From a virus, in the IMG/VR virus record IMGVR_UViG_3300048583_000185, positions 1 to 35,555 of that record: a stretch of 35,555 nucleotides of DNA; one strand, 5' to 3'. Positions 1-35,555 of the stretch are shown one piece after another. The notes beneath the pieces are model-generated. The model searched no databases, was not told the origin of the DNA, and worked only from the letters and a program-made list of their open reading frames with translations. Numbering within the stretch: the first letter of the stretch is position 1; the number at the start of each line of letters is the position of its first letter. The translations under genes were made by a program, and so were the position numbers.

Positions 1-127
1 ACACTGGCCGCATGCCCAAACGCATGCCGCTCCAACGTCAGCCGGATGTATTCGCTCAGCGACCGCTCGTCGCGGGCGGCCAGGCGCATGAGCGCGGTTT
101 CCAGCGTGTCGCTGATGCGGATCGTCG
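1..127. repeat. Terminal overlap identical to 35429-35555 (circular closure of the assembly)
   Basis: Read base by base: acactggccgcatgcccaaacgc...gctgatgcggatcgtcg occurs at both window ends. Confidence 0.95.
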
Positions 128-155
128 GCAGCTGCCGGATGCACTTTTCGGCCAT
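1..155 (-). CDS. Ribbon-helix-helix (CopG/Arc/MetJ-type) DNA-binding protein, 5' part. The gene wraps the window junction and ends at 35350 (77 aa in total).
   Basis: Hand translation from ATG 155-153: MAEKCIRQLPTIRISDTLETALMRLAARDERSLSEYIRLTLERHAFGHAASVMQGDGNVIEFSASERIADDVGGGRR. A beta-strand (TIRISDTL) followed by two helices is the RHH signature. The ORF is missing from the track because the window ends split it. Confidence 0.7.
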   Translation of the reverse strand, partial: MAEKCIRQLPTIRISDTLETALMRLAARDERSLSEYIRLTLERHAFGHAAS

Positions 156-176
156 GGCTCAGCTTTCGAAGAAGAA

Positions 177-204
177 GCCCCGACCAGCCGAAGCCGGCCG
201 GGGC
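177..204 (-). terminator. GC-rich hairpin with a TTCTTCTTCG tail on the minus strand, 21 nt upstream of the RHH start codon
   Basis: Minus strand reads GCCCCGGCCGGCTTCGGCTGGTCGGGGC then TTCTTCTTCGAAAGCTGAGCCATG. The outer stem is GCCCCG/CGGGGC. Confidence 0.4.
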
Positions 205-274
205 AAAGGCTCGCGCCGCCGGAGGTAAGCGGCGCCGTAAGGCAGGCAGCCAGTGCGAGCCGGAGACAAGGGAA

Positions 275-481
275 TCACGGCAGGGCTCGCTCAGCGATGA
301 GCCTGGCCACGCTGACCATGGCCAGAGCCGACTGCCGGTTGATGAATTCAGATGCTGGCTGCACGCCGGGCGCTTGCAGCGCCTTGACGCAGCGCTCCAC
401 AGCCCAACGCCGGCCGTGGCCGTTGGTGGCTGCCATGGCAGCGCGGCAGCACACAGACAGCGCAGCAGCGTCAGGCTGCAT
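275..481 (-). CDS. Hypothetical protein, 68 aa
   Basis: ATG is preceded by AGGAG at good spacing (minus strand GCAACCCAGGAGCCCACCCATG). No family motif recognised. Confidence 0.55.
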   Translation of the reverse strand: MQPDAAALSVCCRAAMAATNGHGRRWAVERCVKALQAPGVQPASEFINRQSALAMVSVARLIAERALP

Positions 482-579
482 GGGTGGGCTCCTGGGTTGC
501 GGGCACGACCGGTGCGCCTTCGGGGTGGGGCCAATCAGAATCGCGGCTCCTCAACACGCGACACTGAAAAGGCCAGGGC

Positions 580-933
580 ATGGAAGACGAACAGATCAAG
601 GAGTACATCACCGCGCTCCTACAGCCGGCACTGCAGGCGTTGAACGCTGCGGTGCAAAGCCTCAACGCTGTCGAGCAGCGGCTGCAGAGCGGGCTCGATG
701 CTCGTCTGCAGGTCGTCGACCAGCTTCTCCTCGAGCGGCATGCGGTGCAAGTCAACGCAATGGCCGTCAACGATGCAAGGTTCGCCGCGCTGATCGCCTA
801 CGTATCCGGCCAGGATGTCGGAGCAGCACTCGAAGCGTCTCGAGATGGATTCAAGAGCAAGCACCCCGCGCTGTTCGATGCTGCGCTGTGGCGCGTCGAA
901 CCCGACTGGCTGATTGCGCTGCAAAGCCGCTGA
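580..933 (+). CDS. Hypothetical protein, 117 aa, Ala/Leu/Gln-rich (coiled-coil-like)
   Basis: Protein-like composition with no Cys and G-rich first codon positions. It is almost perfectly antisense to an alternative minus-strand ORF (619-936), so the strand choice is uncertain. Confidence 0.45.
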   Translation: MEDEQIKEYITALLQPALQALNAAVQSLNAVEQRLQSGLDARLQVVDQLLLERHAVQVNAMAVNDARFAALIAYVSGQDVGAALEASRDGFKSKHPALFDAALWRVEPDWLIALQSR

Positions 934-935
934 CA

Positions 936-1253
936 TCAAGCGGCCTCAACAGGGCGGGCCAAGTCCGTGCGCGTCTCAAGCGGCGCGGCCGGTGCACCTT
1001 CGGCGGCGATCAGCTCGGGCCAGATGCGGTGCCAGTCGTCGGGGCGGAGGTCGCGGCGGGTGACTGCGCCCAAAGTCGCCTGCTCGATCGCGGCGCAATG
1101 CTCGGCAGGCACGCGCCCGCGATCAATCCACGCCCAGACTGTTGCGCGAGGTGATGGCCCCGTGATCCCAACCGCCGCCGCCAGCGCCGACTGTCCGCCA
1201 CAGAGTTCGGCCGCCCGTTTCAACGCGCCAGCCACGCTAAGGTCTGCATCCAT
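936..1253 (-). CDS. Cro-like / YdaS-type HTH regulator, first gene of the long minus-strand operon
   Basis: VWAWIDRGRVPAEHCAAIEQATLGAVTRRDLRPDDW fits the Cro/YdaS-type HTH pattern found in prophage switches. It is divergent from an XRE repressor across a palindromic operator. Confidence 0.75.
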   Translation of the reverse strand: MDADLSVAGALKRAAELCGGQSALAAAVGITGPSPRATVWAWIDRGRVPAEHCAAIEQATLGAVTRRDLRPDDWHRIWPELIAAEGAPAAPLETRTDLARPVEAA

Positions 1254-1260
1254 CAGCGAA

Positions 1261-1300
1261 GTCTATTCTGAGTTGACTGCGCCGTCAACTTGCAATAGAC
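1261..1300. promoter_or_regulatory. Operator copy 1: nested perfect palindrome with overlapping divergent sigma70-like promoters
   Basis: GTCTATTctgaGTTGACtgcgccGTCAACttgcAATAGAC. Plus strand: TTGACT (1273-1278), 17 nt, TAGACC (1296-1301). Minus strand: TTGACG (1288-1283), 17 nt, TAGACT (1265-1260). Confidence 0.6.
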
Positions 1301-1332
1301 CAAAAAATGATGGATTTGCATACGCTGCACGG

Positions 1333-1701
1333 GTGGAAGCATGGAATAAACAGCAACGCCAAGAGTTCGGCCTGCGGCTGCGGAAAGCCCGCGTCTTAAA
1401 AAAGATGACGCAGACAGAAGTCGGCGCCATGTTTGACGTCGGCAAAGCCGCCGTAAGCGCCTGGGAAGTTGGCAGCAACACGCCCAGCGCCGAACAACTC
1501 GCAAGAATGGCTGACGAGTTCGGAGCGTCAGTCGAATGGCTTCTTTTTGGCGTCGAAGGAGAGCCCTTCTCCATAGAACTGCGCCGCGTCCTGTCGAGCA
1601 TGTCGGCAGAGATGCTTCGCCGGATTGAGAATAGCGTCCGAGGCCAGCTGGACATGCCGCCGCGCGCCCAGTCGACGCAATCCGTTTGCGCTTTTGAGTA
1701 A
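1333..1701 (+). CDS. XRE-family HTH repressor (CI-like), 122 aa, GTG start inferred
   Basis: QEFGLRLRKARVLKKMTQTEVGAMFDVGKAAVSAWEVGSNTPSAEQLARMADEFGASVEWLLFG is a classic HTH_XRE domain. The only in-frame start upstream of it is GTG at 1333. The SD is weak. Confidence 0.75.
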   Translation: MEAWNKQQRQEFGLRLRKARVLKKMTQTEVGAMFDVGKAAVSAWEVGSNTPSAEQLARMADEFGASVEWLLFGVEGEPFSIELRRVLSSMSAEMLRRIENSVRGQLDMPPRAQSTQSVCAFE

Positions 1702-1715
1702 AAAAGTTAGGTGGT

Positions 1716-1756
1716 GTCTATTTTGCGTTGACAGACAGGTCAACTCTGCGTAGACT
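1716..1756. promoter_or_regulatory. Operator copy 2 plus a near-consensus promoter for the plus-strand early operon
   Basis: GTCTATTttgcGTTGACagacagGTCAACtctgcGTAGAC has the same half-sites as copy 1. TTGACA (1728-1733), 17 nt, TAGACT (1751-1756). Confidence 0.6.
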
Positions 1757-1797
1757 TTGCATCCAAGCGCTGACGGTCAGCGCCTTGGAGCGCACCG

Positions 1798-2184
1798 ATG
1801 CGAGAGACTGCCACCGCTGAACTGCTGAGCGTCAGCACAGAAGCCCGCGAACTTGCCCAGTTCGCAAACCCCGCAACCCACACGCCAGGCCCCTGGTGCT
1901 GGTTCGGCCACAGCTTGCGGCCGCTCACCGCCGACCCGCAGCACAGCGCAGTACACACCATCCTCGAAGCCGAGGGCGGCTGCGGCTACCTGATGAGCAA
2001 TCATCACCAGACTCTGCGCGAGCTGGACGCTGACATGCGCCTCATCAAGGAGGCGCCTGTCATGCTGGGCCTGCTGCAGGAACTGATGGGCACGCGCGAT
2101 GCGTGGGGCAACTACCACGTCAGCCGTGACCTCGAGCAACGCCTGTACGCCGCCATCTCCGACGCCACGGTGGCCGCGGTATGA
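1798..2184 (+). CDS. Hypothetical phage protein, 128 aa
   Basis: GGAG lies 8 nt upstream of the ATG. The HTPGPW...LIKEAPVMLGLLQEL pattern recurs in prophage early-region proteins of unknown function. Confidence 0.65.
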   Translation: MRETATAELLSVSTEARELAQFANPATHTPGPWCWFGHSLRPLTADPQHSAVHTILEAEGGCGYLMSNHHQTLRELDADMRLIKEAPVMLGLLQELMGTRDAWGNYHVSRDLEQRLYAAISDATVAAV

Positions 2185-2396
2185 ATTTCCCCGTCACACC
2201 CGAAGAGCGCGCCGCGCTGCTGCGCGCTTACGACGAGGCCGAAGCGACGGCCTACACCGACGAGATCATGGCGCGCGTGGATGCAGAGACCCGTGACAGC
2301 ACCCGCATGCCGTGGTGGTTCTGGGAGGCCGCAGTGGTCGCGGTGGTTCTGACCCTCGCACTGAGCGCTGCTTTCCCCTGGGGGGTTGCAACATGA
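2181..2396 (+). CDS. Small membrane protein, 71 aa
   Basis: ATGA start/stop overlap with the upstream gene. C-terminal hydrophobic helix WWFWEAAVVAVVLTLALSAAF. Confidence 0.6.
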   Translation: MNFPVTPEERAALLRAYDEAEATAYTDEIMARVDAETRDSTRMPWWFWEAAVVAVVLTLALSAAFPWGVAT

Positions 2397-2686
2397 TCAC
2401 GCCGATCAACCATCGCCAGTTTGGCGTGATCCGCGGTGGCGCAGCTTCGAAGACCAGCGGCCAAGACGGCGCGACCGACGACGCGAGCCAACACACCGAA
2501 GAGCGAAGCCCGCTGGCACGCAACATCGAGGCGCTGGTGCGCGACGCCTACAGTGCCGGTCGGCATCACGGTGAAGCGCAGCACTTCCGCCAGGGCTGGC
2601 GCTGGGGCCTGGTGGCCGGCCTGTTCTGGGGCGGCATGTCCGGCATCAGCCTGATCCTGCTGTTGCAGTGGATCGGTGCAGAATGA
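2393..2686 (+). CDS. Hypothetical membrane protein, 97 aa
   Basis: ATGA overlap at 2393-2396. C-terminal TM segment WGLVAGLFWGGMSGISLILLLQW. Confidence 0.6.
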   Translation: MITPINHRQFGVIRGGAASKTSGQDGATDDASQHTEERSPLARNIEALVRDAYSAGRHHGEAQHFRQGWRWGLVAGLFWGGMSGISLILLLQWIGAE

Positions 2687-2904
2687 GCGCCGTGCAGCAA
2701 TGCCTTTTCCCGGCACACGAGCAGCGCCAGCCAGCACAGCCACCGGCCAGCCAGTTCTACCAGGTGCACCGGCACGCCGACCGATGGGCTGTCACGCACG
2801 CCCTGCCCGGCATGAACGGCAGTTGGGCTGTCGACATCTGCTGCCCGACGCAGGCCGCAGCCGAGCGGGAAGCTGCAAGGATGAATGCGGAGCGCTCGGC
2901 ATGA
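2683..2904 (+). CDS. Hypothetical protein, 73 aa
   Basis: ATGA overlap at both ends (2683-2686 and 2901-2904). No motif recognised. Confidence 0.5.
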   Translation: MSAVQQCLFPAHEQRQPAQPPASQFYQVHRHADRWAVTHALPGMNGSWAVDICCPTQAAAEREAARMNAERSA

Positions 2905-3542
2905 CGACACGCATCCCGAACCTGCGCGGCAAAGACCCGATGCTGATCGGCATCTGCGGTCGGGCCGGTACCGGCAAGACGGCTGCTGCCGAGTACCTGA
3001 TGGCCCGCCACCGCTTCGAGGTGGCAGCCTTTGCCGACGAGCTGAAAGACCTGCTCGCGCTGCACTTTGAAACGCTGGGCGTCGACTATTCGCATCTGCA
3101 TGAGCCGACGCTGAAGAACGCGCCGCTGCCGGGCTTTGGCTTCGTCGCCGGCCCCGTCACCGCCCGCATGCTCATGCAGACTCTGGGCGACTGGGGCCGC
3201 GCGATCGACCCTGACTGGTGGGTCAACGCCCTGGCGCATCGCGTGGGCTTGCACGACGCGACCCAAGGCTCTTCGGGTTCCCATACACCGATCCACGATC
3301 GCATCTGCATCAGCGATGTGCGCTACCCGAACGAAGCCGAGTGGCTGATCGAGCGCGGGGGCGTGCTGATCCGGCTGCAGCGCGAACAGGCCCAGGCCGT
3401 GCGCGCGCACAGCAGCGAGAGCCACATCGACGAGCTGCCGGCGCACATCGACCTGTACAACGAGGGGCCGACGCTGGCCGGCTTTCATGCGCTGCTCGAC
3501 GGTGCGCTGGCCAGCGTGGGCGTGGATGCGACAGCGCCATGA
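2901..3542 (+). CDS. P-loop dNMP-kinase-like protein
   Basis: Walker A LIGICGRAGTGKT. AFADELKD and ICISDVRYPNEAEWLIERGGVLIRLQR match the phage deoxynucleoside-monophosphate kinase family pattern (xxDVRFPNE). Confidence 0.65.
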   Translation: MTTRIPNLRGKDPMLIGICGRAGTGKTAAAEYLMARHRFEVAAFADELKDLLALHFETLGVDYSHLHEPTLKNAPLPGFGFVAGPVTARMLMQTLGDWGRAIDPDWWVNALAHRVGLHDATQGSSGSHTPIHDRICISDVRYPNEAEWLIERGGVLIRLQREQAQAVRAHSSESHIDELPAHIDLYNEGPTLAGFHALLDGALASVGVDATAP

Positions 3543-4120
3543 GCCACGCAACCGGCACTTACCTGGGCGGCATTCGAACGATCGACTGCCTGCAAAAGCG
3601 TAGCCACGTCTGCCCCGACACCGACTGCTGGCACTGGCGCATGGCCATCGTGCAGGGCACGCCCAAGGTCCATTTCACAACGCCGGACAGCGGCCGAAGC
3701 ATCAGCATGCGCGGCCGCCGCGCGGCGCTGTACCTGCTGCGAGGCATCGACGTGCCCGCCGGGCATGTGGCCTACCCGCGCATGACCTGCAAGAGCCGCG
3801 ACTGCGTCAACCCGGCGCACTCGACCAGCGGCGACCGAGACGCACACGGGCTGTGGCTGCGCAAGACCGGCGCCGTGGCCGGGCTGGCAAGCAAGTGCGC
3901 CGGCAGCCGCAAGGGATGGGAAGGCCGGCGCAAACTCACGCCCGAGGCCGTGGCCGACATCCGCTCGAGCGCCGAGAGCAACCTGGCATTGGCCGCCCGC
4001 TGGGGCGTCAGCCAGTTCGCCATCTGGTCGTGTAGGGTGGGCCAGACACACCGCAACGCGGTTGCCGGCAGCAGCGTTTTCAACTGGATACCAGCAGCAC
4101 AGATCGGGCGGCGGTCATGA
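3539..4120 (+). CDS. HNH-like (degenerate) DNA-binding protein with C-terminal HTH
   Basis: CWHWRMA...RRAALYLLRG...TCKSRDCVNPAHS resembles phage HNH_3-type proteins (CxNPxH). The tail KLTPEAVADIRSSAESNLALAARWGVSQFAIWS is the usual HTH appendix. Confidence 0.5.
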   Translation: MSHATGTYLGGIRTIDCLQKRSHVCPDTDCWHWRMAIVQGTPKVHFTTPDSGRSISMRGRRAALYLLRGIDVPAGHVAYPRMTCKSRDCVNPAHSTSGDRDAHGLWLRKTGAVAGLASKCAGSRKGWEGRRKLTPEAVADIRSSAESNLALAARWGVSQFAIWSCRVGQTHRNAVAGSSVFNWIPAAQIGRRS

Positions 4121-4521
4121 CGGATCAGTCAGACGCTGAGCACCCGCCTGCCACTGCCGGCGCCGACCCATTCGCCTGCATGGCCTCCGTCTTGGCCAAG
4201 GACAGGCCGCAGCAAAGCTGGATTACCGCCCCGCAGGTGACGCCGCTGCCAGAGGGAACCACCCGCGTCTCGGCGATGCTTTCGCTGCTGGCGACCGGCG
4301 GGCAATCTGCGGCCGAGCTGGCTGCGGCGGCTGGCGGCATTCCCACTGGGGCAGTGAGTGCGCTGCTGCACTCCCGCATGGAGCGCGGGCAGGTTCGGCG
4401 GGAGTGTGGAATCTATGAGTTGGTCCCTGAGTACGAAGACGAACTACACGCCAAGCTCAAGGCGGCCGCTTTGTGGCTGCGAGAGCACGGGTATGTGGTC
4501 AGCAGGGAGACGAAAGCATGA
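4117..4521 (+). CDS. Hypothetical protein with a probable winged-helix domain, 134 aa
   Basis: ATGA overlap. VSAMLSLLATGGQSAAELAAAAGGIPTGAVSALLHSRMERGQVRRE looks like a MarR-type wHTH. Confidence 0.55.
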   Translation: MTDQSDAEHPPATAGADPFACMASVLAKDRPQQSWITAPQVTPLPEGTTRVSAMLSLLATGGQSAAELAAAAGGIPTGAVSALLHSRMERGQVRRECGIYELVPEYEDELHAKLKAAALWLREHGYVVSRETKA

Positions 4522-4784
4522 GCAGCGTCAAGAAGCCCGTGCGGCTGGAGCTGAACAACAGCGGAAGCTGGAAGGTGATCGGCCGCTTCGAAGCGGCAGA
4601 CGACGAGCAGAGCAGTTTGGTGCTGGATGCGGCCGAGGAACTGATTAAGACGCTGCACAACAGCGAAGACCCGAAGCGCTGCCCGACGATGCGGGTGAGC
4701 ATGGACGGCGGTCTGGGGAGCGTGCTTTTGCGCTGGAGCTTGGTCGACGGATGGCGGGATGCGGAGACGGGCAGGGCGGCCTAA
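4518..4784 (+). CDS. Hypothetical protein, 88 aa. Its TAA stop lies inside the GCCTAAC box of the distal attC.
   Basis: ATGA overlap at 4518-4521. Protein-like composition (MSSVKKPVRLELNNSGSWKVIGRFEAADDEQ...). Confidence 0.6.
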   Translation: MSSVKKPVRLELNNSGSWKVIGRFEAADDEQSSLVLDAAEELIKTLHNSEDPKRCPTMRVSMDGGLGSVLLRWSLVDGWRDAETGRAA

Positions 4785-4832
4785 CGCCTAGCTCACCGGC
4801 CGCTTGCGGTCCGGTGCAGCGCGGTGTTATGC
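4779..4832 (-). other. attC site (distal, 54 bp)
   Basis: Minus strand: GCATAAC-ACCGC-GCT[G]CACCGG[A]CCGC-AA-GCGGCCGGTGAGC-TAGGC-GTTAGGC. It has a 13-bp stem, two extrahelical bases 7 nt apart on the R''/L'' arm, and unpaired 5-nt spacers. Confidence 0.7.
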
Positions 4833-4857
4833 GTGTGGTTCCGAAGCGTGGAGATGT

Positions 4858-5913
4858 ATGAATGAGTTGGCTCTTTTCGCAGGCGCTGGTGGCGGAATAC
4901 TCGCAGGCCACATGCTGGGCTGGCGCACCGTCTGCGCAGTTGAGCGTGATGCCTACGCCGCACAAGTTCTGGCGCAACGACAGAACGATGGAGCCCTCCG
5001 ACCATTCCCGATTTGGGCTGACGTGTGCGGCTTTGACGGAAGACCGTGGCGCGGACTTGTTGACGTGGTTTCGGGGGGCTTCCCTTGCCAAGACATCAGC
5101 GTTGCCGGCAAGGGCGCCGGCATTGACGGAGAGCGCAGCGGCATGTGGAGCCACATGGCGCGGATCATTGGCGAAGTTCGACCCCGCTTCTGCTTCGTGG
5201 AGAACAGCCCAGCCCTCGTTACTCGGGGACTCGGAAGAGTGCTCGGTGACCTGGCCGCGCTCGGGTATGACTGCCGGTGGACTGTGCTGGGAGCTGCCGA
5301 CGTTGGCGCCCCCCACCAGCGCGACAGGTTCTGGCTTGTGGGTGCCGACACCCTGCGCGACCGATGCGAAGCCGATCACGGGCGGGAACCTTTACGTGAC
5401 GGAAACGGGCACGGTGCGACACATGCGGCCGGATGGCAAGAGCAGCAACCGGGGCCTTGCAGCGAGTGCGGCCATGTGGCCGACACCCACCAGCAGCCTG
5501 GGCACGAACGGCGGCCGTGTGACGCCTGCCAAGGCTCTGGAAGGCGGGACGCTGATAGAGGCGCTGAGTGCGCGGACCACTTGGCCGACGCCGACCGTAT
5601 GCGACAACTACAACCGCAAGGGAGCCAGCGCGACCAGCGGGGACGGGCTTGCCACTGCGGTGCTGAAGTTTCCGACGCCTTCGACGCTTGGCATCAATGG
5701 CGGCAGTCATTCTCAAGCGGCGGCAGTGAAGCGCGGCCAGGCGGTGACGGAAGTCAATGGTGGCTCGCTGAACCCGACGTGGGTCGAGTGGCTAATGGGG
5801 TGGCCTATCGGGTGGACCGACTTAAGGCACTCGGAAACGGACAGGTGCCCCGATGCGCAGCCACAGCCTGGCGAATGCTCACTGGTGGCATGAGCGACAC
5901 GCATAACGGCTGA
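4858..5913 (+). CDS. dcm: DNA (cytosine-5) methyltransferase, 351 aa (frame A)
   Basis: Motif I LFAGAGGG, motif IV GGFPCQDIS, motif VI FVENSPAL, motif VIII APHQRDRFWLVG, C-terminal motif X RLKALGNGQVP. GGAG at 4850-4853. The middle third (Arg/Asp/Gly/His-rich) looks poor in this frame. Confidence 0.7.
   Translation: MNELALFAGAGGGILAGHMLGWRTVCAVERDAYAAQVLAQRQNDGALRPFPIWADVCGFDGRPWRGLVDVVSGGFPCQDISVAGKGAGIDGERSGMWSHMARIIGEVRPRFCFVENSPALVTRGLGRVLGDLAALGYDCRWTVLGAADVGAPHQRDRFWLVGADTLRDRCEADHGREPLRDGNGHGATHAAGWQEQQPGPCSECGHVADTHQQPGHERRPCDACQGSGRRDADRGAECADHLADADRMRQLQPQGSQRDQRGRACHCGAEVSDAFDAWHQWRQSFSSGGSEARPGGDGSQWWLAEPDVGRVANGVAYRVDRLKALGNGQVPRCAATAWRMLTGGMSDTHNG
4862..5893 (+). CDS. Overlapping same-strand ORF in the +1 frame of dcm, 343 aa, with WPTPT repeats and a C-terminal LNPTWVEWLMGWPIGWT motif
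   Basis: ATG lies 8 nt after the same GGAG. Balanced composition throughout. Repeated (W/F)PTP(T/S) units. I recognise the C-terminal motif from phage methylase-associated proteins. It is unclear whether it is translated. Confidence 0.4.
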   Translation: MSWLFSQALVAEYSQATCWAGAPSAQLSVMPTPHKFWRNDRTMEPSDHSRFGLTCAALTEDRGADLLTWFRGASLAKTSALPARAPALTESAAACGATWRGSLAKFDPASASWRTAQPSLLGDSEECSVTWPRSGMTAGGLCWELPTLAPPTSATGSGLWVPTPCATDAKPITGGNLYVTETGTVRHMRPDGKSSNRGLAASAAMWPTPTSSLGTNGGRVTPAKALEGGTLIEALSARTTWPTPTVCDNYNRKGASATSGDGLATAVLKFPTPSTLGINGGSHSQAAAVKRGQAVTEVNGGSLNPTWVEWLMGWPIGWTDLRHSETDRCPDAQPQPGECSLVA

Positions 5914-5985
5914 GTTCAGCGGGCCGCGTGATGCGGCCTGAAAGTGCGGAGTCCGTGACGGCTCCGCTGCAACGATTGGTTAGGC
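5901..5985 (-). other. attC site (proximal, 85 bp)
   Basis: Minus strand: GCCTAAC-CAATC-GTT[G]CAGCGG[A]GCCG-(32-nt variable loop)-CGGCCCGCTGAAC-TCAGCC-GTTATGC. This is the same 5-nt/6-nt spacer and bulge geometry as the aadA1 attC. Confidence 0.75.
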
Positions 5986-6006
5986 CCTGGTGGCCGAAGG
6001 GGAAGA

Positions 6007-6255
6007 ATGATGAACACCAAAGAGAAAGCCGCGATGGATGCGGGCGTGCAGTTCGGCATGAACATGCTCAAACTGGTGCCAAGCGACGACAAGCTGGCGC
6101 AGGAAGCCCACATCACCGGCGTGCTGGTGGCATTCATGGGCGCGCTGTGGGGCACGCTGGGCACCGAGTACGCACGGGGCTTCATTGAGGCCCAGCTTCG
6201 CGGCATGGAGCCCGACAAGCCGCATGAGCGATTCACGGCGCCGCCCGTGCAGTAA
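6007..6255 (+). CDS. Hypothetical protein, 82 aa (cassette 1 ORF)
   Basis: GGGGAAG SD precedes ATGATG. Flanked by GTTAGGC (5979-5985) and GCCTAAC (6258-6264). Central hydrophobic stretch ITGVLVAFMGALWGTLG. Confidence 0.6.
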   Translation: MMNTKEKAAMDAGVQFGMNMLKLVPSDDKLAQEAHITGVLVAFMGALWGTLGTEYARGFIEAQLRGMEPDKPHERFTAPPVQ

Positions 6256-6257
6256 GG

Positions 6258-6318
6258 GCCTAACTTCAATTCGCCAACACCCTGACCACCTCCCCGTCGC
6301 ATAACACCGAGCCGCCGC
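6258..6318 (-). other. attI-like site
   Basis: Minus strand from the intI ATG: GTTATGC (6305-6299), GTTGGCG (6278-6272), GTTAGGC (6264-6258). All are direct repeats with no attC-type palindrome, comparable to the DR/L/R box layout of attI1 ending in GTTAGGC. Confidence 0.55.
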
Positions 6319-7350
6319 ATGCAAGTCATTGATCTGCCATTACCCGCAGCGGTTACGCACGACGCCGCTCCCGCGTTATGCGACGCGCCACCGAAGCGGC
6401 TTAAGCAGCTCATGCGCGAAGCCTGCGCGGTGCGCCATTACAGCCGGCGCACGTTCCAGGCGTACTGGCACTGGTCGAAGCGCTTCATCCTCTGGTCAGG
6501 TAAGCGGCACCCGCGCGACATGGGCCAGCTCGAGGTGTCCGAGTTCCTGACCTGGCTGGCCATCGAAGGCAACGTCTCAGCCAGCACTCAGCGCCAAGCT
6601 CTGCACGGCATCCTGTTCTTGTACCAGGCGGCGCTCGGTATCCAGATCGGCTGGATCGAAAACATCGTGCGGGCCAAGCAAGCCCAGCGACTGCCCACAG
6701 TGATGTCTGTCGACGAGACTTCGGCAGTGCTGGCGGCCACCAGCGGCACGCCTGGGCTTTTCCTGCGGCTGCTGTACGGTACCGGCCTGCGGCTGATGGA
6801 AGGTCTGCGCCTGCGGGTCAAAGACCTGGACATCCCCCAGCGATTGGTGATCGTGCGCGGCGGCAAGGGCGACAAGGATCGCGTCACCGTGCTCCCAGAG
6901 CGCCTCGTCAAGCCCCTGACCGAGCTGCTCGATCAGCGCCGCCGCTGGCACCAGATCGACATGGCCACCGGGCACGCCAGCGTTGACCTGCCACACGCGC
7001 TGGCCAAGAAGTACCTGCGCGCTGGCTCCGAGTGGCCCTGGCAGTACGTCTTTGCCACGCCCGAGTACCACGTCAACCCAGACACCGGCGAAGAGCGCCG
7101 TCACCACCTTTTCGACTGGACCATCCAGCGCGCCATGAAGGACGCGGTACGCGCTGCCGGCGTCACGAAGCCAGCCACCCCGCACACGCTGCGGCACTGC
7201 TTTGCCACTCACCTGCTGCAGGCCGGCACCGACATCCGCCGCATCCAGGAGCTGCTGGGTCATGCAGACGTCAGCACGACCATGATCTACACCCACGTCG
7301 CCTCCATGGGACACACCGGCGTGCGCAGCCCGTTGGACGCGCTTGCATGA
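6319..7350 (+). CDS. intI: Integron integrase (IntI-type tyrosine recombinase), 343 aa
   Basis: Collinear by eye with IntI1: HYSRRTFQAYWHWSKRFI, STQRQAL, LLYGTGLRLMEGLRLRVKDLD, GKGDKDR, ATPHTLRHCFATHLL, LLGHADVSTTMIYTHV, GVRSPLDAL. It also has the IntI-specific insert DLPHALAKKYLRAGSEWPWQYVFA (nt 6979-7056). Confidence 0.85.
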   Translation: MQVIDLPLPAAVTHDAAPALCDAPPKRLKQLMREACAVRHYSRRTFQAYWHWSKRFILWSGKRHPRDMGQLEVSEFLTWLAIEGNVSASTQRQALHGILFLYQAALGIQIGWIENIVRAKQAQRLPTVMSVDETSAVLAATSGTPGLFLRLLYGTGLRLMEGLRLRVKDLDIPQRLVIVRGGKGDKDRVTVLPERLVKPLTELLDQRRRWHQIDMATGHASVDLPHALAKKYLRAGSEWPWQYVFATPEYHVNPDTGEERRHHLFDWTIQRAMKDAVRAAGVTKPATPHTLRHCFATHLLQAGTDIRRIQELLGHADVSTTMIYTHVASMGHTGVRSPLDALA

Positions 7351-7586
7351 CCACACTCGACATCCCCGCGATTGCTGAGCTGCTTGGCGTCAGCGCTAAG
7401 ACCGTGCGCGACCGCTTGGTGCATCGGCCCGACTTTCCGCCGCCACTGCTTGCAGCCGGCCCTCGATCTCGCCGCTGGTGCGCCGCCGAAGTCACCGCCT
7501 GGGCGACGCCAGCCGCGCGGCGATCTCCTGCGCCGTCTCGCGGAAATACACCCGCAGCAGAAGCGACAAGTCCCGATGCCCGCTGA
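7347..7586 (+). CDS. xis: Excisionase/AlpA-like MerR-type HTH protein
   Basis: LDIPAIAELLGVSAKTVRDRLVHRPDFPPPL...RRWCAAEVTAW is the HTH_17/Xis pattern. ATGA overlap with the intI stop. The 3' 95 nt overlap the convergent integrase gene, so the true stop is uncertain. Confidence 0.6.
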   Translation: MTTLDIPAIAELLGVSAKTVRDRLVHRPDFPPPLLAAGPRSRRWCAAEVTAWATPAARRSPAPSRGNTPAAEATSPDAR

Positions 7587-8517
7587 TCCGTGCGAGCGTC
7601 AGCACATCGACGCGGCGCGACAGCATTGTCAGCGCCGTGGCTCTGGCGTCATGGAAATGCACATCGCCCAGCATCACAGAATCCCGCACTCGCCGGAATA
7701 GCGTGTCCAGGGTGGCTGAAGACAGCGGAAGCAGCCGCCCGTCATCACCCGCCGCCGCCTCCGCCAGCCAGCCCAGCACGCGCGCGCCCTGCGGAGTCAG
7801 CGGCACCAGGCGCCGACCGACAGCGTGCGCTGTCTTGTGGTCGGCCAGCGTCACTACGCGGCGTTGCAGATCGACGGAGCCAACGGTTAGGCCCATGATC
7901 TCGCCGGCCCGCATCGCCGTGCGCAAGCTGACCAGCAGCGCCCAGGCAACGCACTGCAGACCGGTCACCGGCGGCACTGCTGTCCGGTAATCGCAGCGGC
8001 GCATGATGGTGCGGATTTCGCGCCATCCCATGCGCCGGTCGCGCGGGATGGCCTCGGCGGGCATCCTGACGGCTCGCCAGGGCGTCGGCGACGGACTCCA
8101 GGCCCACTCGGTGCTGGCCACCGTCCAGACGTGCCGCAGGATGTTGATGTCGCGCTGCACGCTGGCCGGCGTCACGCGCTGCAGCCGGGCGTCGCGCCAC
8201 TGGCCGAGGTCGTCGGCGGTGATGGTGTGCAGCACCTTGCCGCACAGCGCAGGAAAGTCGCGCTGGATGGCCGCCAGGCGCAGCCGCTCGGCCCTCGCGC
8301 CGCGCTTTTCCGCCGTGATCTCGCGCTCGTAGCGGTCAAGCGCATCGGCCAGCGTCTTGCGCGGCCAACGGCTGACGGTGCCGGCAAGGATCGCCGCTTC
8401 TTCCTGCGCGGCCCATGAGCTTGCCGCAGCTTTGGTGCCGAAGGTGCGCGACGTCCGCACACCCTGGCGCTCGATCTCAACGCGCCAGCCTTTCGCCGTC
8501 TTGCGGTAATACGCCAC
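7492..8517 (-). CDS. int: Phage tyrosine integrase, 341 aa
   Basis: N-terminal arm-binding-type MAYYRKTAKGWRVEIERQG. Catalytic LRTAMRAGEI (R), HFHDARATALT (HxxR), GHRDLSLLLRVYF (H...Y). Adjacent to attP. Confidence 0.85.
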   Translation of the reverse strand: MAYYRKTAKGWRVEIERQGVRTSRTFGTKAAASSWAAQEEAAILAGTVSRWPRKTLADALDRYEREITAEKRGARAERLRLAAIQRDFPALCGKVLHTITADDLGQWRDARLQRVTPASVQRDINILRHVWTVASTEWAWSPSPTPWRAVRMPAEAIPRDRRMGWREIRTIMRRCDYRTAVPPVTGLQCVAWALLVSLRTAMRAGEIMGLTVGSVDLQRRVVTLADHKTAHAVGRRLVPLTPQGARVLGWLAEAAAGDDGRLLPLSSATLDTLFRRVRDSVMLGDVHFHDARATALTMLSRRVDVLTLARISGHRDLSLLLRVYFRETAQEIAARLASPRR

Positions 8518-8741
8518 GCGGGAATCCTTGCGGGACTGGCGCGGGATGACGCCGAGGTCTTGCGGGATTCTGCGCGGCGTTAGGCGGGATTGAGCCTAGG
8601 TATTTCGGGGTTGTGCGGGGCGTTGCGAGGTGCTATGCGGTGCAGGTTCTGGCGCCCCCGGCAGGAATCGAAAGCCTCGCCAGCGCTTGCGATCGACGGC
8701 ATAGGCGGGAATTGTGCGGGATGCGAATTAGGTCAGCCGAC
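8518..8741. other. attP region with arm-type repeats
   Basis: Six or more same-orientation copies of GCGGGA(T), starting at 8530, 8541, 8562, 8584, 8705 and 8715, plus a degenerate copy at 8614. They flank a tRNA-3'-end-like core. Confidence 0.6.
8650..8672 (-). other. attP core candidate: 3' end of a tRNA gene (T-loop, T-stem, acceptor stem, CCA)
   Basis: Minus strand TTCGATTCCTGCCGGGGGCGCCA reads as T-loop TTCGATT, stem CCTGC, acceptor CGGGGGC, discriminator G, CCA. The upstream bases do not complete a T-stem or the rest of a tRNA. Confidence 0.55.
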
Positions 8742-9251
8742 CTAACCGCGCCGCAAAATGTCATCTTTGCGCGCGCTGCCGGCGCTGCTGCCAAAGTAGT
8801 AGGCAACGATCGTACCCCAAGCGCCGCCCAGCGCGCCCAGCATGACCAGCAGCGCCTCGCTGCCGCGCTCTGGCATGCCGGCGGCCAGCAGCCAAGCGAG
8901 CACCCCGAAGAAACCCAGCGTCACGGCCGCAGCCAGCGCTCTCGGCGTCCAGTGGTCGCCGGTCTTGACTTCACGGTCACGCGCGTCAGACCGGTCAGCC
9001 TGATGCAGCTTCTCGACGTCGATATCCAGCTCGCGCATGCGCGTGGAAAACGCCTGATCAGCTTGCCGGATGGCCAGCAGCGCATCCGGCCCACCGGCGG
9101 TGACAGCTGCCGCCACATCGTCCACGGTGGCGTCTTCGCGCCCCAGTAGCTTCGCCGACAGCGCGGCCACTGCCGCCCCTGCAAGCGGTCCGCCAAGCGC
9201 CGCGGCCAGACCAGGAGCTACCGCGCCAACGACATCTTTCCAGTCCGCCAT
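8742..9251 (-). CDS. Holin, 3-TM GTA-type, 169 aa
   Basis: AGGAGG SD precedes the ATG at 9251. Gly/Ala-rich N-terminus, then TM segments LAAAVTLGFFGVLAWLLAAG and ALLVMLGALGGAWGTIVAYYFG. Lies immediately downstream of the endolysin. Confidence 0.6.
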   Translation of the reverse strand: MADWKDVVGAVAPGLAAALGGPLAGAAVAALSAKLLGREDATVDDVAAAVTAGGPDALLAIRQADQAFSTRMRELDIDVEKLHQADRSDARDREVKTGDHWTPRALAAAVTLGFFGVLAWLLAAGMPERGSEALLVMLGALGGAWGTIVAYYFGSSAGSARKDDILRRG

Positions 9252-9253
9252 GG

Positions 9254-9721
9254 TTACACCTCCTGCAAGTTCGCGGCGATACGCCGGGCCCAGCCGCGCC
9301 CAAAGCTCGGCCAGGTCGGCAGGTCGGCCATCAGCGCGAGCCTCTGCCCGTTGAATCGAGCCAGCAGGCGCGGCGCAGGCATGCTCTGCACGGCCTGCAG
9401 CGTCCGCGGCCCGAGGATGCCGTCGACCGTCTCGCCGACGCACCGCTGCAGCATCCGCACCGCGGTGCTGACACCACTGTTCACCGCGCAGTCAAAAAGG
9501 TGCAGCTTCAGAGAGTCGGGCACAGCGTCGCAGCCGGCAGGCCCCCAGTAGTCGCGCCGGTAGATGGAGCGCGCCTGGTCCACCGTAAGCGCTGCGATGT
9601 CAAGCTGCGGGTAGCTGCGCTTGCTGATCCCGTACTTGCTTTCGCCGCCCGGGTCCGCGCGGTGATTGATGTAGCCGCCCTCGTGCTTGACCAGGGCCGC
9701 GAAGGCTTCGTCGAATGTCAT
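9254..9721 (-). CDS. Endolysin, glycoside hydrolase family 108-like with a peptidoglycan-binding C-terminus
   Basis: TFDEAFAALVKHEGGYINHRADPGGESKYGI is the GH108 N-terminal signature (EGGY...DPGG.T.YGI). Confidence 0.8.
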   Translation of the reverse strand: MTFDEAFAALVKHEGGYINHRADPGGESKYGISKRSYPQLDIAALTVDQARSIYRRDYWGPAGCDAVPDSLKLHLFDCAVNSGVSTAVRMLQRCVGETVDGILGPRTLQAVQSMPAPRLLARFNGQRLALMADLPTWPSFGRGWARRIAANLQEV

Positions 9722-9732
9722 GACCACCACCC

Positions 9733-10014
9733 CTACTCAAACAGCCGATACACCCGCAACGCCACCGCCTCGCCGGTCCAGGTACCGGTCGGCAGCGTCA
9801 CCTTCGCCTGCAGCTTCCATTCGCCGTTCTGGTTGAAGGTGTCGACGAGGCTGACGAACCGCACCTTGGTGGTCTCAACCACCGTGGCTGCCCAGCTCAC
9901 CGTGGTGCCATCCGGCCGCCGCACCTCGATGCTCTGCGCCGTTGCACCAGTCAGGCTGACGCCGGTGTCGAGCTTCAGCTCGGTGCCGGTGTCGCCCATG
10001 TAGACCTTGGTCAT
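9733..10014 (-). CDS. Hypothetical beta-rich protein, 93 aa
   Basis: Clean ORF with protein-like composition. Sits between the receptor-binding region and the lysis genes. Confidence 0.55.
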   Translation of the reverse strand: MTKVYMGDTGTELKLDTGVSLTGATAQSIEVRRPDGTTVSWAATVVETTKVRFVSLVDTFNQNGEWKLQAKVTLPTGTWTGEAVALRVYRLFE

Positions 10015-10018
10015 GCTT

Positions 10019-10180
10019 TCACTCCAGGTAGATCGGTGACGGCAGCGTCACCTGGCGCGTTACCGGGCTGCCCAGGGCCAGCGCTTGAACCAGTTGGCTG
10101 TCGCCTGAGACCTGCAGTGTCGCCAGCGACATCGCCGCCACGGCAACGGTCATTGACGACGACAGGGCAATGGTTTCCAT
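10019..10180 (-). CDS. Hypothetical small protein, 53 aa
   Basis: ATG lies 2 nt after the stop of the upstream gene (TGACCATG). METIALSSSMTVAVAAMSLATLQVSGD... Confidence 0.4.
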   Translation of the reverse strand: METIALSSSMTVAVAAMSLATLQVSGDSQLVQALALGSPVTRQVTLPSPIYLE

Positions 10181-10182
10181 GG

Positions 10183-10587
10183 TCAACTGAAGACCCGCGA
10201 GGTCAGCTCGATAACCGTGCCAGCGCGACTGTGAAGCCGCAGCACCACGCGGCCTGGCTGGGCCACGGCAGACTGTGCGGCCAGGACAGCGGCGCCGACG
10301 CCCACTCCCAGCAACGCGGCGCGGACCGCCTGCCGAGGTTGCAGTGCAGCTTGGCCAGCACCAGTGCCCGCAAGATCGGCCCGTAGCCACAGCCGCGCGG
10401 CCATCTGACCGTGGCTAGCCGCATAGGCTTGCAGCGCAGCCTGTACGACAGTGCGGGCCTGAACAGTGGCGATTCCCGCCCCTGCAACGACAAGAGCCGC
10501 ATCGACGTAACTGCCACCTGGCGGCCCTGCCGCGCCGCCCAGCCAAGGGCCGACCCATTGGCCTGACCAGCTCCCAGCCCACGCCAT
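10183..10587 (-). CDS. Hypothetical Ala/Gly-rich protein, 134 aa
   Basis: MAWAGSWSGQWVGPWLGG... The frame was chosen because of the tight stop/start packing with its neighbours. Confidence 0.45.
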   Translation of the reverse strand: MAWAGSWSGQWVGPWLGGAAGPPGGSYVDAALVVAGAGIATVQARTVVQAALQAYAASHGQMAARLWLRADLAGTGAGQAALQPRQAVRAALLGVGVGAAVLAAQSAVAQPGRVVLRLHSRAGTVIELTSRVFS

Positions 10588-10591
10588 AGCG

Positions 10592-11077
10592 TCACGTCCC
10601 GTCTCGCGTGGTGATGGTGCGAGTGCCGGCGCTCATCGTGCCAGCCAACCGCGTCTTGCTTCCGTCCAGGCTCTGAAAGGCCGGGTTGCCATCCAAACCC
10701 GTGGCGTTGCCAGCCGCCTGGGCAAGCAAGATGCGAAAGGCCTGTTTGAGCGTCAGCGTACCTTCGATCGGCGACTCCAGCACCGCACCGGCCACGTCGT
10801 CTTGGCTCAACTCGCTGACCGTCACCCTCAGACCGGCGCGCACTAACTTCACCGGGCGCAGCAGCGGCGCATCACCGCCGCCCTGAGCCTGCACAGCCGC
10901 GCTGCGCATGCGGTACGGGCGCAGCAGCGGCGCGTCGCCGGTGCCAACTTGGGAGAGGGCGGCGCGTATGCGCTGCACCGGCCTGGCCAACCCCACCGAG
11001 CCGACCCCAGGCGGCGCCACCATCGCGGCGCACGCCGGGCCGTACCACTGCAGGGCGAACAAGGGCGCCAGCGGCAT
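10592..11077 (-). CDS. Hypothetical virion-associated protein, 161 aa, with an internal GDAPLLRP repeat
   Basis: ATG at 11077, 1 nt after the upstream stop. C-terminus IEGTLTLKQAFRILLAQAAGNATG resembles a motif seen in phage tail-accessory proteins. Confidence 0.5.
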   Translation of the reverse strand: MPLAPLFALQWYGPACAAMVAPPGVGSVGLARPVQRIRAALSQVGTGDAPLLRPYRMRSAAVQAQGGGDAPLLRPVKLVRAGLRVTVSELSQDDVAGAVLESPIEGTLTLKQAFRILLAQAAGNATGLDGNPAFQSLDGSKTRLAGTMSAGTRTITTRDGT

Positions 11078-11078
11078 G

Positions 11079-11702
11079 TCAGACGTCCGCCTCGACGGCA
11101 AAGTCCAGAATCCACGACAGGGCGCCCACCGTGCCCGCGCCGATCTGCTTGACTGCTATAGCCTGATCAGGCCGCAACGCCAGCGGGCGGCCATAGGGGT
11201 GCAGCGCGGGCAGCAGGTTTGCGTGCTGCAGGAACATGCCAGTGTTGGTGGGCACGGCCGTGTTCTCCTCGCTTGACAGCACCAACGGCAGGATGATGGT
11301 GCTGTCGGTCAGCCCTGCAGTGGCGGTGTGCCCGGCCAACACGTTGGCAAGCGCAGGGTCGTCGCTGTTGAATGCGTATGGCGCGATTGCAGTCAGTGTC
11401 GGCGTACCGGTCACGCGGCGCAGGTTGAACTGGTTGATCACGCCGGTGACGGCGGTCACGCTGTCGTTGATGGCGTACAGCCCTAGCAAGTGCAAAGTCT
11501 GCGCGCTGCCGCTGTTGTTGCGCAGCACGATGTGGTACTTGTTCGCCGCGGGCACGATGGCCGGCGCCAGCACCCGGAAAGTGGGCAGCCCGTCGAAGTA
11601 CACGCCCTGCGAAAGCACCGTGTTGGCGCCGCGCGTGTAGCTGCGCATCTGGAGCTTGCCGCCGGTAGAGTCCGGCGGAACTTGAACGATCGCCTGAGCC
11701 AT
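11079..11702 (-). CDS. Hypothetical structural protein, 207 aa
   Basis: Clean ORF with protein-like composition, inside the tail-fibre/accessory block. Confidence 0.55.
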   Translation of the reverse strand: MAQAIVQVPPDSTGGKLQMRSYTRGANTVLSQGVYFDGLPTFRVLAPAIVPAANKYHIVLRNNSGSAQTLHLLGLYAINDSVTAVTGVINQFNLRRVTGTPTLTAIAPYAFNSDDPALANVLAGHTATAGLTDSTIILPLVLSSEENTAVPTNTGMFLQHANLLPALHPYGRPLALRPDQAIAVKQIGAGTVGALSWILDFAVEADV

Positions 11703-11703
11703 G

Positions 11704-12141
11704 TCAGTCCTCCCGGAAGAGCACGGTGCCGGCCGGGAAGCGCGGCGTGGCCAGCGCGCTTACGATGATCGACTGAGTCAGCGCACCGCTGTACAGTATC
11801 TGGCCGGTGGCCACGACGCTCACGCTGCCGTGCGTCCATGTCTCGGTACCGGCGAAGCCGGCTTCGATCTCGTCGAAGTCCACCGCCACTGCCGTTTTGG
11901 CTGCCGAGCCTGCCGCGTTCGGCGTGCCGTCGGCGTCGCAGATGGTCCAACCCGCGCCGTCACGAGACACCGTCTTGGGCGCGTAGTTCGTTGGCGTCGG
12001 CTCACTGGTGGTCGCGGTGCCAGCCTCGCCGGGGTCGGCGGTGTGGAAGTTCAACTGCAGCGATGCGCCGTAGGCGGGCATGGCAACTGCGTTGAACACA
12101 AATCTCACAAAATCGTTCTCTGTGGCGTTGCTTTTGCTCAT
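11704..12141 (-). CDS. Small tail-fibre-like protein, 145 aa
   Basis: FVFNAVAMPAYGASLQLNFHTADPGEAGTATTSE...ILYSGAL resembles a family of short phage fibre-like proteins (LHTADPGE motif). Confidence 0.5.
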   Translation of the reverse strand: MSKSNATENDFVRFVFNAVAMPAYGASLQLNFHTADPGEAGTATTSEPTPTNYAPKTVSRDGAGWTICDADGTPNAAGSAAKTAVAVDFDEIEAGFAGTETWTHGSVSVVATGQILYSGALTQSIIVSALATPRFPAGTVLFRED

Positions 12142-12150
12142 GTCATTCCT

Positions 12151-12471
12151 TCAGGGTTTGTATCCGTGGTTTTTTGCCCACTCGACGAAGAGCAGAACAA
12201 CTCCCGCCACCGCCGTAAACAGCAGCGCGGTGATGCTTTTCTCGACGATCGCCGTGTAGAGCTTGTCGCGCCGCTCTTCGCGGTGCGCCTGCACGCGCAT
12301 GGCCTTGGCGATCCAGCCGCGCTCTTCGGCCGACAGCGCATGACCGCGAAGCGCCTCCGTCACCGCCTCGGCGACGGCGCCCTGCACCATGCGGCTGATG
12401 CGCAGCTCGAGCTCGTTCATATCCACATCTGAGCTTGTCCTGATGATGTGCAGGCCATGATCTTGATTCAC
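12151..12471 (-). CDS. Hypothetical membrane-anchored protein, 106 aa (GTG start; the alternative ATG at 12420 gives 89 aa)
   Basis: C-terminal TM segment ITALLFTAVAGVVLLFVEW. GTGA overlap with the small upstream ORF. Confidence 0.5.
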   Translation of the reverse strand: MNQDHGLHIIRTSSDVDMNELELRISRMVQGAVAEAVTEALRGHALSAEERGWIAKAMRVQAHREERRDKLYTAIVEKSITALLFTAVAGVVLLFVEWAKNHGYKP

Positions 12472-12587
12472 AGCGACCCAATCTCAGCCAACGCTTCGGC
12501 CAGCGCAAGCGCCACCGCAGCAGGCGTCTGCGCGGCGGTCACCGCCGACTTGCCACCCATGCGATCGCTGTCGGATGGGTCGCTCAT
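12468..12587 (-). CDS. Possible small ORF, 39 aa
   Basis: MSDPSDSDRMGGKSAVTAAQTPAAVALALAEALAEIGSL. Stop overlaps the next start. Weak SD. Confidence 0.3.
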   Translation of the reverse strand: MSDPSDSDRMGGKSAVTAAQTPAAVALALAEALAEIGSL

Positions 12588-12607
12588 CCGCTCACCATTC
12601 CTAGGGG

Positions 12608-12636
12608 TTTCCATGTGCACGTTTTCCGCGCATACT
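12608..12636 (+). promoter_or_regulatory. Candidate promoter of the lipoprotein moron
   Basis: TTTCCA (12608-12613), 17 nt, CATACT (12631-12636). The ATG at 12645 is only 8 nt downstream and has no SD, which implies a leaderless or near-leaderless mRNA. Confidence 0.3.
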
Positions 12637-12644
12637 TTGCTGCC

Positions 12645-13178
12645 ATGAAACATGCACTGATCTTCTGCGCTATCTTGATGCTTGCCGGGTGCGGCGGCGG
12701 TGAATTTGAGGAAGAGCCGGAGCCGACTTCTGTCTCGATTCCGCTGGCCGCTTCGTCGGCAGAGCCGGACACTTGGGTTGCCAATGTTCGAGCCCTGACA
12801 GACAGACAGCTTGCGCGGACCTCGTGGCAAAACGCCACCGCTGAGGCCGTCGCGGTCGATGTCGTGCTGACCAGCAACCGCACGCTCACCGCCGACGCCT
12901 TGATGTCTGGCTCCGTGCAGCCGATTGCCTTTCTGAGTGTGCTCATGATCGAGCGCAACCAGTTGGCAGGCCCGCCGTTCAGCGGCTCATTCGACACGCC
13001 GCCCGTGTTCGCGGGCCAGTCCGTCGCCTGGTCAGAATCCGTCTCCTGGCGCGTCGTTGTGCCGCCAGGAGAATCAATCGAGGTGGTGTCGATCGCCAGA
13101 CTGCTGCCGATCGACTCGAACGGGCAGGCGACGCTCATCACGCGCAATCTGTCTCTGTCCGTGAACCCGGCGCCGTAG
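12645..13178 (+). CDS. Lipoprotein (moron), 177 aa, opposite strand to all surrounding structural genes
   Basis: Signal peptide with lipobox MKHALIFCAILMLAGCGGG. Visibly lower GC than its neighbours. Stop is 1 nt from the convergent stop of the host-specificity gene. Confidence 0.75.
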   Translation: MKHALIFCAILMLAGCGGGEFEEEPEPTSVSIPLAASSAEPDTWVANVRALTDRQLARTSWQNATAEAVAVDVVLTSNRTLTADALMSGSVQPIAFLSVLMIERNQLAGPPFSGSFDTPPVFAGQSVAWSESVSWRVVVPPGESIEVVSIARLLPIDSNGQATLITRNLSLSVNPAP

Positions 13179-13179
13179 C

Positions 13180-16131
13180 TCATCGCTTCACCGCCGTAAC
13201 TCGCAAAGTCAGGCCAGTGGTGTGCAGCTCGATGTTGCCGGTCGAGCCCACAATCGGGATCACTCGCGTATAGCTGGCGAAGCTGTACTGCTTGCCGACT
13301 GGCACCACTATGGTGATAGTGGTTGCCTCTTGGTAGTACACCACTTGGCTCGCCGCGAGGGCCTGCACCTGAGACTGCAGCCAGTCCTGCGTGCTTGCAA
13401 CCACCCCGCCGTCCGTGACGTTGGTGATAAAGACGCGGCTCTGAACAATCGTCGTTCCCAACAGGCCGGCTGGCGCGGTCACTCGACGGCCGGCGGTCAC
13501 CATCACCTCGACGTCGACGTCGGCAGATGTGTTGTTGGTGTATGAAATCGTCGCAAAGGTCCGATCTTGAACGCCGAACGAAAAAGGATATGAATAGGTG
13601 TCCGTGTTGACAGACATGCTCTGAATCTCTGTCGCAGAATTCGCAGCAAGCCCGCGCGTGCCGATTGGCAGCGCCACCCAGGATGCGCCATCCCACCGAT
13701 AGAGCCGGTTCCCGTCGTCGCTGTCCATCCACAGATCGCCCACGCCGTCAGCTGTAGGCGCGGTCGTCGCCACGAACGTGACAACCTTGCCATCGGCGGT
13801 GGCCTGCGCATCGGCAATCGTGCCGTCCCGAACGCTGATCCAAGCGCCAGCAGTGCGCAGGTATTCGTGGTTCCCAGCGTCCGTGTCGAACCAGGTGTCG
13901 CCGTCGAGTGACTCAGGGCCGGTTGGCTCGCTGGCCTGCCGAAACACCTTCGGCGCCCGCGTCGCGTTGACCTCATACACGACCTGCGGGGACCACGGCC
14001 CACGCACCCGCAGCGCGTTGATCGCACGCACCCGGAACACGTAGCGGCGGGCCAGCAGGCCAGGAATGATCGCCTGGGTGCTGTCGCCCTGCTCCGGCCA
14101 GCTAGGCCACTCACCGACGGGCAAAGCGGAGGCGGCCGGCACATATTGAATCTCTATGCTTCCGCCGCGCCGGATCGACTGCGAGACGGCAGCATTCCAA
14201 GTTACGCGCGTGCGCACGATCACGCTGCCGTCCGTCAGGGTTGCCGTCCCGCTGGTGATCGTCAGGCCGGTTATCGCCTCGACATCCCACGGCGCCGGCA
14301 GTGACGAGTTAGGCGCAGGATCAACGCCGCGCAGCTCGGCGACTGGCGTAAAGATGTCGGCCGTGATCTCGGCCAGCGATAGCTGCGGCCCCTGCGTTGG
14401 ACTCCAGCGGCAGCCGATCACCTCGAACGTCTTGCCGGCCATACCGTAGCGTGGCAGCGTCACTGTGCCGACGTCATACAGTTCGCAGCGGTAAGCGTCC
14501 AGGCTGCACGATGCTTCCATCCTCAGCGCCGCCTGACTCTCCCGGATGGCGATGGTCCCCAGGTGCTGCGCGTGCGCGACGTGGTTGACAGCCTGCAGCT
14601 CCACCTCAAGCGGATAGCTGCCTTCGTTGGCGATCAAGGTCGCATCCTGCACAGCCGGGAATGGGAGCGCTTGATACCGCTGCGAGTCATCGACGCAAGT
14701 CCCGGTGACGCGGTTGACCTTGCTGTCGCGCTGCACGCCGTTGGTGATCCGAACGACGCTGCTGCCGTCAGGGTTGCCGTCTTGGTCCAGCCGCTGCGCG
14801 ATCCAGGACGGGTCCATTGCCCAGACAGGCGTGGCCATCGTGCCAGCCCGCATGCGCAGCGTGCCACCGGCCCAGCCGACGCGGCCAGCCATCGCCTCGA
14901 CAATCTCCGACATCATCGCCTGCGGGTCGGCGTCGGTCGGAATCACGATGCCGCTGCGGTAGCGTGGCAGTGTCGGCGTTGTTGTGCTGCCGTCAGCATT
15001 TCGCAGCGTGAAGACCGTCGAGACATCGCAGGCATTGGCCGCCGCGATCACGTCGGCCGCGCGTATCTCGTCGAATGGCACATCCCACCCGTTGACGTGG
15101 CGCGCGTAGTGGTATGCGTGCAGCGCAGGGTTCTCTGAGAATGTCCAGGTGCTAGGCGTAGCGATCCGCTGGCTGCCGCTGCCGCCTGGCACCGTGCTGT
15201 CGGCGCGCGGGTCATAGACGCGAGCACCGCGCAGAACTGCGGAGATGTTGGGGATGCTCTGCGGGTATATGTCCGGGTCATACCAGAGATCGACCACCGC
15301 AAGCGCGATGCCTGCGAAGCGGTCGGCGCTGGTGATGAGGCCAGGGTACTCGGCGGCCAGGTCAGCCCCGACGTTTTGCGCTGCCGTCCCGATGTAGGGT
15401 CGAATGCGCGCGAAGAATTGACTCTGCGCCGTCTGCCACTGGATGTAGGCCGTGCCGCCAGCACCGCCGCCGCTCAGCGTCACCGACGTGCCGGAAACGC
15501 TGACAGCCAAGCCAGCTTCTACGTAGTCAATGCCGACGCCTGAACCGACCTGCGATGAAGCCGTGACCGCCGTGCCTGCAGCCGGCGTGCTTCCGATCGT
15601 GAAGGTGCCGCCGCCGCTGCCATCCAGCGTGACACTCAGCGATTGACTGACCAGGCTGGAGCGAGAGTAGGGCGCGTTTGTGACGTAGCCGCTGCCGTCC
15701 AACGACAGCGCTTCGTCAGCGAAGTAGAACGTCTCGAAGCCGTCAATCTCGTAGCCTGCGAAACTGACGATCAGCGTCAGCCGGTCGTCATTGAGTCCGC
15801 TGGACCACCGCCGCCGGATACCCTCGACCGTGCGCACGCGACCCATGACGATCGTGCGCGCCGCTTCCGGCACCACGTCGATCATCTGGATGCGGTCCTT
15901 CAGGCTCGCGTTGTATGCGTCGCGGGCCTTGCGCTTGGCCGAGCGCTGCCGGTTGATGTTGTAGCCGGTGATCGCGCTGAATAGCACGATGCTCGCGCCA
16001 TAGCTGACGATGAAAGCCGCCGCCGCGTTGCCGATGAACGGCGCCAGGAACAGCAGCGAACTGATCGGATCGGCATGCGCCGGCAAGGCCATCAGCAGGC
16101 CGCACAGCAGCACCAGAACGCGCGGGCTCAT
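13180..16131 (-). CDS. Host-specificity / central tail fibre protein (lambda J / GTA g15-like), 983 aa
   Basis: N-terminal hydrophobic region followed by RIQMIDVV...TIVMGRVRTVEG. NISAVLRGARVYDPR is J-like. Size and position after the NlpC/P60-like protein fit. ATGA overlap at 16128-16131. Confidence 0.8.
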   Translation of the reverse strand: MSPRVLVLLCGLLMALPAHADPISSLLFLAPFIGNAAAAFIVSYGASIVLFSAITGYNINRQRSAKRKARDAYNASLKDRIQMIDVVPEAARTIVMGRVRTVEGIRRRWSSGLNDDRLTLIVSFAGYEIDGFETFYFADEALSLDGSGYVTNAPYSRSSLVSQSLSVTLDGSGGGTFTIGSTPAAGTAVTASSQVGSGVGIDYVEAGLAVSVSGTSVTLSGGGAGGTAYIQWQTAQSQFFARIRPYIGTAAQNVGADLAAEYPGLITSADRFAGIALAVVDLWYDPDIYPQSIPNISAVLRGARVYDPRADSTVPGGSGSQRIATPSTWTFSENPALHAYHYARHVNGWDVPFDEIRAADVIAAANACDVSTVFTLRNADGSTTTPTLPRYRSGIVIPTDADPQAMMSEIVEAMAGRVGWAGGTLRMRAGTMATPVWAMDPSWIAQRLDQDGNPDGSSVVRITNGVQRDSKVNRVTGTCVDDSQRYQALPFPAVQDATLIANEGSYPLEVELQAVNHVAHAQHLGTIAIRESQAALRMEASCSLDAYRCELYDVGTVTLPRYGMAGKTFEVIGCRWSPTQGPQLSLAEITADIFTPVAELRGVDPAPNSSLPAPWDVEAITGLTITSGTATLTDGSVIVRTRVTWNAAVSQSIRRGGSIEIQYVPAASALPVGEWPSWPEQGDSTQAIIPGLLARRYVFRVRAINALRVRGPWSPQVVYEVNATRAPKVFRQASEPTGPESLDGDTWFDTDAGNHEYLRTAGAWISVRDGTIADAQATADGKVVTFVATTAPTADGVGDLWMDSDDGNRLYRWDGASWVALPIGTRGLAANSATEIQSMSVNTDTYSYPFSFGVQDRTFATISYTNNTSADVDVEVMVTAGRRVTAPAGLLGTTIVQSRVFITNVTDGGVVASTQDWLQSQVQALAASQVVYYQEATTITIVVPVGKQYSFASYTRVIPIVGSTGNIELHTTGLTLRVTAVKR

Positions 16132-16529
16132 GCCAGCACCTCCGACAGCGGCCAGGCTGCCTGCGCGTGATCCAGGCGACACAGCACAACCGCGCCGGCT
16201 GCCGACAGCACCGCGCCGGCCTGGACGTGGAGCCGAATCCCCAGCGCGCCACAGCCAGACTCACCTGGGAAGAGCAGGATGTCGCCCGGCGCGCTGCGCA
16301 TCGGGTCGATGTGCTGACAGCGCAGAAGCTCGCTTGTCAGAGCAAGCATGCCGCCGGAGTCATCGACATAGCGGCACCACTCGCGCATGCCTGACACGCG
16401 CGGCATGGCATCAAGCGCCGGCCGGCCCGTGGCGCGCTCGATCCAGCCGGCCACGAATGCGCCGCAGTGGTGCGTCTGCCAGTCGAACCGGCGCGGCCAG
16501 GCGGCGAGGTATTCGGTCAGGGCAGTCAT
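16128..16529 (-). CDS. Tail-tip NlpC/P60-like peptidase (lambda K / GTA g14-like), 133 aa
   Basis: WQTHHCGAFVAGWIERATG and GDILLF fit the Cys-peptidase pattern of this tail protein family. Synteny supports the call. Confidence 0.6.
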   Translation of the reverse strand: MTALTEYLAAWPRRFDWQTHHCGAFVAGWIERATGRPALDAMPRVSGMREWCRYVDDSGGMLALTSELLRCQHIDPMRSAPGDILLFPGESGCGALGIRLHVQAGAVLSAAGAVVLCRLDHAQAAWPLSEVLA

Positions 16530-17095
16530 TGCTTGAAGTACGCCGCAGCGGGCCACACAATGCCGCCGGCATCGCTGGCCGGGTCGAAGTCCAGCGATGA
16601 GTCGCCGGAGTACAGCCGGCGCTGCTCGTCGTCGGTGTACCGGCTCGGCTTTGGCCGCAGCGCGCGGATGCCGCGATGCTCGGCCGTCACGCTGACGATT
16701 GCGGCCGGGCCGTCTTCCAGGCCGGGCACGTTGAGCGTTCCTGTCCAGGCCAGCACGGCGTCAGCGACCACGCCGGTCTGAGGATCAATCAGCGCGTCAT
16801 AGATGCGCAGCCGCACGCCTTCGACCGGCTCGGTCAGCACCAGGCTGATCTGGTCCTCGGTGACAGCCGGCAAGGTCAAGGCGATCGGCGGGAATTCGCC
16901 GGCAGAGTCGGCCACCGGCTCGACAGCCACCGAGTCGCCGAACCAGTCATTGCCGCCCCACTGGATAGTGCCGCCGCCCGTATGGAATCGCAGCGGCGAT
17001 GCCGTCAGGATTTCGACGAGCTGCACCCACGGCACGCGCTCGCCGGCCTTGATGCGGGCGAGCAGCGCAGTGGCGGCAACGTTCAGGGTGCGCAT
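16526..17095 (-). CDS. Tail-tip / hub protein (lambda L / GTA g13-like), 189 aa
   Basis: Position between the distal tail protein and the peptidase. Start/stop overlaps on both sides. No strong motif recognised. Confidence 0.5.
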   Translation of the reverse strand: MRTLNVAATALLARIKAGERVPWVQLVEILTASPLRFHTGGGTIQWGGNDWFGDSVAVEPVADSAGEFPPIALTLPAVTEDQISLVLTEPVEGVRLRIYDALIDPQTGVVADAVLAWTGTLNVPGLEDGPAAIVSVTAEHRGIRALRPKPSRYTDDEQRRLYSGDSSLDFDPASDAGGIVWPAAAYFKQ

Positions 17096-18255
17096 CAGTA
17101 CACCTCGACAAACTGGAGATTGATCGCCGACTGATAACGGCCCGGCAGGTATTCGATGGCGCCCACGGAGTCGCCGACGAGCTGGAAGTTGCCGGTTGGC
17201 TTGGTGTAGAGCACGGCTGCATCCAATGCCAGCGCTGTGCGCAGCGGCATCGCAAGCGGCACGGTCATGATCTCGCTCTCGCTTTCTTGTCCGCCTTGAT
17301 AGCCGACGACAAGAAGCTGCGAGCCGACGCCGATCACGTCGCCAGGCGCCAGAAAGGCTTGCGGCTCATATGGCCGCAAGGCTGCGCCTAGCGTCACCTG
17401 CGCGCCGAAGCAAGTCGCGCCGCCGGTGCAGGTCACATTGCCGCCCGCCAGACCATGAAAGTCGAAAGCAGGCGCGATGGCAATGTAAAACGACGTCGCG
17501 CTGTCGTTGGCAATCGTGATCGAAAAACGCCAGTACCTGCGATCTTCTGATTCTGTGACTGCCGTGGCTCCGGCTCCAAATACGCCGAGCACCGCACCGG
17601 TATCCGTGTTGAACGTAGATTGCTGAATGTTTGCGCCGGCCTGCGCAAACAGTGCGACCGTGTTCGATGTTCCGCCCGAAGTTTTCAAGACGAAGACGCT
17701 GACACTGTAGACGTCAGTATTGGCTGCGATGGTTTCAGTGAAGACGCCCCAGTAACCGATAGCGCTGGTGTTGAAGTCGGCGACGTTTTCTGCCGTGATA
17801 GCGCTGGTGTTTGCGCCGGCCGCGACGTTCGGGTCTGCCGTACTGACGCCGAAAGTGCCGGCCCACGGAGCGCGGTTGATCCGCTCGCCGTTGCGAATGA
17901 TTGATGAACCCGGGAGCGCGTTCTTGATCGTGATGCTGCGCGCACCAGTAACGGCCGCCGCCGCGATCAACGGACTGCCGCGCATCGTGCCGGCCGGGAT
18001 TGGCCGCTGCATGTGCCACAGCCGCACCCAGTCGCCAGCGCTGGCAAGCTGCAGCAGATACGCCTCGCGCGCCGCTGCCTCCGCATAGGTGCAAGGCGGC
18101 AGCGTCATGTCGATGCGCAGCCGGTCGCCGAAGTGGCTGACGCTCTGTTGCTGGCCGGTGAAGAACGACGCCCAGGCGCTTCGCGGCGTGCTGGCCGAGA
18201 AAGCAAAGCGCGACGGACTCCAGGCGCGACCGACAGGCCAATCAAGAATGGCCAT
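17095..18255 (-). CDS. Distal tail protein (lambda M / GTA g12 position) with an inserted central domain, 386 aa
   Basis: Directly follows the tape measure gene (TGATG overlap). The middle ~150 aa is Thr/Ala/Asn/Gly-rich and beta-like, and its DNA has lower GC. Confidence 0.55.
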   Translation of the reverse strand: MAILDWPVGRAWSPSRFAFSASTPRSAWASFFTGQQQSVSHFGDRLRIDMTLPPCTYAEAAAREAYLLQLASAGDWVRLWHMQRPIPAGTMRGSPLIAAAAVTGARSITIKNALPGSSIIRNGERINRAPWAGTFGVSTADPNVAAGANTSAITAENVADFNTSAIGYWGVFTETIAANTDVYSVSVFVLKTSGGTSNTVALFAQAGANIQQSTFNTDTGAVLGVFGAGATAVTESEDRRYWRFSITIANDSATSFYIAIAPAFDFHGLAGGNVTCTGGATCFGAQVTLGAALRPYEPQAFLAPGDVIGVGSQLLVVGYQGGQESESEIMTVPLAMPLRTALALDAAVLYTKPTGNFQLVGDSVGAIEYLPGRYQSAINLQFVEVY

Positions 18256-20264
18256 CAGTACGCCCCCGCATACGCGCCACCCGTGCGCATGCTGCGCTGG
18301 ATCTTGGCTTCGAAGCGCGCCATCGCGCCCTCAACAAGTCGAACAGTGCCAGGGCTTACGTCGCCGTTGATGTGGTTGATGATCGTCACGCTCGACCCGC
18401 CTGAGCCAGCGACGATTGGCGTGATGGTGGCCGGGCCGCTGATCAACTCAGGGCCACGCTCGCCAGCGATGCCGACCTTTCCAGCGCCGAGCCGGCCGCC
18501 GTCAGCAAAGAAACCACCGAACAGCGACGACACCGCGCCGCCGATGAAGCCGGAGCCTGTACCGGTCCCGCCGAACAGGTTGCCGAACAGGGCGTTGTTT
18601 AGTTGAGCCGCCGCAGCCTGGGCGGCCATGCGGACCAGAAGGTCGGTCCAGATCTGCCCGATGCTTTCAAAGTTGCCGCGCAGCACCTCCTCCAGGCTGC
18701 TGCCGAGCGCGTCCTGTATGTTGCGGCCAGCTTGGTCCGCAAAGGTGCTGATCTTCTCGATCTGCTCGACCGTGCCGGTTCCCAGCCGAGCCGTGACCAC
18801 GCGAAACGCTTCGGCGCGCTGTGCCGCGTTGTCTGCTGTGTCTGGCAGCCGCTCGTTGATCAAGTCGATCTGCTTGAGCACTGCCGCAAACTGCCCGCTC
18901 GGCGTCTGAGACAGAATCGCGTTGAACTCGTCCGCCGCCCTTGCTGCCGCTTTGGCAGCGGGGTCGAGCTTTGCAAGCTGCTCGACGGTGTTTTGCAGCG
19001 CCTCATCGACCCCCGCCGTGTCGCTTGAGCCGCCGCGGATGGCGACCAGTCGCTGCAACTGATCGCGCAGAGCGCTGATGCGGGCAATGTCGGTCCCCTC
19101 CAGCGCTTTGATGGCGTCTAGCGATGCATCATCAAGCATCGGACCAACAAACGGAGCTGCGCCGCGCGAAGCGCCTGCGAGACGACCATTGCCGCCCGCA
19201 TTTGGCGTCACAGTACCAATGACAGGTCGGCCACCCGTTCGGCCTTCGTTGCTGTAACTCGCCTGCGGCAGCACGCGCCCGATCGACATCAGCCGCTTTT
19301 CCAACTGGTCGAATTCCGCCCGCGCCGCCTTGGCGTCTTCGCGCATGAACTCGCCGATAGTGCGGGCGCCTGAGAAGTCGCCCGACAGGAACGCCGCCGC
19401 CTGCGCTGCGATGCCGCCGATCTCGGTGCCGATGCCCTTGAAAACGAACGCGACGTTTGCGCCTAGCACCGACACCGCTTGCAAAGGGACGACGAGCAGG
19501 TCACTGATGGACGTCGAGCCGCCCACACCTCTGCCGGCAACTGCATCGAAGAACTGATTCAGCGCGGGAACAAGCTGCCCAACCGTTGAACGCGCCACGT
19601 CGACCACGTTCTTCTGCAGATTGAACAACTGAATGTTGAACGCCTCGGCCGCCTTTGCTTGCTCGGTCGTCACCGTCGCGTTCAACTCGCCAGACTCGGC
19701 CAAGTCTTTCAACAGCGGCGCCACCTGCGCCACGCTCTTGCCGAATAGCTCCTGAATCACCCGGGCCTTGTTGCCGTCGTCGGCGAACTGCGCCAGCGCC
19801 ACCGCCGTGCGGCGCAGCGCTTCGGCCGGGTCCAGGCGCTTCAGTTCCTCAGCGTTCAGGCCGATCAGCTTGAGCGTCTCGGCGGCTTCGCTGCCGGGCT
19901 TGGCGTCGCTCAGCACCTTGTTCAGCCGCAGTACAGACGTCTGCACGGTGTCGAAGCTGGTGCCAGTGCGCGCGGCCACGTCTTCCAGCGCGCTGGCCAG
20001 CTCGATGCTGGTGCCGGTGGCGTCGGCGAAGTCGTTCAGCGCGTCAAGCCCGGCGATGGTGCTGCGCACGAAGGCGGTCAGGCCGCCCACGGCAAACGCG
20101 CCGCCCAGCGTGGCACCCAGTGCACTGCCCACCCGCGCGATGCCGCTGAATGCGCCCTCGATGCGCTTGGCTTGGCGCTCTGCCAGCAGCCCGGCTTTGT
20201 CGAGCCCAGCCTGCAGGCCGGCCAGGCGCGCCTCCAGGTCAATCGACAGTTTTGCGATCGCCAT
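18255..20264 (-). CDS. Tape measure protein, 669 aa
   Basis: Long Ala/Leu/Gly-rich protein downstream of the G/GT chaperone pair. C-terminal Gly-rich segment. Confidence 0.85.
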   Translation of the reverse strand: MAIAKLSIDLEARLAGLQAGLDKAGLLAERQAKRIEGAFSGIARVGSALGATLGGAFAVGGLTAFVRSTIAGLDALNDFADATGTSIELASALEDVAARTGTSFDTVQTSVLRLNKVLSDAKPGSEAAETLKLIGLNAEELKRLDPAEALRRTAVALAQFADDGNKARVIQELFGKSVAQVAPLLKDLAESGELNATVTTEQAKAAEAFNIQLFNLQKNVVDVARSTVGQLVPALNQFFDAVAGRGVGGSTSISDLLVVPLQAVSVLGANVAFVFKGIGTEIGGIAAQAAAFLSGDFSGARTIGEFMREDAKAARAEFDQLEKRLMSIGRVLPQASYSNEGRTGGRPVIGTVTPNAGGNGRLAGASRGAAPFVGPMLDDASLDAIKALEGTDIARISALRDQLQRLVAIRGGSSDTAGVDEALQNTVEQLAKLDPAAKAAARAADEFNAILSQTPSGQFAAVLKQIDLINERLPDTADNAAQRAEAFRVVTARLGTGTVEQIEKISTFADQAGRNIQDALGSSLEEVLRGNFESIGQIWTDLLVRMAAQAAAAQLNNALFGNLFGGTGTGSGFIGGAVSSLFGGFFADGGRLGAGKVGIAGERGPELISGPATITPIVAGSGGSSVTIINHINGDVSPGTVRLVEGAMARFEAKIQRSMRTGGAYAGAY

Positions 20265-20504
20265 CTATTGGTCCTTCGGCGGCTTGTGGGTCTTGATGAC
20301 CACCAGCCTGTGAATCAGCGCTTCGATGTCGCTCACGCCGTGCACCGCACAAGCCAGCGGCAGCCCGGCCCAGTCAATGCCGCCCATGCCGTTGGCGAGC
20401 ATTCGCTGCACTCGGAACGCTTCGCGGTCGGCATCGGTGGCCTGCAGTTCTTCGCCCTCCCACTCGACGCCGCTGGCGGCGTCCAGGAGGGCCGTCAGTT
20501 TTTT
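20265..20504 (-). CDS. T extension of the tail assembly chaperone (G-T fusion made by a -1 frameshift)
   Basis: The -1 frame reads KKLTALLDAASGVEWEGEELQATDADREAF...THKPPKDQ and stops 1 nt before the tape measure ATG. Confidence 0.7.
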   Translation of the reverse strand, partial: KKLTALLDAASGVEWEGEELQATDADREAFRVQRMLANGMGGIDWAGLPLACAVHGVSDIEALIHRLVVIKTHKPPKDQ

Positions 20505-20854
20505 GCGGCGGCGTCCCGGCTGGCCAGGTGCTCGGTGACCGCGTCGACGATGGCCTGTGCCATCGGTGCGACGTAGTCGAGCCGGTCGCGCACCAGGCGG
20601 CCCCACAGCTCGGGCGAAAACGGCACCGGGTCGCTGCTGCCGATGGCGGCACCCAGCAGGTCTGCCTCGGTGAAGTTCTCCCAGGCGCAGGCGTACTCGG
20701 CCAGGTGCTCGACCGTCACGCCATGGCGGAACTTGCCGAACTCGGTTTCGAGCGGCCGGCGGAACTGCACGCGCCGCCCGCCGGGCAGCGCCACCCAGCG
20801 AGCGCGCTGCGCGTCCATCCGCGCGATCAGCGCGGCCATGTCTGCCGTGCTCAT
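20495..20854 (-). CDS. Tail assembly chaperone (gpG-like), 119 aa
   Basis: Position between the major tail and tape measure genes. Ends at the slippery site. Confidence 0.75.
   Translation of the reverse strand: MSTADMAALIARMDAQRARWVALPGGRRVQFRRPLETEFGKFRHGVTVEHLAEYACAWENFTEADLLGAAIGSSDPVPFSPELWGRLVRDRLDYVAPMAQAIVDAVTEHLASRDAAAKN
20498..20504 (-). promoter_or_regulatory. -1 programmed ribosomal frameshift slippery heptamer A_AAA_AAC
   Basis: Minus strand GCC GCA AAA AAC TGA. The heptamer lies in the zero frame immediately before the G stop codon. Confidence 0.7.
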
Positions 20855-20856
20855 GC

Positions 20857-21498
20857 TCAGGCGGCCAGCTTGAGGACGAAGCCCTTCACCGCCATGTCGA
20901 GCGAGCCCGTGCCCACCGCGCCGACCTGGACGTCTTCACCCGGGATAGACGGCTCGGCGCGGAAAACCCGCACCGCGCCGTTGCCCAGCACGATGCGCAC
21001 CACCACCTTGCCCTGGGTCTGGATGGCGCTTTCCAGCAGCAGCTGCGCGGCGCTGGGCGTGTCCTGCGCGACGACGTTGATCGACACGTTGGACACCGGC
21101 AGCAGACCGGCCTCTTCTTTGCGGACGATGTCGAGCAGCGTGGTGACGTCGAGCTTCTCCGACGCGCCGCCGCCGATGCTGTAGCTGGTGGCCTCGCCCA
21201 GCGTTGCCCAGGTGGCCACAGGGATGAAGTTGCCGGCGGTGAACGCCGAATAGCCAGAGGTGTTCAGGCCCTGCAGCTCGAAGGTGTTGGTGGCCTGGTT
21301 CTTGACGCGGCAGGCCTGGTCCTCGAGCTGCACCATGCCGGTGACCGCGGAGAAGTAGCCCACCGTGTCATTCGTCAGGGTGTGCGCGGTGCTGGTGGCC
21401 ACACCCGGTGATGCCAGGGTGACGGCCGTCACGACTCTGGACGTTCCATACGTTGCAGCAATCTCGACCCGGACGCCGCGGCCTTTTACGTTTGCCAT
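20857..21498 (-). CDS. Major tail (tube) protein, 213 aa
   Basis: AAGGAG SD. Thr/Val/Gly-rich beta protein at the canonical position upstream of the chaperones. Confidence 0.75.
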   Translation of the reverse strand: MANVKGRGVRVEIAATYGTSRVVTAVTLASPGVATSTAHTLTNDTVGYFSAVTGMVQLEDQACRVKNQATNTFELQGLNTSGYSAFTAGNFIPVATWATLGEATSYSIGGGASEKLDVTTLLDIVRKEEAGLLPVSNVSINVVAQDTPSAAQLLLESAIQTQGKVVVRIVLGNGAVRVFRAEPSIPGEDVQVGAVGTGSLDMAVKGFVLKLAA

Positions 21499-21524
21499 CG
21501 CTGGCTCCTTTCAGACATGAAAAA

Positions 21525-21542
21525 GGCCGCGCAGTGGCGGCC
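21525..21542 (-). terminator. Hairpin GGCCGC-CACTGC-GCGGCC followed by TTTTTC (minus strand)
   Basis: Read directly. Lies 26 nt upstream of the major tail ATG. Confidence 0.45.
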
Positions 21543-21557
21543 GGGGCTGGAAACGAA

Positions 21558-21581
21558 GCGGGCCGCACAGTGGCGGCCCGC
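21558..21581 (-). terminator. Hairpin GCGGGCCGC-CACTGT-GCGGCCCGC followed by TTCGTTTCC (minus strand)
   Basis: Perfect 9-bp stem. Near-duplicate of the neighbouring hairpin. Confidence 0.4.
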
Positions 21582-21603
21582 GGGGATGAATCGGGTCAGG
21601 GCT

Positions 21604-21966
21604 TCAGGCCCACCACTCCACGGTGAGCAGCACGCCGTCGAGACCGATCTCGGGGTCGTGCGTGGTGCTCTCGTCGAGCACGCAGGCGCCGGCGTCGGCC
21701 GGGGCCGTGGCAATCGCAGCCTTGACGGCAGCCGCCACCGCAGCAGCCTGCGCGCCGGTGTCGGCCCAGCACTGCACGGCCAGGGTGCAGGCGTCTGCCA
21801 GCACGGCGTTGTTCAGGCCGAGCGTGGGGTCGTGGCGCGAGCTGAACACCACCAGCGGGCCGCTCGATCCTTCGGCTATCGCGTCCTGCGCGATGCGGTT
21901 GCCCACCAGCGCAGTCAGCGGTGCATGCCCGGCCAGCAGCGCGCGGAAGTCGGTTTCGATGCTCAT
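21604..21966 (-). CDS. Tail completion / terminator protein (DUF3168-like), 120 aa
   Basis: FRALLAGHAPLTALVGNRI...PLVVF pattern, and position before the major tail gene. Confidence 0.6.
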   Translation of the reverse strand: MSIETDFRALLAGHAPLTALVGNRIAQDAIAEGSSGPLVVFSSRHDPTLGLNNAVLADACTLAVQCWADTGAQAAAVAAAVKAAIATAPADAGACVLDESTTHDPEIGLDGVLLTVEWWA

Positions 21967-22514
21967 GGCGCGGGCGCCTTCGGGCGGTTGAGCTTCTCGA
22001 TCTGCGGGCCGATCTTGGCCTTGAAGACTTCGAGGGCCGCGCCGAGTTGCTTGGCCCCGGCCTCGAGAAAGCCGGCCGCCTGCACGCCATTCTTGGTGCC
22101 GAAGTTGACAAAACGCCAGTAGAACGGGTCATTCGGGCTCTTGGCGCCGCGCTGCGATGCGCGCACCTGGGTCTTGCTGCGGAACTTCAGACCGAGCACC
22201 TTGGTGGTTTTCACCCTGAACCGGGCGCCCTTGGCGGGCAGCACGTTGACGAAAACGCCGACATCGCCCGCCCGTGTGGCCACCTTGCTGGTGCGCACGC
22301 TGAGCGCCTTTCTCAGGAGGCCGGGCGTCCGATAACCCTTGCGCACCGCCAACGCGGACTCATCCAGTGTCGGCGCCTTGGCTCGTGCAGCACGTTGCAC
22401 CAGACGCGCGCCGGCCACCAAGGAATTGCGCAGCGCCCGCACCTTCAGCTTCGGCACGATGCCGCGCAGAGCCTCCCGCAGGTCCGGGATGCCGGTGACC
22501 TTGGCCTCGATCAT
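21963..22514 (-). CDS. HK97 gp10-family head-tail joining protein, 183 aa
   Basis: LREALRGIVPKLKVRALRNSLVAGARLVQRAARAKAP...FYWRFVNFGT resembles the gp10 family. Synteny supports the call. Confidence 0.65.
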   Translation of the reverse strand: MIEAKVTGIPDLREALRGIVPKLKVRALRNSLVAGARLVQRAARAKAPTLDESALAVRKGYRTPGLLRKALSVRTSKVATRAGDVGVFVNVLPAKGARFRVKTTKVLGLKFRSKTQVRASQRGAKSPNDPFYWRFVNFGTKNGVQAAGFLEAGAKQLGAALEVFKAKIGPQIEKLNRPKAPAP

Positions 22515-22858
22515 GAGTCGCGCACCCCGGCCGCGGCCATCAGCTCAAGCGTGTGCCGCCCGCCATCGACGTCGATGGGCTCGGCCACCAGCGCGTGCGC
22601 CACGCCGCGCCACAGCACACGCATGGCGCCGGTGACGCCGGCCCGGTGGCGGATGCGGAACCGCACGCTGGCCTCGGACTGCATGGCACCTGCGGCGAAG
22701 AACTCCCGCCCCCGCAGCGGCTGTGCAGACGCCCACACGGTGGCCACGTCGACCCAGCTCTCGGTGGCCTGGCCGAGCGCATCGAGCGTGGCGCTGCGCT
22801 GCTGGATGATGATGCGCTGGTCGAGGGCGCCGGCGCTGGGCATGTTGGGCAGCGTCAT
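22511..22858 (-). CDS. Head-tail adaptor (head closure) protein, 115 aa
   Basis: LDQRIIIQQRSATLDALGQATESWVDVATVWASAQPLRGREFF is the phage head-tail joining family pattern. Confidence 0.75.
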   Translation of the reverse strand: MTLPNMPSAGALDQRIIIQQRSATLDALGQATESWVDVATVWASAQPLRGREFFAAGAMQSEASVRFRIRHRAGVTGAMRVLWRGVAHALVAEPIDVDGGRHTLELMAAAGVRDS

Positions 22859-23415
22859 GCGTAGGTCCGCACCGGGTCGAGCAGGCTGCGCAGCAGCGGG
22901 TGCGCGGCGTCCTTGGCGTTCAGGGCCGGATCATGGACCAGCACGGTCACCAGCGCCTTGATGAAGGTCTTCACGCACTCCGGCACGGTGGCGGCGTCAG
23001 CGGCACCGCTGGTGACGTCCAGGCGCACGCGCGGGCCGATCGCGATGTCGCCCAGTGCCGGGAACGAACCCGCCAGCGGCGGCACGACAGAGAACCCGCC
23101 CTGCACGATGCCCCAGGCCACTTGCGCGGCATTGGTCAGCGTCACCCACGCCGCGCCGTTCCAGTAGCTGACGGCCACCGCGCTGGGGCGGTAAACCGGG
23201 AAGACGTCAGCAGCGACAGGCCAGTCGGCGAGCTCGATGCGCCATGTCTGCGCGATGAAGCGCAGCCCGGTCTCCTGCTCGGCCACCTGGCGCGCCGCGA
23301 CGATGCCGGCACTGACGATCTCATCCCACTCCACGCCATCGACGCGGGCGGCGATCTTGGCCTCGCTCAAGGCGACGGGCTCGATGACGGGCGCGCTCAG
23401 CAAGTACATGCTCAT
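22855..23415 (-). CDS. Head-tail connector (gp6-like) protein, 186 aa
   Basis: Position downstream of the capsid block. EAKIAARVDG...IVAARQVAEQETGLRFIAQTW resembles DNA-packaging/connector proteins. Confidence 0.6.
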   Translation of the reverse strand: MSMYLLSAPVIEPVALSEAKIAARVDGVEWDEIVSAGIVAARQVAEQETGLRFIAQTWRIELADWPVAADVFPVYRPSAVAVSYWNGAAWVTLTNAAQVAWGIVQGGFSVVPPLAGSFPALGDIAIGPRVRLDVTSGAADAATVPECVKTFIKALVTVLVHDPALNAKDAAHPLLRSLLDPVRTYA

Positions 23416-23416
23416 G

Positions 23417-23575
23417 TCAGTAGAACCGGTCGCCGTTGACGACGACGATGCACTTTTCGCCGTACTGGGCGCGGCGCAAGGTGGCCCGCAGGCAGAACGT
23501 GAGAGCCTCCAACTGGCGCATGACCTGCTCCGTCAGCAGTGCGATGTATTGCTCTGCTTGTTCGGCGGCGGTCAT
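23417..23575 (-). CDS. Hypothetical small protein, 52 aa
   Basis: ATG lies 2 nt after the upstream stop. MTAAEQAEQYIALLTEQVMRQLEAL... Confidence 0.4.
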   Translation of the reverse strand: MTAAEQAEQYIALLTEQVMRQLEALTFCLRATLRRAQYGEKCIVVVNGDRFY

Positions 23576-23577
23576 GA

Positions 23578-24861
23578 TCAGCCGATGACCCAGTTTGTTC
23601 CGTTGCAGAACACAGGCACCGCATTGGAGCCGCCGCCCGCGACAGTGCTGCCGACGTTCGCGGACACGTAGGCAACCGTGGCATCGGTCACCCATCCACG
23701 ATAACCGCGCAAAGCCGCTGAGGCCGCTTGCAAGTTCGCCACGATGGCAGTCGCTGCGGCGCCCGGTCCAATTCGAGTAATTGCGTTCAGCCGCAAGTCC
23801 TGAATTTGCGCAGTAGCTTCAGCTTTTCCGTAAATCAACCCGATGTCTTGGCAGTTGGCAATGTTGGTGCGGTCGGCGCTGTCAATGAAAACTTGACGAC
23901 TGGCGTTTGCGTACTTTCCGGCGCCACGGCCAATGCCGATGCAGCCGTCTGCCGAGTTGATGGTGCCAAGCGCTTCGTACCCAACAGCAGTATTTGATGT
24001 GCCCTTGGAGCCGCTGCCAGTAAACGCAGAACTGCCGACCGCCGTGTTGAAGTTCAGCATGTCGTTGGTAGTGCCGCCAACGCGGTAACCAATCAGCGTG
24101 TTTCCTACGCTGACAGTGCATCCCCCGCCAGCATGAACGCCCAAGGCCGTGTTTTCGTATCCGGTAGTTACCCGTTCCAACGCATACACGCCCACGCCTA
24201 CGTTTCGGCGTCCCGAAGTGTTGTCGCGCAGTGCTTCAAATCCGATGGCAACGCTCGCATAACCGGTGTTCGTCGCAAACGTCCCCTGCCCAAGCGCCGT
24301 ACTTTGGTCGCTAAACTGGGAAAACCTATCTCCGCTAGAAAGCCTGAATTGCCCACGATTAGAAGCATTCCAGTCTACAGGCGCCCCCAACGTTCCGTCA
24401 AGCGCGTTGTCCGTGTAGGTGGTAGTATTATTGTCGGGAATCTCGACCAGGAACTGGTAATTGCGCGGGTCTTGCGGCGTTGCAGCAGTGCGATAAATGC
24501 GGCGCGCAATGACTCCAGGCGGGCCCGGCGCAATTGCTGTCAGATTGACGCGCTGCGATGACGGGTTGACCACGGTCGCAGTGCCGGGCCAAGGAGCAGT
24601 CTCTCCAAGCGCAGTGACAAACGTTTGCGTGTAGGAGTACGCGCCAGTCAAAGCCCCGGCAGTGCCGACGGCGGCGTTGATACCAGTGCTCGGCGCGGGG
24701 ATGCCGTCGTCATCGACCAGAACTGTTTTCGATCCGTCCATCGGCGGCCTGAAATCACGCGCAAGGCCGGCGGAAATCAGGCGTGCCTCCTCAACAGCCC
24801 CCGGCGCTTGGATGCTGTACTGCTCCAGCCCGTTCCATGTCCGCAGCATCTGAATCGTCAT
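23578..24861 (-). CDS. Fibre/spike-like protein with YadA-head-like repeats, 427 aa
   Basis: GAGGAAAG SD. Repeats SVAIGFEAL, NVGVGVYAL, NTALGVHAG, NTAVGSSAF, NTAVGYEAL. C-terminus GYRGWVTDA...GGGSNAVPVFCNGTNWVIG is fibre-like. GC is visibly lower than in the flanks. Confidence 0.6.
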   Translation of the reverse strand: MTIQMLRTWNGLEQYSIQAPGAVEEARLISAGLARDFRPPMDGSKTVLVDDDGIPAPSTGINAAVGTAGALTGAYSYTQTFVTALGETAPWPGTATVVNPSSQRVNLTAIAPGPPGVIARRIYRTAATPQDPRNYQFLVEIPDNNTTTYTDNALDGTLGAPVDWNASNRGQFRLSSGDRFSQFSDQSTALGQGTFATNTGYASVAIGFEALRDNTSGRRNVGVGVYALERVTTGYENTALGVHAGGGCTVSVGNTLIGYRVGGTTNDMLNFNTAVGSSAFTGSGSKGTSNTAVGYEALGTINSADGCIGIGRGAGKYANASRQVFIDSADRTNIANCQDIGLIYGKAEATAQIQDLRLNAITRIGPGAAATAIVANLQAASAALRGYRGWVTDATVAYVSANVGSTVAGGGSNAVPVFCNGTNWVIG

Positions 24862-24871
24862 GGTGCTTTCC

Positions 24872-25111
24872 TCACGCCTTCTTGGCGCGCTTGGCGGCCG
24901 GTGCGGGCTCGCTCGTTGAAGGGGCGGCTTCGGCAGCCGGCGCAGGTTGGGCAGCTGGCGCCGCCGAGGCCTCGCTGTCTGCGTACTTGGCGCAGCGCGC
25001 TTCTTCCACGAAGTGCTGCGCAGCTTCCGCGCCGCAGCGCAGCCGGTCGCCGGCCGAGAAGCTGCCGAAGACGGCGCTGTGGCCGGTGTGGGTGAACTCG
25101 ATGAGGCGCAT
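24872..25111 (-). CDS. Hypothetical protein, 79 aa, with an Ala/Pro-rich basic tail
   Basis: AGGAG SD right after the post-capsid hairpin. MRLIEFTHTGHSAVFGSFSAGDRL... Confidence 0.5.
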   Translation of the reverse strand: MRLIEFTHTGHSAVFGSFSAGDRLRCGAEAAQHFVEEARCAKYADSEASAAPAAQPAPAAEAAPSTSEPAPAAKRAKKA

Positions 25112-25154
25112 GGGTTGCTCCTGCGGGCCAGCCTGCGCCGGCCCGCAAACCGGC

Positions 25155-26345
25155 TTAGGCCGGGGTCAGGTCGCCGTAACGCACGGCGGCCGGGCGCTCC
25201 ACCGCCAACATGCACCGGCGCTCGGCGCGCACGGTGATCAAGTTGCGGATGAAGTTGTCGCCGTCGCTGTCCGACATCTCGACCACCACACCCTCGCGCT
25301 GGTAGAACGTGGCAGACAGGCCGAAGGCGCCGATCAGCACGTTGTCGGCCGTCACGGCGTTGCTGGCCACCACCGGCAGCCCGAACAACGACGGCGGGAT
25401 TGCCGAGCCCGGATCGCCCAGGATGTAGCGGTTCTGGGTGTCCTTGGCCAGACGCATGGTCCACCAGTCGGCGGGGTTCAGGATGATGGCGTCGGCCGGG
25501 TAGTCGCCGGCCTGGCAGTCACCGATGATCTTGCCGATCAGGTCGAAGCGGTTGTTCAGCAGGCCCAGCGCGGTCAGGCCTGCAGCGGTGTAGCCGTGCG
25601 CGGTGAAGTTGCCCGCACGGGTGAAGCCGGCGATGTTGGGTGCGGTGCCGTTGCCGGCGACGATCTGGTTCTCGACGCGCAGGTTGACGCCGTACACCAT
25701 GCGAGTGTTGACGTAGGCCGCCAGGCTGGCGTTGTCGGTGGCAAGCTGGCGGCTGATCTTCAGCCAGTGCGCCACGGTTGCCACCGGCTCGGTCACCACC
25801 GTCGTGGTGATAGCGCTTTCCGGCTTCAGGTTGCCCTCGGTCGTTTCTGCCGCGGCATTGGTGAACACGTTCTCGCGCACGTAGTCCACAGCGTTGGAGC
25901 TGGTCGGCAGCGAGGTCAGCAACGCTTCCAGGGTCAGCATGCGGAAGGCGCCGCCGACAACGCCCGGCTTGCGGTCGCTGAAAGTGTTGCCGATGGTGTT
26001 GGTGATGGTGTTCTTCACCTCGACGCCAAAGCTGCCGAAGCGCGTGCCGCCGGCAATGCGCTGGCGCACCACGTCCATGCCGGAAGCCTTGACGAACTGC
26101 TGGCCGACCGAGTCGCCGCCCTTGTTGCTCTCGTCGCCTTCGCGGCCCTGCAGCAGGCCCTTCTGTTCGAGCTGCAGCAGGCGGTCGGCCAGCTCGCGCT
26201 GCTGGGTGCCCAGGTTGTCGATCGCGGTCTTGGTGTCGGCGGTGACCTTGCCGAGCGTGGCGAGTTCGCCCACGGCCTTGTCGTCCATGGCCTTAAGCTT
26301 GGATTCGATGCCATCCAGGCCCTTCATCACTTGTTCGATGCTCAT
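25155..26345 (-). CDS. Major capsid protein, HK97 family, 396 aa (with an N-terminal delta/scaffold-like region)
   Basis: AAGGAAA SD. The coiled N-terminus and VTEPVATVAHWLKISRQLATDNASLAAYVNTRMVYGVNLRVENQIVAGNGTAPNIAGF are typical HK97-fold MCP sequence. GC3 is very high. Confidence 0.9.
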   Translation of the reverse strand: MSIEQVMKGLDGIESKLKAMDDKAVGELATLGKVTADTKTAIDNLGTQQRELADRLLQLEQKGLLQGREGDESNKGGDSVGQQFVKASGMDVVRQRIAGGTRFGSFGVEVKNTITNTIGNTFSDRKPGVVGGAFRMLTLEALLTSLPTSSNAVDYVRENVFTNAAAETTEGNLKPESAITTTVVTEPVATVAHWLKISRQLATDNASLAAYVNTRMVYGVNLRVENQIVAGNGTAPNIAGFTRAGNFTAHGYTAAGLTALGLLNNRFDLIGKIIGDCQAGDYPADAIILNPADWWTMRLAKDTQNRYILGDPGSAIPPSLFGLPVVASNAVTADNVLIGAFGLSATFYQREGVVVEMSDSDGDNFIRNLITVRAERRCMLAVERPAAVRYGDLTPA

Positions 26346-26371
26346 TTCAGTTTCCTTTGAAGAAAGAAGAA

Positions 26372-26389
26372 GGCCGCCCGATGGCGGCC
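26372..26389 (-). terminator. Hairpin GGCCGCC-ATCG-GGCGGCC followed by TTCTTCTTTCTTC (minus strand), between the protease and capsid genes
   Basis: Read directly. The T/C-rich tail corresponds to 26359-26371. Confidence 0.5.
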
Positions 26390-26410
26390 GGTTGCTGCGG
26401 TGTTGCTGCT

Positions 26411-27091
26411 TCAGGCGCTGGTGATGCGCGCGATGCGATCGGCCAGCGCTTTCATCGCCTTGGCTTCTGCCGCCCCGTGATCCCCACGGTCGAACAGCGC
26501 CACGACGCGGGCCGTCAGCGCGACGGCGGCCCCTTTCGACAAGCCGGCTACATCCCGCAGCAGGCTCTCCAGATCTCGCACGGATTCGATCTCGGCAATG
26601 GCCGCCAAGACATCGGAACCACCCTTCACGCTCGACAGGTCGACGCGCGCTGCGCTGTCGGCCGGGAATACGACCGGGCTGATCTCGACTAGGTTGGTCC
26701 ACTTGCGGATGATTCGGCCGCCCTCGGTCTCTTCGTAGTCGCCTTTCTTCAGGAAACCACCGATCGACAAGCCATCGAGCGTTTCGTGCTTCATCGCAGC
26801 GCGCACCTCTGCGGCCAGGTTCAGGCCTGGCGTCAGCTCTCCTTCCACAAACAGGCCGTGGTCGTCTTCCTTGGCCGTGAGCCACTTGCCGACCGGCATG
26901 CCCCACTCGTGATTGAAGAACATCTTCGGCTTGCCGTTGACGCGCAACGTGCTTTCGAAGGCGCCCTTGATCAGGGTGTCGCCGTAGGTGTCGACGCCGC
27001 CGAAGACCGATGCGTAGCCGCTGAAGCGGCCGGCATCGCCGTCCATCTTCAGGGTGACGTCAGACAGTCGCAGGGTCTTGCGCAGGAGCAT
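26411..27091 (-). CDS. Prohead protease, HK97 family (S78), 226 aa
   Basis: GRFSGYASVFGGVDTYGDTLIKGAF...MFFNHEW...VGKW is the HK97 protease pattern. Confidence 0.85.
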   Translation of the reverse strand: MLLRKTLRLSDVTLKMDGDAGRFSGYASVFGGVDTYGDTLIKGAFESTLRVNGKPKMFFNHEWGMPVGKWLTAKEDDHGLFVEGELTPGLNLAAEVRAAMKHETLDGLSIGGFLKKGDYEETEGGRIIRKWTNLVEISPVVFPADSAARVDLSSVKGGSDVLAAIAEIESVRDLESLLRDVAGLSKGAAVALTARVVALFDRGDHGAAEAKAMKALADRIARITSA

Positions 27092-28310
27092 TGATGCCTC
27101 CAGTGGTGGCGCGGCCGAGCATGTCGAGCGGCAGCAGGTTGGATTGAGCGGTGAGCGTGTTCGCGCCGGCGCCGGCGTCGGGCGGCAGGTTCTCGAGCTG
27201 GCGCACCTCGTTGCGGGTCATGTAGCCGTTCTGTAGCGCCGTGCTGTAGAAGGTCGCGCGGGCCGCGGTGTCGCCGCGCAGCAGCGCCTCGAAGCTGAAT
27301 TCCACCGACATCCGCGCGCGCTGTGCAGACGTCAGCACACGCTTGGTGACGGCCTGCTCGATGCTCACCAGCATCGGGCGGATCGTGAACTTGTGGAAGC
27401 CGCTGATGATCTGCTCGACGCCGCTGCCCCAGGTGGTGACGTTGCTGTGGTGCACCAGCACCGGCGGCACGTCGAACCAGCGGCAGATCTCTTCGACCGT
27501 GAAGCGGCGCGTCTCGAGCAGCTGCTGGTCTTCCGGCGAGATGCTGAGCTGCTGGTACTTCATCTGCGCTTCCAGCACGTACAGCCGGCTGGTGCTGCCC
27601 TGGGCCATCTCGGCAAAGCGCTTCTTCAGCGCATCGCGCTGGTCGGGCTTCAGCACGTTGTCCACCATCAGCACGCCGGTCGGCTTGCCGCCGTTGCCGA
27701 AGATCTGCGACGCGCTCTGCTGGGCCTTGGCGGCTTCGTCGGTGGTGGCCCGCATGAACTCCAGCTTGGCCAGGCCCACGGTGCCGTTGCCCAGGCCCTT
27801 GAGGTGCAGCACGCTCTCTGCCGCCAGGAAGGCCACGTTGCCGTCGAGCGTGTACTTGTAGACCAGAGCGCCGTCGTCGAGCACGATGGTCGAGACCTGA
27901 TCGGCCGGCATCGGCCACAGCGCCAGCGCCTCGCCTGCGTCGTCGCGGTCGATGCGCGCATAGGCGTTGCCGCGCAGGTCGTGGTTCATCACCATCGCCC
28001 GCCAGAACTCAAACGGCGTCATGCGCGCATTCGGGCTGCTGTGCAGCAGCGAGTACAGGCGCGCCGCGCGGGCCAGTTCCTTCATGCCGCCGGGCTGCTG
28101 CTGATACACGAAGAACGGCAGACTGGCGATCACCGTCGCACGCCGTTCGATGCAGGCCCACACGGTGCTGATCTGCAGGGCGGCGTCTGGGCCATACGCG
28201 GCAATGCCTGACACCAGCGACGACGACGGGATCGGCACCTGCTCGCCGCTCTTCTCGCCCAATGCACCGAAGCGGCCGAACCAGCCGCGGACTGAATCGA
28301 AGACCGACAT
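27060..28310 (-). CDS. Portal protein, HK97 family, 416 aa
   Basis: VWACIERRATVIASLPF...WRAMVMNHDLRGNAYA...GKPTGVL... Position between TerL and the protease. TGATG overlap with TerL. Confidence 0.85.
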   Translation of the reverse strand: MSVFDSVRGWFGRFGALGEKSGEQVPIPSSSLVSGIAAYGPDAALQISTVWACIERRATVIASLPFFVYQQQPGGMKELARAARLYSLLHSSPNARMTPFEFWRAMVMNHDLRGNAYARIDRDDAGEALALWPMPADQVSTIVLDDGALVYKYTLDGNVAFLAAESVLHLKGLGNGTVGLAKLEFMRATTDEAAKAQQSASQIFGNGGKPTGVLMVDNVLKPDQRDALKKRFAEMAQGSTSRLYVLEAQMKYQQLSISPEDQQLLETRRFTVEEICRWFDVPPVLVHHSNVTTWGSGVEQIISGFHKFTIRPMLVSIEQAVTKRVLTSAQRARMSVEFSFEALLRGDTAARATFYSTALQNGYMTRNEVRQLENLPPDAGAGANTLTAQSNLLPLDMLGRATTGGINAPAQDPATV

Positions 28311-30028
28311 CAGCTGGAGATCGGATCGGCCAGGAAGTCGTCGATCGAAGATGTGTCGACCGCGCCAAGCATCGCCCGGCTCATGGCCAGGATTGCCGCC
28401 ACGGCGGCGTCGATCTTCTTCTCGGCGCTCGCCTTGCGCGGGAAGATGTTCTCGTTGCGGTCCTCGAACACCTCGACGTTCGAGAACATCCACATCGTGG
28501 CGCGGTTGCCGCAGTGGTGGAACCGACCGTCGTCCACCAGCGCGGCGATCATCTTCATCGGCTCGCTCAGGTTGCGGGTGGTCATCGGCACGTCGACCAC
28601 GGTGTAGCCCGCCTCCTGCAGCGAGGGCGCGATCTCACGCGAGCCCCATGCGTCCATCGGGATCTCGGCGATCACGTGCAGCTCGCTGTCGGCTTCCACG
28701 TCTTCCTGGATCTGCTTCAGGTTGATCATGTTGCCGGGCGTCTTGACCAGGTGCCCCTCAACCACCCAGCCGCGGTAGTGCTCGTTCTCGGGCTTGTTGA
28801 CCGCGGCCTCGGGCAGCCAGTTCTTGGTGAAGAGGTAGTAGTGCCACTCGCCGTCGACCAGGCGCCGGAACAGCGAAGCCTTCGAGGCGATGTCGGTCTT
28901 GCTGGCCAGGTCGAGGCCCTGCCAGCACTGCTCGCCGCGGAAGTCTTGGCGCTTCAGCGTGGGGTCGGCTGCCTTCTGCAGCGCCTCGAGGTTCAGCCAC
29001 GGGCTGGCGGCGTTCACCCAGACGTTGAGGTGCTTGGTCTTGAACACGGCCTGCTTGCGCGGGTCGCGCACGGCCTCGGCCTGGTCGGCGATCAGCTTCT
29101 CGGCGTCTATCGACACACCCAGGTTCGGGTTGGCCTTGAAGAGCACGGCCGGGTCGGTCCAGTCGTCGCCCTTGTCAATCGTGTAGATGACGCCGAAGCG
29201 GCGCTCGTCGACCACCACGCCCTCAAGCACCTTCTGCAGCTCGAGCTGGTGCGTGAAGCACGGCCCGCCGATGTTGCTGCCGGCGGTAGTGATCATCAGC
29301 AGCAGCGGCTGCGAGCGCGCACCCATGCCGGTCCACATGGTGTCGTACAGCTCGCTGGTGCTGTGCTCGTGGTACTCGTCGACGATGGCGCAGCTTGGCG
29401 AGGCGCCATCGCCGGGCTTGCCGATCAGCGGCTCGAACTTGCTGTTGGTGTCGATCACCGCCAGGTTGGAGACGTTAGGCACCACGCCGAAGGTCGACCG
29501 AAACTCGGGGCTGGCCATCGCCATCTTGCGGGCCGGGCCGAACACCTCGTGCGCCTGGTCGCGGCTGGTGGCACCGCTGTAGACCTCGGCGCCGAACTCG
29601 CCGTCGAAGGCCAGCATGTAGAGGCCGGCCACGCTGGCCTTGGTGCTCTTGGCGTTCTTTCGCGGCACGAAGATGTCGGCCTTCCGAAAGCGCCGCTTGC
29701 AGGTGACCATGTGCACCCAGCCAAAGATGCTGGCCAGCGCGAACACCTGCCAAGCGCCCAGCACGATTTTCTCGCCGCGCGCCGCCCAGTCGCCCTTGAT
29801 GTGGTGCATCAGCTCGGCGAAGCCGCACACGCGGTTGGCCGGGCGGTAGGTCTTGCCCTTGCCGTCGACCAGCTCGGGGTTGAAGACGTAGGGGAGGGCC
29901 TCGGTGCCGGCGCGCTCGAGGTCTCGCAGGTGGCGCTCGCAGGCCAGGCGCACCCACTTGCAGGCCACGATGGTGCCGCTGCAGACGTCCGCAGCGTACT
30001 GCGTGGCGATGACGGCGTAGTCCTTCAT
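28310..30028 (-). CDS. terL: Terminase large subunit, 572 aa
   Basis: Terminase_1-type: RKNAKSTKASVAGLYML (Walker A-like), AIVDEYHEH (Walker B), nuclease part GLDLASKTDIASKASLF...AEKKIDAAVAAILA. Confidence 0.9.
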   Translation of the reverse strand: MKDYAVIATQYAADVCSGTIVACKWVRLACERHLRDLERAGTEALPYVFNPELVDGKGKTYRPANRVCGFAELMHHIKGDWAARGEKIVLGAWQVFALASIFGWVHMVTCKRRFRKADIFVPRKNAKSTKASVAGLYMLAFDGEFGAEVYSGATSRDQAHEVFGPARKMAMASPEFRSTFGVVPNVSNLAVIDTNSKFEPLIGKPGDGASPSCAIVDEYHEHSTSELYDTMWTGMGARSQPLLLMITTAGSNIGGPCFTHQLELQKVLEGVVVDERRFGVIYTIDKGDDWTDPAVLFKANPNLGVSIDAEKLIADQAEAVRDPRKQAVFKTKHLNVWVNAASPWLNLEALQKAADPTLKRQDFRGEQCWQGLDLASKTDIASKASLFRRLVDGEWHYYLFTKNWLPEAAVNKPENEHYRGWVVEGHLVKTPGNMINLKQIQEDVEADSELHVIAEIPMDAWGSREIAPSLQEAGYTVVDVPMTTRNLSEPMKMIAALVDDGRFHHCGNRATMWMFSNVEVFEDRNENIFPRKASAEKKIDAAVAAILAMSRAMLGAVDTSSIDDFLADPISS

Positions 30029-30035
30029 GCGCGCG

Positions 30036-30605
30036 TCAGAGGCTTCCGAAGCCGCCGGCCTGCTTATCATCGTCGCCCATGCCGGGCAGCGAGCGCTGCA
30101 GGTGGTTGCTGGGGTTGACGCGGCCGCGCGACGAAGGGCTCAGGCCAAACTCTGCGAGGTACTTGTTGACCTGCTCCATCGCCTTGTTCGAGATGACCCA
30201 GTGCGGGGAGTAGGTCATGTGGCCGCTGGGCGTGGGCACCGTGTAGCCGTCTCCGCCGGTGTAGGGCTCGCCCTTCGCCTCGGCCTCGGCCATCTTGGTC
30301 TGCGCCAGGGCCACGGCGCGCTGCAGCTGCAGCTCGGCCCACACCCAGCGGGCCCAGGCCTGGCAGTACAGCGCCAGGGCGCCGCGGTCGAGCTTGCTGA
30401 TGAGGCCGTAGCGCTCGAGCTCGGGCGTGATGCGCTTCCACTCCTTGCGGGCCTCGGGCAGCAGGTGCGGCGGGCAGCCGGGCACCTCGATCTCGGGCTG
30501 CAGAGAGTCCATCAGCTGCAGGTGCGCGTTGGCCAGCTTCGACGGGTTGCCCCGCAAGCGGTGTACGTTCGCCGGCAGGGGCTTCGGCCCGCGGGTGCCG
30601 GTCAT
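30036..30605 (-). CDS. terS: Terminase small subunit, P27 family, 189 aa
   Basis: GPKPLPANVHRLRGNPSK...EARKEWKRITPELERYGLISKLDRGALALYCQAWARW is the P27-family TerS pattern. Confidence 0.85.
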   Translation of the reverse strand: MTGTRGPKPLPANVHRLRGNPSKLANAHLQLMDSLQPEIEVPGCPPHLLPEARKEWKRITPELERYGLISKLDRGALALYCQAWARWVWAELQLQRAVALAQTKMAEAEAKGEPYTGGDGYTVPTPSGHMTYSPHWVISNKAMEQVNKYLAEFGLSPSSRGRVNPSNHLQRSLPGMGDDDKQAGGFGSL

Positions 30606-31066
30606 GATGCTGCCCCCCTGCCAAGGGTACCCCCCCCTCCCGAAACTCCCGCGCGAGAAACTTTGGTTGAGAGATCGGTCCTAGCGTCGTCGGCCCCAGA
30701 CTTTTGCACCCCCCCTCGGGCACGCGCTGCCTCGGCCGCGGTCTTCAGGCGGTGGCGCGCGACGCAGATGGTCTGCAGGTTCGACTCGTCATCGCTGCCG
30801 CCTTCCGCCTTCGGCACGCGGTGGTCAACGTGCGTGCCCTGGTGCACGATGCCATCGGCCATGCACGGCTGGCAGATGCCCGCATCGCGCTTCAGGATGC
30901 GCGCCCGCAACTTGTCCCACGCCGTGCCATAGCCTCGCTCGTGCCGGCTGCCACGGCGCGCATCGGCGAACTGGCCGACGATGACCTTGTGCGCCACGCA
31001 GCGGCTCGACCCATCGCGCACGAGGGCGCCACAGGCGATGCAGGGTTTGGGGGCGGCGTTGGGCAT
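30602..31066 (-). CDS. HNH endonuclease associated with the terminase, 154 aa
   Basis: CIACG...RGYGTAWDKLRARILKRDAGICQPC...THVDHRVPKAEGGSDDESNLQTIC..RH. ATGA overlap with terS. Confidence 0.8.
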   Translation of the reverse strand: MPNAAPKPCIACGALVRDGSSRCVAHKVIVGQFADARRGSRHERGYGTAWDKLRARILKRDAGICQPCMADGIVHQGTHVDHRVPKAEGGSDDESNLQTICVARHRLKTAAEAARARGGVQKSGADDARTDLSTKVSRAGVSGGGGTLGRGAAS

Positions 31067-31077
31067 AGGGACGAACG

Positions 31078-31110
31078 AAGGCCCCGCACACCTTGCGGTG
31101 CCGGGGCCTT
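31078..31110 (-). terminator. Hairpin AAGGCCCCG(G)CAC-CGCAAG-GTGCGGGGCCTT followed by CGTTCGTCCCT, between the Q-like gene and the late genes
   Basis: Read directly on the minus strand. Begins 38 nt after the Q-like stop and ends 11 nt before the HNH ATG. Confidence 0.45.
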
Positions 31111-31148
31111 GTGTGCGCAGGGTGCGCTCTCTCCGAGAATGCCTGAAT

Positions 31149-31535
31149 CTACCCCAAGCAGTGGTTGTTGCGATTGCTTTGCGCGGGTTCGCCGTGGTCG
31201 AGGGTCGCCGCCAGCTGCGCATGCGCCGCCTCGATGCGCCCGTGAACGGTATCCACCGCACAGCCGAGCCGCGCCGCCTGGTCAGGAAGCGGCAGTGTCA
31301 GTACGTAGTGCACGACCAGCGTGTTCTTCAGTCGCTGACTCAGCCGCTCGATGGCCCGGTGCGTCGACCTCGCATCGCTGGCGCTGCTCACCTTCATGCT
31401 TGGCGTGACCCCAGGCGATGGTGGCATCCAGTCCTCGTGCAGCACGCTCATCACCGGGTAGCCCGACCCATCGCCCACGGTCACCGCCTGCGCCCACCGC
31501 TGCAGCCGCTGCTCGACCCAGTCAATTCGCGCCAC
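31149..31535 (-). CDS. Late-gene regulator, antiterminator Q-like, 128 aa
   Basis: RIDWVEQRLQRWAQAV...GSGYPVMSV... and the C-terminal HTH LVVHYVLTLPLPDQAARLGCAVDTVHGRIEAAHAQL resemble the Phage_antitermQ family. Lies just upstream of a terminator and the packaging genes. Confidence 0.55.
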   Translation of the reverse strand: MARIDWVEQRLQRWAQAVTVGDGSGYPVMSVLHEDWMPPSPGVTPSMKVSSASDARSTHRAIERLSQRLKNTLVVHYVLTLPLPDQAARLGCAVDTVHGRIEAAHAQLAATLDHGEPAQSNRNNHCLG

Positions 31536-31812
31536 GGCTCACCTCCGGGTTGCGCAAGACCAGGATGGCCTGCGTCCTGGTGATCATCGGCAGCGCACTC
31601 TCGCCGAGCGCCGGATCGTTGTCGAAGGGCGTGCCGATCGAGATCGGCCCCTCTCGCGCATACAGCCAGCCCGGCTCGCCGAGCACCACGCTGCGATGCC
31701 AGCACAGCGCCACGTGCTCGGCGCCGAACTGCATCCGCTTCTCCTTCATCAGCCTGGCCACGCCAGGCATCATTCCCGGCAGCCAGGCCCATCTGCTTCG
31801 ATCACTGTCCAT
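31522..31812 (-). CDS. Hypothetical protein, 96 aa
   Basis: AAGGAG upstream of the ATG. Protein-like composition. Confidence 0.55.
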   Translation of the reverse strand: MDSDRSRWAWLPGMMPGVARLMKEKRMQFGAEHVALCWHRSVVLGEPGWLYAREGPISIGTPFDNDPALGESALPMITRTQAILVLRNPEVSRGAN

Positions 31813-31990
31813 ATGTCCTTGACTCCTTCATTGACACCTGAGAGGTGAAGGCACTCGCACGCGCGCGCCTGTGCGCACCCACGCCCGCCCGCCCCTGCTG
31901 GCTGGTGGACACCTGGACGGCCCGGAACACAGCTCTGCCCTGAGACCCCAGCCGGCCAACTGGCCAGACGCTGAGCGCTCACTGCAAACA

Positions 31991-32006
31991 CGTGGACACG
32001 TGGACA
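31991..32006. repeat. Tandem 8-mer CGTGGACA x2 (a related GGTGGACAcCTGGAC lies at 31904-31918)
   Basis: Read directly in the 286-bp non-coding gap. The 10-bp palindrome TGAGCGCTCA at 31972-31981 is nearby. Confidence 0.6.
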
Positions 32007-32098
32007 TCGCAGGCATCCCGGGGCGCCGGGCCGCGCGGGCTCACATAGGCGGCCTCACGCCGACGGCCCCGACCTGCACCGCGCACGGTGGTCCCTGG

Positions 32099-34789
32099 TC
32101 AGAACGGGCAGTCATCTGGCGTGCCTGTGGGTTGAGCGCCCGGCTGTGGGCGCGTTGCGGGTTCGCTGACACCAGCGAAGGTCTGCGGAGCATCGGTCGG
32201 CCGCTTGAACATCCAGGGCCGGTCGCCGCGACTGCTGCGGAAGCGGTGCCAGCCCGCCTGCCTCAGCGCCGCCGTGGCCTGCCTCAGCAGCACATGGCTC
32301 TGCTTGTCGACGCTGATGCCGAGTCGGCCAAGCAGCTCGGGCGCGCTGATCTCGTTGACCAGCGTGCCGTTCTCGTTGTGGATGCCGACCCGCTGATCCG
32401 CGTCGTACAGGTAGCGAAGGACCGCTGCCGCGATGGCGTTCTCGATCTGCCGCTGCTGCTGCTGCGGGTCGAACAGATCCCGCTGCTCCTTGAAGGTCGG
32501 GAAAAAGCGCTCGCCAGCTTCGAAGTACGTCAGCGCCTCGGCGAACATCTGGTCGCGGTTTTCCCGCAGCCACTCGAGGTCGATGCGCCGGGTCACCCGC
32601 ACGGGCCAGAAGCGCCGGTTGCCCGTCGGGTCGACTAGGTAGTGGTCCTCGTTCGTGGTGCCGATGAACACCACCTGCCGCGGGTAGTCCTTCGGCCGCC
32701 GGTCGAAGCTGGCACGGAACCGATCTTTGGCGCTGCTGATAAAGCTCTTGACCTTGGTGACCTCGGCCTTCGTCAGGCTGTCCAGCTCGCCCCACTCGTA
32801 GATCAGCACGCCCTGCAGGTTCTGGTAGCTGTCCTTGTCGCCCAGCACCAGGCCGGTGTCGGCGAAGTAGTCGCCACCCAGGATGCGGGCGAGCGTGCTC
32901 TTGCCCATGCCCTGCCCGCCTTCGAAGATCGGCATATAGTCGAACTTGACGCCCGGCTGCAGCACGCGCGCGCAGATCGCCATCACCATCCACGTGCCCA
33001 CGCGCTGCAGGTACTGGTGCAGTGGGTCGGCATCGTCCCACTCGTCCTCTTCCAGGCAGCACCGCCGCAGCCAGGTCGCCAGCCGCTTGGTGCCATCCCA
33101 GGCGCCGCGCAGGCCGTCCAACTGCTGCCGCACCGGGTGGAAGCGGTGGCGCTTGCTCACCATCGCCACGGCCTCTTCCAGCGTGCCGCGCGGCATGCTG
33201 GGCAGCCAGTGCGCGCGCACCAGCCAGTTGCCCAGCTCGAGCTCGTCGGTCTCGTCCCACACGCCGGCCGGCGTGCCCCAGGGCGAGTGCTTCAGCTTCA
33301 TCACGTCGTTGGTGAACTCGTTGAACGCCACCACGCCGGCGGCCTCGGGCACACCGAGCACACCGCGCTCGGGCAGGCCGTCCAGGGCCAGCACCACGTT
33401 CTCGCGCACCGGCCGCACGGCGCCGCTGCCCGCCAGCAAGAGGTGCTTGCGCCAGGAGCTGTCGCCGCCATCGTCCTGGCCCGCGCCAGCAGAAGGAGGG
33501 ATAGAAATGCCTCCCGGAGCATTGCCCACCTTGGCCCTGGCGGCGTCGTCGGGCGCCACGAAGGGCTGGCCCGATCGGATGTAATCGCGCACCTTCGCCG
33601 GGTCCCATCCATCGGCCACCGCGTCGGCAATGTCCCATCCATCCGGCCGCACGCCAGGCGCCTGCATGGGCAGCATGTAGACCGTACAGCCGTGCTCGGC
33701 CAGCAGCAGCGAGCCGATGCCGACCATCGCCTGATAGCCCGGCTGCCGCTCGAGCGGCATCACCGGCTTGCTGGTGGCCAGCACGCCGCTGTCGCGCTCC
33801 TCGCGCGTGAGTCGCTGCCGCTGCGCGTCGGCATCCGGCCACAGGTACACCGTGCGGCCCATCAGCCAGCCCCAGCGCGCCATCGCCCAAGCCTTGCAAC
33901 CACCGGGCCAGCTGATGAAGTCGAACTCGTTCCCCAGCAGCTGGTGCCCGGCCTCGGCGCACTTCTCGCCCTCGACGATCACCACCGGCACGTCCGCCGG
34001 CGTGCCGCTCAGCAGCGTGGCCGGCACGTACAGCGGGCGGGGGGCGGCCCACTGCTTCCAGTGCCACCGCTGGCTGCCGCGCTCGTCCTGCAGATCCTGG
34101 CACCAGGTCAGCGGCAGCGTGTCCTTGACCGTCTCGCCCTTGCTGTTGACCCGTTCGAAGCGGGCCACGAAGCCGAAACGCTCGCCCTCGAAGGCGTACT
34201 CCCACGTGCGCACTGCATCGAACTCGACCCAGCGGTCCTGCGTGCGATCCTTGAACCCATGGCGGAAGCGCGTCGGTACCGGCGCATGCTTCGGCACCGG
34301 CAGCACGCTCAGCCAGCGCTCGGCCCGGGCCCGGTGCGCCGGTACTGCGCCGTGCTCCGCGGGCGGGCCGTCGTCGGGCGGTGGCTCGTCCGATGCTGCC
34401 GCGAGATCCGGCGCTGGCGCCGGCCGCTCGCCTGTGGGCTGCGTTGCCGTGCTTCTTGCTGGCGTCTCCACGGGCCGGGGAGCCTGGCGCTCCCAGCCGA
34501 GATCGGCGATCAGCTCGCGCGCGGCTTCGCCGTTGCTCAGGTTGCGGATGCGCGCGTACAGGCTGATCAGGTCGCGGCCGACGTCCTGGTCCGGCGCGCC
34601 GTTATCGATCCACTGTCCGGTGCGCAGGTTGACGTTGGCACTCTCGCCCGGGTTGCCGTCGAAGTCGCCGATGTACCAGCGCCCGTTGCGTTCCACCCCG
34701 TTCGGCAGCCAGCGCTGCACGAATTCGTCCACCCTGGAAAGCAGGGCGGCGGCAAGGCGGCCGAAGTCAATCGGCACGAAGTCGGCCAT
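32099..34789 (-). CDS. Bifunctional primase-helicase (TOPRIM plus VirE/D5-type P-loop NTPase), 896 aa
   Basis: TOPRIM VVIVEGEKCAEAG...LWPDADAQ. VirE-type FEGGQGMGKSTLARILGG...VLIYEWGELD...VVFIGTTNE...GNRRFWPV. Confidence 0.85.
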   Translation of the reverse strand: MADFVPIDFGRLAAALLSRVDEFVQRWLPNGVERNGRWYIGDFDGNPGESANVNLRTGQWIDNGAPDQDVGRDLISLYARIRNLSNGEAARELIADLGWERQAPRPVETPARSTATQPTGERPAPAPDLAAASDEPPPDDGPPAEHGAVPAHRARAERWLSVLPVPKHAPVPTRFRHGFKDRTQDRWVEFDAVRTWEYAFEGERFGFVARFERVNSKGETVKDTLPLTWCQDLQDERGSQRWHWKQWAAPRPLYVPATLLSGTPADVPVVIVEGEKCAEAGHQLLGNEFDFISWPGGCKAWAMARWGWLMGRTVYLWPDADAQRQRLTREERDSGVLATSKPVMPLERQPGYQAMVGIGSLLLAEHGCTVYMLPMQAPGVRPDGWDIADAVADGWDPAKVRDYIRSGQPFVAPDDAARAKVGNAPGGISIPPSAGAGQDDGGDSSWRKHLLLAGSGAVRPVRENVVLALDGLPERGVLGVPEAAGVVAFNEFTNDVMKLKHSPWGTPAGVWDETDELELGNWLVRAHWLPSMPRGTLEEAVAMVSKRHRFHPVRQQLDGLRGAWDGTKRLATWLRRCCLEEDEWDDADPLHQYLQRVGTWMVMAICARVLQPGVKFDYMPIFEGGQGMGKSTLARILGGDYFADTGLVLGDKDSYQNLQGVLIYEWGELDSLTKAEVTKVKSFISSAKDRFRASFDRRPKDYPRQVVFIGTTNEDHYLVDPTGNRRFWPVRVTRRIDLEWLRENRDQMFAEALTYFEAGERFFPTFKEQRDLFDPQQQQRQIENAIAAAVLRYLYDADQRVGIHNENGTLVNEISAPELLGRLGISVDKQSHVLLRQATAALRQAGWHRFRSSRGDRPWMFKRPTDAPQTFAGVSEPATRPQPGAQPTGTPDDCPF

Positions 34790-34793
34790 GCGC

Positions 34794-35090
34794 TCAGCGA
34801 GCCGGGTCGTTGTAGCAGTCGGCGAACACGAAGAACGCGCGGTGCAGCGCGTCCAGGTGGTCGCCCAGCTCGTCCCCTGCCGGCGCCACGGCCAGCGCCG
34901 TCGGCACGCCCAGCAGCGCGGGCCGCCCGGCCTCGAGCACCACGAGCTCGCCGCGGTCGACCATGCGGCTCGCCGTGTAGCGCGCCGCGCTGTAGCCCAC
35001 CTGCGCCCGCTCGGCCAGCGTGCGCACCGGGCCCGGGCCCTGTGACGCGGCCTTCACCAGCGCCTGGCTCAACTCACCTCGCGGCCGCAT
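34794..35090 (-). CDS. Hypothetical winged-helix-like protein, 98 aa
   Basis: TGATG overlap with the upstream ORF. VRTLAERAQVGYSAARYTASRMVDRGELVVLE looks like a wHTH. Confidence 0.5.
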   Translation of the reverse strand: MRPRGELSQALVKAASQGPGPVRTLAERAQVGYSAARYTASRMVDRGELVVLEAGRPALLGVPTALAVAPAGDELGDHLDALHRAFFVFADCYNDPAR

Positions 35091-35353
35091 CAGCCCACCC
35101 TGCGCAGCAGACGAAAGTTCACAGCGCTCAGCACAAAGCTCTCGCCATTCACCGGACTGGCAGGCGTGCCGTCCTTCCGGTCGTACACAAGCAGTGCAAA
35201 GGCGTTGCGCTGGTTGCCGCAGCTTTGCTGGTACAGCCTGCACCGCCGCCCGCTAGGAGCCAGATACACCGCAGAATGATCAAGCTCTAGGCGGTCTGGC
35301 GACCGGCTGCATACAGCATCTGCAAGCGCTCGTGTGTTCGCCAGCGCACTCAT
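35090..35353 (-). CDS. Hypothetical protein, 87 aa
   Basis: ATG overlaps the RHH stop (ATGA). A G9 run lies 5 nt upstream and acts as an SD-like element. Confidence 0.5.
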   Translation of the reverse strand: MSALANTRALADAVCSRSPDRLELDHSAVYLAPSGRRCRLYQQSCGNQRNAFALLVYDRKDGTPASPVNGESFVLSAVNFRLLRRVG

Positions 35354-35555
35354 CGACGCCCCCCCCCTACATCATCGGCAATGCGTTCTGATGCACTGAA
35401 CTCGATGACATTGCCGTCGCCCTGCATGACACTGGCCGCATGCCCAAACGCATGCCGCTCCAACGTCAGCCGGATGTATTCGCTCAGCGACCGCTCGTCG
35501 CGGGCGGCCAGGCGCATGAGCGCGGTTTCCAGCGTGTCGCTGATGCGGATCGTCG
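35350..35555 (-). CDS. RHH protein gene, 3' part (same gene as feature 1-155; 35429-35555 duplicates 1-127)
   Basis: Hand-translated across the junction. Stop TGA at 35352-35350. Confidence 0.7.
   Translation of the reverse strand, partial: TIRISDTLETALMRLAARDERSLSEYIRLTLERHAFGHAASVMQGDGNVIEFSASERIADDVGGGRR
35429..35555. repeat. Terminal overlap identical to 1-127
   Basis: Verbatim identity read by eye. Confidence 0.95.

Follow-up and report, generated by a model that had tools for sequence, protein, structure and literature searches.

Integrons in phage genomes have been described before. Among 10,705 GenBank phage genomes, Qi, Rajabal, Ghaly, Tetu and Gillings (2023, Front Microbiol, PMC9892861) found three complete integrons and one In0 in temperate phages, with the Vibrio anguillarum phages p16 and p42 and the Shewanella prophage M16-3 as cases, and attC clusters, methyltransferase cassettes included, in virulent phages. 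By their account, class 1 integrons had also been reported on phage-plasmids by Pfeifer et al. (2022, PMC9600943). The premise of our first-pass annotation, that no integron platform had been described in a tailed phage, is thus outdated. The locus analysed here resembles those of Qi et al. in carrying intI, attI and attC-bounded cassettes in a tailed-phage genome, with methyltransferase cassettes prominent. Their cases differ, however: one is a captured segment of a chromosomal integron in a Vibrio prophage, in another an intI stands alone at the edge of a prophage, and the third is a cryptic prophage. Here intI keeps the same place across members of a diverged lineage, its stop codon overlaps the start of xis (in the window and in L162/L163), and the cassettes are mostly inverted, with first-cassette polymorphism in otherwise identical genomes. 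When 50,697 phage records were searched with tblastn, relatives of this IntI came up in only nine, none above 53% identity.

The window is the whole 35,555-nt stretch that was analysed (IMG/VR record IMGVR_UViG_3300048583_000185). We consider it, with a probability of about 85%, to be a complete temperate phage with a structurally complete integron that resides at the 3' end of the rightward early operon, with xis and int following directly, and serves as an exchangeable store of accessory genes. The features are as follows.

1-127, no strand: direct terminal repeat; the contig ends match exactly over 127 bp (second copy at 35429-35555)
1728-1756, plus: promoter-like site (TTGACA-17-TAGACT, 10/12 matches) at the head of the operon through cassettes, intI and xis
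4779-4832, minus: attC2, 54 bp, with GCCTAAC at 4779-4785 and GTTATGC at 4826-4832
4785-5906, minus: cassette 2, 1122 bp, between the two attC crossover points
4858-5913, plus: DNA cytosine-5 methyltransferase gene (PF00145, TIGR00675, phrog_363), antisense to the cassette 2 top strand
4862-5893, plus: second ORF, 343 aa, in the +1 frame, wholly within the methyltransferase gene
5901-5985, minus: attC1, 85 bp, with GCATAAC at 5901-5907 and GTTAGGC at 5979-5985
5907-6263, minus: cassette 1, 357 bp, from the attI junction to the G of the attC1 R' box
6007-6255, plus: orf82, small conserved phage protein, antisense to the cassette 1 top strand
6258-6318, minus: putative attI region; the GTTAGGC core box is read on the minus strand of 6258-6264, the crossover falling between 6264 and 6263
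6319-7350, plus: intI, integron integrase of 343 aa (TIGR02249)
7347-7586, plus: xis-like HTH gene, its ATG overlapping the intI stop codon (ATGA)
7492-8517, minus: phage tyrosine integrase (PF00589, E 2.1e-13; phrog_1 'integrase', E 1.5e-38)

The replicon itself is a complete temperate phage with its own Int. It comprises 35,428 bp of unique sequence, and an exact terminal repeat is the usual sign of a circular molecule assembled as a linear contig. PHROG matches include the large and small terminase subunits, portal, protease, tape measure, tail fibre, endolysin and primase/helicase; together with the terminal repeat and the phrog_1 integrase, they bear out the initial description of an ordinary complete phage with its own integrase. 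The phage is siphovirus-like, and its host is probably a member of the Burkholderiales. The product of the xis-like gene matched PF12728 (HTH_17) at 24.6 bits, against a cutoff of 27, and phrog_66 'excisionase and transcriptional regulator' (E 2.5e-6). The integrase at 7492-8517 was ruled out as an IntI, having no TIGR02249 match. On the plus strand, the sole terminator-like site (1676-1690) lies upstream of the promoter-like site, and none was found from the latter to 7586. The site at 1728-1756, a consensus match, may act as the operon promoter. No promoter-like site, and no Pc-like promoter, was found on either strand of the attI region, and a LexA box was looked for and not found.

The ORF at 6319-7350 encodes a genuine IntI with the extra domain that Xer proteins lack. 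It matched NCBIfam TIGR02249 with 417.6 bits (cutoff 265, E 3.5e-125) and contains Pfam domains PF13495 and PF00589; the motifs with the catalytic residues R-K-H-R-H-Y are all present (TGLRLME, GKGDKD, HTLRH, LLGH and MIYTHV). It is 52.6% identical to IntI1, and the first-pass annotation had called it collinear with class 1 IntI, quoting seven peptide strings, all of which occur in the ORF. The alignment with VchIntIA (PDB 2a3v; E 5e-74) covers residues 32-341, including the IntI-specific segment DLPHALAKKYLRAGSEWPWQYVFA, whereas XerA aligned in two pieces only and skipped residues 209-259, in which this segment lies. The existence of an extra segment relative to XerC/D, claimed at first pass, is thus upheld, while its position is corrected from 6979-7056 to nt 6985-7056. 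An identical protein is on record from one contig only, under the JGI name 'integron integrase'.

The attC sites were searched with two covariance models. Model R1, built only from four class 1 attC sites (aadA1, aadA2, psp and qacH) and searched unfiltered against the 35.5-kb window in both orientations, ranked 4779-4832(-) first (26.5 bits, E 1.8e-5) and 5906-5980(-) second (16.1 bits, E 0.032); on both strands there was no further match below E 0.1 except the opposite strand of attC2. Model R2, for which 101 attC sites were taken from contigs of relatives and none from the window, matched 4779-4832(-) (51.1 bits, E 7.4e-11) and 5901-5985(-) (50.3 bits, E 1.2e-10) over their full length, its best unrelated match scoring 13.6 bits. 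The opposite strand of attC2 scored lower with both R2 (26.5 bits) and R1 (13.9 bits). Thus both models pick the identical two sites on the identical strand, R2 with exactly the coordinates at which the two palindromes had been read by eye (5985-5901 and 4832-4779). In a class 1 array serving as positive control, R2 recovered the attC sites of aadA1, aadA2, psp, qacH, cmlA1, estX and dfrA on the gene strand.

The predicted structures agree with this assignment. The R''-spacer-L'' and L'-spacer-R' arms of attC1 are like those of the aadA1 attC, its variable central part folds into two hairpins, and, when the sequence is read against the predicted folds, its extra-helical base lies in the 3' arm of the plus strand, i.e., the bottom strand. 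The plus strand of attC2 folds into a single hairpin (-16.6 kcal/mol) comprising, in order, the R box, a 2x2 internal loop, a 3-bp L box, a bulged C, 6 bp, a bulged T, 3 bp and a 4-nt loop. Both bulges are on the 3' arm; the fold thus presents two extra-helical bases 6 nt apart on the bottom-strand 3' arm, as in aadA-type attC, although the L-box extra-helical base of the bottom strand is C in attC1 and attC2 and G in aadA-type sites. These data show that attC1 and attC2 are attC sites in canonical orientation relative to intI.

The GCCTAAC box on the plus strand (GTTAGGC on the minus strand) at 6258-6264 lies 54 nt from the intI ATG, at the very place where nucleotide homology with the relatives L001-L004 begins (6256-6259); there is none upstream. 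Two blocks, TTCAATTCGCCA(A/G)CAC and GTCGCATAACAC, are conserved between the core box and the intI ATG, and genomes that are otherwise 100% identical (L170-L173) part exactly at the AAC of this box. The proposal that the box marks attI is therefore well placed, and 6258-6318 probably functions as attI. With the crossover set at G|TT, the core boxes reproduce the cassette sizes given earlier, 357 bp and 1122 bp. The first six bases of cassette 1 (TTAGGC) and of cassette 2 (TTATGC) are perfectly complementary to their own R'' boxes (GCCTAAC and GCATAAC, respectively), whereas the adjacent R' in the array shows one mismatch.

Both cassettes in the window are inverted, their genes running opposite to the attC top strand, a point that the first reading missed. 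A Shine-Dalgarno-like AAGGGGAAG lies directly after attC1, ahead of orf82 (GC3 = 0.84). The product of orf82 has about 300 homologues at 70-95% identity, none of them named, and no family was found for it in Pfam, NCBIfam or PHROG. In L167 this gene is a cassette flanked by two attC sites, and in L168/L169 it is an ordinary early gene without attC. The methyltransferase matched PF00145 (E 8.9e-31), TIGR00675 (E 3e-23) and, over its entire length, phrog_363 (E 1.9e-66); directly after attC2, a GGAG motif stands 7 nt ahead of its ATG. Homologous genes lie between or beside attC sites in L056, L019 and L020/L023, with an attC just upstream of the gene start, and attC sites also surround the homologue in L055. 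As a separate observation, the frame of the ORF at 4862-5893 is open and conserved in all homologues examined, that of a P22-like Salmonella phage included, and it matches phrog_1008 'DNA methyltransferase' (E 2e-33).

Comparative analyses placed this locus in a wider lineage. Relatives of the IntI are encoded by 188 IMG/VR contigs, and 15 of the 80 loci fetched have the tail-fibre gene in common with the window. In a 429-kb scaffold (L162), the early operon is followed by six attC sites, IntI, HTH_17, Int and then the host genes lon-clpX-clpP-tig, and a Hydrogenophaga MAG contig (L164) has the same order without the HTH_17 gene between IntI and Int. The prophage end in these two integrated relatives adjoins the phage Int and ordinary host genes (lon-clpX; gyrA). 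The 4-nt overlap of intI with the HTH_17 gene is present in L162/L163, a relative 77% identical, as in the window. Even L073, whose IntI is 53% identical, shares the layout together with the genes for primase, tail fibre and tape measure, and has nine attC sites. The position of intI is thus conserved although the phages of the lineage are diverged. For the left-hand end of the array, no relative with matching flanking early genes was found.

Cassette-content variants, which the first-pass annotation had suggested seeking among related phages, do occur. In L170/L171, L172 and L173, the 6,000 bp that start with intI are 100% identical, yet three different sequences stand upstream of the attI AAC. 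Those of L170/L171 and L172 are attC-bounded, one being a cassette array and the other a cassette, and the 176 bp available from L173 gave no attC match. This polymorphism, confined to the sequence at attI, was observed in relatives 75-81% identical and not in the window phage, as the exact IntI protein is on record from a single contig; the window's own IntI is presumably active in recombination as well. Cassette orientation also differs between replicons. After de-duplication, 82 cassettes were inverted and 50 canonical on viral contigs (62% inverted), versus 10 inverted and 101 canonical in chromosomal integron loci (9%; Fisher p = 1.2e-18). Orientation was called by ORF-length and GC3 heuristics that left about a quarter of the cassettes ambiguous, and the viral contigs were those of IMG/VR, membership in which is not proof that each is a phage; the independent JGI and NCBI gene calls concur on orientation for L162, L164, L167 and L170. 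Three aspects seem to be new: an intI at a fixed position in a diverged phage lineage, with the stop/xis overlap seen here and in one 77%-identical relative; identical phage backbones (6 kb, 100%) with three different sequences upstream of the insertion point; and cassettes that are mostly inverted, in 62% on viral contigs against 9% in chromosomal integrons.

These observations suggest how a resident phage integron might operate. IntI would recombine the folded attC bottom strand (here the plus strand) with attI at G|TT, so that circular cassettes would enter beside intI and leave by attC x attC recombination. Because the cassettes are inverted, with the genes for the C5 methyltransferase and the small phage early protein pointing toward intI, read-through transcription starting at the early promoter of the phage would cover them, a separate ribosome-binding site would follow immediately after each attC hairpin, and an integron Pc promoter would play no part; this scheme is drawn from a single promoter-like site that fits the consensus and from the lack of terminator-like sites. 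As intI would belong to this transcription unit as well, with a stop codon overlapping the start of xis, the integrase may be made on infection or induction, which would coincide with phage DNA replication, when single strands are at hand. The array would then be a swappable stock of phage accessory genes, of which the methyltransferase probably shields phage DNA from restriction.

Other explanations were weighed against this one. The integron might be an inert passenger, acquired a single time as a piece of a host chromosomal integron, either through illegitimate recombination or when a prophage was excised imprecisely. Such an origin has been proposed for the phages of Vibrio anguillarum; Qi et al. 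(2023, PMC9892861) read Vibrio phage integrons as segments captured from the chromosomal integron of the host, and the single contig with this exact IntI and the lack of a detectable Pc promoter or LexA box would fit. Nevertheless, intI lies within the operon on the xis side of int, not on the attP side, where imprecise excision would add host DNA, and the same placement is found again in phages with no more than 53-77% identity in IntI, with the stop/start overlap in two diverged members. In addition, IntI is intact with all catalytic residues kept, relatives with identical backbones differ only upstream of attI (L170/L171 and L172 in attC-bounded cassettes), and the cassette genes are phage-type and oriented for phage transcription. 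A passenger origin is thus unlikely.

It is more improbable still that the system serves chiefly as a second means of integration, inserting the whole phage into host integrons or secondary sites via attC(phage) x attI(host) or attI(phage) x attC(host), with cassette exchange as a by-product. The circular genome has one attI and two attC sites and is therefore formally an IntI substrate, a Vibrio prophage flanked by attC was reported by Qi et al. (PMC9892861), and the abstract of a preprint (10.1101/2022.09.11.507474) reports IntI-mediated cassette insertion outside att sites. However, the phage encodes an Int of its own and has a Xis-like gene, the prophage end in the two integrated relatives lies beside the phage Int and ordinary host genes and not beside an integron, and polymorphism among relatives is found only in the cassettes at attI. 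A misassembly, in which part of a chromosomal integron became joined to a phage contig, was a concern raised at first pass, and the source is a metagenome assembly; such a misjoin is nevertheless extremely improbable: the contig self-closes with a 127-bp overlap, the closest relative (L001) runs from intI into the same lysis and tail genes, and the junctions of early operon, cassettes, intI, (xis) and int recur in independent JGI, ENA, NCBI and Logan assemblies, including contigs of 429 kb and 130 kb. As the integrated relatives L162 and L164 have the matching gene order, a chimera can be excluded.

A resident, exchangeable phage integron can also be set against better-known platforms. Class 1 mobile integrons (e.g., on the P1-like phage-plasmid MH445380) resemble it in the R'', L'', L' and R' arms of aadA-type attC sites and in an intI divergent from the cassette top strand, but its identity to IntI1 is far below class level, and it is therefore not class 1. 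It is also without Tn402, 3'-CS, resistance genes and a detectable Pc-like promoter, and its genes run against the attC top strand, in contrast to the class 1 control array, in which every cassette has its gene on the attC strand. With sedentary chromosomal integrons of Proteobacteria, such as the Vibrio cholerae superintegron, it shares the integrase fold with the IntI-specific segment (VchIntIA), mostly unknown-function cassette proteins and, in its relatives, cassette duplication. Unlike them, it resides on a 35-kb phage with no LexA box found, its array holds two cassettes (up to nine in closely examined relatives), and inverted cassettes, common on viral contigs, are rare in comparable chromosomal loci. 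The lambdoid moron or accessory slots near int-xis are similar in lying at the end of the early operon beside xis/int and in holding methyltransferase and small accessory genes expressed from phage promoters. In contrast to these, the slot described here has its own site-specific recombination machinery, and its genes are therefore predicted to be exchangeable as discrete units at a defined point. Thus, integrons in phages were already on record, and the one in this window is part of a whole lineage of phages in which cassettes are exchanged and lie in reverse orientation, such that phage transcription would read them.

The integron of the window lies on a circular phage genome, with intI on the + strand and the predicted attI and two attC sites on its 5' side.

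Features of the integron and of the phage replicon in the window
4779-4832, - strand: attC2
4785-5906: cassette 2, carrying the gene 4858-5913 (+ strand) for a C5 DNA methyltransferase (PF00145, phrog_363)
5901-5985, - strand: attC1
5907-6263: cassette 1, carrying orf82 (6007-6255, + strand) for an 82-aa protein with about 300 homologues without names
6258-6264: predicted attI core box GCCTAAC, reading GTTAGGC on the - strand, 54 nt before the intI ATG
6319-7350, + strand: intI, encoding an integrase of 343 aa
7347-7586: Xis-like HTH protein, past intI
7492-8517: the phage's own integrase (phrog_1), past intI
9254-9730: endolysin (PHROG profile)
13180-16182: tail fibre (PHROG profile)
18255-20264: tape measure (PHROG profile)
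28310-30070: terminase large subunit (PHROG profile)
32099-34789: primase/helicase (PHROG profile)
Also in the window: terminase small subunit, portal and head protease (PHROG profiles)

The product of intI is a recombinase of the IntI clade that carries the IntI-specific additional segment. It scored 417.6 bits against the NCBIfam model for integron integrases (TIGR02249, cutoff 265), was matched by PF13495 and PF00589 of Pfam, and contained every peptide quoted for it in the first-pass annotation; the exact protein was recorded once only, on the window contig, under the JGI name 'integron integrase'. Its alignment with the Vibrio cholerae IntIA structure (2a3v) ran end to end (E 5e-74), W219 of VchIntIA pairing with W241 of the window protein, and the motifs containing the catalytic residues R-K-H-R-H-Y were complete. 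An identity as XerC/XerD or as an ordinary phage integrase was rejected, because the scores against the XerC, XerD and XerA models of NCBIfam (146-158 bits) remained under their cutoffs of 220-335 and the IntI insertion was present: the XerA structure aligned in two separate pieces and skipped residues 209-259, an extra segment of the type that is the defining mark of integron integrases. The IntI-specific stretch had been placed from nt 6979; it is indeed there, but begins six bases later (nt 6985-7056). A class 1 mobile integron was also rejected, as the protein is 52.6% identical to IntI1 and the class 1 model NF011946 gave 355 bits, short of its cutoff of 435; no transposon or resistance genes were found among the window ORFs examined.

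With respect to the replicon, the integron has the early genes on one side and xis/int on the other. The contig also carries structural and lysis genes, and its first 127 bases recur exactly at its end, so that the assembly is circular. Thus intI, attI and attC all lie inside the phage genome boundaries, as in the phage-borne integrons of Qi et al. 2023 (PMC9892861). A sedentary chromosomal integron would not fit a circular 35-kb phage genome, nor an array of two cassettes with attC lengths differing (54 and 85 bp). A chimeric assembly, in which the integron would be misjoined to the phage, is contradicted by the circular contig and by two integrated prophages with the same order. In L162 (a 429-kb scaffold with an IntI 77% identical to that of the window), a VapE-type primase, cI/cro-like HTH genes and a + strand operon are followed in turn by six attC, IntI, an HTH_17 gene, a phage integrase and then the host genes lon-clpX-clpP-tig, and L164 (a Hydrogenophaga MAG contig, IntI 73% identical) has the same layout, again followed by host genes, with no HTH_17 gene between IntI and Int. 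The integron is inside the prophage boundary in both, and the two represent in integrated form what the window shows as a circle. The HTH_17 gene of L162 overlaps the intI stop by 4 nt; since tblastn of the window Xis-like protein against all loci returned its self match only, this intI-xis overlap involves a different HTH_17 sequence. We estimate the probability that the window holds a genuine phage-resident integron at roughly 0.85.

No tRNA was found in the window. Between 23400 and 27100, simple GC3-based gene calls conflict: a 583-aa ORF (25155-26906, - strand) overlaps the protease ORF (26411-27091, - strand), and a clear major capsid ORF was not called by this GC3-based caller. The crude caller or frameshifts in the assembly could be the cause.

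Two sites near intI matched covariance models of attC structure and sequence, and both attC1 (5901-5985) and attC2 (4779-4832), as located in the first-pass annotation, were recovered by each of two models. The first model, R1, was trained on four class 1 attC (aadA1, aadA2, psp and qacH) from the P1 phage-plasmid MH445380 and was run on both strands of the window with filters off. Its best match was at 4779-4832 (- strand; 26.5 bits, E 1.8e-5) and its second-best at 5906-5980 (- strand; 16.1 bits, E 0.032); in the rest of the window, an E below 0.1 was obtained only for the reverse strand of the 4779-4832 site. The second model, R2, trained on 101 sites detected by R1 on other contigs with the window left out, gave full-length matches of 51.1 and 50.3 bits (E ~1e-10) exactly at the coordinates claimed for attC2 and attC1, respectively, its next unrelated match in the window reaching 13.6 bits. 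In a control, R2 found 7/7 attC of class 1 arrays, each on the strand of its gene. The models replaced a hairpin and box heuristic, in which a search for RYYYAAC...GTTRRRY pairs with a folding-energy filter had found the true sites together with many false ones (86/72 upstream vs 36/37 downstream, with no strand preference). An ungapped two-block PWM was also discarded; it detected attC1 and missed attC2 because of spacer indels.

The + strand of attC2 folds into a single hairpin consisting of the R box, a small internal loop, a 3-bp L box, a bulged C, 6 bp, a bulged T, 3 bp and a tetraloop, with both bulges on the 3' arm. This is the bottom-strand geometry of aadA-type sites, although the first bulge is a G in those and a C in attC2, indicating that the attC top strand is the - strand; it is so for both sites, which are divergent from intI as in canonical integrons.

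Among the relatives, five loci (L080, L106, L107, L120 and L155) have the 'inverted integrase' layout, in which the attC lie on the intI strand, downstream of the gene; their detection shows that the attC models are not bound to one arrangement. In the GenBank genome of Virus Rctr41k (KX853513; Caudoviricetes, obtained from an enrichment culture), a gene annotated as xerD codes for an IntI relative (43% identical), and five attC-like sites (23-27 bits with R2) and a weaker sixth (15.5 bits) lie downstream of it on the same strand (4680-10101). This stretch also contains two methyltransferase-like genes, of which one or both are placed between attC-like sites, and the locus looks like an unrecognised phage integron of the same layout.

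The predicted attI adjoins intI, with the array on its 5' side and a top strand divergent from intI, the GTTAGGC box being on the - strand where it had been proposed, 54 nt from the ATG. In the closest relatives (IntI 95%, 81% and 77% identical), nucleotide homology to the window starts at 6256-6259, with none upstream of the GCCTAAC box, and two short blocks are conserved between this box and the intI ATG. The first six bases of the cassettes (TTAGGC and TTATGC) are perfectly complementary to the R'' arm box of their own attC (GCCTAAC and GCATAAC), whereas the R' box adjoining in the array has one mismatch to R''. This complementarity is statistically weak, given two box variants only (chance about 1 in 4), and would fit IntI-mediated exchange at G/TT, as the model predicts. 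For the left array boundary, no relative with the genes at 3542-4784 was found for comparison.

Both cassette genes of the window are encoded on the + strand; they run in the same direction as the early operon and intI, and opposite to the attC top strand. Such inverted cassette genes are general across viral contigs. When cassettes were delimited by R2 matches and orientation was counted only if ORF length and a GC3 criterion agreed, the de-duplicated viral contigs contained 50 canonical and 82 inverted cassettes (62% inverted) vs 101 and 10 at the chromosomal loci (9% inverted; Fisher p = 1.2e-18). The orientation calls were confirmed by JGI and NCBI gene calls in four loci (L162, L164, L167 and L170), and in L170 the cassette genes were inverted in 5/5 cases. 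Each cassette gene of the window has a Shine-Dalgarno-like motif just after attC. A promoter-like site (1728-1756) was found at the head of the + strand operon, with no terminator-like site on the + strand after it in the window. By a strict consensus match, which weak promoters could escape, no promoter-like site was found in attI, no sigma-70-like site on the - strand around 6258-6500 and no Pc-like promoter in the window, and a LexA box (CTGT-N8-ACAG) was absent from the whole window. Hence, neither intI nor attI in the window contains a detected Pc that would drive promoterless top-strand cassette genes. A phage early promoter, rather than Pc, may express the cassettes, intI and xis together, and we infer that the integron is wired and oriented for phage transcription.

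Relatives of the window IntI are encoded on 188 IMG/VR contigs. A homologue of the window tail fibre is found downstream of intI in 15/80 fetched loci, and L073 (IntI 53% identical) has primase, tail fibre and tape measure in the order of the window, with 9 attC. A second tyrosine recombinase was detected within 3.5 kb downstream of intI in 34/75 viral vs 4/71 species-representative-genome loci, counts that were made by regular expression and are lower bounds. Among named organisms, Rubrivivax and Hydrogenophaga of the Burkholderiales are the nearest; as no IntI more than 59% identical was found in the species-representative genomes, the host can be inferred only broadly. In the Hydrogenophaga prophage L164, an inverted cassette (9489-9695) encodes a protein with a PF21825 'Sequestin' domain, and a group II intron reverse transcriptase (12622-14265) is located just outside the phage integrase.

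Cassette-content variants were found among the relatives. P0048, an IntI protein 75% identical to that of the window, is on at least 24 JGI contigs. The loci L170/L171, L172 (representing 14 further places) and L173 show 100% identity across attI and over the 6,000 bp that follow the intI start, while three unrelated sequences occur upstream of the AAC of the attI box; the junctions there read ...GCATAAC followed by ACAAATTCG and, with two different upstream sequences, ...GCCCAAC followed by ACAAATTCG. The variable sequence is attC-bounded in L170/L171 and L172, giving two attC-bounded variants at one attI, and no attC match was present in the 176 bp upstream of intI in L173. In these relatives, the pattern has the look of recent insertion or replacement at attI, and the window copy is probably recombination-active.

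Furthermore, 22/80 viral contigs stop within 300 bp upstream of intI, and L001 (IntI 95% identical) stops exactly at the attI box; these assembly breaks may come from cassette arrays differing within populations. In L004/L162 (7263-9110), an attC and its neighbouring sequence are repeated 1,075 bp apart (attC at 7263-7366 and 8338-8441), with two consecutive blocks of an 82-aa and an 88-aa gene and matching attC, suggesting that about 1.07 kb, spanning two cassettes of this prophage-borne array, was duplicated in tandem.

Homologues of the methyltransferase gene of cassette 2 adjoin attC in other integrons: they lie between two attC in L056 and L019, form the first cassette in L020/L023, and have attC around them in L055 too. 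The product of orf82 belongs to no Pfam, NCBIfam or PHROG family. A homologue of orf82 is again a cassette in L167; in L168/L169 it is found as a normal early gene next to a methyltransferase and the terminase, with no attC, suggesting that the cassette pool overlaps the phage gene pool. L167 (JADJQB010000027.1) is a phage-like Betaproteobacteria MAG contig of 34,881 bp with ERF and Sipho_Gp157 genes, in which six attC on the - strand with + strand genes between them (4230-7529) form a cluster in the phage early operon; no intI was found within the 12.2 kb examined.

The methyltransferase gene of the window (4858-5913) is fully overlapped by a long +1-frame ORF (4862-5893) with an MSWLFS start, WPTPT repeats and an EWLMGWPIGWT motif. 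The possibility that this gene is a frameshifted pseudogene, or that the sequence contains an error, was considered and rejected, since neither frame is interrupted and both are conserved in all homologues examined (L056, L020/L023, L055 and L019). The P22-like Salmonella phage S9-5 (MW722521) also has both frames open and conserved (1500-2234 and 1504-2247, with 244 and 247 codons overlapping), and its annotation includes the first alone. Frame A matches phrog_363 and frame B matches phrog_1008, 'DNA methyltransferase' (E 2e-33); the pair may represent a two-subunit or dual-coding methyltransferase, and no paper on such overlapping frames was found in a literature search. Megablast of window 4000-9000 against GenBank phages returned only a 240-bp methyltransferase match: 4859-5100 shows 82-86% nucleotide identity to Salmonella, Klebsiella and Acinetobacter phages, which is unusually high for so distant hosts (the window phage has 66% GC) and would be expected if both reading frames are constrained or if the stretch was transferred recently.

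In the current view, integrons belong to bacteria, which use them to stockpile cassettes on chromosomes or on plasmid- or transposon-borne platforms, and recent work shows that many of their cassettes encode anti-phage defences. If a phage lineage keeps a working integron, phages would use the same modular gene exchange on their side of the conflict, and the early-operon wiring and inverted phage-type cassettes of the window, such as a DNA methyltransferase, would be an example. Taken jointly, our observations give about an even chance that phage-resident integrons constitute a functional type of their own, one that is widespread among the environmental temperate phages infecting Burkholderiales and other Proteobacteria. 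In such a type, the array would stand at the early-operon end beside xis/int, with intI co-transcribed with phage genes and the mostly inverted cassettes expressed by a phage promoter, not Pc; with inverted cassettes, the recombinogenic bottom strand would be the one not used as template while the operon is heavily transcribed. The array could then be a rapidly exchangeable store of accessory and counter-defence genes, methyltransferases included, with cassettes drawn from the phage gene pool, where one gene is known in two forms, as a cassette and as a normal phage gene. This would open a direct cassette route between cells via infection and lysogeny. How cassettes are expressed without Pc and where they originate are two questions to which the strong excess of inverted cassettes is relevant, and both could be tested by comparing phage and chromosomal arrays.

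The first-pass annotation had regarded integron platforms as undescribed in tailed-phage genomes. Its observation and structural interpretation stand, but its premise of a first case is outdated: in a screen of 10,705 phage genomes, Qi et al. 2023 (PMC9892861) described three complete integrons and one In0 in temperate phages, as well as 17 attC clusters, methyltransferase cassettes among them, and demonstrated recombination of phage attC by IntI1. According to the same paper, class 1 integrons on phage-plasmids were described by Pfeifer et al. 2022. Full-text searches of a literature collection with incomplete journal coverage turned up no earlier account of an integron resident in a phage lineage, of an excess of inverted cassettes or of cassettes that vary within phage populations, and tblastn against 50,697 GenBank phage records found IntI relatives in 9 only, none more than 53% identical. 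The earlier phage cases of Qi et al. and Pfeifer et al. comprise a captured chromosomal segment, an orphan intI, a cryptic prophage and a transposon-borne class 1 integron, whereas the integron of the window is bona fide, neither class 1 nor chromosomal, and resident in a temperate phage lineage.

Follow-up and report, generated by a model that had tools for sequence, protein, structure and literature searches.

An imperfect palindrome of 54 nt lies between an 88-aa early gene and a DNA methyltransferase gene of a virus, and the question it raises is whether it is an attC, the recombination site of an integron cassette, or a hairpin that belongs to the phage gene in front of it. A preliminary description, made without database searches, had proposed the former. 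We think it highly probable that positions 4779-4832 are the attC of a 1122-bp methyltransferase cassette, the last in a two-cassette, complete integron inside a ~35.4-kb circularly assembled temperate phage. Coordinates (Table 1) refer to the window, that is, the whole stretch of 35,555 nt that was analysed; other loci and contigs are referred to by L numbers, and a slash within a sequence or a pair of positions marks a crossover point.

Table 1. Features of the integron and its neighborhood
Feature	Position	Strand	Basis
88-aa phage early gene	4518-4784	+	ORF list; homologues in four IMG/VR phage contigs
attC, 54 nt, of methyltransferase cassette	4779-4832	-	Sequence, DNA fold, geometry scan, CM R1, numbering rules of PMC5027507
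Gene cassette 2, 1122 bp	4785-5906	-	Two A/C crossovers, R-box rule (PMC5027507)
C5 DNA methyltransferase, alpha frame, 351 aa	4858-5913	+	PF00145 (E 8e-31), TIGR00675, three-frame translation
Second ORF, +1 frame, 343 aa	4862-5893	+	Same two-frame layout in L060, L023, L059
attC of cassette 1, 85 nt	5901-5985	-	CM R1, geometry 12/12
Gene cassette 1, 357 bp	5907-6263	-	Crossovers; carries 82-aa ORF
82-aa ORF of cassette 1	6007-6255	+	Antisense to attC; GC3 0.84
Predicted attI region	6258-6318	-	Similarity edge to L005-L008
Integron integrase IntI, 343 aa	6319-7350	+	TIGR02249, IntI1 alignment
Phage-type tyrosine integrase	7492-8517	-	PF00589 (E 2e-13), no integron-integrase signature

Results

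Read directly, with unpaired bases in square brackets, the plus strand of the site is GCCTAAC GCCTA GCTCACCGGCCGC TT GCGG[T]CCGGTG[C]AGC GCGGT GTTATGC and the minus strand GCATAAC ACCGC GCT[G]CACCGG[A]CCGC AA GCGGCCGGTGAGC TAGGC GTTAGGC. The stem has 3+6+4 = 13 pairs, with an unpaired G and an unpaired A on the minus strand, which confirms to the base the 13-bp stem with G and A bulges of the preliminary description. Two of its details hold in part: the bases of the AA loop are present, but a tight 2-nt loop is sterically unrealistic, and in the predicted fold the last pair is open, which leaves a terminal stem of 3 bp and a loop of 4 nt; and the L'' arms of the two sites, called near-identical, agree at 11 of 14 positions (GCTGCACCGGACCG versus GTTGCAGCGGAGCC), so that the consensus given for them was not quite right.

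Read 5' to 3', the bottom strand of an attC opens with RYYYAAC (R') and closes with GTTRRRY (R''), and the extrahelical bases are its positions 16 and 23/24, opposite the AAC arm and with a 6-bp stem between them (PMC5027507). On the plus strand GCCTAAC is a perfect RYYYAAC and GTTATGC departs from GTTRRRY once, by a T at the second R; the R boxes pair at 6 of 7 positions. The 3' arm of the plus strand, GCGG[T]CCGGTG[C]AGC, places C16 at 4818 and T23 at 4811, 6 bp apart, and the bulges that had been called attC-like are thus the bottom-strand positions 16 and 23 at the required spacing (PMC5027507). The conventional top strand of the attC is the minus strand and its predicted recombinogenic bottom strand the plus strand, and the R-box rule puts the predicted cleavage point between A4784 and C4785 (4784/4785). 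Position 16 is C where the usual base is G, as it also is in L256 and L275. The central spacers (UCS), GCCTA and GCGGT, are 5 nt each, within the attC norm of 5-6 nt; 2-3 pairs are predicted between them in the fold, which makes them less open than those of model sites. As single-stranded DNA, the plus strand has a folding energy of -15.7 kcal/mol (z -2.8; 2 of 200 shuffles as good) and the minus strand one of -14.7 kcal/mol, 1 kcal/mol worse. At 54 nt the site falls 3 nt under the classical range of 57-141 bp (PMC5027507), a range that is descriptive rather than mechanistic, and sites of 52-54 nt, either CM-supported or geometry-matched, occur in L007, L065 and L274. The arm TAACGCCTAGCTMACCGGC was found again in 40 viral contigs; sites with the same arms occur in L060, L256 and L275, and those of the latter two, 116-120 nt long, have both arms in common with the 54-nt site, C16 and T23 included.

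When both strands of the 35.5-kb window were scanned under strict geometry rules, 12 of 12 pairs were found at the 54-nt and 85-nt sites only. We also searched with a covariance model, CM R1, built from 47 attCs of other integron loci; it is not IntegronFinder's model, and its training set was picked by a geometry filter that the sites of the window pass too. It matched 4779-4832 over the full length on the minus strand with 38.0 bits (E 1.8e-7, on a shortened and rough calibration), as compared to 9.6 bits on the plus strand, and the 85-nt site with 46.9 bits (E 1.2e-9, on the same calibration). These were exactly the two significant matches in the 35.5-kb window, the best non-attC match reaching 14.9 bits. 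Both lie upstream of the intI start. They are on the strand opposite intI, as were all 62 matches (62/62) in 20 other loci. A model trained on other integrons thus agrees with the attC identity proposed earlier and with the same, minus-strand orientation, and a chance palindrome is ruled out by the CM E-values, the strand specificity and the context.

The bookkeeping of the heptamers is symmetric, and the opposite attC polarity was hence weighed. The plus strand as attC top strand, which would give a canonical ORF followed by its attC, is contradicted by the CM scores (38 versus 9.6 bits), by unpaired bases that lie on the arm opposite the plus-strand AAC, and by the position of attI and intI at the right-hand end in canonical divergent geometry.

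The integrase matches TIGR02249 with 417.6 bits (cut-off 265) over 311 of 315 profile positions, and is 52% identical to IntI1; in that alignment the catalytic residues R, K, HxxR, H and Y are conserved and the integron-specific insertion ALxxKYxRAGxxWxWQYVF is kept. Adjoining the 5' end of intI is a conserved, predicted attI of ~60 nt that contains the conserved motifs GTGYTGGCGAATTGAWGTTAGGC and GTGTTATGCGACGG and terminates in the R box GTTAGGC (minus strand, 6264-6258; predicted crossover 6263/6264), where the array begins. Similarity to L005 (91%), L006/L007 (79%) and L008 (76%) covers attI and intI only, beginning exactly at 6256-6259 and giving way to divergence directly past GTTAGGC (GCCTAAC at 6258-6264). 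The membership in an array that had been claimed for the 54-nt site therefore stands: it is the attI-distal, final attC of a two-cassette array beside a genuine integron integrase and a conserved attI. Together, intI and attI form a compact platform of 1.1 kb, located where the early gene block of the phage ends. Relatives of this IntI are encoded by 188 IMG/VR contigs; among the matches listed, the clade at ≥66% identity consists of viral contigs only (L005-L011), and the relatives among the first 600 pattern matches of each of two non-viral scans, of metagenomes and of genomes, are at ≤59% identity, so that closer non-viral ones may exist.

The phage itself lies on both sides. Positions 35429-35555 are an exact 127-nt repeat of positions 1-127, and the assembly is therefore circular or terminally redundant, with 35,428 bp of unique sequence and the integron inside the phage genome. 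On its far side the integron is followed by the phage structural and replication genes, and PHROG matches in the window include terminase, portal, major head, tape measure, tail fibre and primase/helicase; with its phage-type tyrosine integrase, the element is a temperate phage. Among cultured phages we found no close relative of the whole phage, the match being limited to the N-terminal half of the methyltransferase.

Cassette 2 holds the 54-nt attC and, antisense to it, the methyltransferase gene, whose alpha frame has motifs I-VIII and a C-terminal LGNGQVP motif and whose TGA stop (5911-5913) lies inside the 85-nt attC. The 343-aa ORF of the second frame, which fully overlaps the methyltransferase, has WPTP repeats and a LNPTWVEWLMGWPIGWT motif resembling motif IX; it has >5000 database homologues, of which the best 120 are without a Pfam domain. 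This ORF is likely a beta subunit of the M.EcoHK31I type, to which we liken it by layout and motifs. M.EcoHK31I is a two-polypeptide C5 methyltransferase whose second polypeptide is encoded in another frame of the same DNA, with motifs I-VIII and X in alpha and a motif IX-like motif in the second-frame polypeptide (PMC2836561); in the window, the second frame stays open along the entire gene. The possibility that the two frames reflect a frameshifted or pseudogenised methyltransferase was rejected: frame 0 is a complete ORF with the C-terminal LGNGQVP motif, the two-frame layout is kept in four homologues, and M.EcoHK31I provides a precedent. The 82-aa protein of cassette 1 has 302 homologues at 72-95% identity, lies within other attC arrays in L254 and L255, and has no family match in Pfam, NCBIfam or PHROGs.

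Homologues of the methyltransferase cassette occur in at least 5 other arrays with different neighbors; attCs flank them in L060 and in no fewer than 3 distinct array contexts of L249-L253. In L060 and L249-L253 the similarity ends at the flanking heptamers, which are complementary in the window (GTTATGC at 4826-4832 and GCATAAC at 5901-5907) and covary between arrays (GTTATGC/GCATAAC, GTTAGCA/TGCTAAC, GTTGGGC/GCCCAAC), and the neighbors beyond the crossovers differ. The role of cassette boundary that the preliminary description assigned to the site is thus borne out by a cassette that recurs in other arrays with its edges at the predicted A/C crossovers. The 93% identity between the window and L249-L253, however, starts at the R'' edge (4824) instead of at 4785, where the crossover is predicted, which means that the attC core was not co-inherited with these loci; the edge at 4824 needs mosaic homologous recombination or occasional top-strand exchange as its explanation.

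On the other side of the site, the TAA stop of the 88-aa gene (4782-4784) lies inside the R' box GCCTAAC (4779-4785) and ends exactly at the predicted crossover, directly 3' of it, so that the coordinates agree with the earlier statement that array and coding sequence abut with no spare bases. The 88-aa protein has no match in Pfam, NCBIfam or PHROG, but four IMG/VR phage contigs (L001-L004) encode homologues with 69-75% identity and the same C-terminal length. At this locus three of these relatives are without an integron and L002 has a different one ~1.2 kb further on; an empty attI fused to the 88-aa stop, which the preliminary description had suggested looking for, was not found among relatives of the gene.

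Discussion

How the site would work can be outlined from the established mechanism of the integron family, by analogy with which the following steps are proposed. When the region becomes single-stranded, the plus strand, as attC bottom strand, would fold into a hairpin with the R box GCCTAAC/GTTATGC, 5-nt spacers, a 3-bp L box, extrahelical C16 and T23, and a minimal loop. IntI would bind this hairpin and cut between A4784 and C4785; exchange with the 85-nt attC (5906/5907) would excise the cassette as a circle, and exchange with attI (6263/6264) would reinsert it beside intI. The predicted junction of the circular cassette is GCATAA/CGCCTAGC (i.e., ...GAGCGACACGCATAA/CGCCTAGCTCACC...), that of the deletion left by excision of the methyltransferase cassette is GGCGGCCTAA/CGGCTGAGTTC, and the predicted empty junction is GGCGGCCTAA/CTTCAATTCGCC. 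Because the crossover lies immediately 3' of its TAA, cassette traffic would never alter the 88-aa gene. Since the cassette ORFs run with the phage early genes and intI, the most likely route of their expression is read-through from an early promoter of the phage, in place of an integron Pc; in such an mRNA the attC would be an untailed intergenic hairpin and not a terminator.

One could envision, although we regard it as unlikely, that the site is an attC by descent which is no longer active, a shortened relic at the array end that persists as an intergenic palindrome. Its 54 nt, minimal loop, C for G at position 16 and partly pairable spacers would fit, as would 38 bits in the CM search when compared to 50-68 bits for many sites in relatives; and because L256 and L275 combine the same arms with much longer central regions, the 54-nt copy looks like a deletion derivative. 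However, the R box, the L box and the two unpaired bases at 6-bp spacing are intact, the arms are conserved with L256 and L275, other 52-54-nt sites exist in arrays, and the adjoining IntI looks functional from its sequence. Efficient sites of mobile integrons, moreover, typically have short terminal structures, and none of the unpaired bases is required individually (PMC5027507). We find it harder still to believe that the cassette was inserted alone at a secondary GTT site provided by the stop codon (TAA-C), as an off-target event rather than as the end of an array built from attI. Integron integrases are known to use secondary sites, the junction does coincide with the stop codon (GCC TAA/C), and the same coincidence is seen at the array ends of L002 and L249/L251. 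Yet the site is contiguous with the second cassette, attI and intI in standard order and orientation, so ordinary insertion at attI suffices without extra events, and in GC-rich DNA, RYYTAAC with its TAA simply supplies the first stop that is available; such an insertion would in any case concern history only, the site remaining an attC either way.

Barely credible, and the least probable of these alternatives, is that the palindrome serves the 88-aa gene as a terminator or as a regulatory RNA hairpin, or else forms a leader for the methyltransferase, and that its likeness to attC is incidental. The element is GC-rich, follows the stop codon directly and precedes the next start codon by 25 nt, and read-through of the operon would put it into the mRNA. 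An intrinsic terminator or regulatory hairpin is nevertheless rejected: no T tract follows the stem (GCGGTGTTATGCGTGTGG), no terminator-like site is called in 4000-8700 (nor is any sigma-70-like promoter found there), and no Rfam family matches the 54-nt hairpin. The preliminary description had itself named a conserved terminator of the 88-aa gene as the view that would compete with its own, and in all four related phages the homologous gene has no such hairpin behind it, the next start codon overlapping or abutting its stop; near the homologue, no CM match was found in L001, L003 or L004. The match to the attC model is, by comparison, significant and strand-specific, with an integrase adjacent, and a secondary effect of the hairpin on translation would not displace its identity as an attC.

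As an attC, the site is closest in plan to a familiar one. The aadA attC of class 1 integrons (aadA7 type), recovered in L080 (GTCTAACAATTCATTCAAGCCGACGCCGCTTCGCGGCGCGGCTTAATTCAAGCGTTAGAT) and part of the CM training alignment, has the identical architecture of R'' (7), 5 nt, 3 bp, an unpaired base, 6 bp, an unpaired A (bottom-strand T), stem, short loop, 6 bp, 3 bp, 5-6 nt and R' (7), and the same strand relation to intI. The window site differs in length (54 versus 60 nt), in C versus G at bottom-strand position 16, and in a 3' spacer of 5 versus 6 nt. The genes differ as well: the end of aadA immediately precedes R'', while the methyltransferase ORF is carried by the bottom strand, antisense to the attC, and begins at a distance of 25 nt from R''.

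The two cassette ORFs of the window each run antisense to their attC and in the direction of intI and the phage early genes. The typical arrangement, in which Pc drives ORFs in the sense direction, is thus absent here, a departure from the textbook integron. In a crude census this layout was strongly enriched among viral IntI loci, with 30 inverted and 6 canonical cassettes, versus 6 and 29 in bacterial and metagenome loci, and the antisense layout was present in every array reached via the cassette proteins. In the searchable literature, outside of which subscription papers lie, we found no description of this layout. The preliminary description, for its part, did not mention that the cassette ORFs are antisense.

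Inverted cassettes as such are not new: those with their own promoters are mentioned for sedentary chromosomal integrons (PMC5027507, PMC9892861). Such cassettes (e.g., toxin-antitoxin) have their ORF opposite the attC top strand and cannot be expressed from Pc, as is the case here; they are, however, a minority in sedentary integrons, whereas in the window both cassettes are inverted, as are 30 of 36 in related viral arrays, and, unlike the sedentary ones, aligned with the flanking phage operon. Treponema and some other phyla have 'reverse' integrons, whose intI is co-directional with the cassettes, being inverted with respect to attI and the attCs. The window shares with these the common direction of transcription of intI and cassette ORFs, but here intI, attI and attC keep their canonical relative orientation and it is the ORFs that are inverted.

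Integrons and attC clusters in bacteriophage genomes were described by Qi et al. in 2023, whose report counts 3 complete integrons among 10,705 phage genomes (PMC9892861), so that such finds have been rare. These three are a fragment of the chromosomal integron of a Vibrio host, a class 1 mosaic carried by P1, and an integron in an inactive Shewanella prophage; a complete integron in a temperate phage and a DNA methyltransferase as cassette cargo are features that the report shares with our locus (PMC9892861). The window differs in its IntI clade of viral contigs (among the matches listed), its compact 1.1-kb platform and its antisense cassette ORFs, and we found no statement on ORF orientation in that report (PMC9892861). 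The 54-nt site in itself is an ordinary attC, and phage-borne integrons have been known since 2023; the 188 IMG/VR contigs with a related integrase and the 40 with the attC arm suggest that phage integrons are far commoner in uncultivated phages.

Whether the site comes from a lineage of phage-resident, reverse-polarity integrons, with ORFs on the attC bottom strand, is a question on which we would give about even odds, the support being the crude census and the arrays reached via the cassette proteins. In such a lineage a compact intI-attI module would sit at the 3' end of the early gene block of a temperate phage, the ORFs of its cassettes would often start inside or beside an attC, and their expression would depend on transcripts that start at phage early promoters and read through towards intI, not on Pc.

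With the attC confirmed, the locus represents a complete and, to judge from its sequence, apparently functional integron in a phage genome, in which cassette exchange would allow the phage to swap small accessory genes. An orphan C5 methyltransferase plausibly shields phage DNA from host restriction, and the nature of this cargo, together with its presence in many arrays, suggests the evasion of restriction as a selective driver. If reversed polarity proves general, the prediction of cassette expression in viral integrons would change, and annotation by the rule of ORF then attC would put ORFs in the wrong cassette. Reverse-polarity integrons, if this reading is true, would provide phages with a reserve of small early genes that is private to them and open to exchange, and that includes orphan methyltransferases and possibly further genes for counter-defence. 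The coupling between ORF and attC direction would then not be fixed across integrons, which touches the unsolved question of how cassettes are made, and these arrays would, were the polarity general, offer a natural comparison for the study of how attC sites become attached to genes.

Results

Read directly on the plus strand, positions 4779-4832 run GCCTAAC GCCTA GCTCACCGGCCGC TT GCGG[T]CCGGTG[C]AGC GCGGT GTTATGC, and the minus-strand parse of the preliminary description (GCATAAC, ACCGC, GCT[G]CACCGG[A]CCGC, AA, GCGGCCGGTGAGC, TAGGC, GTTAGGC) was borne out, as was its placing of the upstream stop codon within the R box: the TAA at 4782-4784 closes the 88-aa phage ORF (4518-4784) inside GCCTAAC. 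Modelled as single-stranded DNA, the plus strand reaches -15.7 kcal/mol (z -2.8, with 2 of 200 shuffles doing as well) and the minus strand -14.7 kcal/mol. The palindrome described earlier is thus real, but not its AA loop, because the innermost pair is open in the predicted fold, leaving a 4-nt loop on a 3-bp terminal stem. The bottom strand of an attC site carries RYYYAAC at its start and GTTRRRY at its end, central spacers of 5-6 nt, and, on the arm opposite the AAC triplet, extrahelical bases at positions 16 (usually G) and 23/24 (T), 6 bp apart (Nivina et al. 2016, PMC5027507). On the plus strand of the 54-nt site, GCCTAAC is a perfect RYYYAAC, both spacers are 5 nt, and the unpaired C and T lie at positions 16 and 23 counted from the 3' end, with six pairs separating them. 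The site is a typical attC except for its length and C16, and cleavage is predicted at 4784|4785, the bond directly 3' of the TAA stop. When the whole window was scanned on both strands under strict geometry rules, only this site and its 85-nt companion had 12 of 12 pairs.

As an independent test, a covariance model was built from attC-like sites gathered from 80 IMG/VR loci encoding relatives of the window's integrase (L-numbers denote comparison loci). The 47 short sites aligned for it exclude those of the window and include the classical aadA site from the class 1 integron in L080; the window was searched with filters off. In 20 other loci, all 62 matches to the model lay on the strand opposite intI.

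Features of the window and of the related phage contig L002 (bit scores are from the covariance model, with E-values from a shortened calibration and training sites selected by a geometry filter)
Feature	Position	Strand	Remarks
54-nt site	4779-4832	minus	38.0 bits, E 1.8e-7
54-nt site, opposite strand	4779-4832	plus	9.6 bits
Companion palindrome (85-nt attC)	5901-5985	minus	46.9 bits, E 1.2e-9; also by geometry scan
Next-best match in window			14.9 bits
C5 DNA methyltransferase gene	between the two palindromes	plus	PF00145
Frame 0 ORF	4858-5913	plus	C5 methyltransferase, motifs I-VIII, C-terminal LGNGQVP motif
Frame +1 ORF	4862-5893	plus	WPTP repeats, WLMGWPIGWT motif resembling motif IX; fully overlaps frame 0
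82-aa ORF	between 85-nt palindrome and integrase	plus	
Phage-type integrase	7492-8517	minus	downstream of integron integrase
L002 integron, three attCs	7467-8766	minus	
L002 IntI	9776-10831		only 57% identical to window IntI

A conserved terminator of the 88-aa gene would be a rival reading of the palindrome. However, no T tract follows the stem, no terminator-like site was called in 4000-8700, and the palindrome has no match in Rfam. Four phage contigs (L001-L004) encode homologues of the 88-aa protein at 69-75% identity. These have the same C-terminal length but no palindrome after the stop, which the start codon of the next gene overlaps or directly abuts, and the model found no attC near the homologue in L001, L003 or L004. 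The conserved terminator that the preliminary description named as the case against its own reading is thus not seen in these four relatives, and the reading as attC is supported. The empty attI fused to the 88-aa stop that the preliminary description envisaged among relatives was not found. In L002 (6001-10831; 75% aa identity in the 88-aa gene), a different integron lies about 1.2 kb downstream of the homologue, and there too the last R' box contains a stop, the TAA of a predicted plus-strand ORF ending at 7479. A stop codon coincides with the array end in the window, L002 and L249/L251, which may simply reflect the TAA in RYYTAAC being the first available stop in GC-rich DNA.

An integron integrase is encoded at 6319-7350 (+). 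It matches TIGR02249 over the full profile with 417.6 bits, where the cut-off is 265, and shares 52% identity with IntI1; every catalytic residue (arginine, lysine, HxxR, histidine and tyrosine) is conserved, as is the insertion specific to integrons. The remaining window genes include those for tail fibre, tape measure, major head, portal, large terminase and primase/helicase. Since the first 127 nt are repeated exactly at the window's end (1-127 = 35429-35555), the assembly is circular or terminally redundant, with 35,428 unique bases, which points to a complete genome, and the integron therefore lies inside the phage genome. Nucleotide similarity to the nearest integrase loci starts at 6256-6259, at the GCCTAAC beside the integrase start, and spans attI and intI only (91% identity in L005, 79% in L006/L007, 76% in L008); within attI the alignment is kept up to GTTAGGC and diverges directly beyond. 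The contig with the closest integrase (L005, 95% aa) terminates exactly at the attI GTTAGG (1-61); if the cassettes of its population are variable, the assembly would be expected to break there. On either side of the intI start codon lie the two arms of a perfect 11-nt inverted repeat, CGTCGCATAAC / GTTATGCGACG (6295-6305, 6375-6385), which the model matches weakly (14.9 bits). The motif CGCATAACACCGAGCCGC of the attI region (6298-6315) shows 89% complementarity to the R''-spacer end of the 54-nt attC (4816-4833). Both features are possibly extra integrase-binding sites.

The cassettes recur in other arrays. The methyltransferase gene is found in L060 (75% nt) between two attC matches, and an identical homologous protein, P0010, occurs in at least three different arrays (L249/L251, L250/L253 and L252) with all genes on one strand and 29 of 29 strong attC matches on the other. 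The heptamers flanking the gene covary (GTTATGC/GCATAAC in the window, GTTAGCA/TGCTAAC in L060, GTTGGGC/GCCCAAC in L249-L253), and sequences past the A|C points differ among these cassettes. The R'-spacer-L' arm of the 54-nt site, TAACGCCTAGCTMACCGGC, is common to L060 and 40 IMG/VR contigs; both arms, including C16 and T23, are common to the window site, L256 (120 nt) and L275 (116 nt), so the 54-nt site appears to be a variant of that type with a short loop, and a second 54-nt site is present in L274. The 82-aa ORF family has 302 homologues and lies within attC arrays in L254 and L255. In L254 (4230-8238), at least six attCs form an array within a phage early operon (ERF, Gp157); the 82-aa ORF homologue belongs to this array, and an N6/N4 methyltransferase gene comes after it. 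No integron integrase is visible, which makes the array a phage-borne attC cluster lacking intI. Window 4824-5490 is 93% identical to L249 3451-4117 (likewise L250-L253), falling to 77% beyond 5490, and the attC cores are unrelated (54 nt versus 58 or 70 nt). This identity starts at the R'' edge, whereas the predicted crossover lies 41 nt further left; mosaic homologous recombination or occasional top-strand exchange at R'' could account for it.

Both cassette ORFs are on the plus strand, antisense to the attC top strand, and run the same way as the phage early genes (1-4784), intI and an excisionase-like ORF after intI. In the class 1 control L080 the layout is canonical, with aadA and its attC on one strand, opposite intI, so the inversion in the window is real. 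It also occurs in L060, in L249-L255 and in L087; in the last of these, the attC loop contains both an ORF start and a ribosome-binding site. A crude, de-duplicated census took sites defined by geometry and the best ORF between each site and the next. In viral IntI loci (L005-L084) it counted 30 inverted cassettes, with ORFs co-directional with intI, versus 6 canonical ones, and bacterial-genome and metagenome loci (L088-L247) had 6 versus 29 (Fisher p 1.8e-8); the TAACGCCTAGCTMACCGGC site family had 22 inverted versus 7 canonical.

The methyltransferase region is open in two frames. We rejected a frameshifted gene because frame 0 holds motifs I-VIII and the C-terminal motif, the +1 frame is open throughout, and the layout is kept in L060 (2669-3601), L023 (3640-4600) and L059 (1660-2420). 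Gene callers choose the +1 frame over the methyltransferase frame; the +1 product has >5000 database homologues, commonly of ~300 aa, and the best 120 of these carry no Pfam domain. M.EcoHK31I offers a parallel: there, a different frame within the alpha gene encodes the beta chain with motif IX (PMC2836561). The alpha-frame ORF runs through the R box GCATAAC (5901-5907) to a TGA stop (5911-5913) inside the neighbouring cassette's attC, so that the neighbour supplies part of the penultimate codon, the last codon and the stop, all of which would differ from one array context to another.

Discussion

This analysis shows how the site is built, oriented and placed, that the integrase and attI are intact, and that the cassette is mobile across arrays. 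By the mechanism known for the family, IntI would bind the plus-strand hairpin and cut at 4784|4785. The 1122-bp cassette 4785-5906 would be excised through exchange with the 85-nt site and reinserted through exchange with attI (6263|6264). The 88-aa gene would be untouched by such traffic because all sequence through its TAA stays in place. The shared direction of the inverted ORFs, together with the lack of any detected sigma-70-like promoter in 4000-8700, suggests that they would be expressed by read-through from a phage early promoter, in which case attC would sit in the mRNA as an untailed hairpin.

As to hosts, L043 (IMG/VR) and L168 (a Rubrivivax MAG) agree in length (34,391 bp) and in their match coordinates and probably represent a single contig, which hints at Burkholderiales hosts for this integron-bearing phage group.

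Phage-borne integrons are a known kind: Qi et al. (2023, PMC9892861) reported integrons and attC clusters in phage genomes, methyltransferase cassettes included, and IntI1 activity on phage attC sites. Reversed ORF polarity and a position where the early gene block ends are not described in the searchable literature, of which coverage was partial; within that coverage and the crude census, these two features appear to be what this integron adds to those known from phages.

Follow-up and report, generated by a model that had tools for sequence, protein, structure and literature searches.

The stretch analysed here, referred to as the window, is a viral sequence of 35,555 nucleotides obtained by metagenomic assembly. 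In the interval 4779-6318, reading frames alternate with short inverted repeats bearing integron-type core sites. This raises the question of whether the segments are gene cassettes placed there by an integron integrase (IntI) and, if so, what kind of integron a viral genome might carry. The data presented below make it very probable that the interval comprises the attI site and the two-cassette array of a complete integron, resident in a temperate phage whose complete genome assembles as a circle of about 35.4 kb.

Core sites, integrase and recombination sites

Read on the minus strand, cassette 1 (357 bp, 5907-6263) starts at G6264↓TTAGGC (6263-6258; the arrow marks the crossover point), ends with G5907 of the first attC site (attC1) and has its own R'' box, GCCTAAC, at 5985-5979. 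Cassette 2 (1122 bp, 4785-5906) starts at G5907↓TTATGC (5906-5901), ends with G4785 of attC2 and has GCATAAC (4832-4826) as its own R''. A further minus-strand core site, G4785↓TTAGGC (4784-4779), lies at the outer end of the array. A sequence-only reading of this DNA had located all these motifs correctly and had claimed that each cassette begins with the complement of its own R'' rather than with that of its neighbour's. This is indeed the case: cassette start and own R'' are complementary at seven of seven positions in both cassettes (2/2 perfect), versus six of seven, with one mismatch, for the R''/R' pair inside each attC. The whole pattern amounts to a single G/T polymorphism at five sites. 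Because the arrangement a=b, b≠c, c=d, d≠e has a probability of 1/16 under an equal-probability two-state model, the pattern taken alone is only suggestive. It is also strand-symmetric, a matched pair flanking the ORF on either strand, and thus cannot by itself orient the array.

On the evidence of sequence comparison, it is the related loci that make the interpretation as G↓TT exchange decisive. We collected 58 distinct cassettes of the same lineage with an inter-attC gap of at most 700 bp, 44 of which are informative. The R'' box fits the cassette's own start better in 39, its hairpin partner in 4, and the two tie in one (sign test, p = 3e-8); the own match is perfect in 36 cassettes and the partner match in 3. 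Furthermore, the two ends of the cassettes related to cassette 2, which encodes a DNA methyltransferase (see below), co-vary: TTATGC/GCATAAC versus TTGGGC/GCCCAAC, with both ends changed in loci L186, L187 and L189. In an independent sample (L188), the homologous cassette again combines TTATGC with its own R'' GCATAAC, next to a different neighbour (R' GTTGGGC). The sequence-only reading thereby survives a refutation that it had itself proposed, non-recurrence of the single-base pattern in independent material.

The intI gene (6319-7350, plus strand) encodes a protein of 343 aa that matches the integron integrase profile TIGR02249 with 417.6 bits (cutoff 265). Its residues 32-341 align with VchIntIA (2A3V; E 5e-74) from end to end. 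The protein is full length, its catalytic R, K, HxxR, H and Y motifs are all conserved, and the alignment covers the IntI-specific insertion, ALAKKYLRAGSEWPWQYVF. These features place it among the IntI-family tyrosine recombinases with the IntI-specific additional domain. It does not qualify as the integrase of a class 1 mobile integron, scoring 355.4 bits against the class 1 equivalog model NF011946 (cutoff 435), and it is 53% identical to the IntI of a Citrobacter freundii locus (L079) that we take to be a class 1 integron. The best match in species-representative genomes is at most 59% identical, making these proteins unusable as close comparators; exact-sequence look-ups of IntI and of a 95% relative (P0002) returned no match. 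The intact intI gene, 55 bp from the first cassette, distinguishes the locus from a CALIN, an attC cluster without integrase.

The attI site (6264-6318, minus strand) occupies the 55 bp from the crossover G6264 to the intI ATG. It adjoins the 5′ end of intI, contains a GTTATGC motif at 6305-6299 (minus strand) and ...GGCGAATTGAAG↓TT, and has a cassette junction of the G↓TTRRRY form. The layout GTGTTATGC ... GCTGGCGAATTGA[A/T]G↓TTAKGC is shared by L084-L093, L094 and L270; L082 has a more diverged form of it, GTGTTATGC ... GTTGTCTAATTGGAG↓TTAGGC. Among relatives with identical or similar IntI, conservation ceases at the G↓TTAKGC core site and the sequences diverge beyond it.

Both attC sites lie on the minus strand. 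In attC1 (85 nt, 5901-5985) the R' box is GTTATGC (5907-5901), the TTATGC being that of cassette 2; attC2 (54 nt, 4779-4832), at the outer end of the array, has R' GTTAGGC (4785-4779). Published criteria for attC sites include extrahelical bases at positions 16 and 23/24, which face the AAC triplet and have a 6-bp stem between them (PMC5027507). An unconstrained DNA fold of the plus strand of attC2 gives exactly two bulges in the 3′ arm, C16 and T23, plus an unpaired central spacer. In the plus strand of attC1, folded with R and L boxes constrained, C16 and T23 are likewise unpaired on the arm opposite AAC; this structure (-15.1 kcal/mol) is 6.4 kcal/mol less stable than the free minimum (-21.5 kcal/mol), which consists of local hairpins. 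Since C16 and T23 are unpaired on this strand in both sites, matching the criteria above, the folds identify the window plus strand as the attC bottom strand. The predicted geometry is canonical, with RYYYAAC...GTTRRRY, L boxes, a central spacer left unpaired, and extrahelical bases facing AAC from the bottom-strand arm. It deviates in having C rather than the usual G at position 16, as do 21 of 135 distinct attC sites of the lineage. These sites were collected by a crude script that looks for motifs and stems, rather than by the covariance model of IntegronFinder, and the script misses sites such as CCCTAAC at position 1729 of L084. A C as first extrahelical base could lower activity. With IntI, attI and canonical attC sites all present, the proposal that the core sites carry the footprint of IntI-mediated exchange between G and TT is supported.

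Cassette genes and their mobility

Cassette 1 contains an 82-aa ORF (6007-6255, plus strand, hence attC bottom strand) with a GC3 of 0.84. No match was found in Pfam, NCBIfam or PHROG; the sense frame is intact and conserved in 10 viral loci, at 62-91% amino acid identity. Five homologues (L174, L176, L178, L180 and L181) have the same boundary: a stop codon, a few bases, then RYYYAA↓C. Cassette 2 encodes a C5 cytosine DNA methyltransferase (MTase) of 352 aa (4855-5913, plus strand, also attC bottom strand), matching PF00145 (8.9e-31) and phrog_363 (1.5e-66). The last two codons and the stop codon of this gene extend 7 nt beyond the cassette boundary, into attC1. Homology to the cassettes of L186-L189 begins precisely at G↓TT and extends to the cassette's own R''.

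The array is bordered by the last gene of the phage backbone (4518-4784, plus strand; 88 aa from its ATG), whose TAA stop codon (4782-4784) lies inside the core-site complement GCCTAA. Homologues of this gene (69-75% amino acid identity) in L266-L269 are followed by more backbone genes, with no attC, and the similarity of these loci to the window begins immediately after TTAGGC. Judged by this similarity, the TTAGGC at 4784 is the start of the phage backbone and not of a third cassette. A third cassette below 4785 was considered and rejected: no attC was found there, and the backbone gene to which this stretch is homologous lacks one in other phages.

Homologues of both window cassettes were found in other arrays, with other neighbours, where the sequence-only reading had suggested looking. 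Contigs with identical IntI and attI carry four different first cassettes and diverge right after G↓TTAKGC. One cassette of the P0006 lineage occupies the first, second or fourth position depending on the array. Thus, the cassettes behave as mobile units, found in different arrays and at different positions. Homologous genes keep the intI-distal attC and R'' yet switch the intI-proximal neighbour: L187 and L188 have an unrelated attC in that place, and L090 and L091 have attI itself. In L094, whose platform is 95% identical, the contig stops exactly at the crossover point, as expected if the first cassette varies in the population.

These observations bear on two other ways of looking at the array. 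One takes the repeats for simple hairpins acting as terminators or regulatory stems, with the own-versus-neighbour pattern a one-base coincidence. A single G/T difference at five sites would allow this in roughly one case in 16, but no T-run or terminator-like site is present, a genuine intI gene begins only 55 bp away, the attC geometry is exact down to the bulges at 16 and 23, and the pattern recurs with other core variants in 39 of the 44 informative cassettes and co-varies in homologues. The comparative data already refute such a coincidence, which we regard as vanishingly improbable. The other reads the array on the plus strand, as canonical ORF-then-attC cassettes of another attI, each gene being paired with its intI-proximal attC. 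The swap pattern fits this equally well, the matched core pair flanking ORFs on both strands, and each ORF does have a core site and a ribosome binding site (RBS) close upstream and a stop codon just before RYYYAAC. However, the extrahelical bases and the spacer asymmetry place the bottom strand on the window plus strand, homologues retain the intI-distal attC and R'' while changing the intI-proximal neighbour, and the first cassette adjoins a conserved attI at the 5′ end of intI. A plus-strand array is thus very improbable.

The arrangement we favour is that of cassettes read on the minus strand. By the established mechanism, circular cassettes would have entered attI through an IntI-mediated exchange between A and C of the folded attC bottom strand, a position that reads G↓TT in the top strand. 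Every integrated cassette therefore starts with a TTRRRY that pairs with its own R'', and each attC in the array is a hybrid whose last six bases come from the next cassette, which accounts for the swapped pattern. On this mechanism the MTase cassette was inserted before the 82-aa cassette, and the TTAGGC at 4784 is what was once the right half of attI, joined to the 3′ end of the phage backbone gene. The boundary rule is long-established textbook knowledge, a standard diagnostic rather than anything new. Here it just certifies the array as real; what matters is the array's location and build.

Coding polarity and the phage setting

Both window cassette genes are encoded by the attC bottom strand, the sense strand of intI. 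They run in the direction of intI and are inverted relative to a canonical cassette. The same polarity prevails in the lineage. Pfam matches were obtained for 0 of 54 top-strand ORFs versus about 10 of 53 bottom-strand ORFs, and PHROG families for 0 versus 36; the called array genes of L084-L093 are all on the intI strand. Canonical controls (L072 and L079), run through the same pipeline, were assigned to the top strand. Only about one quarter of the cassettes have a family match that fixes the coding strand, and all of those are inverted. Homology was used for this purpose since ORF length and GC3 could not decide, long ORFs occurring on both strands at 66% GC (29 versus 28), and frame-specific GC is misleading for the laterally acquired MTase. 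Genes on the bottom strand cannot be expressed from a Pc promoter at attI. The locus thus lacks the arrangement of promoterless top-strand genes served by Pc at the attI end, a departure that concerns expression logic and not membership by recombination.

The window carries phage genes for the terminase subunits (TerS, TerL), portal, protease, tail, endolysin and primase, and a 127-bp overlap between its ends allows the genome to be assembled as a circle of about 35.4 kb. A location in host flanking DNA was rejected on the basis of this terminal overlap and of the phage genes on both sides. Downstream from intI, a putative xis-like gene (7347-7586, plus strand) has its ATG overlapping the intI stop codon (ATGA). 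Its match to PF12728 (HTH_17; E 3.1e-5, 24.6 bits) is below the cutoff of 27, and the gene following intI in L270 and L271 is recorded as HTH_17. A phage tyrosine integrase gene (7492-8517, minus strand; PF00589, 2.1e-13; phrog_1 integrase, 1.5e-38) is convergent with intI and xis. The same intI-HTH_17-int module is found at a prophage end beside host lon-clpXP-tig. A tRNA scan found none. The IntI lineage occurs on many viral contigs (188 stretches in IMG/VR), with array cargo consisting mainly of DNA-modification enzymes.

From gene order alone we infer read-through transcription of the cassette genes and their co-expression with Xis. Rather than being served by Pc, these genes would form the last part of a plus-strand phage operon of the early-left type, transcription entering the array at its far end and continuing into intI and the translationally coupled xis-like gene. 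Firing of the operon would then yield cassette products, IntI and Xis at the same time, and the DNA-modification cargo would protect phage DNA from host restriction.

Two qualifications of this scheme deserve consideration. The cassette genes might instead use promoters of their own, in or next to each attC; relatives have an RBS and start codon inside the attC loop, and reverse-oriented and distal cassettes of chromosomal integrons are known to have their own promoters (PMC8876359). We consider this rather unlikely: a simple scan of 4000-7600, insensitive and confined to σ70 consensus promoters, found neither a σ70-like promoter nor a terminator, intergenic distances are short, and in L270 and L272 every gene from the immunity switch through intI has the same orientation. 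It could also be that the footprint is historical, the integron of the present phage being inactive and its cassettes fixed phage genes. Pointing that way are the small number of cassettes (only two), the disfavoured recombinogenic fold of attC1, the non-canonical first extrahelical base, and differences beyond R'' between attC2 and the attC site of the homologous cassette in L188. Against these points stand a full-length IntI with all catalytic motifs, first cassettes that differ between samples in sister lineages with identical IntI, and the L094 contig ending exactly at the crossover. Present inactivity retains a small probability.

Relation to known integrons

The locus shares with class 1 and proteobacterial chromosomal integrons an IntI with the family-specific insertion and an attI at the 5′ end of intI. 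It has the attC R and L boxes, unpaired spacer, extrahelical bases 16 and 23 and G↓TT crossover of canonical integrons, and its cassettes are shuffled between positions as theirs are. Unlike in canonical integrons, the cassette genes run in the direction of intI along the attC bottom strand, beyond the reach of Pc, the first extrahelical base is C instead of G, the platform is a phage genome, and IntI scores below the class 1 equivalog cutoff. Reverse-oriented cassettes, such as those for toxin-antitoxin systems, exist in sedentary chromosomal integrons and likewise have genes antisense to the attC top strand that cannot use Pc. Such cassettes are a minority there and have their own promoters, whereas every strand-determinable cassette is inverted here. 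In the inverted integron-integrase group (Treponema type), as here, intI and cassette genes are on one strand; unlike in that group, intI (plus strand) lies opposite the attC top strand (window minus strand), attI is at the intI 5′ end, and the ORFs alone are flipped.

Integron parts in phage genomes, with DNA methyltransferases among the phage-borne cassettes, feature in the survey of Qi et al. 2023 (PMC9892861), the only phage survey found, which counts 3 complete integrons and one In0 among the 10,705 phage genomes that it covers. The Vibrio anguillarum phage and phage P1 cases are described there as captured pieces of host chromosomal or class 1 integrons; they differ from the present locus, with its IntI lineage recurrent on viral contigs, conserved intI-xis-int module, phage-type genes and inverted polarity. 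In the open-access literature, we found no account of an integron that belongs to a phage lineage and has inverted cassettes.

A broader reading is quite possible, though we stop short of calling it probable: the locus would belong to a widespread, previously undescribed lineage of phage-resident integrons, whose reverse-polarity cassettes would therefore be transcribed at the distal end of the early-left operon with intI and xis and would form an exchangeable library of DNA-modification and other counter-defence genes shuffled on induction. Integrons are commonly seen as bacterial systems in which Pc drives the expression of promoterless cassettes. If true, a phage-adapted integron would extend the concept to phage counter-defence, with flipped coding polarity, phage-family cargo (mostly DNA methyltransferases and other DNA-modification enzymes) and an intI wired into a xis/int module as distinguishing traits. 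It would also provide a natural test of how far attC strand choice and cassette expression can be uncoupled.

The MTase cassette presents a peculiarity of its own. A second complete ORF of 343 aa (frame B, 4862-5893, plus strand) lies entirely within the MTase gene, in the +1 frame relative to it, and matches phrog_1008 (2e-33). The possibility that the MTase is a frameshifted pseudogene was rejected because frame A aligns end to end with the intact annotated MTases of phages ABMM1 and S9-5. A megablast search against phages and plasmids matched the first 240 nt of the MTase gene only, and no description of a dual-frame phage MTase was found in the open-access literature. In the MTase genes of ABMM1 and S9-5, this +1 frame stays open over 298 and 243 codons, respectively, and the third frame contains 28 and 15 stop codons.

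Core sites and the crossover point

The window contains the anatomy of an integron. The product of the integrase gene, intI (6319-7350, + strand), scores 417.6 bits against TIGR02249 (cutoff 265). A full-length alignment with VchIntIA (2A3V, E 5e-74) shows that both the IntI-specific insertion and the catalytic motifs (R, K, HxxR, H and Y) are conserved. The attI site spans the 55 bp from the intI ATG to G6264; its architecture, GTGTTATGC ... GCTGGCGAATTGAAG/TTAGGC (slashes mark the crossover point), is found again in relatives. In IMG/VR, 188 stretches encode IntI relatives.

Re-reading the minus strand confirmed the coordinates and sequences of the sequence-only reading exactly and gave five core sites: G6264/TTAGGC at the start of cassette 1 (6263-5907), R'' GCCTAAC of attC1 (5985-5979), G5907/TTATGC, R'' GCATAAC of attC2 (4832-4826) and, at the outer array end, G4785/TTAGGC. 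It also bore out the claim that a cassette start complements its own R'' box and not that of its neighbour: in both cassettes R'' is a perfect complement of the preceding G plus the first six bases, and the R''/R' pair within each of the two attCs contains one mismatch. This boundary rule is already known. IntI cleaves the folded bottom strand between A and C, producing hybrid attCs, and Stokes et al. reportedly pointed out in 1997 that a cassette should in consequence begin with the complement of its own R''. According to PMC3053210, the position of the crossover was established by Hall, Brookes and Stokes in 1991. The entire pattern in the window amounts to one G/T polymorphism at five sites, with a probability of about 1/16 under a two-state model; the window alone is therefore suggestive, and the evidential weight comes from related sequences. 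The swapped pattern is also strand-symmetric, the ORF being flanked by a matched pair whichever strand is read, and therefore provides no orientation of the array.

The window and the compared arrays are metagenomic assemblies, and attCs were called with a crude ad hoc script. An IntI protein 81% identical to that of the window (P0006) is present on at least 24 contigs, where the left half of attI is identical and divergence begins directly past G/TTAKGC. These contigs carry four different first cassettes, one of them starting with TTATGC instead of TTAGGC, and along their arrays the rule also holds where the cores are more informative, pairing TTAGGG with CCCTAAC and TTGTGC with GCACAAC. One cassette (TTAGGCCCGTAG...) occupies position 1 in L090 and L091, position 2 in L086 and position 4 in L084. 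The search for the same cassettes in other integron arrays, proposed in the sequence-only reading, uncovered homologues of the methyltransferase (MTase) cassette whose similarity to the window starts exactly at G/TT, the upstream attCs being unrelated. Start and own R'' co-vary among these cassettes (TTATGC with GCATAAC in the window and L188, TTGGGC with GCCCAAC in L186, L187 and L189), so that the pattern recurs in independent samples either unchanged or with both ends altered, as the test named in the sequence-only reading demanded; the window and L188 cassettes share start and R'' but differ in their partners (GTTAGGC versus GTTGGGC). In the complete set of compared arrays, 44 distinct cassettes with an inter-attC gap no larger than 700 bp were informative: the own start was the better complement in 39 of them, against 4 for the hairpin partner (p = 3e-8). 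Exceptions at longer gaps largely reflect attCs overlooked by the finder, as demonstrated directly for L084. Together, the divergence past G/TTAKGC, the co-varying ends and the cassette count uphold the proposed IntI-mediated exchange between G and TT, and these comparisons demonstrate both the crossover position and cassette mobility in the lineage.

A contig with a 95%-identical IntI (L094, 1-60) stops exactly at ...GAATTGAAG/TTAGG, the attI crossover point, which is what an assembler does if the first cassette varies within the population.

A motif and attC scan of the window found no more attCs below 4779, and the sequence beyond the TTAGGC at 4784 shares homology with the 3' end of a backbone gene (88 aa) that directly precedes further backbone genes in other phages (L266-L269). 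The array thus consists of two cassettes, and its outermost TTAGGC is the right half of the original attI. By the established mechanism of insertion at attI, the MTase cassette would have been inserted first and the 82-aa cassette second.

Polarity of the attC sites and cassette genes

Nivina et al. 2016 (PMC5027507) place the extrahelical bases of a folded attC bottom strand on the arm facing the AAC triplet: the first, usually G, at position 16, and the last, a conserved T, at 23/24 past a 6-bp stem. The + strand of attC2 (4779-4832), folded freely, has bulges at exactly C16 and T23. The same bulges appear in the + strand of attC1 (5901-5985) once the R and L boxes are constrained, in a fold whose energy (-15.1 kcal/mol) is less favourable than that of an alternative containing two local hairpins (-21.5 kcal/mol). 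These bulges identify the + strand as the bottom strand, so that intI, attI and attC are arranged with canonical polarity. In both sites the first extrahelical base is C16 instead of the usual G16. Among distinct related attCs, the top-strand bulge is C in 99 (73%; canonical bottom G) and G in 21 (~16%), which makes C16 the less common variant.

Both window cassette genes are encoded by the bottom strand. Cassette 2 (5906-4785) carries a C5 methyltransferase (4855-5913; PF00145, 8.9e-31) that aligns end to end with annotated phage MTases, and the 82-aa ORF of cassette 1 (6007-6255) is intact and conserved in 10 loci. In the L084-L093 arrays every called gene lies on the intI strand. When the longest ORF on each strand of every distinct cassette was matched to Pfam and PHROG, none of the 54 top-strand ORFs had a match, whereas bottom-strand ORFs matched about 10 Pfam and 36 PHROG families, fixing the strand for a fraction of the cassettes. 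Canonical integrons (L072, L079) run through the same pipeline came out with genes on the top strand, so the assignment is not flipped. As judged from these matches, the comparison demonstrates bottom-strand coding. The cargo of the lineage is mostly DNA methyltransferases (C5, N6/N4, D12/Dam), Mom-like and PAPS-reductase-like proteins and a DHH phosphoesterase.

The 82-aa family occurs as an integron cassette in five loci (L174, L176, L178, L180, L181) and as an ordinary phage gene without core sites in five others (L175, L177, L179, L182, L183), a hint that phage genes have been recruited into cassettes or that transfer went the opposite way. In the relatives the RBS and start codon of a bottom-strand gene lie inside the variable loop of its own cassette's attC (...GGAGATGAAGCATGAGCACC, bottom strand, L084 9449-9568; also other long attCs of L084 and L086), and some called genes run past the cassette boundary into attI.

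Phage residence and expression

The integron resides in a phage. An exact 127-bp direct terminal overlap (1-127 = 35429-35555) shows assembly of the contig into a circle of ~35.4 kb, corresponding to a complete phage genome. The minus strand encodes primase/helicase, TerS, TerL, portal, protease, tail, endolysin and a phage tyrosine integrase (int, 7492-8517); a tRNA scan of the window found no tRNA genes. An excisionase-type HTH_17 ORF (7347-7586, + strand; E 3e-5, slightly below the Pfam cutoff) overlaps the intI stop with its ATG (ATGA) and the end of the convergent int with its 3' part. An HTH_17 gene also follows intI in L270 and L271; in L270, a 429-kb bacterial contig, one end of an integrated prophage carries the intI-HTH_17-int module, beside host lon-clpX-clpP-tig. 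In a Hydrogenophaga MAG (L272) intI is directly convergent with a phage integrase, no HTH_17 gene being recorded between them, and the + strand block begins at a Cro/cI-like switch.

The cassette genes point away from attI, and a simple scan found no σ70-like promoter or terminator within 4000-7600. Their transcription thus probably comes from read-through of the + strand phage operon, which extends into intI and xis. Such an operon would co-express cassette genes and recombinase upon induction, and the attC bottom strand, being the non-template strand, might, speculatively, be displaced by transcription.

By recombination criteria, and on its sequence, the element qualifies as an integron, with all structural features present; it departs from canonical integrons in expression logic and host replicon. 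It differs from class 1 integrons, its IntI scoring below the NF011946 cutoff, and from the Treponema-type inverted-integrase group, since intI is opposite to the attC top strand; having its own intI, it does not fit a CALIN. Qi et al. 2023 (PMC9892861), surveying 10,705 phage genomes, counted only three complete integrons and one In0, and describe those of Vibrio anguillarum phages and phage P1 as captured host or class 1 pieces. Searches of the open-access literature found no account of the present arrangement.

Just upstream of intI in L270 (7403-9418), a series of called genes (82, 88 and 91-92 aa) appears two times in unchanged order and could represent duplication of a multi-gene cassette; the finder detected only one attC there. 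In L272 a small + strand gene matching PF21825 'Sequestin' (9489-9695) lies ~300 bp upstream of intI, within the prophage attC array.

A second reading frame in the MTase gene

Within the MTase gene (frame A, 4855-5913), the +1 frame contains another complete ORF (frame B, 4862-5893; 343 aa, phrog_1008, 2e-33). Corresponding loci are L184 1059-1973, L081 2500-3234 and L185 1026-1877. The +1 frame of homologous MTase genes is open for 298 codons in Acinetobacter phage ABMM1 and 243 in Salmonella phage S9-5, with 28 and 15 stops, respectively, in the third frame; a +1 match is also found within a Lacticaseibacillus phage MTase gene (locus 45.5% GC). The +1 products share the start MSWLFSQALVAEYS, PTP repeats and the end NPxWVEWLMGWPIGWTDL, which resembles C5-MTase motif IX, motif X (GNGQVP) lying just downstream in frame A. 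From these alignments the arrangement resembles either frame-switching expression or a conserved pair of genes that overlap completely; no literature on it was found among open-access papers. Over its first 240 nt (4859-5099) the gene is 82-86% identical in DNA to its counterparts in Salmonella, Klebsiella and Acinetobacter phages, although the window phage has 66% GC. Such identity points to lateral spread in the recent past or to exceptionally strong constraint, perhaps caused by dual coding.

Follow-up and report, generated by a model that had tools for sequence, protein, structure and literature searches.

Two co-extensive overlapping reading frames in a phage gene cassette probably encode the two subunits of a single C5 cytosine methyltransferase

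The locus considered here raises the question of what is encoded by two reading frames which open 4 nt apart behind a single Shine-Dalgarno sequence and then share almost all of their nucleotides. The window, that is the whole stretch of DNA analysed, comprises the 35,555 nucleotides of IMG/VR virus record IMGVR_UViG_3300048583_000185. A preliminary description of it had offered three options for the pair: a genuine dual-coding gene, one real frame per segment with frameshifting, or one frame being a preserved shadow of the other. In the ORF reading of the window both frames are open at this one locus, frame A and, in the +1 frame relative to it, frame B, with 21 stops in the third frame across the gene. 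The Shine-Dalgarno sequence, the two start codons, the codon numbers and the recognisable motifs of both frames all lie where that description had placed them (Table 1). The option which best fits the evidence set out below is the first, in that two polypeptides, alpha from frame A and beta from frame B, probably assemble into one C5 methyltransferase.

The gene lies in an integron cassette within a complete 35.5-kb phage genome, and the methyltransferase is an orphan. As had been noticed at the outset, A stops just past the cassette crossover and B ends inside the cassette (at 5893): the crossover, 5906/5907, falls within the penultimate codon of A (AAC, 5905-5907), and at or beyond it there are only Asn-Gly and the stop.

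Table 1. Coordinates of the two reading frames, their motifs and the segments of the gene, as positions in the window.
Feature	Position	Strand	Frame	Remarks
Shine-Dalgarno GGAG	4850-4853	+		4 nt 5' of A's ATG, 8 nt 5' of B's ATG; common to both starts
Frame A ORF, putative alpha (catalytic) subunit	4858-5913	+	A	351 codons; stop 5911-5913; motifs I, IV, VI, VIII and X; without motif IX
Frame B ORF, putative beta subunit	4862-5893	+	B	343 codons; stop 5891-5893; weakly constrained N-terminal part, TWPRSGM, four xPTPx modules, motif IX
Segment N	4858-5343	+		A the constrained frame (motifs I, IV, VI, VIII); B kept stop-free
Motif I, FAGAGGG	4876-4896	+	A
Motif IV, GGFPCQDIS	5074-5100	+	A
Motif VI, ENSPAL	5200-5217	+	A
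TWPRSGMTAGG	5249-5281	+	B	B-specific invariant residues (P132, G135), found nowhere else in segment N
Motif VIII, HQRDRFWLVG	5314-5343	+	A
Segment M	5342-5761	+		B the constrained frame; A an unconserved, predicted-disordered linker, kept open
xPTPx modules, four	5342, 5477, 5582, 5669	+	B
VPTPC	5342-5356	+	B
WPTPT, two units	5477 and 5582	+	B
FPTPS	5669-5683	+	B
AEPDVGRVANGVAYRVD	5767-5817	+	A	same bases as B's 5768-5821
Motif IX, LNPTWVEWLMGWPIGWTD	5768-5821	+	B	A's EPDVGRVANGVAYRVD on the same bases probably largely a by-product
Motif X, RLKALGNGQVP	5818-5850	+	A
Motif X and C-terminal helix, RLKALGNGQVPRCAATAWRML...	5818-5910	+	A	difference pattern back to A3 > A1 > A2

The catalytic motifs of a C5 cytosine DNA methyltransferase (I, IV, VI and VIII) are all carried on the frame A chain. 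Pfam family PF00145 was matched by residues 4-164 only, with 108 bits where 22 is the cut-off, the score against TIGR00675 was 83 bits, which is under its cut-off of 100.65, and phrog_363 was matched with an E value of 2e-66. Motif X (LGNGQVP) is present in frame A, but motif IX and a conserved variable region are not; the target-recognition region and motif IX were both found in frame B instead of on the catalytic chain. The middle third of A had been described as looking out of frame. Over the middle, the consensus of frame A shows essentially no conservation, a majority residue being reached at only 2 or 3 positions, and AlphaFold2 gave a pLDDT of <40 for residues 185-267, which are thus predicted to be disordered. 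The two ends are modelled as a large domain of the M.HhaI type, with block-mean pLDDT values of ~48-93, mostly >64, over residues 1-175 and a helix at residues 316-342 (pLDDT ~81); Foldseek matched this model to the large domain of M.HhaI, M.HaeIII and DNMT1 (E value 8e-10, ~166 columns). The alignments used as AlphaFold2 input excluded two rows from annotated phage records.

Frame B found no match in Pfam, NCBIfam or PDB sequence searches. Comparison with profiles of phage proteins was more informative: B matches phrog_1008 ("DNA methyltransferase", E value 2e-33), and hhalign aligned its C-terminal motif with motif IX of gp72 from Mycobacterium phage Tweety, a single-chain enzyme (85.8%), and 242 of its columns with the frame of gene 33 in Streptomyces phage Lilbooboo (99.2%, E value 2e-19). 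In the latter phage motif X (IGNGVVP) comes next without a change of frame, and frame A reaches its stop beyond motif VIII. Frame B therefore supplies exactly the parts which are missing from A, and its consensus over the middle shows the PTP modules. Structure prediction for B added nothing to these matches, as the AlphaFold2 model, built from a 57-sequence alignment, had a mean pLDDT of 53.9 and a pTM of 0.28 and found no Foldseek match. It could be argued from the want of a database family and of a confident fold that B is a real protein with a role unrelated to methylation, for instance a regulator or an anti-defence factor, and that alpha acts alone or with some other partner. We regard this as very unlikely, since what alpha lacks is precisely what B has, and in single-chain enzymes the homologous parts are the PTP region and motif IX.

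Predicted protein homologues of B number ~7000 in the metagenome collection, none of them with a Pfam domain, and those named by their source are called "hypothetical protein"; gene callers, it follows, often choose B over A.

With a GC content of 65%, the window readily yields open alternative frames, and long alternative ORFs abound in it. In 500 synonymous-codon shuffles of the gene, 1.5 frame B stops were expected across the catalytic segment, with a probability of 0.09 that there would be none, whilst 4.2 frame A stops were expected across the middle (probability of none 0.006). Judged from the window alone the double openness is modestly improbable, which is suggestive and not decisive; it is the homologues that carry the decisive evidence.

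Two samples of relatives were assembled. The first consists of 80 viral loci fetched via frame B patterns, and is unbiased for the middle of A; the second consists of 80 loci from bacterial genomes fetched via frame A patterns only, and is unbiased for B. The bacterial loci come from Pseudomonadota, Verrucomicrobiota, Actinomycetota, Saccharibacteria, Bacteroidota, Campylobacterota, Planctomycetota, Fibrobacterota and Acidobacteriota. Both frames stay open, with few exceptions, in ~150 relative loci belonging to at least nine phyla and ranging in GC from 0.46 to 0.69. Across the 158-codon catalytic segment a frame B stop is absent from 70 of the 71 A-selected loci, for which the shuffles predict 6.1 stop-free loci and 2.2 B stops per locus, and the third frame there averages 7.8 stops. 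Across the middle, frame A is free of stops in all 59 B-selected loci (3.75 stops expected per locus). The outcome that would have favoured a single coding frame, namely only one frame remaining open and conserved in homologues, did not occur. As the loci are related by descent, P-values combined over them overstate their independence; protein identity among them is 40-60%, however, a divergence at which synonymous sites have been replaced repeatedly.

The exceptions are a frame A stop in the linker of four loci (L014, L121, L147 and L164), a frame B stop in two (L081 and L151) and a one-base frame swap in one (L078). Amongst named phages, tblastn with either frame as the query led to the same place in Acinetobacter phage ABMM1 (E value 9e-78 with A and 6e-57 with B). 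Both frames are open from end to end in this phage (GC 0.50) and in Microcystis phage Mel-JY01 (GC 0.47). The double start ATGAATG also occurs in ABMM1, and Mel-JY01 has TTAAATG at that position, its A start therefore lying further upstream.

These comparisons bear most directly on the possibility that one frame is a non-functional shadow, produced by high GC or by chance, or that the locus is a pseudogene with two compensating indels. The composition of the window and the unexceptional chance of a stop-free B over the catalytic segment would allow it. However, in relatives with a GC of 0.46-0.52 the double ORF is kept while the third frame has 20-33 stops, the arrangement spans the phyla listed above, and the synonymous choice which creates the ATG of B is fixed, as described below. 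With A lacking motif IX and a conserved target-recognition region and B supplying both, the shadow option was rejected; the chance that it is correct is close to negligible.

The start codon of B is itself informative. Among 69 A-selected loci it is ATG in 56 and GTG in eight, and is thus kept in 64. The A codon which creates it encodes Asn, His or Tyr (NAY) and is T-ending in 61 of 61 cases, as against 33% of the other NAY codons in the same segments. Judging from this codon usage, the start codon of B is under selection. The A start codon, 4 nt upstream of that of B, is ATG, GTG or TTG in 55 of the 69 loci, and an SD-like motif lies upstream in 51 of 69 frame A-selected homologues. The N-terminus of B, MSWL(F/I)SxAL, persists in three loci (L021, L067 and L075) in which it has no overlap with motif I of A.

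Beyond its start the N-terminal part of B is less well defined. Frame B had been described as well balanced along its whole length, but its first ~100 residues, though open, are themselves under little constraint in the A-selected sample; from the sequences compared they look as if they are kept open without being tightly specified. Several residues in this region (L9, V10, D40 and W113) had appeared to be conserved in the B-selected sample, but were mostly gone in the A-selected one, and were set aside as the result of selection bias. The exception within segment N is TWPRSGMTAGG, in which P132 and G135 of B sit at sites that are fourfold degenerate in A. Over 60 sequences, the entropy at the third position of A averages 1.38 bits in the 56 columns that are fourfold degenerate in A, and only in these two is it zero.

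It is this uneven constraint that makes an internal start for beta conceivable. Under that proposal beta would be a short nested protein (~150-200 residues), as in M.EcoHK31I, where beta is nested within the alpha gene (PMC2836561), and neither ATG 4862 nor the first ~100 codons of B would belong to the functional part. B-specific invariant residues begin only at about residue 130, at TWPRSGM, in the unbiased sample; in two relatives, Lacticaseibacillus phage R9.1 and phage C72C1, B opens only ~55 codons into A; and predicted B-type proteins of 160-250 amino acids number in the thousands. Nevertheless an internal start is rather unlikely, as it leaves unexplained the ATG or GTG placed 4 nt after the A start in nearly all loci, the 61 of 61 synonymous choices in favour of that start, the whole catalytic segment without a B stop in all but one of 71 loci, and the persistence of the B N-terminus where motif I does not overlap it.

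Which of the two frames is constrained at each point of the gene was assessed from differences per site by codon position in 229 sequence pairs of 75-97% identity (Table 2). On this measure the dominant frame is not the same throughout but alternates along the gene, in the order A, B, B, A.

Table 2. Differences per site at each codon position in four segments of the gene, from 229 sequence pairs.
Segment	A2 (= B1)	A3 (= B2)	A1 of next codon (= B3)	Pattern
Motifs I-VIII	0.051	0.217	0.112	A coding
Middle	0.336	0.315	0.57	B coding
Motif IX	0.059	0.054	0.17	B coding
Tail with motif X	0.139	0.29	0.216	A coding

The motif IX segment deserves particular mention, as the same stretch (~5768-5830) had been said to encode both the end motif of B and the motif IX/X region of A. 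The two do coincide, motif IX of B lying on the bases of the A stretch which precedes motif X (Table 1). A true double function of these bases was considered and dropped, since the codon-position differences show B to be dominant: the third codon position of A is here the most conserved of the three, so that the EPDVGRVANGV of A is mostly a by-product of B, and EPxVGRVADGV of A is probably to be read in the same way.

The alternation has some appeal for the second option, and indeed the part of it which holds that one real frame dominates each segment is upheld; frameshifting, however, is not needed to account for it and is not favoured. In its explicit form this option would require two programmed recoding events giving a single chain, with translation starting in A, shifting +1 into B after motif VIII and shifting -1 back to A after motif IX. 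The constrained segments A, B, B, A would then read in the canonical order of motifs I-VIII, target-recognition region, IX and X, which is also the order in single-frame relatives such as Tweety gp72. We know of no precedent for two efficient frameshifts within one gene, and a by-eye, unsystematic reading of the window found no canonical slippery heptamer at either junction (5340 or 5820). A double frameshift, moreover, needs neither an open B with a conserved ATG 160 codons upstream nor an open A in the middle, but both ORFs are open from end to end, and M.EcoHK31I works as two chains (PMC2836561). We therefore consider it highly improbable. A mixture of dual initiation and double recoding, in which frame switches occur besides or instead of the production of separate alpha and beta chains, is given only a slim chance.

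The reading preferred here, a dual-coding gene for two subunits, accommodates both frames being open in nearly all relatives at any GC as well as the selection on the start of B. A single Shine-Dalgarno sequence would recruit ribosomes that initiate either at ATG 4858 or at ATG 4862, so that one mRNA would yield two proteins. Alpha would form the catalytic large domain, comprising motifs I-VIII, a long unconstrained linker and a motif X helix which folds back on the catalytic domain. Beta would consist of a loosely constrained N-terminal stretch followed by the variable xPTPx modules, the likely target-recognition region, and by motif IX, which together would correspond to the small domain. 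The openness of each frame across the other's segment would find its explanation here, A remaining open because motif X must share a chain with motifs I-VIII, and B remaining open because translation of beta begins at the shared ribosome-binding site. From the sequence comparisons we infer that alpha and beta are both produced, that they bind to one another and that methylation requires the pair, the two associating as the active enzyme in the manner of their M.EcoHK31I counterparts. It may further be that beta is an exchangeable specificity subunit, with shuffled xPTPx modules setting the target sequence and the 130-residue linker of alpha serving as an open spacer only; we hold this to be more likely than the double recoding.

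A precedent for such an enzyme exists in M.EcoHK31I from E. coli HK31 (YGGCCR), a C5 methyltransferase that is a heterodimer (Lee, Kam and Shaw 1995, following the accounts in PMC2836561 and PMC3404938). Its alpha subunit has motifs I-VIII together with X, while its beta subunit, encoded wholly inside the alpha gene in another frame, has motif IX (PMC2836561, PMC3404938); methyltransferase activity requires the two to associate, which in turn calls for the first ~42 residues of beta (PMC2836561; PMC3404938). Compared by its description, M.EcoHK31I shares with the present locus an alpha with motifs I-VIII and X but not IX, and a motif IX on the alternative-frame beta. There are nevertheless several differences. 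At the present locus the ORFs of beta and alpha are co-extensive (343 versus 351 codons), that of beta starting 4 nt later behind a shared Shine-Dalgarno sequence. It is beta that carries the conserved PTP-repeat variable region, whereas the target-recognition domain of M.EcoHK31I is placed on alpha in the literature, and the variable region of the present alpha is unconserved and predicted to be disordered. Finally, the present enzyme is an orphan in a phage cassette and not one of a restriction-modification pair. Neither the sequence of M.EcoHK31I nor a named homologue of it was found in plasmids or E. coli genomes, and literature searches on the motif strings and on overlapping or overprinted methyltransferase genes returned nothing beyond the descriptions of M.EcoHK31I.

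Other known systems resemble the locus in part. M.AquI (CYCGRG) is a two-subunit C5 methyltransferase with a natural split in the variable region (PMC3404938). The likeness lies in two subunits which jointly form one active enzyme, as is predicted here, but AquI divides motifs I-VIII from IX-X, whilst here motif X stays on alpha; the AquI-type order matches that of the Streptomyces phage relatives Lilbooboo and phiBT1. Tweety gp72 has homologous catalytic motifs together with an LLPTPSA-type element, motif IX FPEWMMGWPAGWVT and motif X IGNGVVPQQ. Unlike in the present gene all of these are in one frame, and the +1 frame of gp72 has several stops across the catalytic domain. The lambda Rz/Rz1 genes are an embedded phage gene pair of a kind in which gene callers often miss the second gene (PMC11445585). 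As there, the second gene at this locus lies in another frame of the first, and the products would work together. The scale is different, as the overlap of Rz1 is short (~60 codons) and that seen here is ~340 codons, and here each product would be a part of a single ancestral enzyme.

Should both frames be translated, the overlap, of ~1 kb and essentially 100% of both genes, would rank with the longest that are known, in prokaryotic viruses, to be conserved between genes on the same strand, and its products would be the halves of one enzyme. The layout has been proven for one E. coli enzyme, M.EcoHK31I, and is seldom annotated. Gene callers retain one frame, with the result that thousands of beta proteins stand as "hypothetical" with no Pfam family, and alpha ORFs bear the label of a complete methyltransferase or, in the case of phiBT1, the remark "may be inactive". 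For methylome work, prediction of the specificity of these phage enzymes would need the beta frame to be taken into account. The family would also offer a natural system for following the co-evolution of two frames, constraint alternating between them along the gene.

A minor observation concerns Burkholderia phage phi1026b, in which gp68 is accompanied by an unannotated B-type ORF of 430 codons that starts at GTGAATG.

Upstream of the two long frames in the window, a third ATG opens a 3-codon mini-ORF (ATG TAT GAA TGA) in the third frame, the TGA of which overlaps the ATG of beta, the +1-frame ORF (A-TGA); a frame B TGA also lies immediately 5' of that ATG. In Acinetobacter phage ABMM1 the upstream gene terminates at the TGA directly before beta's ATG, an arrangement through which translation from both starts could be coupled to that of this gene. 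A further variant is found in three of the homologous loci (L021, L067, and L075), where beta carries approximately 13 additional N-terminal codons (MSWLISxALMxxxANSxS...) and where motif I and the likely ATG of alpha, the methyltransferase ORF of frame A, are located downstream of beta's start, so that in this variant beta begins ahead of alpha.

The middle of beta is composed of xPTPx modules, e.g., WPTPTVCGNYNRKGASATSGDGLATAV, ATPTARDWRSGKAS..., and FPTPSTLGINGGSHS..., the number and order of which vary among otherwise close homologues (alignment A1), as if the modules had been shuffled via recombination. Each module is also required to leave frame A free of stops.

Positions of the features described in the window and in homologous loci
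Feature	Sequence	Coordinates
Mini-ORF in the third frame	Window	4854-4865
Frame B TGA before beta's ATG	Window	4859-4861
xPTPx modules of beta (alignment A1)	Window	5342-5761
Extended beta N-terminus	L021	601-700
Streptomyces phage Lilbooboo	L005	999-2055
Streptomyces phage phiBT1	L004	1032-2100
Burkholderia phage phi1026b, gp68	L087	202-1503
Mycobacterium phage Tweety, gp72	L088	232-1344
HNH endonuclease-like ORF	L067	1500-1983

In phages Lilbooboo and phiBT1, frame A encodes 166 aa and stops directly after motif VIII, and the +1 frame holds the B-type region and motif IX together with motif X. The phiBT1 product gp9.1 is annotated as “DNA methylase may be inactive”; if the +1 frame is translated into protein, this label is probably incorrect. 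The phi1026b gp68 is annotated as a 434-aa “DNA methyltransferase,” although its middle appears junk-like; it is overlapped by a stop-free +1 ORF of approximately 430 codons, absent from the annotation, which starts at GTGAATG and contains WATP/WPTP modules and LNPAFACWLMGWPTWWT. Tweety gp72 is an enzyme in a single frame, beneath whose low-complexity part the +1 frame retains a B-like stretch (SGMTRSG...LLPTPRA...LMPTPTT) that may be a relic or may represent a third arrangement.

In L151 the conserved W or S codon of beta's TWPR(W/S)G motif is replaced by TGA, and in L078 frames A and B are swapped through a one-base change at LNPT/WVEW. These may be sequencing errors or decaying copies. At the 3' end of the gene in L067 an HNH endonuclease-like ORF (CEHCG...HHIDRD...CVDCH) is inserted in the third frame, and looks like a free-standing homing endonuclease that splits the methyltransferase gene; frame A stops shortly past EPDVGRVAD, and the motif X unit RVALGVTARVDRLKAIGNGQVP recurs 3' of the insert in frame B.

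Follow-up and report, generated by a model that had tools for sequence, protein, structure and literature searches.

An attC site very probably marks a small complete integron in a temperate siphovirus-like phage

INTRODUCTION

Integrons are usually seen as devices with which bacteria capture genes, and those few that have been described in phages resemble captured pieces of their hosts. The DNA analyzed here, a stretch of 35,555 nucleotides of viral origin (IMG/VR record IMGVR_UViG_3300048583_000185; hereafter the window), contains at positions 5901 to 5985 an 85-bp imperfect palindrome that had been predicted from its sequence to be an attC recombination site. Is it one, and if so, to what does it belong? 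Our analysis indicates with high confidence that it is the attC of the first cassette in a small complete integron, made up of intI, attI, and two cassettes, in the genome of a temperate siphovirus-like phage. The site itself is a canonical attC; the integron to which it belongs is a variant form, unusual in the orientation of its cassette genes.

RESULTS

The palindrome has the layout of an attC site

The minus strand of the palindrome, which represents the attC top strand, was divided into the following elements.

5901-5985, minus strand as top strand: attC1, the attC of cassette 1, found by covariance model and strict geometric scan
5985-5979, minus strand: R'' box GCCTAAC, an exact fit to RYYYAAC
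5978-5974, minus strand: unpaired 5-nt spacer CAATC, after R''
5973-5959, minus strand: L'' arm GTT[G]CAGCGG[A]GCCG (bulged bases in brackets), from the pair list
5958-5927, minus strand: variable loop (VTS) of 32 nt, parsed between L'' and L'
5926-5914, minus strand: L' arm CGGCCCGCTGAAC, from the minus-strand parse
5913-5908, minus strand: 6-nt spacer TCAGCC, between L' and R'
5907-5901, minus strand: R' box GTTATGC, from the minus-strand parse

This division is the one given in the original prediction, base for base, and the pair list bears out the 13-bp arms described there. Inverted core sites, R'' and R', are found at both ends and pair at 6/7 positions, R' deviating once from GTTRRRY (a T at an R position). 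Between them lies an imperfect L stem of 13 Watson-Crick pairs, flanked by a 5-nt and a 6-nt spacer and with two unpaired bases, both in the R''/L'' arm, namely, 5970 (top-strand G, bottom-strand C) and 5963 (top-strand A, bottom-strand T). The bottom, recombinogenic strand of attC1 is the plus strand of the window. The probable crossover point lies between G5907 and T5906 of the top strand, which corresponds to A5906 and C5907 of the bottom strand.

The layout had been compared with an aadA1 template, and this template was correct, since the class 1 attC sites of AB571791 (attC-aadA2, attC-gcuF, and attC-dfrA12) have the same 7-5-3bp-bulge-6bp-bulge ... 6-7 arrangement. Like these, attC1 has spacers resembling xATTC and TCxxxC and an A as the second bulge on the top strand; in the class 1 sites, GTTRRRY follows the 6-nt final spacer. 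Unlike them, attC1 carries G instead of C as the first top-strand bulge, its cassette open reading frame (ORF) is antisense, and the accompanying integrase is only 52% identical to IntI1. The G at the first extrahelical position had been read correctly but singled out as a difference from many attC sites; it is not unusual, being present in 12/54 bacterial attCs.

A strict geometric scan was run on the 15.7-kb locus of AB571791 and on both strands of the window. It returned the three true attCs and nothing else from the former and attC1 alone from the latter. In shuffled windows, 0.19 matches to the bare geometry are expected per window. Because at least one match arose in 51 of 300 shuffles, geometry taken alone is weak evidence for an attC.

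A covariance model recognizes attC1 on one strand

We built a covariance model (R1) from 54 bacterial and class 1 attCs only. Its training sites were picked with a geometric filter that attC1 also passes, which makes the search partially circular; a second site in the window (attC2, see below) fails this filter and was still found by R1. Over its full length, attC1 was matched on the minus strand with 57.5 bits (E = 8.7e-11), in the upper part of the range of bacterial attCs (32 to 69 bits), and the plus strand of 5901-5985 gave no match at E <= 10. attC2, at 4779-4832 on the minus strand, scored 45.8 bits (E = 3.3e-8), and the next best match anywhere in the window reached 15.7 bits. The original prediction had looked to a covariance model to recognize the site and had taken the minus strand as the top strand, with an array pointing away from intI. 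Both expectations agree with this minus-only match and with the start of intI, which lies 334 bp from attC1 in the predicted orientation.

Furthermore, the L stem covaries among 53 attC sites of phage contigs. Both sides have changed in 10/13 pairs, and the covariation score (0.459, against 0.139 in shuffles) was reached by none of 500 shuffles; when the partners were slid, it was at most 0.094. Compensatory changes also separate attC1 from attC2 (GTT/AAC to GCT/AGC and CAGCGG/CCGCTG to CACCGG/CCGGTG). At another locus (L252), an attC with L arms identical to those of attC1 has another loop and another cassette.

attC1 adjoins an integron integrase and an attI-like site

The features surrounding attC1 are listed below.

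6319-7350, plus strand: intI, integron integrase of 343 aa (TIGR02249)
6258-6307, minus strand: attI-like site, from conservation and a homology boundary, by comparison only
5907-6263, minus strand: cassette 1, 357 bp, from the R-box chain; its sole gene is an 82-aa ORF
6007-6255, plus strand: ORF82, antisense to the attC top strand; GC1/2/3 of 0.66/0.40/0.85
4785-5906, minus strand: cassette 2, 1122 bp, bounded by attC1 and attC2
4862-5893, plus strand: DNA methyltransferase gene (PHROG 1008, E = 2e-33), antisense to the attC top strand
4779-4832, minus strand: attC2, the attC of cassette 2, from a relaxed scan and model R1; probability of the canonical L stem (pfold), 0.92

IntI matches TIGR02249 with 417.6 bits (cut-off, 265) over model positions 5 to 315 of 315, as well as PF13495 and PF00589. 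It has the additional segment of integron integrases and the catalytic residues. Its alignment with IntI1 (52% identity) contains 3 gaps overall, near the N-terminus, and none in the IntI-specific segment, and the predicted catalytic tyrosine, Y324, is aligned with Y312 of IntI1. Close relatives of this IntI (66 to 95% identity) were found only in viral contigs; GenBank phages gave no IntI above 53% identity, and an exact-protein look-up returned no record. Model matches in other loci point the same way as here, with the top strand directed away from intI in 97/97 cases in loci L001 to L040 and in 69/72 in viral loci L041 to L080, where the three plus-strand matches all come from L080. Among deposited phage-like records, just one other, virus Rctr41k (KX853513), has an IntI homologue that is not accounted for, and its attC-like matches are weak (27 and 20 bits).

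The stretch at 6258-6318, next to where intI begins, is conserved and carries three GTT boxes, namely, the putative core GTTAGGC at 6264-6258 and the boxes GTGTTGGC (6280-6273) and GTGTTATGCGACG (6307-6295). In an alignment of seven loci, conservation extends from intI exactly up to GCCTAAC and is followed by unrelated sequence, the upstream cassettes being different. blastn homology to the relatives L001 to L007 covers only 6256/6259-7352, beginning at the core site, and the contig of L001 terminates exactly at CCTAAC. The attI crossover would lie between G6264 and T6263. In metagenomes, the attI motif AACWTCAATTCGCCARCAC had 44 matches, which we attribute to chance because none adjoins an intI homologue.

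The core sites form a chain across the array. The attI core, cut after its G (G, TTAGGC), is complementary to the attC1 R'' box at 7/7 positions, and the attC1 R' box, divided likewise (G, TTATGC), is complementary to the attC2 R'' box GCATAAC at 7/7, whereas the R-box pairs as integrated match at 6/7 each. After excision, attC1 R' would consist of G plus TTAGGC, an exact fit to GTTRRRY with 7/7 pairing to R''; its present portion TTATGC is complementary to attC2 R'' at 6/6 positions, as it should be where the next cassette begins. The sequence of attC2 is GCATAAC-ACCGC-GCT[G]CACCGG[A]CCG-CAAG-CGGCCGGTGAGC-TAGGC-GTTAGGC, with a probable crossover between G4785 and T4784. attC2 had been missed by the original prediction, as had the phage context and the position of the cassette genes on the opposite strand.

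Homologues of ORF82 occur in 10 viral contigs (62 to 91% identity), and in 5 of these, attC sites adjoin the gene or lie near it. Three homologues are found between other attCs (L162, in a non-first position; L164; and L169), and in L166 and L168, attC sites were found only upstream of the gene. In metagenomes, 29 nt taken from the attC1 loop had no match, and neither the protein look-up nor this metagenome scan revealed excised or rearranged variants of this exact locus.

The integron lies in a phage with its own integrase

Terminase, portal, capsid, tail, and tape-measure genes identify the window as a siphovirus-like temperate phage. A separate phage integrase and an HTH_17 (excisionase-like) gene are located at 7347-8517. 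We therefore rejected the reading in which IntI is the phage's own integration enzyme and the palindrome or attI its attP, against which also speaks the presence of phage DNA on both sides of attI. With a separate enzyme serving chromosomal integration, the phage would use the integron as a platform for accessory-gene exchange and not as its integration system. Plus-strand ORFs downstream of intI were rejected as genes, as GC3 puts the real genes there on the minus strand. A tRNA scan found none, and Rfam at gathering thresholds gave no match in the whole window; to our knowledge, Rfam contains no attC family, so the latter result is uninformative for attC.

Cassette genes are read against the attC top strand

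The genes of both cassettes run antisense to the attC top strand, in the same direction as intI. The same holds for most cassette genes of IMG/VR phage contigs, with 102 antisense and 21 sense (102/123), compared to 14 antisense and 97 sense (14/111) in bacterial integrons, where about 87% of the cassettes are sense with the attC top strand. Sense cassette genes and a Pc promoter near intI/attI, the usual arrangement of an integron, are thus not what we find here: a search of 4600-6500 revealed no sigma-70-like promoter on either strand and none facing the cassettes. As the promoter and terminator scan of this region found nothing and the palindrome has no T run, an intrinsic terminator at 5901-5985 was rejected.

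Local hairpins compete with the attC1 stem

On the isolated bottom strand of attC1, three local hairpins (-21.5 kcal/mol) are favored over the R/L-box fold (-15.1 kcal/mol). Two of them, at 5922-5938 and 5946-5967 on the plus strand, combine loop bases with adjacent arm bases and thereby tie up parts of L' and L''. The resulting pfold, 4.85e-5, is the lowest of 107 sites (54 bacterial, with a median of 0.31, and 53 from phage contigs, with a median of 0.27). The original prediction had counted a more stable fold at the expense of R/L-box pairing against an attC, and formally, such a fold is present. Of the computational checks put forward with that prediction, folding is the sole one that does not support an attC. 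We read the calculation as lowering confidence in a high recombination activity of attC1, which is uncertain for the worst-folding of 107 sites, and not in its identity as an attC. In vivo, attC folding is influenced by integrase binding, SSB, and replication, and thermodynamic pfold is for this reason a rough predictor only.

These values raise the question of whether attC1, a true attC by descent, could now be a poorly active or inactive relic whose loop has evolved or acquired segments pairing with both L arms, so that the recombinogenic hairpin rarely forms. Both cassettes would then be effectively fixed, for attC1 is involved in the excision of each, and the lack of any variant arrangement among our searches fits this as well as the low pfold and the occupied arms do. 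Nevertheless, boxes, spacers, and bulges are all intact, the model score lies high in the bacterial range, pfold predicts only roughly what happens in the cell, and the two lowest bacterial values (8e-5 and 1.2e-4) are close to that of attC1. Taken together, we hold a relic to be rather unlikely, while giving it serious weight.

We also considered that the hairpins act mainly as RNA, stabilizing an mRNA, serving as a processing site, or acting as an attenuator, with the resemblance to attC being secondary. The structure follows the methyltransferase stop (5893) and precedes the ORF82 ribosome-binding site (around 5996), and the plus strand, which carries both flanking genes and intI, would be the sense strand of an early operon. 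The local hairpins are stable (-22.2 kcal/mol, z = -2.0), and the attC loop of relatives often contains the start codon of the following gene. However, in the absence of a T run, there is no terminator-like site; the R boxes, the 5/6-nt spacers, the bulge positions, the chain rule, and the adjacency to intI are left unexplained; and the model score is strongly specific to the DNA top strand. As the main function, an RNA role is improbable, although it could coexist with attC function. Finally, a chance palindrome or a generic, REP-like intergenic repeat of a GC-rich genome could appeal to the frequency of the bare geometry in shuffled windows and to fold z-scores (about -2) that are unremarkable, but it is effectively refuted by the E value of attC1, by the integron integrase and the conserved attI boundary beside it, and by the placement of the sites: 35.5 kb contain just two, each located upstream of intI and at a gene boundary, with the expected strand and chained R boxes, and the window has no further copies.

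DISCUSSION

Among the closest counterparts of attC1 is a betaproteobacterial chromosomal-integron attC from a Burkholderiaceae metagenome-assembled genome (L115:456-515), GCCTAAC-AACCG-GTT[G]CAGCGG[A]CGGCGC...CCGCTGAAC-CGGAGC-GTTAGGC. The two sites share the R boxes, the 5/6-nt spacers, the bulge positions, the orientation to intI, and a nearly identical L'' arm, in which the first top-strand extrahelical base is likewise G. In contrast to the chromosomal integrons of Betaproteobacteria, attC1 resides in a phage and its cassette gene lies on the other strand. Moreover, its long loop (32 nt) competes with the stem, bringing pfold to about four orders of magnitude below the median.

In the "inverted integrase" chromosomal integrons (e.g., that of Treponema denticola), intI is the element that is turned around with respect to attI and the attC sites. 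Compared by description, these resemble the window in that intI and the cassette genes share one direction of transcription; unlike in them, the arrangement of intI, attI, and attC in the window is standard, and the inversion affects the genes within the cassettes.

Integron components and attC clusters have been reported in phage genomes, with DNA methyltransferase genes among the phage-borne cassettes and phage attCs that recombine with IntI1/attI1 (Qi et al. 2023, Front Microbiol, PMC9892861). The complete integrons of that study are captured chromosomal or class 1 pieces of the host, and the other cases are without intI; in two virulent phages, the cassettes share one orientation, as those of bacterial arrays typically do (Qi et al. 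2023, PMC9892861). Unlike in those phages, the IntI of the window belongs to a lineage whose close relatives were found in viral contigs only, and the cassette genes are antisense.

How might such an array work? The mechanism that we propose is taken from the established integron pathway. When single-stranded, the plus strand of the window (the attC bottom strand) would fold into a hairpin in which the R boxes and the L boxes are paired, the 6-nt/5-nt central spacer is open, and C5970 and T5963 are flipped out. IntI would bind both boxes, reading the flipped-out bases for strand choice, and Tyr324 would cut between A5906 and C5907. One strand would be exchanged with attI (6258-6264) or with attC2 (4779-4832), and replication would resolve the junction. 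Recombination of attI with attC1 would free the 357-bp ORF82 cassette, leaving an expected deletion junction of ...GAATTGAAG joined to TTATGCGTGTCG..., and that of attC1 with attC2 would free the 1122-bp methyltransferase cassette. The expected circular cassette junction would read ...CTCAGCCG joined to TTAGGCCCTTAC....

Going one step further, we lean toward the view that a separate lineage of complete integrons belongs to temperate phages whose hosts are GC-rich and probably betaproteobacterial, and that it sits beside int/xis. Its cassettes would lie "backwards", with the gene antisense to the attC top strand, so that they are read together with the phage early operon and intI instead of from Pc. 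If true, phages would have a cassette pool adapted to them, which includes DNA methyltransferases and small phage genes and differs from that of bacteria, and the integron would be a gene-shuffling device for the phages themselves.

Overall, a complete, canonical intI-attI-attC system lies here inside an otherwise ordinary temperate phage, beside the phage's own integrase, and it has many relatives in viral contigs and none in the phage genomes that have been deposited. That cassette genes are inverted so systematically suggests that the orientation of a gene in its cassette depends on the source of transcription and that phages keep a separate cassette pool, including methyltransferases that could protect against restriction. 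Its poor foldability makes attC1 a natural case in which to test how cassette stability depends on the sequence of the loop. If confirmed, these findings would bear on the creation of cassettes, on the exchange of accessory genes among phages, and on the trade in cassettes between phage and bacterial integrons.

Layout of the attC1 palindrome

The palindrome attC1 (5901-5985) had been predicted to parse as an attC site on the minus strand. Direct reading of both strands showed that this parse is exact, base for base:

5985-5979, minus strand: R'' box, GCCTAAC
5978-5974, minus strand: spacer, CAATC
5973-5959, minus strand: L'' arm, GTT[G]CAGCGG[A]GCCG
5958-5927, minus strand: 32-nt loop
5926-5914, minus strand: L' arm, CGGCCCGCTGAAC
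5913-5908, minus strand: spacer, TCAGCC
5907-5901, minus strand: R' box, GTTATGC

As proposed, 13 Watson-Crick pairs join the L arms, and both unpaired bases (5970 and 5963) lie in the R''/L'' arm. Between the R boxes, six of seven positions pair. The suggested likeness to class 1 sites also held, since the layout matches the aadA2, gcuF and dfrA12 attC sites read from AB571791. These have a 7-nt box, a 5-nt spacer, 3 bp, a bulge, 6 bp and a bulge and, in the other arm, a 6-nt spacer followed by GTTRRRY. A strict scan for this geometry recovered exactly these three sites in AB571791 (15.7 kb) and a single site, attC1, on the two strands of the window. Shuffled windows gave a mean of 0.19 matches, with at least one match in 51 of 300 shuffles. 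Geometry alone is thus not rare, and further evidence for attC1 was required.

The GCCTAAC motif occurs seven times in the window against 1.6 expected, a count reached in no shuffle. Three copies belong to the integron, one lies inside the phage integrase gene and one just outside it (7886-7892 and 8579-8585, minus strand). A spurious minus-strand ORF stops at the TAA of the attC1 R'' box (5980-5982).

A covariance model detects attC1 and a second site

We collected 54 attC sites from the arrays of 80 fetched bacterial loci encoding IntI relatives and of a class 1 locus, aligned them (alignment A1) and built a covariance model, R1, with the canonical structure. The window was then searched with filters off:

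5901-5985, minus strand: attC1, 57.5 bits, E 8.7e-11
4779-4832, minus strand: attC2, 45.8 bits, E 3.3e-8
next best match anywhere in the window: 15.7 bits, E 0.14

The model scan suggested in the original prediction identified attC1 on the predicted strand, with a score within the range of the bacterial attC sites (32 to 69 bits). The plus strand of attC1 gave no match at E <= 10, and that of attC2 scored 10.3 bits. The match to attC1 is partly circular, because the training sites were chosen by a geometric filter that attC1 also passes. attC2 (GCATAAC-ACCGC-GCT[G]CACCGG[A]CCG-CAAG-CGGCCGGTGAGC-TAGGC-GTTAGGC) fails this filter, having a 3' spacer of only 5 nt, but it is still found by R1, and its stem differs from that of attC1 by two compensated double changes. 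The R1 search of the window found no further attC beyond 4779. A plus-strand ORF (4473-4784) ends there, its TAA stop (4782-4784) falling within the GCCTAAC that is complementary to the attC2 R' box.

Among 53 attC sites from phage contigs, 89.8% of the cells pair, and both partners have changed in 10 of the 13 L-stem pairs. Covariation scored 0.459, compared to 0.139 in shuffles (reached in 0 of 500) and at most 0.094 with the partners slid, in an alignment fitted to the model and thus favouring structure.

The integrase gene and its neighbourhood

The integron lies beside three recombination genes:

6319-7350, plus strand: intI, NCBIfam TIGR02249, 417.6 bits (cut-off 265), model positions 5-315 of 315
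7347-7520, plus strand: HTH_17 excisionase-like ORF, start codon overlapping the intI stop
7492-8517, minus strand: phage-type tyrosine integrase (PF00589), converging on intI

The intI product also matched Pfam PF13495 and PF00589. It shares 52% identity with IntI1, with three alignment gaps, all near the N terminus and none in the integron-specific segment, and its Tyr324 aligns with the IntI1 catalytic tyrosine. With intI on the plus strand and both attC sites matched on the minus strand, the array points away from intI, as had been predicted. This was also the case for all 97 R1 matches in the viral loci L001-L040 and for 69 of 72 in L041-L080, the three exceptions all being in L080.

Viral IntIs had a viral nearest neighbour in 72 of 81 cases and bacterial IntIs a bacterial one in 76 of 78. 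The best match among species-representative bacterial genomes was 59% identical, and nine GenBank phage records encode a homologue, every one at 53% identity or less. One deposited 41-kb virus from a methane-oxidising enrichment (Virus Rctr41k, KX853513.1) carries a homologue annotated xerD (4680-5678, 43% identity), with co-directional small genes upstream, two methyltransferase-like genes downstream and weak attC-like matches (27 and 20 bits).

A perfect 11-nt inverted repeat (CGTCGCATAAC / GTTATGCGACG) flanks the annotated intI start (6295-6385). Around this start, DNA-level conservation among L001-L007 covers the boxes ATGCAAGTC, GTTACGCACGAC and GYGTTATGCGAC, whereas the sequence between them varies, and the first 31 codons lie outside the TIGR02249 alignment. 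Translation may therefore truly begin at Met32 (6412), and the boxes may be IntI-binding or regulatory DNA.

The window is otherwise a siphovirus-like phage, encoding a large terminase, portal, major head, major tail, tape measure, distal tail, tail fibre, primase/helicase and a GH108 endolysin. A dNMP kinase and a DNA methyltransferase are encoded on the plus strand upstream of the palindrome. The phage int/xis module is separate from the integron and directly beside it, so IntI is not needed for phage integration.

attI and cassette boundaries

The closest IntI relatives (66 to 95% identity) are in viral contigs L001-L007, whose nucleotide homology to the window is restricted to 6256/6259-7352, that is, the attI region and intI. 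In the upstream alignment (A2), the conserved sequence reaches from the intI start precisely as far as GCCTAAC (6258-6264), past which all loci differ. Read on the minus strand, this block is GTGTTATGCGACG...GTGTTGGCGAATTGAAG and then TTAGGC, three GTT boxes with the perfect GTTRRRY core last. L001 (IMGVR_UViG_3300048583_000145, 95% identity) ends precisely at the attI-core CCTAAC (its position 1), which fits an assembly broken off at a point of cassette variation within the sample.

In the integron model, the six bases after each junction G are predicted to be part of the cassette that follows. Complementarity is 7/7 both between the attI core TTAGGC and the attC1 R'' box GCCTAAC and between the attC1 R' TTATGC and the attC2 R'' box GCATAAC; the R-box pairs as integrated match at only 6/7 each. 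This chaining fits the next-cassette prediction of the model. Together with the boundaries of attI, attC1 and attC2, it delimits two cassettes:

5907-6263: cassette 1, 357 bp, with an 82-aa ORF (ORF82) at 6007-6255
4785-5906: cassette 2, 1122 bp, with the methyltransferase at 4862-5893

The ORF82 stop (6253-6255) is 2 nt ahead of the attI core.

Homologues of ORF82 (62 to 91% identity) were found in ten viral contigs. They lie between attC sites in L162, L164 and L169, in a non-first cassette in L162; attC sites were found only upstream of the homologue in L166 and L168, and none near it in L163 and L165 (4001-4243 in each; 90% and 81% identity). The same gene thus exists inside and outside cassettes. 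Another viral contig, L252, has an attC with L arms identical to those of attC1 and a different loop, R boxes and cassette.

Cassette genes are inverted

Both cassette genes are on the plus strand: they run in the same direction as intI and are antisense to the attC top strand. The strand was assigned by homology for the methyltransferase and by codon-position GC (0.66/0.40/0.85) for ORF82; in close relatives, plus-strand ORFs occupy nearly whole cassettes. A promoter scan found no sigma-70-like promoter facing the cassettes. We counted orientations using the best-coding ORF of each cassette bounded by two R1 matches, with duplicates removed.

Table. Cassette gene orientation relative to the attC top strand
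Viral contigs (L001-L080, L162-L169): 102 antisense, 21 sense
Bacterial loci (L082-L161): 14 antisense, 97 sense

The two groups differ strongly (Fisher's exact p = 4e-29), and by locus 32 of 41 viral but only 4 of 32 bacterial loci were mostly antisense. The viral loci are genuinely phage in context: 15 of them carry a homologue of the window tail fibre, and others carry one of the endolysin, phage integrase or dNMP kinase. Only one bacterial locus has such a homologue, and its contig is also that of a viral locus.

Folding and activity of attC1

Sequence and structure, the model score, position and orientation, and the logic of the cassettes lead us to regard attC1, with high confidence, as a bona fide attC site. 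Following the established integron pathway, the plus strand would fold and IntI would bind the R and L boxes, with strand choice set by the flipped-out C5970 and T5963. Cleavage would occur between A5906 and C5907, one strand would be exchanged with attI or attC2, and the junction would then be resolved by replication.

Whether attC1 is currently active is uncertain. In the folding check put forward in the original prediction, a rival structure of the bottom strand came out as more stable. DNA parameters gave -21.5 kcal/mol for three local hairpins and -15.1 kcal/mol for the attC fold; at 5922-5938 and 5946-5967, parts of the loop pair with the two L arms. The canonical L stem is predicted to form with a probability of 4.85e-5, the lowest of 107 sites (54 bacterial, median 0.31; 53 from phage contigs, median 0.27). 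attC2, in comparison, folds canonically (0.92). The loop hairpins (5921-5967) could serve to damp the site, act as an RNA element or reflect decay. That attC1 is a damped or decaying site, as the low stem probability and the sequestered L arms would suggest, is a minority reading that we regard as rather unlikely, and a further role at the RNA level, within the sense transcript, is possible but unlikely. Chance is excluded for practical purposes.

Comparison with known integrons

In 'inverted integrase' integrons, intI is the flipped element, whereas in the window intI, attI and attC are in the standard arrangement. Among temperate phages, Qi et al. 2023 (PMC9892861) described three complete integrons and one In0, all of them pieces of class 1 integrons or of the chromosomal integrons of Vibrio or Shewanella. 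They also reported 17 attC clusters without intI, some with methyltransferase genes, and, for two virulent phages, described the cassettes as sharing one orientation, which is the usual state of bacterial arrays. The window resembles these phages in carrying phage-borne integron parts and a methyltransferase cassette. However, it differs from them in its phage-associated IntI lineage, in having a complete integron beside a phage int/xis module and in the inversion of its cassette genes. The lineage and the inversion both rest on the computations done here. Taken by itself, attC1 is an ordinary attC site, and it is the surrounding integron that departs from known cases; its interest lies in the combination of a phage lineage with cassette inversion.

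Follow-up and report, generated by a model that had tools for sequence, protein, structure and literature searches.

An integron with reversed cassette genes in the early accessory operon of a temperate phage

Organization of the locus

The window (the whole stretch of DNA analysed, 35,555 nt) is a temperate phage genome with terminase, portal, tape measure, tail fibre, endolysin and primase/helicase genes, and an integron sits inside its early accessory operon, directly upstream of a xis-like gene and int. The genes of the region are:

1798-4784, plus strand: accessory early genes, tightly packed, upstream of the array
4858-5913, plus strand: dcm, encoding a C5-cytosine DNA methyltransferase, antisense to attC polarity
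4862-5893, plus strand: 343-aa ORF lying within dcm in the +1 frame, with WPTP repeats, NPTWVEWLMGWPIGWTDL
6007-6255, plus strand: 82-aa gene with no family match, antisense to attC polarity
6319-7350, plus strand: intI, integron integrase (TIGR02249)
7350-7586, plus strand: xis-like HTH_17 gene (PF12728, phrog_66)
7492-8517, minus strand: phage tyrosine integrase gene (PF00589, E 2e-13), convergent with the xis-like gene

All genes between 1798 and 7586 are closely packed head to tail, and the xis-like gene closes the unit. The early operon, both cassette genes, intI and this xis-like gene all point in the plus direction, as an earlier reading of the sequence alone had described. The last accessory ORF before the array (4518-4784, plus strand, GC1/2/3 of.60/.46/.85) has its TAA stop codon within the R' box of attC2. 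The xis-like gene matches PF12728 with an E value of 3e-5 at 24.6 bits, which is under the Pfam gathering score of 27, and also matches phrog_66 (excisionase and transcriptional regulator; E 3e-6). The order intI, xis-like gene, int is found again in two related loci, L006 and L075. Viral contigs were searched for the same phage with other cassettes, and no relatives of the upstream backbone gene at 4117-4521 were found.

The attC sites are oriented on the minus strand

To locate attC sites we used a covariance model built from 10 training sites, including those of the class 1 aadA2, dfrA12 and orfF cassettes; attC2 is absent from this training set. Across the window the model detects two sites and no more, both of them on minus, and a threshold as loose as E ≤ 10 yields none on plus. 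The two sites define the following features:

4779-4832 (54 nt), minus strand (top strand): attC2, attC of the dcm cassette, 35.4 bits, E 5e-8
4785-5906 (1122 bp), minus strand: cassette 2, 5' end TTATGC on minus, R'' GCATAAC
5901-5985 (85 nt), minus strand (top strand): attC1, attC of the 82-aa ORF cassette, 59 bits
5907-6263 (357 bp), minus strand: cassette 1, 5' end TTAGGC on minus, R'' GCCTAAC

The minus-strand geometry of both sites is that of the aadA2 attC top strand, in which R'' (7 nt), a 5-nt spacer and an L'' with an extra base at position 4 are followed in the second half by L', a 5-6-nt spacer and G/TTRRRY. Thus attC1 reads GCCTAAC-caatc-GTT[G]CAGCGG...CCGCTGAAC-tcagcc-GTTATGC, and attC2 reads GCATAAC-accgc-GCT[G]CACCGG[A]CCGC...GCGGCCGGTGAGC-taggc-GTTAGGC. 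The plus strand is the bottom strand of attC2, because the extra bases fall in the 3' arm when the site is read on plus. Judged from these sequence features, the recombination polarity of both sites is minus, as in class 1 integrons. In both cassettes R'' perfectly complements the 5' end of its own cassette (TTATGC with GCATAAC, TTAGGC with GCCTAAC). Three observations led us to reject a plus-strand array polarity: the strand specificity of the model, the geometry of spacers and extra bases, and where the attI half-site lies. We also considered whether complementarity between R'' and the neighbouring R' could serve as a polarity test, but it is symmetric and indicates cassette-type recombination only. 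The inverted repeat at 5762-5773/5914-5925 was examined as a further attC, and the model gives no match to it.

The cassette genes are coded on the opposite strand

Both cassettes code on the plus strand, antisense to attC polarity. The Pfam family DNA_methylase (E 9e-31) and phrog_363 (E 2e-66) both recognize the dcm product, for which full-length homologues in a single frame are seen. The dcm stop codon (5911-5913) lies inside attC1, just past the boundary of the dcm cassette. The 82-aa gene is preceded by a Shine-Dalgarno-like GAAGGGGAAG, and its homologues, 81-86 aa long, number more than 300. Its GC1/2/3 values (0.65/0.40/0.84) and codon score (0.38) resemble those of intI, whereas the minus frames score between -0.61 and +0.06. 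The minus-strand ORFs at 5916-6413, 5980-6324 and 4645-5379 were rejected as shadow frames by GC1<GC2 or negative codon scores. The sequence-only reading had placed the array on minus and its genes on plus, and had dismissed the minus-strand ORFs as shadow frames; it had also named the attC model as a means by which plus might emerge as the top strand. The minus-only attC matches, the family matches and the codon statistics bear out the first two points and decide the third against plus. Its further claim that dcm and the 82-aa ORF are the only credible ORFs holds for the credibility of both and fails on exclusivity, as the dcm cassette also contains the nested 343-aa ORF, which matches phrog_1008 (E 2e-33), is conserved in other phages, and gives 3/5000 in a synonymous-codon permutation. 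[quoted passage not shown]

Cassette genes are reversed in related phage loci as well

In a survey of cassette coding that covered about 20 loci, the reversed orientation is shared by at least 50 cassettes from about 15 loci of related phages, whose IntI proteins are 51-95% identical, and no cassette in these phage loci is clearly canonical. The best ORF lies on plus in cassettes of L075, L063, L016, L035, L013, L030, L038, L062 and L072, and independent database gene calls in L085-L091 are on plus throughout. Short-ORF coding-strand calls in the relatives use codon statistics trained on this window, and the coding strand is ambiguous in L026, in parts of L023 and in one cassette each of L075 and L013. 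The IMG/VR viral assignment was checked for L006, L007, L075 and L091. In contrast, the controls are canonical, both a class 1 integron (L083) and chromosomal integrons (L116, L140 and L113, at the same IntI distance). Because the reversal is systematic across homologous cassettes and related phage loci, we consider it to be selected, in agreement with the earlier suggestion, made from two cassettes out of two, that the orientation reflects selection; the survey of homologous cassettes elsewhere that had been proposed alongside it returned the same reversed orientation. Many of the related cassette genes have their start codon within the attC loop.

Applied to 81 related loci, the attC model gives 177 matches, almost all on the minus strand and upstream of intI. 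It gives the same strand in chromosomal integrons with canonical ORFs, and at a genuinely inverted locus (L082) it gives plus-strand matches downstream of intI. In attC the L box is 98% paired, with compensatory changes in seven of nine pairs, and AAC/GTT is invariant. Complementarity of R'' to the R' half of its neighbour is perfect at 37 of 47 junctions; within a site it is perfect in 12 of 61. Homologues of the 82-aa gene occur in attC-flanked cassettes in the same orientation and at varying array positions, and in L085, L089 and L091 the homology of this cassette stops at the AAC of the R box; one locus (L006) has a duplicated cassette, and array content varies among close relatives. By these signatures the cassettes are discrete mobile units, with crossover at G/TT.

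IntI and attI

IntI scores 417.6 bits against TIGR02249 (cut-off 265) and aligns full-length to IntI1 with 53% identity; the alignment blocks that we take to contain the catalytic residues of IntI1 (R-K-H-R-H-Y) and the insertion specific to IntI are conserved and present. It has 188 relatives in IMG/VR. The closest IntI among 185,579 species-representative genomes is 59% identical, and nearer relatives (66-95%) are found in viral contigs only; an exact-protein look-up returned no record. We searched for the LexA box CTGT-N8-ACAG and found no site without mismatches, and matches with one mismatch are below chance, none of them upstream of intI. SOS (LexA) control of intI is frequent among integrons and is not universal. 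The recombination platform comprises two further features:

6258-6318, minus strand: attI, crossover G/TTAGGC on minus, with conserved blocks TCAATTCGCCAACAC and CGTCGCATAAC
6295-6385: 11-bp perfect inverted repeat CGTCGCATAAC / GTTATGCGACG, flanking the intI start codon on both sides

The attI half-site GCCTAAC (6258-6264 on plus) lies 55 nt upstream of the intI ATG, and the half-site and its flanking blocks are conserved in L003-L009, L016, L035, L063 and L075. The layout of the platform is canonical, with attI adjacent to intI at its 5' end and with attC top strands that point away from intI. The inverted repeat (arms at 6295-6305 and 6375-6385) shows a compensatory change in L009, and since its arms resemble R boxes they may be accessory IntI-binding sites. 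The same repeat was rejected as an attC, as it has no match to the model and no L-box pairing and is conserved within the attI/intI 5' region.

Expression of the cassette genes

The promoter-like and operator-like sites are:

1288-1260, minus strand: divergent promoter-like site, -35 hexamer TTGACG at 1288-1283
1273-1288: second operator-like palindrome, overlapping the -35 TTGACG of the divergent site
1728-1756, plus strand: promoter-like site TTGACA-17-TAGACT, 10/12 matches, heading the early operon
1728-1743: operator-like palindrome TTGACAGACAGGTCAA, overlapping the promoter-like site at 1728-1756

An operator-controlled phage promoter at 1728-1756 had been proposed from the sequence alone, and we find the promoter-like site overlapping an exact TTGAC-N6-GTCAA palindrome, a motif that occurs exactly only here and at 1273-1288 (0.55 expected at one mismatch or fewer). 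In a consensus scan it is the only plus-strand promoter-like site in 900-8800, and simple scans found no terminator-like site on plus in 1756-8800 and no Pc-like promoter on the minus strand near attI and intI. Both the promoter and the terminator scans are simple consensus searches, which are insensitive to weak or non-sigma-70 Pc promoters or internal promoters. Read-through from the early operon is favoured as the best model of cassette expression because 1728-1756 is the sole plus-strand promoter-like site, with no terminator-like site after it and no Pc-like promoter. The attC hairpins could attenuate such read-through, which is a point against the model.

A different source of transcription would be a promoter internal to each reversed cassette, in which case the phage early promoter would be irrelevant. 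This is how reverse-oriented cassettes of sedentary chromosomal integrons are usually expressed, and the insensitivity of our scan leaves room for it; however, only 25 nt (4833-4857) separate attC2 from the start codon of dcm and 21 nt (5986-6006) separate attC1 from that of the 82-aa gene, so that there is no room for a promoter outside attC, and the consensus scan found no promoter-like site within 4779-6318. The placement of many related start codons within attC loops, the packing of the genes from 1798 to 7586, and a cargo in which a methyltransferase and small proteins of phage type take the place of toxin-antitoxin pairs, argue in the same direction, and we regard internal promoters as unlikely.

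The integron as a probable functional part of the phage

That the locus is instead a decaying captured relic, in which ordinary phage genes happen to lie between attC-like palindromes and two orientations out of two agree by chance, seems very improbable. The window does hold only two cassettes, and many phages carry dcm homologues that are not part of a cassette, but IntI is intact, the attC sites score well and covary, the junctions carry the R''/R' exchange signature, several arrays contain the 82-aa cassette, in several positions, and the same orientation recurs across the surveyed phage cassettes while the controls are canonical. Least credible of all is a miscalled polarity, with plus as the functional top strand, canonical ORFs and a Treponema-like inverted intI, which the near-palindromic attC sites and the blindness of R''/R' complementarity alone to polarity might invite, but which is opposed by the minus-only matches of a model that includes experimentally defined class 1 attC sites, the fit of the 5-nt and 6-nt spacers and position-4 extra base to the aadA2 top strand, the ending of the array at the conserved attI half-site by intI with a complete attC distally, and the behaviour of the model in chromosomal integrons and at L082.

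We conclude that this is a complete, apparently intact integron with reversed genes, built into the early operon of a temperate phage and probably transcribed by read-through from the early promoter into intI and the xis-like gene. In this model the repressor-controlled early promoter at 1728-1756 would transcribe the accessory genes, followed by the cassette genes dcm and the 82-aa ORF and at the end by intI and the xis-like gene, with every cassette gene supplying its own ribosome-binding site, placed in many related cassettes together with the start codon in the attC loop. Given the proposed shared transcription unit and cassette ribosome-binding sites, IntI would be made alongside the cassette products on infection or induction, during phage replication, and is predicted then to excise cassettes, to insert them, or to swap them with those of co-resident phages or integrons. 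The cargo would be typical phage early accessory genes, among them DNA methyltransferases and small proteins. The anatomy and polarity of the locus, its coding strand, the signs of cassette mobility and the conserved layout are observed; the promoter used, the read-through, the timing of IntI synthesis and the benefit are what we infer.

Comparison with known systems

Integrons of the class 1 and soil-freshwater proteobacterial group (IntI1 type) share with this locus an integrase (53% identical) with the IntI-specific insertion, an attI adjoining the 5' end of intI, an intI divergent from the attC top strand, the attC geometry of aadA2, dfrA12 and orfF, and the G/TT crossover signature. [quoted passage not shown] Of the properties of an integron, we find IntI, the attC architecture, the position and polarity of attI, and G/TT-bounded cassettes; genes co-oriented with the attC top strand and Pc, and SOS control, are not found.

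In inverted-integrase integrons, such as those of Treponema denticola and Chlorobium, intI is inverted, the attC top strand, genes and intI agree, and the cassettes lie downstream of intI. There too intI and the cassette genes are transcribed the same way; in the phage, however, intI is in its canonical position, its direction is opposite to that of the attC top strand, the array is upstream, and only the genes are reversed, facing intI. Reverse-oriented cassettes in sedentary chromosomal integrons, such as those of Vibrio toxin-antitoxin genes, are a minority in canonical arrays and bring their own promoters. They resemble the phage cassettes in having an ORF antisense to attC polarity, whereas here all cassettes are reversed, apparently promoterless and read as an operon, with no promoter-like site in the consensus scan and a cargo of dcm and a single 82-aa gene. 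The early accessory ('moron' or pL-type) regions of lambdoid phages have the same position between early genes and xis/int, small accessory genes and DNA methyltransferases, and a repressor-controlled early promoter, and differ in that turnover here would be by IntI, attI and attC and not by illegitimate or homologous recombination.

Three complete integrons were reported among 10,705 phage genomes by Qi et al. 2023 (PMC9892861), namely a fragment of a Vibrio host chromosomal integron, class 1 integrons carried by a P1 phage-plasmid, and an inactive prophage of Shewanella. As in the matching passages of that study, the present case is a complete integron in a temperate phage with methyltransferase genes among its cassettes; those passages contain no reversed cassette coding or phage-specific lineage, unlike the lineage described here, which has its own attI type in many viral contigs. 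The identities of IntI (53% to IntI1, 59% to the best genome match) do not fit a passively carried fragment of a bacterial integron. A literature search on phage integrons and 'Mte8' found nothing relevant beyond Qi et al. 2023 (PMC9892861).

Implications for integrons in phages

Integrons are seen as bacterial devices in which strand-selective attC recombination orients promoterless genes behind Pc (PMC13108822). The reversed-cassette layout common to these related phages appears to be undescribed; the recombination machinery is kept and the coding logic is consistently inverted, with translation starts in attC loops, so that the setting of expression by attC polarity is not a universal rule and annotation pipelines that assume ORFs follow it could mis-annotate such arrays. 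Phages can thus own an integron lineage, beyond carrying bacterial integrons, and integron activity may follow the lysis-lysogeny decision instead of the host SOS response. The locus provides a testable system for the origin of cassettes and for phage trade in early accessory or anti-restriction genes. We put forward, as a tentative proposal with nearly even prospects, that a phage lineage has re-engineered the integron as an operon-embedded exchanger of accessory genes, in which bottom-strand cassettes and the early promoter would couple cassettes, integrase and replication. Transcription itself may in that case promote attC folding and cassette shuffling, as the bottom strand would be the non-template strand. 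If this is true, it would constitute a second, phage-specific integron design and a route by which phages trade methyltransferases and early or counter-defence genes.

A canonical integron platform in a phage genome

The window is a temperate phage genome. Its minus strand encodes a primase/helicase, large terminase, portal, tape measure, tail fibre and endolysin. On the plus strand, an XRE-type regulator and a promoter-like site (1728-1756) are followed by small head-to-tail genes up to 7586. The xis-like gene on the plus strand and the phage int gene on the minus strand are convergent, with 3' ends overlapping by about 95 nt at 7492-7586. Within the plus-strand run, ORF 6319-7350 is a bona fide integron integrase gene (intI), scoring 417.6 bits against TIGR02249 (curated cut-off 265), with a product 53% identical to IntI1 over its full length. 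The alignment shows conservation, in the window IntI, of the blocks that in IntI1 carry the catalytic residues and the IntI-specific insertion. The order cassettes-attI-intI-xis-like-int is found again in L006 and L075, two of the related loci (L numbers) that were fetched by homology to IntI or to the 82-aa cassette gene.

An attC covariance model was trained on ten sites: three class 1 sites (aadA2, dfrA12 and orfF, taken from a reference integron in the same orientation as the window), one window site, and six from relatives. It finds exactly two sites in the window, both on the minus strand, at 5901-5985 (attC1, 59 bits) and at 4779-4832 (attC2, 35.4 bits, E 5e-8), the second of which lies outside the training set; the plus strand of the window gives no match even at E<=10. 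Read on the minus strand, both sites follow the aadA2 attC top strand: R'' and L'' are 5 nt apart, L'' has an extra base at position 4, and L' is separated by 5-6 nt from G|TTRRRY. A half-site GCCTAAC at 6258-6264 closes the array beside intI and is followed by a block conserved among relatives; this is attI. The distal end of the array is a complete attC. Because of these minus-strand hits and their layout, the attI half-site beside intI and the complete distal attC, the platform is canonical: attI adjoins the 5' end of intI, and the cassettes have minus-strand polarity, pointing away from intI. They and the neighbouring phage integrase gene are as follows.

5907..6263, minus strand, cassette with the 82-aa ORF; R'' exactly complementary to its own first six bases (TTAGGC/GCCTAAC)
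4785..5906, minus strand, cassette with dcm; R'' exactly complementary to its own first six bases (TTATGC/GCATAAC)
7492-8517, minus strand, tyrosine integrase (phage int), last of the minus-strand gene set

The complementarity between each R'' and the 5' end of its own cassette is the footprint of crossover at G|TT.

A perfect 11-bp inverted repeat, CGTCGCATAAC/GTTATGCGACG (6295-6305 and 6375-6385), flanks the intI start codon on both sides. Its arms are R-box-like and conserved in relatives, with a compensatory change in L009 (GCCTAAC/GTTAGGC), and it may constitute accessory IntI-binding sites or an autoregulatory element. The IntI of L006 (6001-7011) may be impaired, as in the alignment it is missing 12 consecutive residues that the window, L005 and IntI1 all have. 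In the closest relative, L003 (IntI 95% identical to that of the window), the contig stops exactly at the attI CCTAAC (1-60), a pattern that cassette heterogeneity within the population would produce by breaking the assembly.

Both cassette genes are antisense to attC polarity

The dcm gene (4858-5913, plus strand) matches Pfam DNA_methylase (E 9e-31) and, over its full length, phrog_363 (E 2e-66), and its homologues in other phages are full-length and single-frame. The 82-aa ORF (6007-6255, plus strand) has more than 300 homologues of 81-86 aa, and its GC1/2/3 of 0.65/0.40/0.84 and codon score of 0.38 are the signature of genes in this genome (0.67/0.46/0.83 and 0.28 for intI); minus-strand frames score from -0.61 to +0.06. 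Since homology and codon statistics place both genes on the plus strand, they are antisense to attC polarity, and they point in the same direction as the early genes, intI and the xis-like gene, an arrangement that the sequence-only reading had described and that the attC model, homology and codon statistics all bear out. One correction to the cassette anatomy is that the dcm stop codon (5911-5913) falls a few bases past the cassette boundary, inside attC1. The dcm frame thus leaves its own cassette without a stop and continues across the boundary (5906-5913), and because the TGA comes from the neighbouring attC1, the C-terminus would change if the cassette moved.

The sequence-only reading had also taken these two ORFs as the only credible ones in the cassettes. 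This stands for the minus-strand frames, which score low, but not for the plus strand, where dcm fully contains a +1-frame ORF (4862-5893, 343 aa) along the whole gene. The nested ORF matches phrog_1008 (E 2e-33), frame 0 being the one that matches phrog_363, and it recurs in dcm of Salmonella, Acinetobacter, Lacticaseibacillus and E. coli phages; the +1 frame is open in Salmonella phage S9-5, ctgrD200, Lacticaseibacillus phage R9.1 and K1ind2, and the GenBank annotation of K1ind2 gives both overlapping genes, with the nested one named 'Mte8-like'. Permutation of synonymous codons left the +1 frame as open in 3/5000, 99/5000 and 76/5000 trials for three genes, codon usage in mid-gene favours the +1 frame, and divergence by codon position at the N- and C-termini favours frame 0. 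Together these findings suggest that dcm and the nested ORF may be a conserved overlapping gene pair.

Reversal is a property of phage-borne arrays

IntI relatives in viral contigs number 188 hits, the closest being 66-95% identical, and in 81 related loci the attC model finds 177 sites, almost all on the minus strand and upstream of intI. L005 and L004 (IntI 81%) carry different cassettes at the same attI, including an N6-methyltransferase and a zinc-finger-like protein; L006 (IntI 77%) has six attC sites and carries one cassette twice, and L007 (IntI 74%) has one cassette. All cassette genes of these four loci are on the plus strand, antisense to attC. The coding strand was examined in about 20 related loci, where short-ORF calls are statistical and a few are ambiguous; by codon statistics the best cassette ORF is on the plus strand in L075 (6/7 clear), L063 (4/4), L016 (5/5), L035 (1/1), L013 (3 clear), L030, L038 (3/3), L062 (3/3) and L072 (3/3). 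In L085-L091, which carry homologues of the 82-aa gene, the genes called independently in the database are without exception on plus. These homologues lie within attC-flanked cassettes, first or mid-array, with homology stopping at the R box, and this survey of homologous cassettes, the check that the sequence-only reading had set, returned every one on the plus strand.

With the same tools, cassette coding comes out canonical in the class 1 integron L083, the class-1-like isolate locus L078 and the truly inverted-intI locus L082, and also in chromosomal integrons of Comamonas, Roseateles and Contendobacter (IntI 53-54% identical to that of the window). Because the relatives are reversed while the class 1, inverted-intI and chromosomal controls are canonical, reversal belongs to phage-borne arrays and is neither a trait of the IntI clade nor an artefact of the polarity call. 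As the earlier reading had suggested, the two-of-two reversal is not chance, since plus-strand coding recurs in related phage loci and the controls are canonical.

Two arrays are of separate note. L091 (GCA_016712915.1, Betaproteobacteria MAG; 2230-5529) has six attC sites and plus-strand genes in a phage early region without intI (ERF, Gp157 ... N6_N4 methyltransferase, int), with an 81-aa gene cassette mid-array, and is a reversed CALIN (attC cluster without intI). In L111 (Lampropedia puyangensis, 1463-4670) a chromosomal array contains many near-identical cassettes of about 245 bp, apparently gene-less.

Gene starts within attC loops

Many of the related cassettes with long attC sites have their gene start within the attC loop. 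The Shine-Dalgarno sequence and the ATGACC are then found about 33-48 nt from the R' end, and PLALxLSEGLGPN recurs as the N-terminal peptide encoded by the attC arm. Cases include the following, among others.

L005, 5449-5568
L006, 4991-5110 and 5612-5708
L016, 3552-3671
L035, 5524-5625
L075, 2281-2406

In the window both genes start 21-25 nt past the attC sites. The loop starts look like a design for bottom-strand expression rather than accidental inversion.

Probable cassette turnover

The L box pairs at 98% in a set of 61 attC sites (the window and 14 other loci), and 7/9 of its pairs show compensatory changes; AAC/GTT does not vary. Inside a site the outer R-box positions are mismatched, and they are perfectly complementary to the R' half of the neighbouring site in 37/47 junctions versus 12/61 within-site. 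These pairing and junction statistics, together with cassette duplication, close relatives whose arrays differ and cassettes shared between arrays, argue for ongoing IntI-mediated turnover. The duplicated L006 cassette occupies 3263-3916 and 4338-4991. Elsewhere in L006 (5415-5945) one ORF runs in frame across attC into the gene of the next cassette; a fusion or a missing stop may account for this. The N6-methyltransferase cassette (L005 4760-5010, L004 1555-1755) contains a tandem 42-nt coding repeat (LPHLGDAGxGVNRx), unequal in copy number between the two otherwise near-identical loci.

Expression and comparison with known integrons

The site on which the sequence-only reading had based read-through was recovered in our scan: TTGACA-17-TAGACT (1728-1756) is the only promoter-like site on the plus strand in 900-8800, although the promoter and terminator scans are crude. 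It is overlapped by an exact TTGAC-N6-GTCAA palindrome (1728-1743), and the sole other exact copy (1273-1288) overlaps a divergent promoter-like site at 1288-1260; the chance expectation is 0.55 at <=1 mismatch. The two palindromes fit candidate operators of a repressor-controlled lysis-lysogeny switch. The crude scans detected no terminator-like site on the plus strand past 1728-1756 and no site resembling Pc, the integron cassette promoter, on the minus strand near attI/intI, and no LexA box was found. We infer that early-operon read-through is the most economical reading. One transcription unit starting at the early promoter would take in the accessory genes, the two cassettes, intI and the xis-like gene, and the cassette products and IntI would appear together upon infection or induction.

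The window element has every structural feature of an integron for which we looked. It differs in the expression-related ones: its genes are not co-oriented with attC, and the scans gave neither a Pc-like promoter nor a LexA box. It is not of the inverted-integrase type, in which intI is flipped but the genes keep attC polarity. It is also unlike the phage integrons so far reported which, in the accessible part of the source, are bacterial integrons carried by phages, three in 10,705 genomes (PMC9892861). The literature that could be searched yielded no account of phage integrons that are both reversed and embedded in an operon. In established integrons, bottom-strand selectivity orients cassettes so that Pc can express them (PMC13108822); in the phage element that selectivity would orient them for expression from the opposite side.
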